Shown in pieces: positions 1 to 35,309 of a DNA stretch of 35,309 nucleotides (within the stretch, counting starts at the first letter, position 1; the number at the start of each line of letters is the position of its first letter). Both the position numbers and the translations under genes were made by a program. The notes under the pieces were generated by a model. It did not search any database and had not been told where the DNA came from. It saw only the letters and a program-made list of their open reading frames with translations. Source of the DNA: Terrimicrobiaceae bacterium (GTDB taxonomy: Bacteria; Verrucomicrobiota; Verrucomicrobiia; Chthoniobacterales; Terrimicrobiaceae); NCBI GenBank assembly GCA_044347585.1, contig JBIKUM010000001.1, positions 1 to 35,309 of the forward strand. Direction: 5' to 3'.

Positions 1-428
1 TGGTGGCGAGCCTTGTGAATTCAACCTACGGACGCGGTTTCATCGCCGTGCGGGATGACGAGATCGCCGCCGAGGCCATGGGGATCAACACCACAAAATA
101 CAAGGTCGCCGCATTCGTCGTCGGCGCCTTCTTCGCCGGGCTCGCCGGCGGACTCTATGCCCACTTCATCAGCTACATCGCGCCGGAGGGGTTCAATTTC
201 CTGAAATCGGTGGATGTCGTGGTTATGGTTATCCTTGGTGGAATGGGCAGCACGCCGGGCGTTGCTGCTGCAGCAGTTTTGCTGACCCTGCTCAACGAAC
301 TCCTGCGCGATTTCGAACAATACCGGATGATCGTTTTTGCACTCCTGCTCATTGTTTTAATGATCGTGCGTCCACAGGGTCTGCTGGGGAACTTTCAGCG
401 TAAAAAAAGAAAGGCCCCGCAAGGATGA
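1..428 (+). CDS. livM: Branched-chain amino acid ABC transporter permease (LivM-like), C-terminal fragment; the 5' end lies outside the window
   Basis: Track ORF 3..428 is open to the window edge. The segment AVRDDEIAAEAMGINTTKYKVAAFVVGAFFAGLAGGLYA and the hydrophobic C-terminus are typical of LivM permeases. The stop overlaps the next ATG (ATGA at 425-428). Confidence 0.85.
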   Translation, partial: VASLVNSTYGRGFIAVRDDEIAAEAMGINTTKYKVAAFVVGAFFAGLAGGLYAHFISYIAPEGFNFLKSVDVVVMVILGGMGSTPGVAAAAVLLTLLNELLRDFEQYRMIVFALLLIVLMIVRPQGLLGNFQRKKRKAPQG

Positions 429-1201
429 GTGAGTTGTTGAAACTCGAGCGTGTGACCATGCAATTCGGCGGACTTCGGGCGGTCGGGGATCTGGATTTTC
501 ACATCGCGCCGGAAGAAATGGTCGGCCTGATCGGACCGAATGGCGCTGGGAAGACAACGGTTTTCAATATCATCACTGGCGTTTACAAGCCCACGAGCGG
601 CGAGGTGCGCTTCGACGGGGTTTCGCTCCACGATAAGAAAGCCCACCGCATCACGGCGCTTGGTATCGCCCGCACTTTCCAAAACATCCGCCTCTTCAGT
701 TCGCTGACCGTTTTCGACAATGTCCGCACAGCCATGAATGGCCGCCTCCGCCATGGCATCATCCACTCCCTCACCCGCGGCCCTGCATTCCGCGCCGAGG
801 AGGAGCGCATTCGCGGGAAGGTTCTCGACCTTCTGGATATTTTTGGCCTCAAAGAAGACGCCGCACGCCAGGCAAACGACCTTCCCTACGGCGACCGGCG
901 GCGGTTGGAAATCGTGCGCGCCCTCGCCACTGAACCGCGATTGCTCCTGCTCGACGAACCGGCCGCAGGCATGAATCCCACCGAAAAGGTGCGCCTCATG
1001 GAGCTTATCCGCTTTGTTCAGGAAAAATTCCGCATCGCCGTGCTTTTGGTAGAACACGACATGCGCGTCGTGATGGGTGTTTGCCAGCGCATCGTTGTCC
1101 TCGACCATGGCCAGAAAATCGCCGAAGGCACGCCGGAAGCGATCCAACGCGATCCAAAGGTCATCGAAGCCTATCTCGGAGAGGAGACACACCATGCTTG
1201 A
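425..1201 (+). CDS. livG: Branched-chain amino acid ABC transporter ATP-binding protein LivG
   Basis: 258 aa. Walker A GPNGAGKTT, Walker B LLLLDEPAAG, H-loop VEHDM, C-terminal DPKVIEAYLG. ATG at 425 verified. Confidence 0.9.
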   Translation: MSELLKLERVTMQFGGLRAVGDLDFHIAPEEMVGLIGPNGAGKTTVFNIITGVYKPTSGEVRFDGVSLHDKKAHRITALGIARTFQNIRLFSSLTVFDNVRTAMNGRLRHGIIHSLTRGPAFRAEEERIRGKVLDLLDIFGLKEDAARQANDLPYGDRRRLEIVRALATEPRLLLLDEPAAGMNPTEKVRLMELIRFVQEKFRIAVLLVEHDMRVVMGVCQRIVVLDHGQKIAEGTPEAIQRDPKVIEAYLGEETHHA

Positions 1202-1913
1202 GATTCGGGACCTCCAAGTCAGCTACGGCGGCATCGCCGCGCTGCACGGCATTTCTCTCCAAGTCCCCGCCGGGAGCATCGTCACGCTTATTGGCGGCAA
1301 CGGCGCTGGCAAATCCAGCACTCTTCGCGCGATTTCCGGCATAGCCAAGGTCACAGGCGGCTCGGTTTTCTTCGAGGGACACGATATCACGAACAAACCC
1401 GCCCACGAGATTGTGGCCCTCGGCATCGCGCACTCACCCGAGGGACGCATGGTTTTTTCGAATCTCACCGTTCTTGAGAATTTGCACATGGGGGCCCACC
1501 TTCGGCGCGACCGGAATGCCGTCGCCTCCGACCTGGATCGCATATTTACTCTCTTCCCGAGGTTAAAGGAACGCCTCCAGCAGGCCGCCGGAACACTCAG
1601 CGGCGGTGAACAGCAGATGCTCGCCATTGCGCGCGCGCTGATGTCGAAGCCGAAATGCCTGCTCCTCGACGAACCCTCGCTTGGCATCGCTCCGCTCCTC
1701 GTCCAAACCATTTTTTCCCGCATTGTGGAAATCAACCGCGAGCTGGGCCTGACCATCCTCTTGGTGGAACAAAACGCCAACCTCGCCCTGCGCATCGCCA
1801 GCCACGGCTATGTTCTGGAGACGGGCCGCGTCATCCTTCAGGACACCGCAGAAAACTTGCGCTCAAACCCCGCCGTCCGCTCCGCCTACCTTGGCGAATC
1901 CCTGCAGTCATAG
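1194..1913 (+). CDS. livF: Branched-chain amino acid ABC transporter ATP-binding protein LivF
   Basis: Track ORF 1077..1913 trimmed to ATG 1194 (MLEIRDLQVSYGG), which overlaps livG by 8 nt. Walker A GGNGAGKSS, signature LSGGEQQML, Walker B LLLDEPSLG. Confidence 0.9.
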   Translation: MLEIRDLQVSYGGIAALHGISLQVPAGSIVTLIGGNGAGKSSTLRAISGIAKVTGGSVFFEGHDITNKPAHEIVALGIAHSPEGRMVFSNLTVLENLHMGAHLRRDRNAVASDLDRIFTLFPRLKERLQQAAGTLSGGEQQMLAIARALMSKPKCLLLDEPSLGIAPLLVQTIFSRIVEINRELGLTILLVEQNANLALRIASHGYVLETGRVILQDTAENLRSNPAVRSAYLGESLQS

Positions 1914-1923
1914 GGCGCATTCC

Positions 1924-3027
1924 CTATTCCCGGTCAAACACCGCAGGGAGAAGCAGTTGCCACATGGGCCTGCGTCGCAGAATGACATCGGCATCCACCG
2001 TGGAACCAATCGCCAAAGCTACGGGGGATTCTGTGACATCCACCGTTGCTTCGTAACGCCGCACGCCGCCGGGAACACTTTCCGGAAACGAAGGCTCGGT
2101 GGAAACATTGCGCAGGATTCCATGGGCGTGACCGTATTTGAACCATGGGATCGAGAGGGGACGCATGATGACCTCCTGACCAGCGGCGACTCGGATGATC
2201 TTTTCCTCGGCGAGGAAGATTTTGACGCGGTTCGCCGGTCCTCGCGAGATGTGGGCGAGTTTTTCACCGGCGTCCACGGACATCCCCGGGCGCCGTTTCT
2301 CGACGAGAGTGATGATTCCATCCTCCGGCGCCCGAATGAGGCAGCGCTCGACCATGGCGGCCGCATTGTCCCTCTCGACTTTCCAGCGGCCGACGACGGC
2401 TTTGGCAGCGGCGGTCTCTGCTTCGGCTTCGGCTATGACTTGTTCGCGGTAGCCACGGCTGAGGACATCGAGCTTTTCCTGAATTTTCTCCACTTCACCC
2501 CGTGATACTTCGCGCTGGGCGAGCGAGCGGTCGTAGTCCTGCCGGCTCGCGCCACCGGTTTTGGAGAGCGTTTCGTAGCGATCGCATTCTCGCTCCGCGA
2601 GGGCGAGGCGCTCGTTCGCCTGCTTGAGTTCCTCGGGCACATGCCAGAATTCCTTTGGCAACGGCAGTCCGCTCGTCTTTTGGAGTTGGGCCTCTTTCAA
2701 GCGAAGCGTGGCCTCGGCCTCCGCCAGCGAGGCTGCGGCGGAAGCCGCCCGCTGAGTGTAAAGAATCGAGTCCAACTCAAACAGAATATCCCCCTTTTTG
2801 ACGGCAGTGCCCTCCGGACAACGAATCGCGGCGAGGAGTCCGTCTTGCGGAGAAAAAACATGCACATCGTCCTGCGCTCTCACCACACCCGTGGCGGGGA
2901 CTTTTTCATCCACCGGCAGCAACAACACAATCGCGGCAATCAGAGGAACAATCAAAAACGCGGCTATAAAAATGAGAATCCGCATGCGGCGAAGGCGCAC
3001 TTGGATCGATGAGGAAAAGGCGGACAT
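1924..3027 (-). CDS. HlyD-family membrane fusion (periplasmic adaptor) protein
   Basis: Track ORF 1924..3060 trimmed to ATG 3027, 10 nt after the ABC stop. N-terminal TM helix ILIFIAAFLIVPLIAAIVLLL, lipoyl-type hairpin (VKKGDILFELD), a long Ala/Glu/Gln-rich helical stretch and a beta-rich C-terminus. Confidence 0.8.
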   Translation of the reverse strand: MSAFSSSIQVRLRRMRILIFIAAFLIVPLIAAIVLLLPVDEKVPATGVVRAQDDVHVFSPQDGLLAAIRCPEGTAVKKGDILFELDSILYTQRAASAAASLAEAEATLRLKEAQLQKTSGLPLPKEFWHVPEELKQANERLALAERECDRYETLSKTGGASRQDYDRSLAQREVSRGEVEKIQEKLDVLSRGYREQVIAEAEAETAAAKAVVGRWKVERDNAAAMVERCLIRAPEDGIITLVEKRRPGMSVDAGEKLAHISRGPANRVKIFLAEEKIIRVAAGQEVIMRPLSIPWFKYGHAHGILRNVSTEPSFPESVPGGVRRYEATVDVTESPVALAIGSTVDADVILRRRPMWQLLLPAVFDRE

Positions 3028-3037
3028 AGGAAAACCT

Positions 3038-4786
3038 TCAAGCCGCTGCCTGTGCAGCAACGACGGAGAGTTTCTGAAGATTGCGATAAGGACCCTCCAC
3101 TGCCATGAGTTCCTGATGTGTTCCCAACTGCGCGAGGCGGCCGGACTCCATCACGGCGATGCGGTTGGCACGGCGGATGGTGCTAAGGCGGTGGGCAACG
3201 ATGAACACCGTCCGGCCTTCCACAAGAGTGTCGAGGGATTGCTGCACAAGCGCCTCGCTTTCATTGTCGAGTGCGCTGGTGGCTTCGTCGAAAATCAAGA
3301 TCCGAGGGTCTTTCAACAAGCACCGGGCGATGGCGATGCGCTGGCGTTGTCCGCCGGAAAGCGTGGCGCCGCCTTGACCCACCTGCGCTTTGAGCCCGCC
3401 TTCCATCTTGGCGATGAATTCCCACGCATTCGCCAACTCGGCGGCGCGGCGCACCTCGTCCTCGGTCGCATCCGGACGCCCGTAGCGAATATTTTCATCA
3501 ATCGAGCCCGAAAAGAGGAAGTTGTCCTGGAGGACGATGCCGATCTGCTGGCGATAGATACCGTAGTCCAGTGTGCGCAAATCATGGCCATCGATTCGGA
3601 TCGTTCCCGAGGAGGGATCGTAGAAACGGGTGAGAAGGCTGATGAGAGTGGACTTGCCGCTGCCGCTCGGACCAACGAGGGCGATGATCTCGCCGGCAGG
3701 AACACTCAGGGTGAAGTCGTTCACAGCAACACCTCGGTCGTAGGAAAAATTCACATGGTCGAAATCCACCGCTCCACGAAGAGCAGGCAGTTCGATGGGA
3801 TTCGGTATTTCGGTGATGTTCGGCCGTATGTCGTGAAGGCTGAGAATGCGCTCGAATCCGGTGCGAGCACTGGTGCTGATTTGAATGAGGCTGGAGAGAT
3901 TTTGCAACGGGCCGAAGAGCATCATGAGGTAGCTTGTGAAAGCCACGAATGAGCCGAGCGACATGGCGCCATACATCACATTGCTGCCGCCCCAGAGGAG
4001 CACGGATCCGTAGACAACGGCAAAGATTCCAGCCAGGAAGAGCCACATGCGGGTGCCTAAGAGGGACAACTCCAGCTCGTGGGGAAAATTTTCGCGGATG
4101 CGCTGGATGAAGCGCCTGCGTTCGTGGTCCTCCTGGGCAAAACATTTCACAACCTTGATGCCGGTGAATGTCTCTCCCAGCGTGCCTGCCAAAGCCGACT
4201 GGCGCTCCTGAACATCGTGCGAGCGCGTGTGGAGCCCGCGCCGATACAGGTGGATCACGGCAAAATAAACAGGCAGGCTCGCCGTGCAGAAGAGGGCCAT
4301 TTTCCAATTCAGGAAAAACATGATCGTCATCGCCAGGGCGAGGGAGACCAGGCTGTTTGAAATGGTCGTGAGCGCCGTGGTGATAAACTGCTGCACAGCG
4401 GTGGCATCATGGACGACGCGGTTCACGAGACTCGCCGTGCGCTGGGTTTCGTAAAACGAGAGATGCAGCATCTGAAGGTGGTGGAACAAGGCTCGGCGGA
4501 TGTCGAAGACCACCCGCTGGCCGGTATAAAAGAGCAAGTAGTTGTGACCGTAGCCCACGAGATAGCGAACGCCTTCGAGGATGAGAAAGGCGACCACAAT
4601 GCCAGCGAGGAACGGCACATTGCGGCCGGGAATCGCCTCATCAATGACGAGCTTCATGAAAAGCGGCGCCATTGTTGCAATCGATACCGTAATCAGGTTT
4701 CCAACAGCGGAGACGCCAAGCAGGCCCTTGTAGCGGCGGACATAGCCCCAAAACCGGGCGGCCACAGGCTTCGAACGATCACTCAT
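3038..4786 (-). CDS. Fused TMD-NBD ABC exporter (MsbA/type-1 exporter class), no C39 peptidase domain
   Basis: 582 aa. Hydrophobic N-terminal half, then Walker A GPSGSGKST, signature LSGGQRQRIAIAR, Walker B ILIFDEATSALD, H-loop VAHRLST. ATG 4786 verified. Confidence 0.9.
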   Translation of the reverse strand: MSDRSKPVAARFWGYVRRYKGLLGVSAVGNLITVSIATMAPLFMKLVIDEAIPGRNVPFLAGIVVAFLILEGVRYLVGYGHNYLLFYTGQRVVFDIRRALFHHLQMLHLSFYETQRTASLVNRVVHDATAVQQFITTALTTISNSLVSLALAMTIMFFLNWKMALFCTASLPVYFAVIHLYRRGLHTRSHDVQERQSALAGTLGETFTGIKVVKCFAQEDHERRRFIQRIRENFPHELELSLLGTRMWLFLAGIFAVVYGSVLLWGGSNVMYGAMSLGSFVAFTSYLMMLFGPLQNLSSLIQISTSARTGFERILSLHDIRPNITEIPNPIELPALRGAVDFDHVNFSYDRGVAVNDFTLSVPAGEIIALVGPSGSGKSTLISLLTRFYDPSSGTIRIDGHDLRTLDYGIYRQQIGIVLQDNFLFSGSIDENIRYGRPDATEDEVRRAAELANAWEFIAKMEGGLKAQVGQGGATLSGGQRQRIAIARCLLKDPRILIFDEATSALDNESEALVQQSLDTLVEGRTVFIVAHRLSTIRRANRIAVMESGRLAQLGTHQELMAVEGPYRNLQKLSVVAAQAAA

Positions 4787-4874
4787 CGTGAGTAAAAGAG
4801 GTTCATCTTTGATCTGTGGATCACGATGACAGCACAGGACTTCCTTCCATGCGAATGAAAACTTTGGAGGGGGC

Positions 4875-5519
4875 TCAGGCAGGGTCTTCGATTTTTAAAC
4901 CGGACAGGTCAGGCTGGAACAGGTCGGGTGCGAGCTTCGGATTTTGCTCGATGAGGGTGAATTCCGTGGAGACTTCGCTGCCGTCGCGAAACACCATTTC
5001 AAAAAGGGAGACGGTTCCGGTTGAGGAATCGAAGCGGATGCGCAGGGATTTCATGCCTTCGGCGAGGCGCGGATCCTTGGGACGCAGGAGGAGATCGATC
5101 TGACCGGCGTTATTCTTCAAGGAAACGACTTCAAATCGGCGCTGGAATTCATCGAGCGAGACGGCGAATGGCATCGGCAGTTCCTCAAACACGCGACTCG
5201 CTGCGGAAGAGGCCGAAAGCCTGCGTGCGAGGGACTTTTTGGGTTCGATGACGAGCAAGTCGTTGGGGGATTTCACCACGAGCAGCTCCGCTGGGTCTCC
5301 AACTTGCCAGCGGAAACGGCCCTCGGTGCCGAACCAAACGGTGCCGGATTTTTTCAGCGGGATGCGAAGCGCGGGCAGGCGGCGGGTTTGGATGAAATCC
5401 GCCCGCAGCGAGCGGATGGCAGCTTGTTTGGCAATCCACTCACGGAGGATTTTATCCGTATCCTCGGCATGCAGCGGTGAAACAAGAAGGAGTAAAACAA
5501 GAAGGCGCAGGCGTTTCAT
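4875..5519 (-). CDS. Secreted LolA-like (outer-membrane lipoprotein carrier-like) protein
   Basis: 214 aa. Signal peptide MKRLRLLVLLLLVSPLHA followed by ED. The N-terminal pattern LRADFIQTR...KSGTVWF...RFRW resembles LolA-fold proteins by eye. The ATG overlaps the ligase stop (ATGA at 5516-5519). Confidence 0.65.
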   Translation of the reverse strand: MKRLRLLVLLLLVSPLHAEDTDKILREWIAKQAAIRSLRADFIQTRRLPALRIPLKKSGTVWFGTEGRFRWQVGDPAELLVVKSPNDLLVIEPKKSLARRLSASSAASRVFEELPMPFAVSLDEFQRRFEVVSLKNNAGQIDLLLRPKDPRLAEGMKSLRIRFDSSTGTVSLFEMVFRDGSEVSTEFTLIEQNPKLAPDLFQPDLSGLKIEDPA

Positions 5520-6880
5520 TGGCGTTTGATTTTCCCACTTGGAGTTTGAGGAATGTCGTCCACAAAACGAATCTCGATAGGAACTTTGTGGGCGGACAAC
5601 TCTCGGCGGCAGAGCTTGAGAAGTTCGAGGCGGGGCGGGGCGGGAGCGCCTGCGACCAATACGACCTCCGCAACGGGAACCATGCCGAAATCCGGATGCG
5701 ACCGTGCCACGACGCGACTGAGTTGAACAACAGAGTGGGTGTTGAGAACGGCTTCCACCTCATCGGGGAAAAATTTCATACCTCCAATCGAGATGGCCGT
5801 GCTGGTGCGGCCAAGGAGTGTTATGAAACCTTCGTCGTCGATTTCAGCGATATCGCCAGTGGCAAACCATCCCTCGTCGTCGAGGATTTCAGAGCGTGGT
5901 TGCCAAGGCGACAGATACGCATCAAGGCATCCAGGGCCTCGCAGAAGAAGCTGCGAGTCCTGAAGCTTGGCTTGAAAGGAAACTTGCGGACGGCCGATCG
6001 ATGCGGGTCGCCGTGCTGGTGCGGGGAAATTGAGACACGGCAGGCCTACTTCGATGATGCCGAGCGCTTGTGATGGATATATGCCGAACTTTTTTGAAAA
6101 CCTTTCGGCGGTGGATGCAGCCAAAGGCGCTGTGGTGGAGACGGCGAGCCGCCAGTGAACGGCGTCGGTGGACTCGCAACCGGATAGCATCTCGTAATGA
6201 AAAGGCGCCGCATACAAAACCGTGGCGCCAGCTCGTTTCGAAGCCTCAAGAAGATCACCCGGCAAATTCGACGCCGGGAAAACGATGCCCGCGCCATTCC
6301 AGAGGTAGAGCATGATCGAGACAGCAAAGTGGTGCGACATGGGCAGCACCCAGAGAATGCGGTCAAAGGGCGTGATGCGGAGGCCCTCGTTTGCAGCTGT
6401 GATGCGGTCCAGAAGGGTTTTGTGGGAAAGCGTGATGCCTTTGGCATGGCCAGTGGTGCCGGAAGTGAATCGAATGAAGGCGGGGTCGATTTCAGCAAGG
6501 GGCTTGATCCACTCAGGAGCCGGGGATGAATGGGCTGGCGACTCCAAGAGCACGCTGCCGGATACGGTTTGTTTCACGATGACATCCAAGCGAACCTCTT
6601 CAATCAACCGCTGGCGCTCTGGTGCGGAAAGCTCCGGCGCTATGGGAACAAAGCATCCGCCCGCCCGTAGAATGCCGAGAGCGTGCGCGATGTAATCCGC
6701 CCCATCCGGACATTCCAATCCGACTCGCGGACAAGGCAGGGATTCGATCAGCGGGGGCAGCTGCCGCATGAGACGGGCACTTTTTTCATCGAGGGCGGCG
6801 TAGGTCGTTTCCTGTCCATCTTGGAAAATGGCCACCGCAGCGGGATCGGCTTTTTTGAAAATCTCTTCGGCGATGTTCAT
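5516..6880 (-). CDS. Stand-alone AMP-forming adenylating enzyme (ANL superfamily; acyl/aryl/aminoacyl-carrier or CoA ligase)
   Basis: Track ORF 5516..7135 trimmed to ATG 6880 (MNIAEEIF); the extra 85 codons overlap the upstream gene. Motifs TSGTTGHAKG, ATGD, GRTSTAISIGGMKFFPDEVE and PQTPSGKIKR. Confidence 0.85.
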   Translation of the reverse strand: MNIAEEIFKKADPAAVAIFQDGQETTYAALDEKSARLMRQLPPLIESLPCPRVGLECPDGADYIAHALGILRAGGCFVPIAPELSAPERQRLIEEVRLDVIVKQTVSGSVLLESPAHSSPAPEWIKPLAEIDPAFIRFTSGTTGHAKGITLSHKTLLDRITAANEGLRITPFDRILWVLPMSHHFAVSIMLYLWNGAGIVFPASNLPGDLLEASKRAGATVLYAAPFHYEMLSGCESTDAVHWRLAVSTTAPLAASTAERFSKKFGIYPSQALGIIEVGLPCLNFPAPARRPASIGRPQVSFQAKLQDSQLLLRGPGCLDAYLSPWQPRSEILDDEGWFATGDIAEIDDEGFITLLGRTSTAISIGGMKFFPDEVEAVLNTHSVVQLSRVVARSHPDFGMVPVAEVVLVAGAPAPPRLELLKLCRRELSAHKVPIEIRFVDDIPQTPSGKIKRQ

Positions 6881-6881
6881 C

Positions 6882-8093
6882 TCAAAGTGCGACTGCCGCT
6901 TTGCCTGCCGCCTCCCCCGTGGCGAGACATGTGCCGGTGACGCGGATCGATGCCTGTGCCTCGTGCGTGCAGGAAATGCAACGACCGGCGACGAAGAGAT
7001 TCTCAAAGGTTCGTGAACGCAGGCAATCTGGCGAAATACCAGCGGGACGGTTCTCAACAGGAAACCGGAAGCGCGGACCCTTGGCGTTCTCGCGCAGCTC
7101 AAGTGGCCAACAGGCGAGGGCGGCGAGATTTTCAACTGGCCTTCCTTGGATAATGTCCTCCTCCGTGAGGCACGCCAGACCGCTCACTCGGCGGCTCTCA
7201 CGAATCCCCACCTGCACGGGTGTGCAGCTGATGCGGGCCTTTTCGAACCCCTCGGCGTGAGCCTGCAGATAACGCATGATTTCAAAAGCGAGCTGCCTTC
7301 CACTGCCCTCCACGCGCGTGAGGCACTCCGCTGAGCAGGGATCGTAGGGATCAGCCTGCAGATCGATTGTCGCCCAGACTTCGCTTCGGCTTATCCCGTG
7401 ACGAAAAGCAACGCCTAGCGCTTCGGGGGAGAGATGTTTTGATGCGACAGCGCCGCTTAGGAGATGCGCAAGCCTGAGGCGGGCATCACCAGCGAGAACA
7501 TTTTCGTCGGCGCCGGAAATTCCGAAAATGTAGGCCGGGCGTTGCAGGCGATCGGTTGGCGCACACTCAAAATCAGCACCCGCAAGCGCAGCAGCTTCGG
7601 CATCCCCCGAGGCATCAATGAGGGACTTCACTTCGACTGGAAAAATACTCCCACGCGAATGGAGATGCGCGACTTGGATTTTACCTGCAGCGGCTTCGAT
7701 CCTGTTGAGATCGGTATGGAGAAGAACGGTCAGGTTTTGAGTGCGACGCGTCAGTTCATCCGCCACCGCAGCGAGGGCGGCGGGGTGGTGCGGGAGGACA
7801 TCGAGTTTTCCCATTCGCACCGGGCCGGATGCGGCGCCTGCTTGGATGAGACTCTCGGCAAACTCTCGCGGGAAGCCCTCGTTGCCATAGGCCAGCGGTT
7901 GGGTGTCGTCATTTCTCAGGAGGTAAAGCCCGCAGAGCGTGTGAACAAGCGCATTGGAGGCCATGCCGCCAAGGGCGCTGCGCCTCTCGACGAGGAGCGT
8001 CTTCGCGCCAGTCCGCGCGGCGGACACTGCGGCGGCGATCCCGGCCGTGCCACCGCCCACGACCAGAGTGTCGAATTTTTCCGGGGAACTCAC
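6882..8093 (-). CDS. FAD-dependent oxidoreductase (GidA-like FAD_oxidored type), substrate unknown
   Basis: Dinucleotide fold VVGGGTAGIAAAVSAARTGAKTLLVERR. C-terminal LFVAGRCIS...IRVTGTCLATGEAAGKAA. The track start at 8123 is a TTG inside the ACP gene, whereas GTG 8093 lies 4 nt after the ACP stop. The stop at 6882-6884 is 1 nt from the ligase ATG. Confidence 0.75.
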   Translation of the reverse strand: MSSPEKFDTLVVGGGTAGIAAAVSAARTGAKTLLVERRSALGGMASNALVHTLCGLYLLRNDDTQPLAYGNEGFPREFAESLIQAGAASGPVRMGKLDVLPHHPAALAAVADELTRRTQNLTVLLHTDLNRIEAAAGKIQVAHLHSRGSIFPVEVKSLIDASGDAEAAALAGADFECAPTDRLQRPAYIFGISGADENVLAGDARLRLAHLLSGAVASKHLSPEALGVAFRHGISRSEVWATIDLQADPYDPCSAECLTRVEGSGRQLAFEIMRYLQAHAEGFEKARISCTPVQVGIRESRRVSGLACLTEEDIIQGRPVENLAALACWPLELRENAKGPRFRFPVENRPAGISPDCLRSRTFENLFVAGRCISCTHEAQASIRVTGTCLATGEAAGKAAVAL

Positions 8094-8097
8094 GGAC

Positions 8098-8352
8098 TTA
8101 CTCTGCCGGAATGAGCGCGGCAATTTTTTGCACGCTGGAGAAATTCTCCCTGTTCACCTGCGATACCGGAATGCGGCATCCGAAAGCGGTTTCGACATGG
8201 ATGAGAAGGCGCATGATCGACATCGAATCCAAGCCGGCTTCGAAGAGGTCGTCTGTGCATTTGAAATCCGGTTCGAGCTCGAGAATGTCGGAGGAAAGAA
8301 TGCCGAGGAGGCGGGCCTCTTTTTTTGCGATGGCGTCTGGTGTTTCAGCCAT
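8098..8352 (-). CDS. Acyl/peptidyl carrier protein (phosphopantetheine-binding)
   Basis: Track ORF 8098..8388 trimmed to ATG 8352 (84 aa), 11 nt after the metF stop. Attachment motif EAGLDSMSIMRLL in a small acidic helical protein. Confidence 0.8.
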   Translation of the reverse strand: MAETPDAIAKKEARLLGILSSDILELEPDFKCTDDLFEAGLDSMSIMRLLIHVETAFGCRIPVSQVNRENFSSVQKIAALIPAE

Positions 8353-8363
8353 GGGCGCAGGGT

Positions 8364-9251
8364 TCAGAGAATTCCCAGCCGCTGGCAAATCTCACGCGTG
8401 GCGGTGGATTGATTCAGCGTATAGAGATGGATGCCTGCGACGCCTTGATCGAGCAGGTCGGCGCATTGCTCGGTAGCGTAGTGGAGGCCGATCTGCCGGA
8501 ATGCCTCGCTGGACTCGCCTGCGCGTTGCAGGGCTTTCACAAGCCGCGCGGGAAAACGGGCGCCGCCGGCAAGTTCAGCCATTCGGCGCATCGAAGACTG
8601 GCTGGTCACAGGCATGATGCCCGCAATGATCGGGACATTGATGCCAGCCAACGCACACCGCTCGCGGAAGTCGTAGAAATCGTGGTTGTCGAAAAAAAGC
8701 TGGGTGCAGATGTAATCCGCTCCGGCATCCACCTTCGCCTTGAGGTAGTCCATTTCCAGCAAGCGATTCGGTGTGGCAGGGTGCCCCTCGGGAAACCCCG
8801 CAACCCCAATGCCAAAGCCGCGCGGATCGGGGTGTCCGCTGAAATTTTTCACGAAACGCACCAGATCCACTGCCTGCGGAAATGTGTCCTGCGAATGGTC
8901 GTAGTCCGGCTTGTCACGCGGTGGATCGCCCCGGAGAGCAAGGATATTGCTCACTCCCGCCGCCGCATAACGCTCGAGAATCGCCGAGATCTCTTCGCGT
9001 GTGTGGCCCACACAAGTCAGATGCGGCACCGGGTCCAGCGTCGTGGTGGTCTTCAGCCGAAGAACCAGATCATTCGTGAGTTCGCGGGTCGAACCGCCAG
9101 CGCCGTAGGTTACGCTGACGAAGTTCGGATGGATTTTTTCCAGCTCACGGATTGTGTCGTAGAGAGCGTGCTGTGCCTCGGCGGTCTTCGGTGGGAAAAA
9201 CTCGAACGATACGGTCGGTTTTCCGGGCTTGAGAATGTCGAGGATGTGCAT
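8364..9251 (-). CDS. metF: 5,10-methylenetetrahydrofolate reductase
   Basis: 295 aa. N-terminus SFEFFPPKT, then VTYGAGGSTR and the overall MetF pattern. ATG 9251 verified. Confidence 0.9.
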   Translation of the reverse strand: MHILDILKPGKPTVSFEFFPPKTAEAQHALYDTIRELEKIHPNFVSVTYGAGGSTRELTNDLVLRLKTTTTLDPVPHLTCVGHTREEISAILERYAAAGVSNILALRGDPPRDKPDYDHSQDTFPQAVDLVRFVKNFSGHPDPRGFGIGVAGFPEGHPATPNRLLEMDYLKAKVDAGADYICTQLFFDNHDFYDFRERCALAGINVPIIAGIMPVTSQSSMRRMAELAGGARFPARLVKALQRAGESSEAFRQIGLHYATEQCADLLDQGVAGIHLYTLNQSTATREICQRLGIL

Positions 9252-9437
9252 GGGGAAGAGTTTTAAGTTTTAGGTGTTAAGTTTGAAGTTTTTTCGGTCT
9301 GGAATTCTTTTTTGCAGACACCGTTGTTTATGCGCTGAGCCTCGTTGGTGTCGCTTAACACTTTCGCGAAGCGCATGCTGGAGGCATGACGCGAGCCAAT
9401 ACTGCACGAATAGATCAGGTCAACCGGCCTGTTCTGA

Positions 9438-9746
9438 CTATTTTCTGCCCCGTAAAAGCGCCCGTGCCGTAGAAGGCTTTCTCGCAGCATGCATGACAAG
9501 AGTGACAATCCATATGTTGGAGTGAAGGCGATAGTAAACTGAGTATGGAAAAGGACGGATCAGTATCTTGCGGAAGTCTTGATAGGCGGCACGGTAAATC
9601 TCTCCGTCTTGCTGAATGTGCGAAAGCGACGCATAAAAGGTATCCAGAAAACGATCCCCGAGGCCCGGATACTTCTGCTCGTCATACCATGCTGCAGCCT
9701 CCGCAACATCCTGCAATACCGCAGGAAGAATCCGAATCTCCCTCAT
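9438..9746 (-). CDS. Type II toxin, RelE/ParE family
   Basis: 102 aa. Typical ParE-like sequence (ILPAVLQDVAEAAAWY...PYSVYYRL...IWIVTLVMHAARKP). The ATG overlaps the antitoxin stop (ATGA at 9743-9746). Confidence 0.75.
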   Translation of the reverse strand: MREIRILPAVLQDVAEAAAWYDEQKYPGLGDRFLDTFYASLSHIQQDGEIYRAAYQDFRKILIRPFPYSVYYRLHSNIWIVTLVMHAARKPSTARALLRGRK

Positions 9747-9967
9747 GCGCGAATCGCATGGATTTTGCTTTTGAATACATCAATTGAAAGTGCAGAGGTA
9801 GGGTTACTAAGAAACTCCTCCCAGCGAATATCCAGTATATCTTTTTCTTCTTGAGTTACTTCCAAATAATCTGGAGTGGTAGATAAGCTTCTCCATATCT
9901 CGTCAACCAATTCCAACTTCTCGCGCGCCGACAGCGCTTGAACCTGAGGAAGTTCCGTGAGTGTCAT
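9743..9967 (-). CDS. Addiction-module antitoxin (Unstab_antitox-like)
   Basis: Track ORF 9743..10087 trimmed to ATG 9967 (74 aa). LSAREKLELVDEIWRSL...EEKDILDIRWEEF matches the pattern of small addiction-module components encoded upstream of ParE/RelE toxins. Confidence 0.65.
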   Translation of the reverse strand: MTLTELPQVQALSAREKLELVDEIWRSLSTTPDYLEVTQEEKDILDIRWEEFLSNPTSALSIDVFKSKIHAIRA

Positions 9968-10129
9968 GGTGTGAAAATAGCATGAAAATCGTGGGAGACA
10001 AGACAGTATTCCTAAAGTCCCCAGTGACCTATCCTTGCTTGCTTGTGGCGTGACTCCTGCCCGCAAAGCGGTATCAGCAAGCGGCACGACAGAAGTGCCG
10101 CAGGCGTAGGAATAAAATTCATCGGCTCG

Positions 10130-10441
10130 TTAGCCATTTTCCCTTTCAAGCAAGTCGTCATTTCGAAAAAACCTTTCTCCCCGCATGATGTAAACGATGT
10201 AAACAGCGTCATTCTGTGCGCGATAAAAAATGCGAACCGGTGGAATGACAAGTTGGCGATACTGTGTGTCTTTGAGTTCGGTTGGCACTGAGCAGCTCTT
10301 TGGGTGGGTCGCAAGCTGTTCTATTCGCTCAAATACTCGCTGGACGAACCGCCTCGCCGCTGTTGGCTTATCGAGTGAAATATAGTCCGCAATCTCATCA
10401 AGGTCTTGGAGAGCGGGTTCAGTCCAGATTATGCGAGCCAC
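10130..10441 (-). CDS. Type II toxin, RelE/ParE family
   Basis: 103 aa. IIWTEPALQDLDEIADYI...YRQLVIPPVRIFYR...VYIVYIMRGER. GTG start overlaps the Phd-like gene by 13 nt. Confidence 0.8.
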   Translation of the reverse strand: MARIIWTEPALQDLDEIADYISLDKPTAARRFVQRVFERIEQLATHPKSCSVPTELKDTQYRQLVIPPVRIFYRAQNDAVYIVYIMRGERFFRNDDLLERENG

Positions 10442-10686
10442 CGTGCCATCCTCAGTTTTGCATCTTTCTGAGAAAGAACTTGTTTTTCAAGAATGGCTTT
10501 CTCACCGCGGGCTATACCCTCAAGGAGAGTCAATCTGCTTTGCATATCTTCATACATCTGAACATCAATAAGATATGCTGCAGGAAGACCATGCTGGGTA
10601 ATCAAAACCGGCTCTTGATCAGCAGTAAGCTGAGATATGACATCGGTAGCCTTACGCTTGAGGGTTGTTACGAGTTCGGTGCGCAT
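10429..10686 (-). CDS. Type II antitoxin, Phd/YefM family
   Basis: 85 aa. LKRKATDVISQL...EPVLITQHGLPAAYLIDVQMYE is the classic Phd/YefM N-terminal domain. ATG 10686 verified. Confidence 0.8.
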   Translation of the reverse strand: MRTELVTTLKRKATDVISQLTADQEPVLITQHGLPAAYLIDVQMYEDMQSRLTLLEGIARGEKAILEKQVLSQKDAKLRMARWLA

Positions 10687-10950
10687 GAGGTGATACTAAA
10701 GTGTCACTTTCTATCAGGCAAGTAATTGTTGGTTCTAACATCCCCGATAACATATTCCTACTTGCTTCTGACACCAAAGCTTGCTCCGCAGGCGTGAAGC
10801 TCTAATTCATTCGGCGAACAGACCCCGTCTTTTTTTCTCTGTGTTCTTTGACTCGCTCGCTCCCGCTCGTCTCGCCCCTTCGGGGCCACCCTTCGTTTGC
10901 TCTACCTCCCGTCTGCCACGGTGCTCGGTTGTGGTTAATTTCCCTCTGCG

Positions 10951-11928
10951 CTACCACCCAAGAATTTTAGCGAAAATTAGTGGAGCAACAATTGTTGCAT
11001 CTGATTCGATGATAAATTTCGGGGTTTTTTCGCCGAGTTTGCCCCATGTGATTTTCTCGTTGGGAACAGCGCCAGAATAGCTTCCGTAACTCGTTGTGGA
11101 ATCGCTGATCTGGCAGAAATATCCCCAAAGCGGCACATCCGTGCGGCGGAGGTCCTGGTGGAGCATAGGGACGACACAGATGGGGAAGTCGCCGGCGATG
11201 CCGCCGCCGATTTGGAAGAAGCCGATGGGTGTTTTGTGGCTGGTGGGGGCATACCAGTCGGCGAGGGCGATCATGTATTCGATGCCGGAGCGGACGGTGT
11301 GGACATTTTTCACATCCCCTTCAATGCAATGGCCGGCATACATGTTGCCGAGCGTGGAGTCTTCCCAGCCGGGCACGAACATGGGGAGCTTTTTCTCCTT
11401 GGCGGCGATCATCCAGCTGTTTTTGGGATCGATCTGGAAGCTTTTTTGAAGTTCGGGCGAGTCGAGGATGCGCCAGAAGAATTCGTGTGGGAAGAGGCGC
11501 TCGCCCTTGGCGTCGGCATCCATCCACTCTTTGAGGATGACATTTTCAATGCGGCGCATCGCTTCCATTTCGGGAATGCAGGTGTCGGTGACGCGGTTCA
11601 TGTGCCGCTCAAGGAGGGCTTGCTCGTCGGCGGGGGTGAGGTCGCGGTAGTGCGGGATGCGTTCGTAGAAATCGTGGGCGACGAGGTTGAAGATGTCTTC
11701 TTCGAGATTTGCACCAGTGCAAACGATGCCGTGGACTTTTCCTTGGCGAATCATTTCGGCGAGAGAAATGCCCAGTTCGGCCGTGCTCATGGCGCCAGCG
11801 AGTGTCATGAGCATGATACCGCCCTGATCGAGGTGGCGGGAATAGGCCTCAGCGGCGTCCTTGAGAGCGGCAGCGTTGAAGTGGCGGTAGTGGAGGTCGA
11901 TGAATTGAGAAACTGGGCCTTGTGACAT
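10951..11928 (-). CDS. Deoxyhypusine synthase-like protein (DHS/homospermidine synthase-like family)
   Basis: Track ORF trimmed to ATG 11928 (MSQGPVSQFIDLHYRHFNAA). TGANLEEDIFN and QIGGGIAGDFPI resemble DHS-family NAD/spermidine-site motifs by eye. Confidence 0.7.
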   Translation of the reverse strand: MSQGPVSQFIDLHYRHFNAAALKDAAEAYSRHLDQGGIMLMTLAGAMSTAELGISLAEMIRQGKVHGIVCTGANLEEDIFNLVAHDFYERIPHYRDLTPADEQALLERHMNRVTDTCIPEMEAMRRIENVILKEWMDADAKGERLFPHEFFWRILDSPELQKSFQIDPKNSWMIAAKEKKLPMFVPGWEDSTLGNMYAGHCIEGDVKNVHTVRSGIEYMIALADWYAPTSHKTPIGFFQIGGGIAGDFPICVVPMLHQDLRRTDVPLWGYFCQISDSTTSYGSYSGAVPNEKITWGKLGEKTPKFIIESDATIVAPLIFAKILGW

Positions 11929-12018
11929 GGTGTTTGTAAAGTGGAGTGGCGTGGTTTTTAGCAGGTTGGCAGGCGAGTGCAAAGATTGATCACTGCTTGG
12001 ATTGGCTATCTGGTGAGA

Positions 12019-12091
12019 GGTTGTTCACAGGCTTTAATAAAGAAGAAATAATTTTTCAGAAAATCTCTTCTTCTTAATCATGTGAACAACC
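12019..12091. other. Imperfect 73-nt hairpin/inverted repeat in the nadE-DHS intergenic region
   Basis: GGTTGTTCACA (12019-12029) is the exact reverse complement of TGTGAACAACC (12081-12091). The inner AAGAAGA / TCTTCTT segments are also complementary. The 14-mer GTTGTTCACAGGCT recurs at 12234-12247. Confidence 0.5.
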
Positions 12092-12278
12092 CTGACGAAG
12101 TGTGTTCCTCAAGCTCCCAGTGGGCGTTCCACGCTTTTTCGACCTTGTGAAGAAGGTGTGAGTGAAAAATAATGGTTCTGAAAAACTCGGGATTTTGGGT
12201 GAGTTGTTAAATCTTGCTGGCAAAGATTCACAAGTTGTTCACAGGCTGTTGACACTTTGGTGAATATCCAGCAGGCGC

Positions 12279-13901
12279 TCATTTTGAGAAAAATCTTTGA
12301 GCGATGGGCATGCGTCGTCCCATGCCGAAAGCACGACTGGTGATTTTCAGACCGGGCGCGGCTTGTTCGCGTTTGTATTCGTTGAAGTCCACTTTGCGGG
12401 TAACCCAGCGAACAGTTTCTGCATCGAAGCCAGCCGCTACGATTGTGCTTATGCCAAGATTGTCCTCCACATAGAGTTTCAAAATCGCATCAAGGACCTC
12501 GTAGGGTGGCAGGGTATCTTGGTCTTTTTGATCGGGGCGGAGTTCCGCGCTTGGCGGTTTGTCGATCGTGCGGCGAGGGATGATTTCCTTCTCGCGGTTC
12601 AAATGCTCGGCCAGTTTGTAAACGAGGGTCTTTGGGACATCCGAAATGGCCGCGAGTCCACCAGCCATGTCGCCGTAGAGTGTGCAATAACCCACGGCGA
12701 GTTCACTTTTGTTACCGGTCGTGAGGAGAAGGTGGCCGAATTTGTTCGAGAGCGACATTAGCGTGAGGCCACGGAGGCGGGCTTGCATGTTTTCCTCAGT
12801 GGCGTCCTCCGGTCGGTCGCCGAACACAGGTCGCATTTGTTTTTTGAAAACTTCGAAGCTTTCCCCGATCGGGATTTTTAAGCACGCGATGCCGAGATTC
12901 TGCGCGAGAGCGAGAGCGTCTTCCACGCTGTGGGAAGAAGAGAAAGGAGATGGCATCGCGACGCCGGTCACTTGACCCGCTCCCAATGCTTCGACCGCGA
13001 GGCAGGCGACGACCGCACTGTCGATGCCGCCGCTCAAGCCCAGCACGGCTGATTTGAAGCCGCATTTTCCTGCATAGTCGCGCACGCCGAGCACCAAGGC
13101 GCGGCGCAAATCCTCGAGGTCGTTGGATTCCTTTTCCACCGATCCCTCCGAAGCGATTTGGTTGAATTCCTCAAAACCGAGAAGGCGGGTTTGAATCTGG
13201 CCATCCGCACCGACTGCGAGCGAATGTCCATCGAAAACCAGCTCATCGTTCCCACCGATGGCGTTGCAGTAATAGAAGGGAACTCCATGTCGACGGGCCT
13301 GGTTTTTGATCATGGCCTCGCGGCGCTCAGGCTTGCCGAGTTGGAAAGGTGAGGCACTGAGATTTAGAATTGCCTTGGCACCAGCGGCGCAAAGGGTTTC
13401 CACTGGGTCACAGGAATACAACGAGCGCGGTAGGTAGTCTGGAGTCCAGATGTCCTCACAAATCGTAATCCCGAAGATCTGGCCGTGAATCTCAACCGGT
13501 GTCGGTTTTTGACAAGGCTCGAAATATCGTGACTCGTTGAAGACATCGTAGGTCGGCAGCAGCGTTTTATAAACCCAGCGAATTGCACATCCGCGCTCTA
13601 AAATGGCTGCGGCATTGAAAAATGGCCGTCCTGACGCGGTGGGGTTCTTTTGCACGCATCCAATAATCCAAGCCGCTGAGCCAACTTCGCGGTGGATTTC
13701 CTCGAGGGCCTCCAAGCTCATCGGCACAAAGTCGGATTGGAAAAGCAAATCCTGCGGCGGATATCCTGTCAGAACCAATTCCGGCGTGAGAATGACATCC
13801 GCTCCCTGAGCTTCCAGCGAGCGGCATGCTTCCACGATGCGGCGGGCATTTCCCGCCAAGTCGCCTACTGTCGAATTAATCTGTGCCAGACCGATTTTCA
13901 T
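12279..13901 (-). CDS. nadE: Glutamine-dependent NAD+ synthetase
   Basis: Track ORF trimmed to ATG 13901 (MKIGLAQINSTVGD). N-terminal CN-hydrolase domain (ICEDIW) and C-terminal NAD synthase P-loop GLSGGIDSAV. Confidence 0.9.
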   Translation of the reverse strand: MKIGLAQINSTVGDLAGNARRIVEACRSLEAQGADVILTPELVLTGYPPQDLLFQSDFVPMSLEALEEIHREVGSAAWIIGCVQKNPTASGRPFFNAAAILERGCAIRWVYKTLLPTYDVFNESRYFEPCQKPTPVEIHGQIFGITICEDIWTPDYLPRSLYSCDPVETLCAAGAKAILNLSASPFQLGKPERREAMIKNQARRHGVPFYYCNAIGGNDELVFDGHSLAVGADGQIQTRLLGFEEFNQIASEGSVEKESNDLEDLRRALVLGVRDYAGKCGFKSAVLGLSGGIDSAVVACLAVEALGAGQVTGVAMPSPFSSSHSVEDALALAQNLGIACLKIPIGESFEVFKKQMRPVFGDRPEDATEENMQARLRGLTLMSLSNKFGHLLLTTGNKSELAVGYCTLYGDMAGGLAAISDVPKTLVYKLAEHLNREKEIIPRRTIDKPPSAELRPDQKDQDTLPPYEVLDAILKLYVEDNLGISTIVAAGFDAETVRWVTRKVDFNEYKREQAAPGLKITSRAFGMGRRMPIAQRFFSK

Positions 13902-13906
13902 AAAAT

Positions 13907-14596
13907 TTACCAAAACCCCCACTGGCGAGTTGCCATGATGTAGAGGCCGAGACCGAGATTTGTCACCCCGTGCGCGAGCACGCAAGCGCCGAGGCTTCCG
14001 GTTCGCACGGCGACGAAATTATAGATCACTCCGCAAATCAAGGCGGCCGGCCAATCCGCCAATCCATGCACCAACATGAAACAGATCGCCACGATCGCGA
14101 AGGATTTCAATTGAAACGCTCCCACCGGCAGCGAGGTGAAATCCTCCCGGATCAAATACCGCATCAAAAACCCGCGCCAAAAAATTTCCTCTACCAAAGG
14201 AACAATGATTACCAACCGCGCAAAGCGCGCCACGACAGTCATCCAATAAAGCGCGGAACCCTCGCCGAACACCGTGGGATCAAATCCATCCACCCGCGCC
14301 CCCGCGCCCAGAAACGCCTGCGGAGCGATCCAGAGGCCGAGCACCACCACGCCGGCAGCCAGAGCCAGCAGGGTTCCACCGCGTTTTGCGAAGTCATATT
14401 GCCGCCAATAAAAAACCAGCACCGCAGCGCACAAGGCCGTTTGGAGCGGGTAGACCCAATATTCCGGACTTCGCAACCAGAGTGAATCGGCGGATGGATT
14501 TTTGACGAGCGAGACCAACATCAACCCGCCCATGAAAACAAAAAACGGCGTTGTGTAAGCCGCCAGCGGCGAGCGCAGCGAAGAAGGTAAATTCAT
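13907..14596 (-). CDS. CPBP-family intramembrane glutamic endopeptidase (CAAX protease-related)
   Basis: Track ORF trimmed to ATG 14596. Polytopic membrane protein with motifs VEEIFWRGF, FMLVHGL and AHGVTN. The stop lies 5 nt before the nadE ATG. Confidence 0.8.
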   Translation of the reverse strand: MNLPSSLRSPLAAYTTPFFVFMGGLMLVSLVKNPSADSLWLRSPEYWVYPLQTALCAAVLVFYWRQYDFAKRGGTLLALAAGVVVLGLWIAPQAFLGAGARVDGFDPTVFGEGSALYWMTVVARFARLVIIVPLVEEIFWRGFLMRYLIREDFTSLPVGAFQLKSFAIVAICFMLVHGLADWPAALICGVIYNFVAVRTGSLGACVLAHGVTNLGLGLYIMATRQWGFW

Positions 14597-14654
14597 CGCC
14601 CGACAATCAATCACACCTCGCCCGACAATTAAAGACGCCGCTTCGCGCAACCCC

Positions 14655-14786
14655 TTGGAGGGCCAACCTCCGGCTTGACCCAAGACTGAACCGCTTCGTT
14701 ATCGCACCGTCTCGTTCCCATTACGCCGTGCAAACAAAAACGCCGCTTCGCAGCTGAAACTTGGGTCATGCGAGGACGATGAACCC
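14655..14786 (+). repeat. Copy 1 of a roughly 120-130 nt repeated, hairpin-bounded intergenic element (candidate ncRNA/REP-like)
   Basis: About 80-85% identical by eye to 18450-18569 in the same orientation. 5' hairpin GGAGG-gccaa-CCTCC (14657-14671). 3' hairpin GGGTCAT...ATGA(A)CCC (14763-14786). Confidence 0.6.
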
Positions 14787-14821
14787 TCCCAGTTATCGAA
14801 TCGCGCTGCCGCGCGACAATC

Positions 14822-15628
14822 TCATCGATGCGCCAACAACGCTCTGCTGAGGTCGTTAGGATGCCGATATCCGAGGTGGTAGGCGGCGGCTTTGACTTGC
14901 CAGCCTTCGTTCTCAACGAGACGACGGGCTTCCTGCCATTTGAGATTTCGAAAATAGGCGCCGGGGGAGAGTCCTGCCTGACTACGGAAAAAGCGGTGCA
15001 GCGCGCTGGGCGACATTCCCAAGTAGTCGCAGAGCGCAGGCACGGGCGTGTGGATGGAAAGGTTGTTCATCATCCAGGAGTGGGCCAGCTCCCACCGCAA
15101 GTCGCCGGTGGCGGCTGCCGTGCGCGTGGCTCGCAGGATTTCGACTTCTACGAGTTGGCGGAGCGCGTTGAGGGTAAATGGCAGGGCGCTGTCCGAGACG
15201 GCGATCTCCTTGCGGCAGCGGGAGTGCAGTTCCTTGAGCGTATCGAGTGAGGAGTCGCGCAGGTCAAGGGTGCGCGATGCTCCCTCGGCAATTTCGAGTT
15301 CAGGGAGCTGGGGACGATCCTTCCATACCCAAACGAGGATGCTAACCGTCTCGCGCCGTTTTTGCGTGATGCCAAAGCGGCAGTCGGAGTCGATCAGGAT
15401 GGCGTTCGGTCCCTGAACGACTTTTTGCTCGTTGCCGACGGATAGCACAATCTCGCCGCTGACGAGGATGAAGTAGTTTGTGCCACGGTCATAGTGGACG
15501 GGGAGGGGATTTTTCGCAAAATCCCGGCGCCCCCAGCCAAGGTAGATGAGCGGGAGATTCCCTTGCCCGCCCCAACTCGGACGGCCAGGCGGGGGATGGA
15601 CGGTCACTTTGGAAACGGGGTTCGGCAC
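14822..15628 (-). CDS. AraC-family transcriptional regulator (cupin-like N-terminus, HTH C-terminus)
   Basis: 268 aa. C-terminal HTH region LCDYLGMSPSALHRFFRSQAGLSPGAYFRNLKWQEARRLV. GTG start; the start is uncertain. Confidence 0.8.
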   Translation of the reverse strand: MPNPVSKVTVHPPPGRPSWGGQGNLPLIYLGWGRRDFAKNPLPVHYDRGTNYFILVSGEIVLSVGNEQKVVQGPNAILIDSDCRFGITQKRRETVSILVWVWKDRPQLPELEIAEGASRTLDLRDSSLDTLKELHSRCRKEIAVSDSALPFTLNALRQLVEVEILRATRTAAATGDLRWELAHSWMMNNLSIHTPVPALCDYLGMSPSALHRFFRSQAGLSPGAYFRNLKWQEARRLVENEGWQVKAAAYHLGYRHPNDLSRALLAHR

Positions 15629-15755
15629 AGTAGCAGTTTATGTCACTCGTAGGAGAATGGCTATCGCTTTTGTGTTTCTATGATGGGCTGAAGCAATGAG
15701 AATTATAAAGCTCTCTGCAATTCCTATCGAAGTCCCCAACTCTCAAAACTCCACT
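15629..15755. promoter_or_regulatory. Divergent promoter/operator region between the AraC regulator and the uxaE-like/uxaC operon
   Basis: 127-bp AT-richer spacer between divergent starts (15628 on minus, 15756 on plus). No promoter hexamers could be assigned with confidence. Confidence 0.4.
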
Positions 15756-17003
15756 ATGAAAAAACTCCCGAGATTCACCATCGGCATGGGTGACCGTTTT
15801 GCCCATCAAGGCGAGGCCCAGCTTTCCGCAGTGCAATCCGCTGCAGAACGCGGCGTGCCGCTGCACCCAGTTTGGAACAAGTCGAATCGTGAGCACACCC
15901 TCATTGGCACAAAACCCGAGGGTCTCCGCGCCGAAGCGGATGCCGCCGTGAAGGCATTGAATTGGACCGCGCCTTACTTTGTGGATGCCGATCACATCAA
16001 CCTGCACACGGTGGATGGATTCCTCGCGGCGAGTGATTTTTTCACCCTCGATGTGGCGGATTATTCCGGCAAACCCGCAAGCCTTGAGAGCCTGGCGGCG
16101 TTTCTCGAAAAGCGCGCCGGTTTGGTTGGCTCGCATCGTCTCCCCTTGCTTGATGCGCCACTGGAAATCACCCGCGCCGATCTAGAGCGCACGGCGGGAA
16201 AATTCCTCTGGGCCATGCAGGAGGCAGGCCGCATCTACCGTCATATCGCCGCTGCGAAACCGGCGGACTCTTTTGCCGTGGAGGTCTCTGTGGATGAAAC
16301 CGACACGCCGCAGACTCCCGCAGAGTTGTTGATCATTCTGGCCATGATCGCCGACGAAGGAATTCCCGCTCAAACCATCGCGCCGAAGTTCACCGGACGC
16401 TTCAACAAGGGTGTGGACTATGTCGGCGACATCGCGGCCTTCGAGCGCGAGTTCGATGCCGATCTGGCCGTGCTGGCCTATGCGGTGCGTGAATTCGGTT
16501 TGCCCGACACGCTCAAAATCAGCGTCCACTCCGGTAGCGACAAATTCTCGCTCTACCCGATCATTCGCCGTCTGGTTGCGCGTCACAACGCGGGGCTTCA
16601 TCTGAAAACCGCCGGCACGACTTGGCTCGAAGAGGTGGCGGGTTTGGCGGAAGCCGGAGGCGAGGGATTGGAAATCGCGAAGGACATCTACGCCGCCGCG
16701 CTTCCGCACGCCGAGGAACTCATCAAGCCTTATGCCCCAGTTGTGGACATTGAGATTTCGAAGCTGCCATCCATCGAAACCGTTCGCAGTTGGACTTCCC
16801 GGGACTTTGTCGAAGCGCTCAACCACGATGCCTCTTGCCCAAAATACGATCTTCAGTTTCGTCAGTTCATCCATGTTTCTTTCAAAGTTGCCGCCGGCAT
16901 GGGCACCCGCTACACCGACGCCTTGAAGGTCAATCGCGAGATCGTCGGACGCCGGGTCCGCGACAATCTTCTCAAGAAACACATCGAGCCGCTGTTTTGC
17001 TGA
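15756..17003 (+). CDS. Probable tagaturonate/fructuronate epimerase (UxaE-like), tentative
   Basis: Track ORF trimmed to ATG 15756 (MKKLPRFTIGMGDRF). The GDRF...VDADHI pattern and its position 6 nt upstream of uxaC suggest a hexuronate-pathway TIM-barrel enzyme. The family call is from memory only. Confidence 0.5.
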   Translation: MKKLPRFTIGMGDRFAHQGEAQLSAVQSAAERGVPLHPVWNKSNREHTLIGTKPEGLRAEADAAVKALNWTAPYFVDADHINLHTVDGFLAASDFFTLDVADYSGKPASLESLAAFLEKRAGLVGSHRLPLLDAPLEITRADLERTAGKFLWAMQEAGRIYRHIAAAKPADSFAVEVSVDETDTPQTPAELLIILAMIADEGIPAQTIAPKFTGRFNKGVDYVGDIAAFEREFDADLAVLAYAVREFGLPDTLKISVHSGSDKFSLYPIIRRLVARHNAGLHLKTAGTTWLEEVAGLAEAGGEGLEIAKDIYAAALPHAEELIKPYAPVVDIEISKLPSIETVRSWTSRDFVEALNHDASCPKYDLQFRQFIHVSFKVAAGMGTRYTDALKVNREIVGRRVRDNLLKKHIEPLFC

Positions 17004-17009
17004 TCTGTT

Positions 17010-18434
17010 ATGAAATCACGCCCGTTCATCCACGAAGACTTCCTTCTCGACTCACCAGCCGCGCGAGAGCTTTACCACTGCCACGCGGCCGATTTGCCGA
17101 TCATCGACTATCATTGCCATCTGCCTCCCAAAGAGATTGCGGACGACATTCGCTGGGATAACATGGCCACGCTATGGCTTGGCGGCGACCACTACAAATG
17201 GCGGGCGATGCGCACGGCAGGAGTCAACGAGCGCTTCTGCACCGGTGATGCAACGCCTTGGGAAAAGTTCGAGCAATACGCCGCCACTATGCCGAAGTTG
17301 CTGCGCAACCCGCTCTACCATTGGTCGCACATCGAACTCGCACGCTACTTTGGAGTGAGCGATAGCCTGCTCAATCCCGAAACCGCACGCGGCATTTACG
17401 AGCACTGCAACTCGCTTCTCGCTCAGCCGGATTTTTCCTGCCGGGGGCTGATGAAGAAATCCAAGGTCGAGGTCGTCTGCACAACTGACGATCCGGTGGA
17501 TTCGTTGGAGCACCATGCCTCTATCACCGCCGATGCGTCGTTTGATATCCAAGTGCGCCCGACCTGGCGTCCCGACAAGGCACTCCTCATTGACCAACCT
17601 GCTGCCTTCGCCACATGGCTTGAAGCGCTGGAAAAAGCCTCGGGGTTAAGCATCGGCACACTCTCCGATCTCATGCAGGCCTTGCGAAACCGGCATGATT
17701 TCTTCGCCTCCCGTGGATGCCGTCTCTCCGACCGGGGCGTGGATACCGTTTGGGCCGAAGATTGCACAGAGAGCGAAGCGGCCTCGATCTTCGCCAAAGC
17801 GCGGGCCGGTGGCGCTGTGACGCTGGATGAGGCGCTGCGTTACAAATCCTACCTTCTCCACGAACTCGCCGTGATGGATGCGGCGAAAGGATGGACGATG
17901 CAGATTCACTATGGAGCCATTCGAAACAACAACACGCGCATGAAAAAAATGCTCGGTGCGGATTGTGGATTCGATTCCATCGGCGATCTGCCCGTGGCGG
18001 CGGCTTTGGCCAAACACCTCGACCGGCTCGACTTCGCGGGCAGCCTGCCCAAGACGATCATCTACAACCTCAACCCCCGCGACAACGAACTCGTCGCCAC
18101 GATGCTCGGGAACTTCCAGGATGGCATCACTGCAGGCAAAATCCAGTTCGGCAGCGGATGGTGGTTCCTCGATCAACTCGACGGCATGACGCGCCAGATC
18201 GAAAGCCTCTCACAACTCGGCCTTCTCAGCCAATTCGTCGGGATGCTCACCGACAGCCGTTCATTCCTTTCCTACACGCGCCACGAATACTTCCGCCGGT
18301 TGCTCTGCAACATCCTCGGCGACGACATCGAGCGCGGACGCCTGCCCAACGATCTTTCGCTCGTTGGAAAAATGGTTGAGGACATCAGCTACCACAACGC
18401 CCGTCGCTACTTCGGTTTCTACGAAGACCAATAA
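17010..18434 (+). CDS. uxaC: Glucuronate isomerase
   Basis: 474 aa. N-terminal FIHEDFLLDS...LPIIDYHCHL is the UxaC hallmark, and the length is right. Confidence 0.9.
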   Translation: MKSRPFIHEDFLLDSPAARELYHCHAADLPIIDYHCHLPPKEIADDIRWDNMATLWLGGDHYKWRAMRTAGVNERFCTGDATPWEKFEQYAATMPKLLRNPLYHWSHIELARYFGVSDSLLNPETARGIYEHCNSLLAQPDFSCRGLMKKSKVEVVCTTDDPVDSLEHHASITADASFDIQVRPTWRPDKALLIDQPAAFATWLEALEKASGLSIGTLSDLMQALRNRHDFFASRGCRLSDRGVDTVWAEDCTESEAASIFAKARAGGAVTLDEALRYKSYLLHELAVMDAAKGWTMQIHYGAIRNNNTRMKKMLGADCGFDSIGDLPVAAALAKHLDRLDFAGSLPKTIIYNLNPRDNELVATMLGNFQDGITAGKIQFGSGWWFLDQLDGMTRQIESLSQLGLLSQFVGMLTDSRSFLSYTRHEYFRRLLCNILGDDIERGRLPNDLSLVGKMVEDISYHNARRYFGFYEDQ

Positions 18435-18449
18435 GAAGCGCGCCGACTT

Positions 18450-18569
18450 TTGGAGGGTCAACCTCCGGCTTGACCCAAGACTGAACCGCTCCACTACCAC
18501 GCCGTCCCGTTCCCCTCACGCCGAACGCCGCTTCGCGGCTGAAGCTTGGGGCATGCGAGACGATGCCCC
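18450..18569 (+). repeat. Copy 2 of the repeated hairpin-bounded element, between the convergent uxaC and GT4 genes
   Basis: 5' hairpin GGAGG-gtcaa-CCTCC (18452-18466). 3' hairpin GGGGCAT-gcgagacg-ATGCCCC (18548-18569). The first 41 nt differ from copy 1 at a single loop base. Confidence 0.6.
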
Positions 18570-18577
18570 CCCCAAAA

Positions 18578-19783
18578 TTACGATGCTGCGAGGGTTTCGT
18601 AGAGGGCTTTGGTTTGTTTGGCGATGGAGGCCCAGGAGAAGGTGTCGATGGCGCGTTGGCGTCCGGCGTTGCCGAAGGCTTTTTGTTTGGCGGGGTCGGC
18701 CATGATTTCGTTGATGCGAGTGGCGAGGTCGCGGGAGAATTTTTTGGGGTTGACCGGTTCGAACGGGCTCTCCGTCATTTGCTCGACGGGGATGAGGTAG
18801 CCGGTTTCGCCATGGACGACGACTTCGGGGATACCGCCGACGGCGCTGGCCACGACGGCGCGTCCGCAGGCCATGGCTTCGAGGTTGATGATGCCGAAGG
18901 GCTCGTAGATCGAGGGGCAGACGAAGACGCCGGCGTGGCTGTAGAGTTCGATCTTGGATTTGTTGTCGAGCATCTGGTCGATCCAGATGATGCCGTCGCG
19001 TTGGCTTTGGGCTTGGGAGACGGCGGCTTTCATTTCGGCTGCGATCTCGGGTGTGTCGGGCGCTCCGGCGCAGAGGACGATCTGGAAGCCGGGGTCGAGA
19101 TGCTGGATGGCGTTGACGAGGTGGATAATGCCTTTCTGGCGGGTGATGCGGCCGAGGAAGAGGGCGTAGGGTTTGGCGGAGTCAATGCCGAAGCGGTCGA
19201 GCACGCTGCGAGTCGTGACGGCCTGGTATTCCGCCGGGTCGATGCCGTTGTAGATGATGTGGAGGCGTGCGGGGTCGATCTGGAAAAGCTTTTCCACATC
19301 GCGGCGGGTGCCTTCGGAGACGGCGATGACGGCGTCAGCCATTTCGAGGGCGGTGCGTTCGAGCCAGCAAGTGAAGTCGTAGCCGCCGCCGAGTTGCTCG
19401 CGTTTCCAAGGCCGGAGCGGCTCGAGCGAGTGGACGGTGATGACGAGGGGAATGCCGTAGTTCAGCTTGGCGAGGATGCCGCCGAAGTGGGCATACCAAG
19501 TGTGGCAATGCACGACGCCGGCGTCGATGTTGGCAGTGTTGAAATTGAGGCAGCGCTGGAGAGCACCGAAGACGGATTGAAGCTGTTTCGGAGATGTCCA
19601 CCCGGCTGCGTCGAGGCCGACGCCTTGGGCGGCCAGCTGGCCGGCGGAGGTGTTTTGGTCGCCGAAGCAGCGGACATCCACAGGCATGAGCTTGGCGAGT
19701 TCGCGGCTGAGGTATTCGACATGAACGCCGGCGCCGCCGTAGATGTGGGGTGGATATTCGTTGGTGAGGAACAGGGCTTTCAT
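18578..19783 (-). CDS. GT4 glycosyltransferase, glycogen-synthase-like (Corynebacterium-type GlgA family by eye)
   Basis: Track ORF trimmed to ATG 19783 (MKALFLTNEYPPHIYGGAGVHV). C-terminal YEPFGIINLEAMACGRAVVASAVGGIPEVV. Confidence 0.75.
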   Translation of the reverse strand: MKALFLTNEYPPHIYGGAGVHVEYLSRELAKLMPVDVRCFGDQNTSAGQLAAQGVGLDAAGWTSPKQLQSVFGALQRCLNFNTANIDAGVVHCHTWYAHFGGILAKLNYGIPLVITVHSLEPLRPWKREQLGGGYDFTCWLERTALEMADAVIAVSEGTRRDVEKLFQIDPARLHIIYNGIDPAEYQAVTTRSVLDRFGIDSAKPYALFLGRITRQKGIIHLVNAIQHLDPGFQIVLCAGAPDTPEIAAEMKAAVSQAQSQRDGIIWIDQMLDNKSKIELYSHAGVFVCPSIYEPFGIINLEAMACGRAVVASAVGGIPEVVVHGETGYLIPVEQMTESPFEPVNPKKFSRDLATRINEIMADPAKQKAFGNAGRQRAIDTFSWASIAKQTKALYETLAAS

Positions 19784-19797
19784 GGGACTGGATTGAT

Positions 19798-20265
19798 TCA
19801 CATCAGGCGGCAGGGAATGGAGAATTGGAGCTGGCCGGCGCCGGGCTCGAGCCATGGCGCGTCGATGGCGGTGAGGGAGGCTTTTTTCACTAGCACGGCG
19901 GCGGGCTCGGGAGTTCCCAAAAGCTCGCCGATGGTTGTGCTGAAATCGGGTTCGTGACCGACGAGCAAGACAGAGTCGCTGGCAGCGTGGGGCGCGAGGC
20001 GTGCAAGCAGGGTGGAAGTTTCCATCCCGCAGGCGAGCCAGCTTTCGATGGCGACTTCGCGCCCGAGCGTTTCAGCGACGATCTCCGCTGTCTGCCTGGC
20101 GCGGGTCACGGGACTGCTGAGAATAACGGCTGGATCGAGCCCATGACTGGCGCAGAATTTTCCAACCTTCGCCGCCTGCTGCAGCCCTTTGGGCGTGAGT
20201 TTGCGGTCGAAGTCCGACTCGGCCAGATCCTCGGCTTCGGCGTGGCGCAGGAAGTAGATCGTCAT
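19798..20265 (-). CDS. sixA: Phosphohistidine phosphatase SixA-like (histidine phosphatase superfamily)
   Basis: 155 aa. IYFLRHAEA catalytic motif and downstream LVGHEPD. Confidence 0.7.
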   Translation of the reverse strand: MTIYFLRHAEAEDLAESDFDRKLTPKGLQQAAKVGKFCASHGLDPAVILSSPVTRARQTAEIVAETLGREVAIESWLACGMETSTLLARLAPHAASDSVLLVGHEPDFSTTIGELLGTPEPAAVLVKKASLTAIDAPWLEPGAGQLQFSIPCRLM

Positions 20266-20282
20266 GGAGGGAGGCTGCTTTT

Positions 20283-21035
20283 TTACATGCTCATGCCGCC
20301 ATCCACTGCGAGCACTTGGCCGCTGATGTAGGAGGCTTCGGCGCTGGCGAGGAAACTCACGGCGGCGGCGATGTCATCCGTCGCACCAAATCGAGCGACC
20401 GGAATCTGCGAGAGAGCGCCTTTGCGGACTTCTTCGTTGAGCACGGAGGTCATGTCGGTCTCGATGAAACCCGGGGCGACGACATTGACTGTGATGCCAC
20501 GGCTGGCGATTTCGCGGGCGATGCTCTTGGTCATGCCAATGAGGCCGGCTTTGCTGGCAGCGTAGTTGGCCTGGCCGGCGAGGCCCATGAGTCCGCTCAC
20601 GGAGCTGATATTGATGATGCGGCCGGAGCGTTGTTTGACCATGGCGCGGAGGATGGCTCGGGTGAAATTGAAGGCGCCTTTGAGATTGGTCTGGAGCACG
20701 ACATCCCAGTCGTCGCTCGACATGCGCATGGCGAGTGTATCGCGGGTGATGCCGGCATTGTTGACCAGAATGTCGCAACGGCCAAAGTCGGCGAGTATCT
20801 GATCACCGGTTTTTTGCACGGCGTCGAAGTCGGCGACATCCACCGCGTAGGGCTTGGCTGCACCTGGCGTGACGGCGTTGATGGCGTCGGCCGTGCGTGC
20901 GGAGTTGGATTCCGTGCGGCTGACGACGGCGATTTTCGCGCCTTCGGTGGCGAGGCGTTTTGCGATGGCTTCGCCGATGCCGCGACCTGCTCCGGTGACG
21001 ACGGCGACCTGATTTTCAAATCGTTTTGTGCTCAT
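20283..21035 (-). CDS. fabG: 3-oxoacyl-ACP reductase-like short-chain dehydrogenase
   Basis: Track ORF trimmed to ATG 21035. VTGAGRGIG, NNAG and YAASKAG motifs. Confidence 0.8.
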   Translation of the reverse strand: MSTKRFENQVAVVTGAGRGIGEAIAKRLATEGAKIAVVSRTESNSARTADAINAVTPGAAKPYAVDVADFDAVQKTGDQILADFGRCDILVNNAGITRDTLAMRMSSDDWDVVLQTNLKGAFNFTRAILRAMVKQRSGRIINISSVSGLMGLAGQANYAASKAGLIGMTKSIAREIASRGITVNVVAPGFIETDMTSVLNEEVRKGALSQIPVARFGATDDIAAAVSFLASAEASYISGQVLAVDGGMSM

Positions 21036-21212
21036 GCTGGAGGGCACAGAAGACCACCGCTGAAGCGGATTGGAAACAAAATTTTCCATCCGATTTTTTC
21101 CCAACGCATCGCTCGGCGCTCAGGCGTCTCATCTCCGCTTCGCCAACGATCTCAACCCTCGAATCCACTCGACGCCCAAACTCGAAATGACCAGGAATAT
21201 CCATGTCCGTAA

Positions 21213-21250
21213 CGACCAAAAATTTGGACGATCGTCCAAATTTTTGGTCG
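21213..21250. repeat. 38-bp perfect palindrome CGACCAAAAATTTGGACGA|TCGTCCAAATTTTTGGTCG
   Basis: Verified base by base: positions 21213-21231 are the exact reverse complement of 21232-21250. It lies about 180 bp upstream of the fabG-like start. Confidence 0.9.
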
Positions 21251-21395
21251 CGGTAGTTTATAAGTTGCTCCTGGAAAAAGAAGTGTAGGGTTTCTGAAAA
21301 AAGCACTTTTTTTGAAGGTGTGTCTTTTTTGCAAAAGCAGGAGGTTGAATTTGGAATCCGGGGCAAGAACGCAGGCGGTGAGCGTTTGACAAATA

Positions 21396-21415
21396 TTTTG
21401 GACGATCGTCCAAAA
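21396..21415. repeat. Second copy of the palindrome core (20-bp perfect palindrome TTTTGGACGATCGTCCAAAA)
   Basis: Shares the 18-bp core TTTGGACGATCGTCCAAA with 21223-21240. The flanks GAC...GGTC are partly conserved. It lies about 55 bp downstream of the GNAT stop. Confidence 0.85.
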
Positions 21416-21469
21416 ATTTGGTCTTTGCGGGAAAAATCCTGCGCAGCCTGTATTGTTTTTTGACCGATT

Positions 21470-22150
21470 CTAACGACTCGCGACCGTGCGAGAATCGGGC
21501 AGGGCGAGGTTTTTGATGACGGTCATGAGATAGACCGGCTCGGGGTGTTTGTCCCTGTATTTGGTGATTTCGCGTTTCTCGACGACGCGGAATCCGAATC
21601 GCTCGAAAAGCTTCGCACCGCGCCGGGACTCGAAGGTGACGACTTGGCCGAAGACCTCCTTCTCGCCATGCGCGCGGAGGAAGTCGAAATACTTGTTCGT
21701 CATGGCCTGCGTCGTGGCGAGTTTTTGCGCCTCGGGCAGGACATTGAAATGAAAGTGCGCCGTGCGGCGGGGCGCGGCGGGGACTTCGCGCCAGGAATTT
21801 TTGAGAATCCAGCGGATGAAGCCGCGCGTGGCCTCGTTGTAGCCACGGTAGCGGAACATTCCGATGCCGAAGAGGCGGAGGTTTTGGAAAAAGCCATACC
21901 ACTGGTGGCGCAGCGGACGCCGGGAGCCGAGGAGGTAGCCTTTGACCACGCCGTCCTGCTCAAGCACAAACGCCGCCTCAGGCTCCACATCGGTGTAGTA
22001 GGCGGTGAGGTAGTCGGCGAAGAGCTCGCGGTCCTCGAAAACCGGATCGATCGGCTTGCCGAGAAAACCCGTCTCGCAACAAAGTCGCCTCACCGCCGCA
22101 CGGTCGCGGGGCTCGTAATTGCGAATGATGGTATCAGGCGTATGGGCCAC
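21470..22150 (-). CDS. GNAT-family N-acetyltransferase (start uncertain)
   Basis: The track ORF starts at a TTG (22252) inside the upstream terminator, so GTG 22150 (then AHTPDTIIRNYEPRD) is proposed instead. GNAT-like core VVKGYLLG...FGQVVTFESRRGAKLFERFGF. Confidence 0.6.
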   Translation of the reverse strand: MAHTPDTIIRNYEPRDRAAVRRLCCETGFLGKPIDPVFEDRELFADYLTAYYTDVEPEAAFVLEQDGVVKGYLLGSRRPLRHQWYGFFQNLRLFGIGMFRYRGYNEATRGFIRWILKNSWREVPAAPRRTAHFHFNVLPEAQKLATTQAMTNKYFDFLRAHGEKEVFGQVVTFESRRGAKLFERFGFRVVEKREITKYRDKHPEPVYLMTVIKNLALPDSRTVASR

Positions 22151-22250
22151 AGCAGGACATACTATGCAGGCGCTCCTGCTCAGAGAAGGAAATTGAGATC
22201 GTTGTAGGCGCCCACTTGCAGAGCGGGCTGGAGACACAGTCCTGAAAAGC

Positions 22251-22283
22251 AAAAAAAGACCACCATATCGGGTGGTCTTTTTT
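22251..22283. terminator. Bidirectional intrinsic terminator-like hairpin
   Basis: AAAAAAA-GACCACC-atatcg-GGTGGTC-TTTTTT. It lies 34 nt downstream of the exosortase stop, with A and T runs on either side. Confidence 0.6.
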
Positions 22284-22316
22284 CTGTTTGGGGGGGGAGA
22301 ATGCGTGCAGGGCGCG

Positions 22317-23372
22317 TCAGTAGTCGTCCTCGGTCTTTTTTTGCATGGAACTCGAAGGCGGTGGAGGGGGCCGTAGCGCGGTAGCGGGAGTCCGTTGCCG
22401 AAAGAGCGATCTCAAGCCTTGCGTCAGAAATTCCCGAATGGATGAGGCGTTCAGCAGGATTTTGGAAATGCCAACCATCCCGCCCAAGGCCACGGCGAAG
22501 ACAAGCAAACCCGCAATAACATGGAACCATGATGGATCGGTGAGAGGATTTTTCCCAATCGCAAACTCCGACCCGAACACAATCGTGCCAATCGTAAGCA
22601 TGAGAATCCGCGCCAGATTTCCCGCAATGGCTAGCGGTGCCGAGCACAGGAAAAGAATCCATTTCTGCCACCAATTTTTCATCTCCATATGTCCATAGAG
22701 CGCGCTCGCCATCATCAGCGAAAAAAGCGACCTAATGCCGGAACACGGATCCGCCACATCCACCGCAAACTTTTTACCCGCCGGAATCCCCAGCAACGGC
22801 TCCGGCGCCGAAAGGATTCCCGTGCCATTCCTCACCACATCGATACCAATGAAATCCAACGAAAAAACCGCCGCATGCGACATGAGCATGCGGAGGGGAA
22901 AGGCGATGTAGTTGTCCAGAAACGGCACCGGCCAGGCAAAAGCAAGGAAGATGAGAGGGAAGGCAAAAAACAAAACTGTTTTGCCTCCCAGAAGGAACCA
23001 AATCGAGCCGGCAACCATTCCTTGAAAGGCAAAGAATCCGATGAAGTGGGTGCCCATACGCTGCCCCGCCCAAAAGCAGGCAAACGCTACAACGACCATA
23101 ACAAAACCAAGCCAAGAGGTCGATGGCGTCGGTAGGGGTTTTTGGTGGATAGTGTGGATGAAGATAAGGATTGCCACGGGAAAAACGAACAAACAATGCC
23201 CCCAGTCACCGCTGCCTTTGGAGAGGTTCCAAAATTGCTTGAAAGCCGACTCGGGAATAGGTCCATAACCTTGTGAATAAGGGACAAATGCAAAAAGTAA
23301 AAAAGGCACAAGCCAGGCCATCGCCAGCGCGATGAGCTGACGATTTGAGGCATGCGATCGCATTTGCGACAT
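22317..23372 (-). CDS. Exosortase-family transpeptidase (EpsH/Xrt)
   Basis: Polytopic membrane protein with the family signature residues DVADPCSGIRSL (Cys) and IAGNLARI (Arg). Candidate starts are GTG 23384, ATG 23372 and ATG 23363. It has a Pro/Ser-rich cytoplasmic tail. Confidence 0.85.
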   Translation of the reverse strand: MSQMRSHASNRQLIALAMAWLVPFLLFAFVPYSQGYGPIPESAFKQFWNLSKGSGDWGHCLFVFPVAILIFIHTIHQKPLPTPSTSWLGFVMVVVAFACFWAGQRMGTHFIGFFAFQGMVAGSIWFLLGGKTVLFFAFPLIFLAFAWPVPFLDNYIAFPLRMLMSHAAVFSLDFIGIDVVRNGTGILSAPEPLLGIPAGKKFAVDVADPCSGIRSLFSLMMASALYGHMEMKNWWQKWILFLCSAPLAIAGNLARILMLTIGTIVFGSEFAIGKNPLTDPSWFHVIAGLLVFAVALGGMVGISKILLNASSIREFLTQGLRSLFRQRTPATALRPPPPPSSSMQKKTEDDY

Positions 23373-23605
23373 GTAACTATCCACAATTGGAATTAACGGG
23401 TTGAGTGTTCAAGTGCTTTTCTACGATGGCGAAAGTAGTGGGGTCTTTTACAGGATGAAGTGTCCAAGCTCCATGTTTTTGTGCTTTAGCAGGCGAGGGG
23501 CGTTTCGACACCAAATTTTGGACGAACTCCCCTGCGATCGAACTTGGCGGAGTCGGGAGCCCAAAAGTGCGATCATTTGATTCCTATAAACCGAAAGAAA
23601 ATTTT

Positions 23606-24745
23606 TTAAATGCAATACTGCTTAATTAAATTAGAAACTATAACGCCGGATGAATCCCAATTAATTCTTTCAATATATTCTTGAAAACACACTGCAGAAA
23701 ATTTTTTGTAATTATCTTTTGAGGACATAAGCAATTTTATTTTATCGCAGTAAATTTCTGCTGAAGCACCTAATGGAAAGGTCCATCCATTTACTCCATC
23801 GCGAATAGCTGTTTTTATCCCGCCCACATTGGTAGCCAAGCAGGGTAGTCCAAATGAATTTGCTTCAGGAAATACCACTCCGAAACATTCTGCTTTTGTA
23901 GGTAATACCAAGAAGTGCGCTTCGGAAAAAAGTTGATCGATCCGTTTCCTGCCCTGTTCAGTTTTTTTAGATATAAAGCCATGCGTTATCACAAATGACG
24001 GAGAATTAAATGGTGGTTTACAACCAACAACATGAAGTTCTGTTCTCAGCCCAGATGCATTAAGTCTCTTTGCAATATCTAAAACAAAATCTCCTCCTTT
24101 TCTATTCCAATCTACGCCAACAAATAAAAGTTTGCAAATATTAAAACTTTTATTGTCAACTAATTTTATGATATCGCTTGAGTCTCGGTTAGAATTAATA
24201 TTTGCACCAAATGGCACAACCTTAACCTTATCAGGATCAATTTGATAGTTTGCAATCGCAGAATTTGCTGCCCATTGAGATGAATAAATGGCAAGTCGGC
24301 ATTTTGATAGTGTCATCTGTTCAAGCCTATGGCCATTACGAATGGTTTCTGAGGCTAGGTTGGTAAACTCGGGGTAAAAATTAAGCATGCCTGCAAATGT
24401 AGCATCTGTCCAAATTACAATAGGCTTATCTGATTTAAGATGTGCTAATTCGAGTGTTCCTGGACTAAAGATAAAATCGTATTCAGATGACACGAGTCTC
24501 TTATTTATTTGCGAAGCATAGTTTTTACAAATCAATAGTTCTCGATTTCTCAAATAATTCTTCTTGGAAACGATCAAATAGAGTAATTTTTTAAACTTTG
24601 ACAAATTCCAGTCGCCTTCTTTAAGACTTCCTATGGTAAATGTAATTATTCCAGCATTTTGAATCGCCTGCAACATGTAAAATATGGATCCCGACCATGC
24701 CTGCACATTGGATGGATCGCTACTTGTTACAAATGCAGCTTTCAT
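23606..24745 (-). CDS. GT4-family (GT-B) glycosyltransferase
   Basis: Track ORF trimmed to ATG 24745 (MKAAFVTSS). C-terminal ECFGVVFPEANSFGLPCLATNVGGIKTAIRDGVNG. Very AT-rich coding sequence. Confidence 0.8.
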   Translation of the reverse strand: MKAAFVTSSDPSNVQAWSGSIFYMLQAIQNAGIITFTIGSLKEGDWNLSKFKKLLYLIVSKKNYLRNRELLICKNYASQINKRLVSSEYDFIFSPGTLELAHLKSDKPIVIWTDATFAGMLNFYPEFTNLASETIRNGHRLEQMTLSKCRLAIYSSQWAANSAIANYQIDPDKVKVVPFGANINSNRDSSDIIKLVDNKSFNICKLLFVGVDWNRKGGDFVLDIAKRLNASGLRTELHVVGCKPPFNSPSFVITHGFISKKTEQGRKRIDQLFSEAHFLVLPTKAECFGVVFPEANSFGLPCLATNVGGIKTAIRDGVNGWTFPLGASAEIYCDKIKLLMSSKDNYKKFSAVCFQEYIERINWDSSGVIVSNLIKQYCI

Positions 24746-25086
24746 AAAAAATATGTTTTTTAGACGAAATTTAAAAATTAACGGCACTATTGGGAGATGA
24801 GTAAAAACTATCCACCCCATCAATTTTTTGTTATTCTATGTGTGCCGAGGCGATTTCAGGATAAGGCGCAAAGAGGGGGCTGGGAATAACTTTCGGTGGT
24901 CTTAGACGCGCCGTTTAGGGGTGATACCAAAGTAGGCAAGTTCAAGCGTCGCTCATTGAGACGCGGCTATAAGTGAAAACGGCTTGCTTAAATTTAAACC
25001 TAATAGCCATTGGTTTTATGAGTCTCGAGTGACTGGTGGCAAGTTTGAGTAGTGGATCGCATCGTATTTAAAAAGACCGAATCCTC

Positions 25087-26199
25087 TTAGGCCATTGAAA
25101 GGGCCTCCTCCATTCGGTTGCGAAATTTATCGACCGTGAATCTCTCTTCATAACGCCGTCTGCCGGCAGCGCCCATGGCTGCTCGCAAATCTGAATCCGA
25201 AATGAGGCGCTCCAAGCGCTCGGCAATAGATTGGGCATCCTTCGGAGCGACGAGAAAGCCTGTTTCGCCATCCACAACGATATCCGCAAGGCCGCGCCAA
25301 TTTGTTGCGACAACGGGAAGCCCAAACATCATGGCCTCCACAGCTACCAATCCAAAGGATTCCGCAGAATAATGTGTTGGGAAGCAGAAAATATCCGCTT
25401 CCGCATAAGCCTTCCATTTATTGTCGTCATAAAGCGGGCCGGTGAACTCAACAGTATCCTCAAGCTGATGGCGTTGAATAAACTCCGTGAAGATGTTTTC
25501 TTCCACCTTGGAGGCGGCTTTTCCTACAATTTTGCATCGAAAGGATACGCAATGCTGCTTCAATTTGGCGCAGGCTTCCAAAAAAATTCCTACGCCTTTC
25601 TCCTTGCTTACCATCCCACAAAAGAGGATTTCTGGCACATCATGAGTCGCGGAGCAATTCGGGGGATTTATGTCTTGAGGCTCGGGGATTCCATTAGGAA
25701 TTAAAGCAATATGCTTGGATTTTAGAAACTCACCATCCTTTCTCCCATAGTTCGAAATGACGACAGAAAGCGCAGGATTCCCGTAAGCCAGCCAGAAAGC
25801 TTTTTGTAACAGCCAAGGTAGCTGCGCGTAGAGATCAGCGAGACCATTGGCGTGAAAATGAAAAACAGTTTTTTTAAAAAGCCATCGCGTTCCAATGAGT
25901 AACACGCAATCACGCAGGAATGGCACCATGTTTGGACTTGCCGGAGGGTAGTAAAGAACCTGCGCGCCAGTCCGAAACCGAGCCATCACAATGCCAAAAA
26001 AAACCGCCAACAAATGAAAAATCTTTTTCCACCTGAAAACGCCAACGTCTTGGATATCATCCGAAAAAGCCATTCGCACATGGCGGAACTGAATTCGGGA
26101 ATATTCCCCTTCCAAAAGGAGTTGGTTCATCACGGATTGACCATGAAAAGGGGGGGGCGTTTGAGCAGTTGCGACGATTTTGGGAATTAACGCGGCCAT
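25087..26199 (-). CDS. GT4-family (GT-B) glycosyltransferase carrying a poly-C(8) tract at codons 15-17
   Basis: 370 aa. AESFGLVAVEAMMFGLPVVATNWRGLADIVVDGETGFLV. ATG 26199 overlaps the GT2 gene by 13 nt. Confidence 0.85.
   Translation of the reverse strand: MAALIPKIVATAQTPPPFHGQSVMNQLLLEGEYSRIQFRHVRMAFSDDIQDVGVFRWKKIFHLLAVFFGIVMARFRTGAQVLYYPPASPNMVPFLRDCVLLIGTRWLFKKTVFHFHANGLADLYAQLPWLLQKAFWLAYGNPALSVVISNYGRKDGEFLKSKHIALIPNGIPEPQDINPPNCSATHDVPEILFCGMVSKEKGVGIFLEACAKLKQHCVSFRCKIVGKAASKVEENIFTEFIQRHQLEDTVEFTGPLYDDNKWKAYAEADIFCFPTHYSAESFGLVAVEAMMFGLPVVATNWRGLADIVVDGETGFLVAPKDAQSIAERLERLISDSDLRAAMGAAGRRRYEERFTVDKFRNRMEEALSMA
26150..26157. repeat. Homopolymeric G8 (C8 on the coding strand) inside the 5' end of the GT4 gene
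   Basis: Counted directly in ...gaaaag gggggggcgt.... The coding strand reads acg ccc ccc cct ttt, giving TPPPF. Confidence 0.95.
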
Positions 26200-27158
26200 A
26201 ATCCTGACACGCTTACTCTCAGGGATTTATATCCAAAAGAAGTGTGGATTTTTGTATCCAGTTGAAAATTTTGATAGGCGCCAGCTAGGAATCGCCGCAA
26301 CCGGTTGTGGAGAATAACGAACGGCCTAAGCGCTCGCGGAGGCCGCCGCGTTTCCGCCCACCACTGGTCCAGTTCCTTGCAATTTTTGTCCGCACTGAGA
26401 TTTTGCCCAGTGAACGCATAGGCGGCCAGTGGCAATCGGCAGGCGTGGATGTTTTTTCGATTTACCAAAAAATGTTCCATCAAGACTGCATCACTTATAA
26501 CTTTCCAGCGCGGATTCAGTGGCGGATTCGGTAAGCTGGATTTTTTGAAAAACATGGCACAACTCAGCGAGTGCAGATGGTCCAAGCGCGTGTGCCAGAG
26601 GCTGGGAAGCATAATTCGCCTATAGCAAATTGGCTCCAAGGAATAATTAAGCAAAATTGCATCACCGAGCAACACATCCAACTTTGTTTGCTGCTGAAAA
26701 ACTTCCGCCACTTTGGAAAGAGTCTCGGGCAGATATTGCTCATCTGAGTTAAGCCATGCAAAAATCTCTCCACTGGAACGCGCGAGCCCACGATTGATCG
26801 CATCATACATTCCAGCGTCCTTCTCGCTGAAGATTTTGAGGGAGTAAGCGGGCCGCTCCTTTACGGCAGGATTTGAGTGTTGATGGCTCGTCTCTCGTCT
26901 CTTTTCGCTCGTCTCTTTCCGCTCACCAAATACAAGCTGACCATCACGGTAAAACGCAGCTCCCAATTCTCGCGCTAATTCCTCGATGCCGGGCGTTCCA
27001 GCGTCTTGAATGATGTGCTCGATGGTGAGGGTCGAGAGTCCAGCATCGAGCCTCGAGGGCGTGGCCACAGCTTGGTCCCGCACGCTTGCAATGCACAACC
27101 GCAACCAATCCAGTTGATTGAATGTCGGCGTGACGATACTGAAATCGGGATTATACAC
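26187..27158 (-). CDS. GT2-family glycosyltransferase
   Basis: 323 aa. N-terminal FSIVTPTFNQLDWLRLCIASVRDQ, then IQDAGTPG and NSDEQYLP (DxD-like). GTG start. Confidence 0.8.
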   Translation of the reverse strand: MYNPDFSIVTPTFNQLDWLRLCIASVRDQAVATPSRLDAGLSTLTIEHIIQDAGTPGIEELARELGAAFYRDGQLVFGERKETSEKRRETSHQHSNPAVKERPAYSLKIFSEKDAGMYDAINRGLARSSGEIFAWLNSDEQYLPETLSKVAEVFQQQTKLDVLLGDAILLNYSLEPICYRRIMLPSLWHTRLDHLHSLSCAMFFKKSSLPNPPLNPRWKVISDAVLMEHFLVNRKNIHACRLPLAAYAFTGQNLSADKNCKELDQWWAETRRPPRALRPFVILHNRLRRFLAGAYQNFQLDTKIHTSFGYKSLRVSVSGLWPR

Positions 27159-27319
27159 AGACGTGTGTTATGGAATTGTTTCCGTGCGCATGTCTAAAAG
27201 CGGAGAGCATGACGGCTTCTGTTAATCGGACATGCAAGCAAGTTTATCTCAGTGATAATTGAGGTTTGAAATGTAACCTATTGGAAAAACTATCGCCTAA
27301 GAAAATAGATTTATACTAA

Positions 27320-28525
27320 TTAAAGCGCTGAAAATTTGGGATTTGTATATTTTATAAAATTCGCCTTGAAGGCATTTTGGGAATGGTATTTGTTCCATAC
27401 TGTATGGTATTTTGCTAAGTAATCTGAACCTCGGACTAGGTGCAGTTTATGTAAAGCCTCTTTTAACTGAGAATAATTGGTTGTGCATACAGGCAAATTG
27501 TTTTTGATAAAATATCTTGGAATAGATGCGTAAGCAGGCCCATATACTAACATAGGAGAACCGGATATAAAATATTCTAATATTTTGCAAGAGAATGAAG
27601 TGGAAACTAAAATCTTTTCACTCTGGCAAAAACTATAAGGCAAGAAGCATGCTGCTGATTGAGACATGCGCACAATTCTCTCTTGAGATGAAAGATTTTG
27701 ATAAAAAATAAGATGGTCTTGATCGGGCAAGAGAGATAGTAGTGCCTCAGGAGAGTTATAACTCAGAACTTCTAACTTCCAGGGAGACATGCAAGTGGAT
27801 TTGGCGTTAAACTCGGCTATTGCTTCATAGAGATCTTTGAGTGCGCTAAGGTAGAGATAATTAAGACCTCCAATGAAAACAATGCTTCTTATTGGCCCAT
27901 TATTGCTTACAGGGATTGCTGGCGAAATTGGTGGATTCTGGCTTGGAAGTGGCAACCAATGAGCGTTACATCCATATTCATTTTTTAAAAAACCAACAAA
28001 TCCTTCTGAAATGGCAAAGACCGAACAACTATTTCTTAAAACGAGTGAAAGTGTTGGCCTTACCAAAAAGCGGAACCATTTTGGTTGATTGTATTCTGCG
28101 GAAGCCTCTATTTCATCAACTAAGTATATGTGTGTAGCAATCCTTAATTTTTGCAAAAGCAAGACATGTAGAAGGAACCAGTAATTGGCGCTACATAGTA
28201 TGAACCAATTTTTTTCCTTACAGAAACTATTCTTTGAAAAAATAATCCAAATCCCAAAAACGAGAAAATCTAATATGGAACCTAATAGTGGAAAGAATTT
28301 TTTTATTCCATAACCACTGACATCTGGATGAAGAACCAATCTGGTTCCTGCACTAGCATTGCGTATTGTTGTGCGGGAGATAGAGCGGCGGAATTTTCGG
28401 GTCAGAACGCAAGTAAACTGTTCCCCGATGGACTTAAGAATCTGAACGGCTATGCCATGATTTCCATGTCCTCCTTCCAATAGTGGTGGAGAATCGGTGT
28501 AGAATATCCATTGTTGTTGACTCAT
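27320..28525 (-). CDS. Hypothetical protein, possibly a divergent GT-B glycosyltransferase
   Basis: 401 aa and a solid ORF in the operon. The only recognisable pattern is the C-terminal SFSCKILEYFISGSPMLVYGP, which resembles the nucleotide-sugar-binding helix of GT-B enzymes. A hydrophobic segment lies near residues 75-130. Confidence 0.4.
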   Translation of the reverse strand: MSQQQWIFYTDSPPLLEGGHGNHGIAVQILKSIGEQFTCVLTRKFRRSISRTTIRNASAGTRLVLHPDVSGYGIKKFFPLLGSILDFLVFGIWIIFSKNSFCKEKNWFILCSANYWFLLHVLLLQKLRIATHIYLVDEIEASAEYNQPKWFRFLVRPTLSLVLRNSCSVFAISEGFVGFLKNEYGCNAHWLPLPSQNPPISPAIPVSNNGPIRSIVFIGGLNYLYLSALKDLYEAIAEFNAKSTCMSPWKLEVLSYNSPEALLSLLPDQDHLIFYQNLSSQERIVRMSQSAACFLPYSFCQSEKILVSTSFSCKILEYFISGSPMLVYGPAYASIPRYFIKNNLPVCTTNYSQLKEALHKLHLVRGSDYLAKYHTVWNKYHSQNAFKANFIKYTNPKFSAL

Positions 28526-28531
28526 AGGAAC

Positions 28532-29254
28532 TTAATTTTTTTGAGCGAAGAGGTAAAGTGAAGACCCCCAAAGCTGCACTCTCTGGCGAGAGGCCATCCA
28601 AACAAGTTGGGTCAAAATAATCTGCGCCAATCGCATGAGTGGCATTTTCCATGTATACCCATGGTAAATCCCTGGGATGGCATCATCGCAAAAACGAACA
28701 TCTTGAAAACCTTCCAATTGACATAAAATACGCAGACAGGTCGTTGTATAAGCCCAGACATGAGTGACATCATTATAGAGATTTAAGCCAACTAAAGGGC
28801 TGTCTGCATTGGGCCCCCTTAGCACCAACCAACCTCCCGGAGAAAGTCGACTATGGGCTATTTTTAAAAAACGAATAAAATTCTCTCTTTCAATATGCTC
28901 ATAGAAGTCTAATGCAATAATTGCCTGTAGGCTCTCCTCGGTGAAACGCTCCGTAAGGTCTGAAAGCGAGTCTGTATGGCGAATAGCAGGAGTAACATGC
29001 TGTGCGAAAGATGCTTCCTTTTCAGAAAAATCACTACCCTCCCTGTTTGTAAAACCCTGCTTGCGAAGCCAAAATTGAAGAATCCCAGGACCAGTTGCCG
29101 CCTCATAGATGCAGGCACTTTTGTCGCTCGGCAAAACGGGGCTAATAATCCTGTTAAAAACAACCTCATTTTCACAAGATAATCGTTCGACATCATTTGG
29201 CTCTTTAATTTTACGCGCTTCGGACTGTCGAGTGTAGAAGGAATTGGCTGTCAT
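28532..29254 (-). CDS. Class I SAM-dependent methyltransferase
   Basis: 240 aa. Motif I-like IYEAATGPG, then IIALDFYEHI and LSPGGWLVLRGPN. The ATG overlaps the FkbM stop (ATGA at 29251-29254). Confidence 0.7.
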   Translation of the reverse strand: MTANSFYTRQSEARKIKEPNDVERLSCENEVVFNRIISPVLPSDKSACIYEAATGPGILQFWLRKQGFTNREGSDFSEKEASFAQHVTPAIRHTDSLSDLTERFTEESLQAIIALDFYEHIERENFIRFLKIAHSRLSPGGWLVLRGPNADSPLVGLNLYNDVTHVWAYTTTCLRILCQLEGFQDVRFCDDAIPGIYHGYTWKMPLMRLAQIILTQLVWMASRQRVQLWGSSLYLFAQKN

Positions 29255-29982
29255 TTGCTAGAATCTTTTATAAATACGGCATCCAATGATATGACGGAGC
29301 CACTTTGATCAAAACCATGTTCCAATACGCCTTGAAATTGGAAGCCCGACTTAGCCAAGAGATGAACAATGTCAACAAATCGCGCTTGCTCGCGATATAA
29401 ACTTCCAACAATGACTTCGGTAATTACAACACTCGTCATCGCCAAGACATCTTTAGCCCCCTTCAAAACGCAGGTTTCATGCCCTTGAACGTCTAATTTC
29501 AGAAGAATATCTTCTTTTATAAGAGAATTAAACTTATTCAGCCAGTGATCAAGCGTTATACAGGAGACATGTTCTAAGCTTTTCTCTTGAGTTTCCGGAA
29601 ATAAGGTAAGCTCCTCAGCTGTGGATTCGTGTAGCGATGATGAAGAGGGATGATTAATATGGTGAAAAATTTGTCGATCTTCGCAGGTATCCGAGAGCGC
29701 GACCTGAAAAACATCCCATCGGTGACTATCCTTTGCAATGAGCTGTAGTTTTTTAAATGTGGATTCTACGGGTTCAAACGAATAGATAGAGGCCTTTGGA
29801 AAAAACTTGCGCGACCAGAGTGCAAACTGACCTTCGTTTGCTCCAGCATCTAAAATCGTCCGAATGTTGTAGCGCTGTGAAATGCCCAACAAGTTCTCAT
29901 TGGGAAGTTGCTGAACGGACTTGATTTGGTAGCCGAAAAGCCTTAAGAAACGATTAAAATTTTGTCTAAGTCTTGGTAGCAT
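29251..29982 (-). CDS. FkbM-family methyltransferase
   Basis: Track ORF (TTG 30015) trimmed to ATG 29982. ILDAGANEGQFALWSRKFFPKASIYSFEP is the FkbM signature. Confidence 0.8.
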   Translation of the reverse strand: MLPRLRQNFNRFLRLFGYQIKSVQQLPNENLLGISQRYNIRTILDAGANEGQFALWSRKFFPKASIYSFEPVESTFKKLQLIAKDSHRWDVFQVALSDTCEDRQIFHHINHPSSSSLHESTAEELTLFPETQEKSLEHVSCITLDHWLNKFNSLIKEDILLKLDVQGHETCVLKGAKDVLAMTSVVITEVIVGSLYREQARFVDIVHLLAKSGFQFQGVLEHGFDQSGSVISLDAVFIKDSSK

Positions 29983-31348
29983 TCTTGAAATGATGTTGAA
30001 GATGATTAAATTCAAAGAGGCTAACGCGATAGTTAAAACAAATTCCAGCTAGGAGTGGGGCGAGAGTTAACCCTAATAAACCCAAGTGCGGAGTGAGCAC
30101 TATTGATAGGCAAAGTGCCATCAAGCCAGTAAGTAGAGTTGAGAGCAGAAACGGATTGTGACCTGTTGCAAGAATTATTTGTGCTGCAAAACTTGAAATA
30201 CCAAGCACAACAAAGTCTAGCGTCAGAACCGCAAGTGCTGGGTCCTGAAGGTAGGATTGTTTGTGTAACAGAACTTTCGCCGCCATCGGGCTTAAAAAAT
30301 AAAATAATAATCCTGAAACAATAAAAGCTAATAATCCTAAGCGCATGACTTGAGATATTTTTGAAAAGGCATTTTTAAAATCTCGAGCGCCAACGAGGCG
30401 GGTTAGGAAGGGCAGCTGCGGAAGGCAAATTTGCATGATGACCAAATTGAGTGCCCCGGCAATTTTTTGTGCGACATAAAAGGGCGTCACACTCTCTGGA
30501 CCAATAATCATTCCAGAAATCGTCGGCTGGATCGTATAAATGAGTGAGGCAAATACGAGGACTCCACCAATGGGCAGTGCGCTTTTTGAGAGGAGGAGCA
30601 CTTGTTTCCAACACCCGCCATTTCTGCTAATCCAGTTTGCATTCACGGAATCCAATGAGCGCAGTGAATTCGGAACAAGATACCTAACTGCAATCCACTG
30701 CACAAACGCTGTTGCAAGAAATGAACAGCCCATTCCAATAAGACCTAAGCCTATACTGGCGGCAGCAACGGCCAGGCCGCCAGAAAGGAGGATCAGAGAT
30801 CCGGCGAGGGCTTTTGTTTTAAAAGTTAAGCCGAGCCCATTGACAAGCGCGGCGTGTCCGAGGCTGAGAATCTGCAGTGTGGCTGAAACAACCAATGCAT
30901 ACCAGCAAAGCCGAGCTTCCCAATCTTGGGGGGGTAATAGGCGACCGAAGTTTTGAATAAACTCAAAACCTATTGAACCGATCACTAAAACAACGAGTGC
31001 CGTTATGCGATACATTCGCATCATGATGTGGAACAAGCACGATACTCCGCCAAGGCCTGTCGGAAGACTTAAAAAACCACGCGACGGGCCTGTGTCATCA
31101 TCAACACCAAGCGTGAATGCTGCTTGTCGTGAAATAGCAAAACCAAATCCCATATCTAAAAGAGCAAGCATCGCTATCAATCCCTGAAAGGCAAACCACA
31201 CTCCTGCACGATCAGGGCCTAAATAGTGGATCGAAATTGGCACTAACAAAATAGCTGCCAGCATACTACTCCCCTGCTGGAAGAGCCCCGCAATAGCACC
31301 AGCCCGAGCAGGATGTTGCTTTACCCACATTTTTAAAAATTGGACCAC
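29966..31348 (-). CDS. wzx: Wzx-like polysaccharide flippase (MOP superfamily)
   Basis: 460 aa with about 12 or more hydrophobic helices and an N-terminus typical of oligosaccharide flippases. Candidate starts are GTG 31348 and ATG 31330. Confidence 0.7.
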   Translation of the reverse strand: MVQFLKMWVKQHPARAGAIAGLFQQGSSMLAAILLVPISIHYLGPDRAGVWFAFQGLIAMLALLDMGFGFAISRQAAFTLGVDDDTGPSRGFLSLPTGLGGVSCLFHIMMRMYRITALVVLVIGSIGFEFIQNFGRLLPPQDWEARLCWYALVVSATLQILSLGHAALVNGLGLTFKTKALAGSLILLSGGLAVAAASIGLGLIGMGCSFLATAFVQWIAVRYLVPNSLRSLDSVNANWISRNGGCWKQVLLLSKSALPIGGVLVFASLIYTIQPTISGMIIGPESVTPFYVAQKIAGALNLVIMQICLPQLPFLTRLVGARDFKNAFSKISQVMRLGLLAFIVSGLLFYFLSPMAAKVLLHKQSYLQDPALAVLTLDFVVLGISSFAAQIILATGHNPFLLSTLLTGLMALCLSIVLTPHLGLLGLTLAPLLAGICFNYRVSLFEFNHLQHHFKNATKT

Positions 31349-31351
31349 AGG

Positions 31352-32896
31352 CTACGACATTGCTCGCTGCGGTTCGAAAACAGAAGGCGAAAGCGCCGCA
31401 ATATTCGCCAATGTGGCGCTAAAAACCAAAGCTACTGTATTAAAAACACCGCCGCCGCCCAATATGAAAAGAGGTATGACTGTTATGGAAAAAATAAGCG
31501 AAACAAAAACTATGTCATAAGTAATTGATTTGTTTGTCCGGGCTATCTTCAAAATTTTAAAAATCGAGAGAATAAATCCAATTAAAGCTAAAGTATACAA
31601 CAATGTCCCGAAAACACCGACAGTGATCAGTAAATCAGTAATTCCACTATGCGTCGCACCGCGTCGCAGACCCACATCCATAGTTGAAAAAGGATCGCCA
31701 TATTTCAATACCATTAAATCCCTGTCGGTAAAAGCATGGACTCCGCGCCCAATAAGGAACTTGCGAGTATTTGATTGCCATTCCGTAATTGCGCGCATTG
31801 CCAGTGTCCACCGCCATAGGCTTGAGTTATCAATATCTCCTTTGGCATCTGGCATATCCATACCAGGAATCATAGCCAGGCTGCGCTGGATGCCAAATGG
31901 AACATAATCTCTATCGGTTTCATAGGCAATTCTAGCCCCAACAATTAGAAACACGAAAATCAAGAAAATAAGAGCAACGGCAGCAATTTTTCTTCTTATC
32001 ACCAAGCAAAGAAGCACCATAAATGCTGTGATAATTATAGTTGCCCTGCCCATGCTTAAAACTGCACCTACTATTCCAAGGAAAAGTAAAAGTCCCCACA
32101 AGATTTTTTGAGAGCCCACAGTGGCGCTTTTATTTCTGGAGGTAAGCATGGCAATACCAAAAAGCGAAACAAGAGGAGATAACATTCTTAGCGCATATAT
32201 ATTATCCGTTAAATTTATAATTGGAATATATAAAGCGGATGCACCAATCAACTCTCCAGTCACAATATCTTTTTCACCCACACCTATTACAAACGTTGAA
32301 TAAGCTCTCAAAATAATATTAAAAGTTATTCCGAATAAGAAAAATATTCCAATCCAAATATGGGGCTTTTTAATAGGCCGCAAGTATCGAATGAAAGAGG
32401 CCGTTGTCCATATCATGGCAAATGGTGCCCAAAATGAAAAATATTGCTTTGCAAGGTTTCCAACCGCAACCACAATTTCAGGTGAAGGGTAATAGTAAGT
32501 GAAGTAAGCGTGCGCCAAGAGAAAGAGCGTGAAAATAATGAAAGCCCTATTAAAAAAAACAAACGATGCAGAAATAGCATTCTCATTTGGCGCTTGATTC
32601 ACTTTTTTCCAAAAATTGGAGAAAATAAAACCACCAGCGAGTAGAACCGCCAGATGTTCTGGGGCCAAGGCAGGCCCTATCGGCTGTATATAAACACCTG
32701 AGCTAGCAATGGCCAGCGAAATGAAAATCCAATACTTATTTATAAACAAAGCATAAAATGCAAAAACCACTAGAGCGCAACAAAAAGCTAAATTAAAATA
32801 ATTTCCCTCAGCAACTTTCGATCCAATATATAGCGATGCAAGCAGTGATATCACTACGATAATTGAAGTGAGTATTTTAATACTATAGTTATTCAT
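31352..32896 (-). CDS. O-antigen polymerase/ligase-like (Wzy_C-type) membrane protein
   Basis: 514 aa, polytopic. The central segment LSMGRATIIITAFMVLL followed by a large loop resembles the Wzy/WaaL O-antigen ligase domain. Confidence 0.65.
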   Translation of the reverse strand: MNNYSIKILTSIIVVISLLASLYIGSKVAEGNYFNLAFCCALVVFAFYALFINKYWIFISLAIASSGVYIQPIGPALAPEHLAVLLAGGFIFSNFWKKVNQAPNENAISASFVFFNRAFIIFTLFLLAHAYFTYYYPSPEIVVAVGNLAKQYFSFWAPFAMIWTTASFIRYLRPIKKPHIWIGIFFLFGITFNIILRAYSTFVIGVGEKDIVTGELIGASALYIPIINLTDNIYALRMLSPLVSLFGIAMLTSRNKSATVGSQKILWGLLLFLGIVGAVLSMGRATIIITAFMVLLCLVIRRKIAAVALIFLIFVFLIVGARIAYETDRDYVPFGIQRSLAMIPGMDMPDAKGDIDNSSLWRWTLAMRAITEWQSNTRKFLIGRGVHAFTDRDLMVLKYGDPFSTMDVGLRRGATHSGITDLLITVGVFGTLLYTLALIGFILSIFKILKIARTNKSITYDIVFVSLIFSITVIPLFILGGGGVFNTVALVFSATLANIAALSPSVFEPQRAMS

Positions 32897-32977
32897 TTAT
32901 AAGCAGAATATTTAAATATTTTATTGATAAGTTTATACTTTAAAAATGAAGGTGGTTTTTAGCAAACAAAATAATAA

Positions 32978-34879
32978 TTATAAACTTCTACAATAAACAA
33001 CCCAATATTGTTGACCTCTTTGAATTTTTAATGTAATTGGTATTAAATTGCTGGCCTTCCATTTTTTTGAGTTTTCAAGTTGCATAATCGTTTGAGCTTG
33101 CTCCTTTGATTTTGCCTCATCAGAGTCCATATTAACAATCACGCAGTCCATATTATTCATCTTATCTATGGTCTTAATATGATAGACTCTTCTGTCGCCG
33201 CTAAATGGCTTCCACAAAGAGACCTCCGTATCATCGACAGAACAAATGAGACCAATTTTTTTTGCATGCTTTGGCAGGAATTCTCTTAGCTCGGCCAAAG
33301 CATCAGAGCGCTTGCTGTAGGTCTCATAAACCAAATGAATCCTTTTTTTCAGCTGTTCAGGCGATTCAAGGATTCTGGCTATCTGCGAAATGGGAAGTAG
33401 AGGCCTAGATGGCGTCGTGATCGGCAAGACGATTGCGCTTGCAGCAAGAAGAAAAAAAACAACGCGCCAAACTTTTTCGTCAAGCATGCGTGTCATTCCG
33501 ATCATTCCAAAAGGAAGGGCGGCTAAGACAGGGTAATAAGGTGATAAAAGTCGAGCTGTTGACTCGGATCCCATAAGGGCCATATAGGCTCCAGTGGAAA
33601 AAATCATTCCGCTGTAGATTATTAAACCGAATAGATTCAGTCCTAGTGGTGGATCATTCTTCCTGCCGTAGCCTGTCAGTGAATTGGTTTGATAAATTGG
33701 CTTGCAACCACGGCGGCCCAATATGGCAAATAGAAACGCAAGGACTGCAATACCAAAAATTCCTAAACCCAAGCCAGCATTCTCCTCGTTGGGAAGCTCA
33801 ACAAATCGCAATTGCAACCGAGGGAAATCAGCCACAAGAAAACTTTGAACGGAAGCTGGAATGAGTGTTTCTATTTGATAGTTGACTGGTGCGGGGAATG
33901 GGAGAATTGGTGGTTGTAACGCACCAATCATTGCCTGCAAGGTGTTGCCAATCAGTCCAGCCGACACGCTGCCTGCTTCAAGACTTTTATCCTCTGGGCT
34001 TGTTCCCTTCCAATTGCCAGCGTGATGGAAATTGAGTGCCGCCATTGGGATAAATGAGCAAGCAACAATGACTAAAAAGATTTTACCACTTGCCCGCCGA
34101 AACAGTTCAAAACATGGTAGAATGGACAGCAGCCAAGGTAAGATAAGTGGTAGATTGCTGGCTTTAATTCCTGTGCAAATAGCTATCGACAAACTGGAAA
34201 TAGCAAGAAGACTAACTGAGGAGGTCCGGCGGGCTTGTATTGAAAACGCCATTGCAAAGAGAAAAAATGTCGTTCCTAGTAAATCATTCCCCACAGACGC
34301 CGCTTGAGCTACAAAGCAATAGGCCATAGGGACAAGCCACATTCCCCACCATGCCGACTTGGATTTGACACCCATGCCGCGAAAAACAACAAAAATGCAA
34401 GCTGGCATGAGTAAATAAGCCAACCAATTTACTAAGAAAAAGAAGCGGTCGGATTGAGTGAAAAGCAGTATAGGCGAAAGTAACCACTCAGCGTTTGTTC
34501 CGCTGTAGTTCATTCTTGGATTAAAAGTTTCAATCCAATGCCAAGTTCCCGCTTCGTGCCAGTGTAGAAGTCTCGATAGTCTATATGTTAAAAAATCATA
34601 ATTATTCGGGGCGTGTAATAGACCCCCGATAAAGCACAAGAGCGCAATGATTCCAAAAAGTGCCGGCAAGGGTTTCTTGTAGCGCCGAAGACGGAGAAAG
34701 AAGCCTTCCCTGCTTCCATCTGGGAGGCTTGGGAAGAGAAAGAGCAAACCCAAAAAAATCGGCGGGAGAGTCAGTCCATAACCCAAGGCAGAAAGTGAGC
34801 CGAGAAGTGAAAGGAACCACCCGCTTAAAATAGAGGAGGCTGAAAAAAGAACATAAATTCTTGCTAATCTTAAAGCCAT
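32978..34879 (-). CDS. Large polytopic membrane protein, GT-C-like (ArnT/PMT-type) N-terminal domain plus a soluble C-terminal domain of about 130 aa; function uncertain
   Basis: Track ORF (TTG 34897) trimmed to ATG 34879. It has many TM helices and a first-loop acidic motif NNYDFLTY. The hydrophilic C-terminus runs from ESPEQLKKRIHLVYETYS to VVYCRSL. Confidence 0.4.
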   Translation of the reverse strand: MALRLARIYVLFSASSILSGWFLSLLGSLSALGYGLTLPPIFLGLLFLFPSLPDGSREGFFLRLRRYKKPLPALFGIIALLCFIGGLLHAPNNYDFLTYRLSRLLHWHEAGTWHWIETFNPRMNYSGTNAEWLLSPILLFTQSDRFFFLVNWLAYLLMPACIFVVFRGMGVKSKSAWWGMWLVPMAYCFVAQAASVGNDLLGTTFFLFAMAFSIQARRTSSVSLLAISSLSIAICTGIKASNLPLILPWLLSILPCFELFRRASGKIFLVIVACSFIPMAALNFHHAGNWKGTSPEDKSLEAGSVSAGLIGNTLQAMIGALQPPILPFPAPVNYQIETLIPASVQSFLVADFPRLQLRFVELPNEENAGLGLGIFGIAVLAFLFAILGRRGCKPIYQTNSLTGYGRKNDPPLGLNLFGLIIYSGMIFSTGAYMALMGSESTARLLSPYYPVLAALPFGMIGMTRMLDEKVWRVVFFLLAASAIVLPITTPSRPLLPISQIARILESPEQLKKRIHLVYETYSKRSDALAELREFLPKHAKKIGLICSVDDTEVSLWKPFSGDRRVYHIKTIDKMNNMDCVIVNMDSDEAKSKEQAQTIMQLENSKKWKASNLIPITLKIQRGQQYWVVYCRSL

Positions 34880-34883
34880 GCTT

Positions 34884-35309
34884 TCAAAAATTCTCAACTT
34901 TTTCGGTTAAAATCTTGTTTTTCATTAAGTAATATAAGAAAATTGTGTTCCACTTGAAATAGCGGGCGGCGAGGCGGCGGGGTTCGGTGGCGAGGCGGTA
35001 AGTCCATGTGAGGCCTGCGCGCTGCATCCAGGTTGGGGCGTCGGGTTTGGTGCCGGCATTGACATCGAAGGCGAAGCCAACGGCAAGGAGGATTCCGCTC
35101 GGGAGGAGGGGTTTGAGGCGGTGGAGGAGGTGGTATTGCTTGGGTGTGCCCAGACCGATCCAGAGGAAGTCGGGGCGCAGTGATTGAAGTTCTTGGATGA
35201 CTTTGGAATCATCTTCCAGTGTCCCTTCGGCGGTGCAGTTTCCGTGGTAGGAGCCAATAATGTTCAGTTGCGGATTTTTTTTGAGCAGGCGTTCGCGGAG
35301 TTTTTTTCC
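34884..35309 (-). CDS. WecB/TagA/CpsF-family (GT26) glycosyltransferase, C-terminal 141 codons; the 5' end lies outside the window
   Basis: Not in the ORF track because no start codon lies in the window. My own translation of the minus strand in the frame ending at 35309 gives ...DFLWIGLGTPKQYHLL...AVGFAFDVNAGTKPDAPTWMQRAGLTWTYRLATEPRRLAARYF..., with the stop at 34884-34886. The track ORF 34925..35257 is the wrong frame. Confidence 0.8.
   Translation of the reverse strand, partial: GKKLRERLLKKNPQLNIIGSYHGNCTAEGTLEDDSKVIQELQSLRPDFLWIGLGTPKQYHLLHRLKPLLPSGILLAVGFAFDVNAGTKPDAPTWMQRAGLTWTYRLATEPRRLAARYFKWNTIFLYYLMKNKILTEKVENF

Follow-up and report, generated by a model that had tools for sequence, protein, structure and literature searches.

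Xanthomonadin- and flexirubin-type products are halogenated, methylated aryl lipids. [quoted passage not shown] The published aryl-polyene (APE) gene set includes the acyl-ACP synthetase ApeH, the ACPs ApeE/F, the LPLAT ApeD, the GT ApeJ, the LolA-like protein ApeL and the RND protein ApeM (PMC8253772). We set beside these systems a gene run from a Terrimicrobiaceae bacterium, located in a stretch of 35,309 nucleotides (hereafter, the window) with the following features:

8098..8352, minus strand: ACP gene (84 aa; ATG at 8352, stop TAA at 8100-8098)
6882..8093, minus strand: FAD-dependent oxidoreductase gene (403 aa; GTG start at 8093, stop at 6884-6882)
5516..6880, minus strand: class-I adenylate-forming ligase gene (454 aa; ATG at 6880)
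4875..5519, minus strand: LolA-like gene (214 aa; stop at 4877-4875)
3038..4786, minus strand: fused ABC exporter gene (582 aa; ATG at 4786, stop at 3040-3038)
1924..3027, minus strand: HlyD-family membrane-fusion adaptor gene (367 aa; ATG at 3027, stop at 1924)
13907..14683, minus strand: CPBP/CAAX-protease-like membrane protein gene (TIGR03008 pepcterm_CAAX, 174 bits, cut-off 81)
22317-23384: exosortase-family gene

The first six genes are co-oriented, rather than the five counted in an earlier note on this DNA, the coordinates, spacings and ATGA overlap of which were all reproduced; its six domain calls were also each confirmed by Pfam, and none of the six proteins reached an NCBIfam equivalog cut-off. 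The ACP stop is separated by a 4-nt spacer from the GTG of the FAD enzyme, the stop of which lies 1 nt from the ligase ATG, and the ligase TGA and the LolA ATG share the ATGA at 5519-5516. An 88-nt gap, with no convincing terminator, extends from the LolA stop to the ABC ATG, followed by 10 nt between the ABC stop and the HlyD ATG. Just 11 nt separate the end of metF, on the upstream side, from the ACP start; the packed run thus extends further 5' than previously stated, and the ACP–FAD oxidoreductase–ligase–LolA operon is probably co-transcribed with metF. An ORF of 260 aa elsewhere in the window (21470-22252) had no family match.

We suggest, with a probability of about 0.5 for the reading as a whole, that this four-gene operon is the core of the finding and a reduced, lineage-specific form of a Verrucomicrobiota-wide cassette usually located among modified outer-membrane-lipid genes. 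The window would thus contain a reduced variant of an envelope-lipid cluster, and the ABC/HlyD pair would have been inserted between LolA and an MMPL transporter gene in a shallow sub-clade.

The stand-alone ACP (motif GLDSMS; PP-binding PF00550, E 5e-11) had a PRK07081-type ACP and then DltC (36.5 bits) as its best NCBIfam matches, both below the cut-off. Its phosphopantetheine Asp-Ser was retained in 63/63 homologues, and the ACP gene is found directly 5' of the FAD gene in relatives. The FAD enzyme matched FAD_oxidored (PF12831, E 6e-78) over its whole length, and its orthologues (46-96% identity) track the ligase family. Its AF2 model (pLDDT 93) yielded only generic flavoprotein matches in a Foldseek search against the PDB (TM ≤0.5), suggesting that its substrate domain has no solved relative; PDB sequence matches span the dinucleotide-binding N-terminus only.

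The ligase (AMP-binding, E 6e-42; AMP-binding_C, E 6e-14) is a short class-I adenylate-forming enzyme, the presumed loader of the ACP. Its orthologues fall into more than 120 clusters (48-100% identity), and the best 80 of its 588 relatives in GTDB genomes were all from Verrucomicrobiota. The A3/A7/A8/A10 core residues were invariant across 20 orthologues, and, from a reading of the sequences, an invariant His-His occupies the position of the FDxS of amino-acid A domains. The top NCBIfam match was PRK06187 (185 of 476 bits), against 120 bits for AA-adenyl-dom, and the top PDB matches were MatB, feruloyl-CoA synthetase, FadD13 and 4CL. By sequence, this enzyme is therefore closer to acyl/aryl-CoA ligases than to amino-acid A domains. 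As it met no equivalog cut-off, it does not appear to be a housekeeping FadD, in agreement with the earlier note.

About 50 Verrucomicrobiota species have the ACP–FAD(PF12831)–ligase trio, its genes in tight order. Among the species-level loci with at least 3 kb upstream (n=67), the FAD gene was present in 57, and the ACP and FAD genes in the same order in 48; the trio order is kept over at least two Verrucomicrobiota orders, in otherwise unrelated surroundings. With the invariant ACP serine, this distribution bears out the proposal that the three proteins work as a genuine, conserved functional unit. In most relatives, the ACP and FAD genes flank a Pfam-less, free-standing condensation (C)-domain-like gene, and one to three flavin halogenases and a methyltransferase are encoded by relatives of the window cassette. 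In more distant relatives, the cassette lies beside LolA and MMPL, lipid acyltransferase, patatin and methyltransferase genes. Three loci (L003/L004/L037) contain GT2, a deacetylase, a second ACP, LPLAT, a FabZ-like dehydratase, LolA, MMPL, KS and CLF, and in L003, which has KS, the ligase is the only adenylating enzyme to be seen. The Chthoniobacter flavus locus (L074) encodes a deacetylase, a PlsC-type acyltransferase, patatin, ACP, the C-like protein, FAD enzyme, ligase, halogenase and methyltransferase; its MMPL and LolA genes are on the other strand. By analogy, such content (LolA and MMPL, LPLAT/PlsC, GT2, dehydratase and sometimes KS/CLF) resembles that of aryl-polyene and xanthomonadin lipid clusters, and the earlier pointer towards aryl-polyene and flexirubin-type clusters was well directed.

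KS/CLF genes occurred within ±10 kb in about 6 of 90 loci, so polyketide extension may not belong to the system in most lineages. The trio is kept in L001 and L018-L020, with no LolA or exporter adjoining, and L052/L061 retain the ligase and lack both ACP and FAD, indicating that parts of the cassette can work apart. A tblastn search of the window with queries from relatives detected no KS, CLF, LPLAT/PlsC, FabA-like dehydratase, C-domain-like, MMPL or halogenase gene. This result supports the earlier statement that the window has no condensing enzyme, but the statement does not extend to the system, given the C-domain-like genes and KS/CLF of relatives; the absence is a trait of this reduced lineage. 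The accompanying claim that the window has no acyltransferase holds for the types seen in relatives. No enzyme for a step from acyl-ACP to lipid was seen among the window genes, which include no KS, C-like gene or tested acyltransferase type.

The LolA-like protein (PF03548, E 2e-16) scored below the cut-off for both TIGR00547 (59 bits) and LolA2_flexi (45 bits), and has a Sec-type signal peptide with no lipobox Cys, as read from its sequence. Genuine LolA structures could be superposed on its AF2 model (TM 0.68-0.79), which is nearest to canonical LolA; judging from this model, the protein could be the housekeeping LolA or double as such. In the window clade (L007, L008, L011, L013-L017 and L092), the LolA gene comes after the ligase gene, overlapping or abutting it; it also does so in L021, L093 and L094, which have a ligase–LolA–MMPL order with 4-nt overlaps. 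These two clades were sisters among other cassette lineages in a neighbor-joining (NJ) tree of the ligase, and the ACP–FAD–ligase–LolA order is restricted to them, the window clade being at family level. The earlier inclusion of LolA in the module is thus upheld by a 4-nt overlap with the ligase in two sister clades.

The ABC protein (ABC_membrane, E 1e-45; ABC_tran, E 1e-35) lacks a peptidase domain and is MsbA-like (MsbA_rel, 474 bits; cut-off 780), and the HlyD protein (HlyD_3, E 8e-8, plus Biotin_lipoyl_2) scored 93.9 for RND_mfp (cut-off 94.9) and 86.7 for type_I_hlyD. The ABC gene is near LolA only in the closest relatives (L007, L011 and L013-L016; ligase ≥80% identical), and the HlyD gene has the same distribution; both are absent from L008, L017 and L092 (ligase 77-78% identical), L021 and all more distant loci. 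Conservation of the six-gene order, which the earlier note had proposed to check, is therefore limited to a shallow clade. In L013-L015, an MMPL gene 50% identical to that of L021 is located 8.3 kb downstream, beyond ABC-HlyD and the Liv operon, suggesting that the ABC/HlyD region was inserted. The ancestral exporter looks like an MMPL transporter, the gene for which probably lies just past the left end of the window. The ABC/HlyD pair looks like a recent neighbour of doubtful membership, most likely an independent efflux unit, and could have been co-opted for the cassette.

The earlier note had regarded the six genes as a self-contained pathway, in which an oxidised acyl group passes to LolA and is exported or attached via ABC/HlyD with no condensing enzyme required. 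The co-orientation and tight packing of the genes, the lack of a convincing terminator in the 88-nt gap and the order kept in L007, L011 and L013-L015 are consistent with this idea; the MMPL gene after LolA in the sister clade makes an exporter functionally plausible at this position, and ABC/HlyD could have replaced it. However, the pair is missing from L008, L017, L092 and beyond, about 3 kb of opposite-strand ORFs part LolA from the ABC gene in L016, L013-L015 keep the orthologous MMPL, and none of the six genes encodes an enzyme releasing or transferring the acyl group from the ACP. Since the lack of a condensing enzyme is lineage-bound and ABC/HlyD is not conserved, we reject the description of the locus as an unrecognised minimal pathway, and such a six-gene pathway is improbable. 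It is also quite improbable that there is no dedicated pathway and that the genes are local-synteny neighbours, with LolA a housekeeping lipoprotein chaperone and the ligase a general acyl-CoA synthetase. The run does sit in housekeeping genes (metF, a deoxyhypusine-synthase-like gene and nadE) with conserved synteny, canonical LolA is nearest to the LolA model, and the trio occurs without adjoining LolA in L001 and L018-L020, but the trio order persists across orders in unrelated surroundings, two clades retain the ligase/LolA start/stop overlaps, LolA homologues (30-38% identity) recur by MMPL in the larger clusters of relatives, and the ligase falls below every housekeeping equivalog cut-off.

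A Dlt-like or pyrrole-type module, in which the carrier receives an amino acid from the ligase (as in DltA/DltC or PltF/PltL) and the flavoenzyme oxidises the aminoacyl thioester, seems very improbable. DltC is the second-best match of the ACP, the ligase matches NRPS A domains at 113 bits, and in relatives a C-domain-like protein accompanies the cassette, as do flavin halogenases, a combination resembling carrier-tethered halopyrrole pathways. Nevertheless, these DltC and A-domain matches are all below the cut-off, the acyl-CoA ligase models score higher, and the invariant His-His, of the acyl-CoA-ligase P-x-x-H type, replaces the amino-group-binding Asp; the flavoenzyme belongs to PF12831 rather than to the acyl-CoA-dehydrogenase fold of pyrrole pathways, and MBOAT and DltD-like genes are lacking. 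An involvement in PEP-CTERM/exosortase sorting is likewise unlikely: the ligase (with ACP and flavoenzyme, if present) would supply an acyl or lipid group for use with the TIGR03008 protein and exosortase in processing or anchoring PEP-CTERM proteins, by analogy with the bioinformatically defined XrtA-associated ligase family. EpsH–CAAX-protease fusions on record (PMC1569441) favour such a link. The CPBP gene of the window is 45% identical to the gene directly after ligase-halogenase in Prosthecobacter-type loci, which also passes TIGR03008; homologues occur in 21/45 fully flanked loci, and L052/L061 retain ligase–CPBP without ACP or FAD. The TIGR03008 gene is thus a second recurrent companion of the cassette, and the window copy is possibly a displaced one; in L092, a C-domain-like gene lies immediately upstream of the CPBP gene. 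However, the housekeeping genes nadE, the deoxyhypusine-synthase-like gene and metF stand between the window CPBP gene and the ACP, the CPBP gene is missing from Chthoniobacter-type loci, which do have LolA/MMPL and lipid enzymes, and the ligase scores 125 bits against a TIGR03098 cut-off of 592. The exosortase 14 kb away, taken as a cue in the earlier note, is not a conserved neighbour: exosortase genes were found within ±10 kb of the ligase only in the window and L017, on opposite sides. The PEP-CTERM-associated CAAX-protease-like gene, however, recurs nearby.

We therefore favour the reduced envelope-lipid cluster, and, from the gene identities, coupling and conservation pattern, we infer the following scheme. 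The ligase would adenylate a carboxylic acid without an alpha-amino group, aromatic or fatty, and load the dedicated ACP directly, much as ApeH and XanA2 do in the aryl-polyene and xanthomonadin pathways. The PF12831 flavoenzyme would oxidise or hydroxylate the ACP-bound group, acyltransferases encoded elsewhere in the genome would attach the acyl unit to a lipid of the envelope, and an inner-membrane exporter would pass this lipid to the LolA-fold carrier for transfer to the outer membrane.

DltA/DltC also combines an adenylating enzyme with a carrier of about 80 aa for an envelope product, but the window carrier and ligase are both below the Dlt cut-offs, the ligase lacks the amino-binding Asp, there is no DltB/DltD, and the flavoenzyme and LolA are additional. 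The TIGR03098 ligase_PEP_1/TIGR03008 system similarly ties an AMP-forming ligase genomically to PEP-CTERM parts, with TIGR03008 members by or near the ligase in many of our loci, whereas the window ligase fails TIGR03098 and an exosortase is seldom near. The APE clusters (E. coli CFT073 apeA-R) share with the cassette a stand-alone adenylating enzyme (about 450 aa) next to its own small ACP (PMC8253772, PMC12624758), a LolA-fold protein with an MMPL exporter (ApeM, RND/MMPL) and, as seen together at one locus in relatives, LPLAT, GT2, a FabZ-like dehydratase, KS and CLF. APE clusters nevertheless lack a PF12831 flavoenzyme, a C-domain-like protein and a pepcterm_CAAX gene, and the window lacks KS, KR, DH, LPLAT and GT. 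With 24% identity to the E. coli protein across 272 aa (pairwise E 0.002), the ligase is not orthologous to ApeH, and the LolA-like protein has marginal similarity to ApeL, at the N-terminus only; the resemblance to APE systems thus concerns logic and gene content rather than orthology. The xanthomonadin and flexirubin clusters differ in that no precursor-supply chorismatase or ammonia-lyase was seen in any of our loci and the window trio has no adjoining halogenase or methyltransferase. They are matched by the halogenases and methyltransferase of the relatives, by the sub-threshold match of the window LolA to the LolA2 model (LolA2_flexi) of flexirubin clusters, which also include FlxB, and, set beside XanA2/XanC by description (PMC6859482), by the direct acid-to-ACP ligation proposed here.

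The earlier note described a closely packed minus-strand run of genes, from ACP to HlyD. On re-reading, its coordinates and spacers agreed exactly, and the six domain assignments were all confirmed by Pfam with strong E-values. The packing is thus as claimed, but the run starts further upstream, with a co-oriented metF gene only 11 nt away from the ACP gene.

Genes of the minus-strand run in the window
8364-9251, minus strand: metF, passing its own equivalog model
8352-8098, minus strand: ACP
8093-6882, minus strand: FAD enzyme (PF12831 flavoenzyme), 4-nt spacer after the ACP gene
6880-5516, minus strand: AMP-forming ligase, 1-nt spacer after the FAD enzyme gene
5519-4875, minus strand: LolA-like protein, ATGA overlap with the ligase gene
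4786-3038, minus strand: ABC exporter, 88-nt gap after the LolA-like gene
3027-1924, minus strand: HlyD adaptor, 10-nt gap after the ABC exporter gene

None of the six proteins from ACP to HlyD reached an NCBIfam equivalog cut-off (0/6), and none is therefore a recognised housekeeping or named enzyme. In the gap between the LolA and ABC genes, promoter and terminator signals were no more frequent than in shuffled sequence, and the RNA fold z-score was -0.6. In one related locus (L092), metF and the start of the ACP gene share 8 nt. A deoxyhypusine/homospermidine-synthase-like gene (10951-11982, minus strand) lies upstream of the ACP gene in the window clade, and immediately upstream of it in the KS-containing loci L003 and L037, which suggests that the linkage is old.

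Scanning GTDB with one genome for each species gave 588 ligase relatives, the best 80 of which all came from Verrucomicrobiota, and more than 120 ligase orthologue clusters with 48-100% identity were found. The closest relatives (77-86% identity) belong to freshwater Terrimicrobiaceae/'Spartobacteria' MAGs; the ligases of Chthoniobacter flavus Ellin428 and Prosthecobacter fluviatilis (loci L074 and L069) are about 47% identical. We surveyed 94 related loci (L001-L094) by tblastn, with the window proteins and proteins from relatives as queries. The full six-gene order was found only where ligase identity was at least 80% (L007, L011 and L013-L016), with metF, the deoxyhypusine-synthase-like gene, nadE and a gene for a CAAX-protease-like membrane protein (CPBP) upstream; L016 has roughly 3 kb of ORFs on the other strand between LolA and the ABC gene. 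At 77-78% ligase identity (L008, L017 and L092), ABC/HlyD is missing after LolA and unrelated opposite-strand genes are found there instead. In the sister clade (ligase about 60%), L021, L093 and L094 have the order ACP–FAD–ligase–LolA–MMPL with 4-nt overlaps, and L001 and L018-L020 have ACP–FAD–ligase–dprA, with LolA and exporter both missing. The six genes proposed as a unit are thus reduced to four, ACP–FAD–ligase–LolA, and we conclude that the ACP–FAD–ligase trio is conserved phylum-wide and the trio with LolA at the family level. In L009/L010, a ligase orthologue (53% identity) adjoins recC and overlaps by 4 nt the methyltransferase-like ORF of 190 aa that comes before it (9432-10004, plus strand); ACP, FAD and LolA are all missing. 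The cassette FAD gene of C. flavus seemingly consists of two overlapping ORFs (L074:8766-10014, plus strand), a split that may reflect a frameshift or an error in sequencing.

The identification of ABC/HlyD as the exporter of the system did not survive this comparison. An MMPL gene lies 8.3 kb downstream of the ligase in L013-L015 (about 19680-21333, plus strand, running off the locus end), past ABC-HlyD and a Liv operon. Its identity to the MMPL that is coupled to LolA in the sister-clade locus L021 is 50%, matching the divergence of LolA between the same two clades (48-50%; ligase 59%), and we therefore regard the two as orthologues. Liv genes of the L013-L015 type are also present at the left edge of the window, so the MMPL gene, which is not in the window, would fall just outside it, beyond position 1. 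Our conclusion is that LolA and MMPL were ancestral partners, parted by the insertion of ABC-HlyD (plus Liv), and that ABC/HlyD is a recent neighbour. The type I secretion models were missed by both proteins (ABC, 408 of 726 bits for TIGR01846; HlyD, 86.7 of 209 bits for TIGR01843), and no TolC-like gene was seen beside ABC/HlyD in the window, L007 or L013. We also considered whether ABC/HlyD might be a bacteriocin-type exporter, with CPBP conferring immunity. This reading was rejected because a peptidase domain is missing from the ABC protein and CPBP belongs to the TIGR03008 equivalog family.

The LolA-like protein carries an N-terminal Sec signal peptide, read from its sequence, and its AF2 model (pLDDT 86) has the LolA proteins of Pseudomonas aeruginosa, Escherichia coli and Porphyromonas gingivalis as top Foldseek matches (TM 0.68-0.79). 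The modelled fold alone cannot tell a dedicated carrier from a housekeeping LolA; the score for the housekeeping model TIGR00547 was 58.9 bits (cut-off 112). A LolA that is dedicated to the cluster, or at any rate associated with it, is favoured by the overlap of its start with the ligase stop in two clades, the LolA–MMPL overlap in the sister clade and the homologues (30-38% identity) found beside MMPL within larger clusters, whereas the occurrence of the trio without LolA in L001-type loci counts against it. A LolA homologue search gave 134 matches, only in the window clade and the sister clade.

For the ligase, acyl-CoA-ligase models outscored amino-acid adenylation models, the best PDB matches were MatB, feruloyl-CoA synthetase, FadD13 and 4CL, and an invariant His-His occupies the position of the amino-binding Asp of amino-acid A domains (A4). 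These features make an acid without an alpha-amino group the likelier substrate. The ACP had PRK07081 as its best model match, under the cut-off, and scored 36.5 bits against the DltC model (cut-off 68); no DltA model was among the top ligase matches, and no MBOAT (DltB) or DltD gene was found in the window. The AF2 model of the flavoenzyme (pLDDT 93) retrieved only generic two-dinucleotide-domain flavoproteins with Foldseek (TM at most 0.5) and gave no functional assignment; its PDB sequence matches were limited to the dinucleotide-binding N-terminus.

At 43-53% ligase identity, the usual order is ACP, a C-like protein ('unk451'), FAD enzyme, ligase and flavin halogenase. The C-like protein has homologues in 36 loci and is encoded between ACP and FAD in most relatives; its gene is absent from the window.

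Examples of genes for the C-like protein (about 450 aa)
L005:7348-8703, plus strand: C-like protein
L074:7402-8769: C-like protein of C. flavus
L092:943-2280: C-like homologue, upstream of the CPBP gene

As a single sequence, it had no Pfam or NCBIfam match. A 16-member profile matched the NRPS condensation domain 8xjz with E 8.5e-7; its matches to heterocyclisation domains and PapA5 were weaker. PF00668 was matched weakly by 8 of the 16 members. Together with an invariant W-x-H-x(3)-D-G motif, the 8xjz and PF00668 matches identify it as a divergent, free-standing acyltransferase of the condensation superfamily. Neighbours were counted at the 45 loci with at least 8 kb on both sides.

Genes counted at the 45 fully flanked loci
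FAD enzyme: 37 of 45
ACP: 32 of 45
Halogenase: 32 of 45
C-like protein: 23 of 45
CPBP: 21 of 45
MMPL: 19 of 45
LolA: 18 of 45
Methyltransferase: 10 of 45
Deacetylase: 9 of 45
LPLAT/PlsC: 8 of 45
Patatin: 8 of 45

The C. flavus locus comprises genes for a deacetylase, a PlsC-type acyltransferase, a patatin, ACP, C-like protein, FAD enzyme, ligase, halogenase and methyltransferase; MMPL and LolA are encoded on the other strand, and a further halogenase gene comes after them. No KS was found within 21 kb. KS/CLF genes are present in L003/L004, L037, L062 and L066, and the order in L003/L037 is ACP–FAD–ligase–GT2–deacetylase–ACP2–LPLAT–FabZ-like DH–LolA–MMPL–KS–CLF. The search for precursor-supply genes in the clusters of relatives revealed no chorismatase or ammonia-lyase, and gave only Na+/H+-exchanger-family, methyltransferase, PlsC and extra halogenase genes. 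In two separate lineages, the halogenase next to the ligase is followed by a Na+/H+-exchanger-family membrane gene (L023:8678-9907 and L066:5912-7183, both plus strand), whose product may handle ions or halide for the halogenases.

The CPBP gene of the window (13907-14683, minus strand) passes TIGR03008 pepcterm_CAAX (174.1 bits, cut-off 81), and homologues scored 110.6 bits (L005) and 177.2 bits (L092). Its product is 45% identical to that of the gene directly after ligase–halogenase in Prosthecobacter-type loci, which also passes TIGR03008, and in L052/L061 (ribD–ligase–CPBP) ligase and CPBP are kept together without ACP and FAD. Fusions of EpsH with a CAAX protease have been recorded by Haft et al. 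(PMC1569441). On one reading, the cassette around the ligase, made up of ACP, the C-like enzyme, the PF12831 flavoenzyme, the ligase and at times a halogenase, would supply the so far missing small-molecule branch of PEP-CTERM/exosortase sorting in Verrucomicrobia. A tailored acyl or lipid group built by it would serve the TIGR03008 protein and the exosortase in modifying or anchoring sorted surface proteins, and LolA/MMPL would carry the lipidated product or anchor to the outer membrane. We consider this improbable: an exosortase homologue within ±10 kb was found only in the window (22317-23384) and L017, and the ligase fails the exosortase-A-associated model TIGR03098 (125.1 bits, cut-off 592), both of which count against an exosortase reading.

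Several other genes were noted in the right part of the window. A FabG gene (20283-21104, minus strand; 331 bits, passing the 3-oxoacyl-ACP reductase equivalog) stands apart from any fab operon, between sixA and a 260-aa ORF (21470-22252, minus strand). This ORF, which lies between FabG and the exosortase gene, looks GNAT-like by eye and had no Pfam or NCBIfam match even at E ≤1. Adjoining the exosortase gene, the region 23000-35309, in which G+C falls from about 58% to 35-49%, encodes glycosyltransferases, a Wzy-like polymerase, methyltransferases and large membrane proteins without a family match, and probably represents an acquired polysaccharide locus.

Lakes and soils harbour abundant Verrucomicrobia, whose envelope lipids are, to our knowledge, almost unstudied. 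We found no description of the cassette in the literature searched on PF12831 and on verrucomicrobial/Chthoniobacter aryl polyenes, flexirubin and xanthomonadin. The analysis defines a phylum-wide cassette of an ACP, an uncharacterised PF12831 flavoenzyme and a short adenylating ligase, joined in most lineages by a Pfam-less condensation-like enzyme and repeatedly wired to LolA/MMPL lipid export and halogenases. The window lineage has a natural minimal version (ACP–FAD–ligase–LolA), a convenient entry to the substrate and the flavoenzyme reaction, and the recurrent TIGR03008 neighbour offers a testable, if weak, lead on the chemistry accompanying exosortase sorting.

The gene content of the cassette in relatives parallels the aryl-polyene (APE) gene set tabulated for E. 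coli CFT073 (PMC8253772), and also XanA2/XanC of the xanthomonadin pathway, in which 3-hydroxybenzoate is ligated to the ACP XanC by XanA2 (PMC6859482). The likeness of individual window proteins to APE proteins is slight: the ACP is weakly, marginally similar to ApeF, and LolA marginally similar to ApeL over the N-terminus only. The ligase was rejected as an ApeH orthologue (BLASTP, 24% identity over 272 aa, E 0.002), and this match reflects general ANL-superfamily similarity only. APE clusters pair a LolA-like protein with an RND/MMPL protein (ApeL/ApeM); the window has a LolA-fold gene coupled to the ligase, and the MMPL gene would lie outside the window. APE clusters are without the PF12831 enzyme, the C-like protein and the CPBP gene found in the cassette or its relatives. 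No KS, CLF or FabA-like gene gave a tblastn match in the 35-kb window, in agreement with the reported lack of a ketosynthase there, but the idea that the pathway is self-contained and has no condensing enzyme does not hold, most relatives having the C-like protein and some KS/CLF. What stands of the earlier note is the link between a carrier-protein module and a LolA-type carrier, with aryl-polyene-like lipid loci as its relatives. The locus is best filed as a reduced form of the APE/xanthomonadin-like envelope-lipid clusters, with an uncharacterised flavoenzyme, rather than as a new kind of system.
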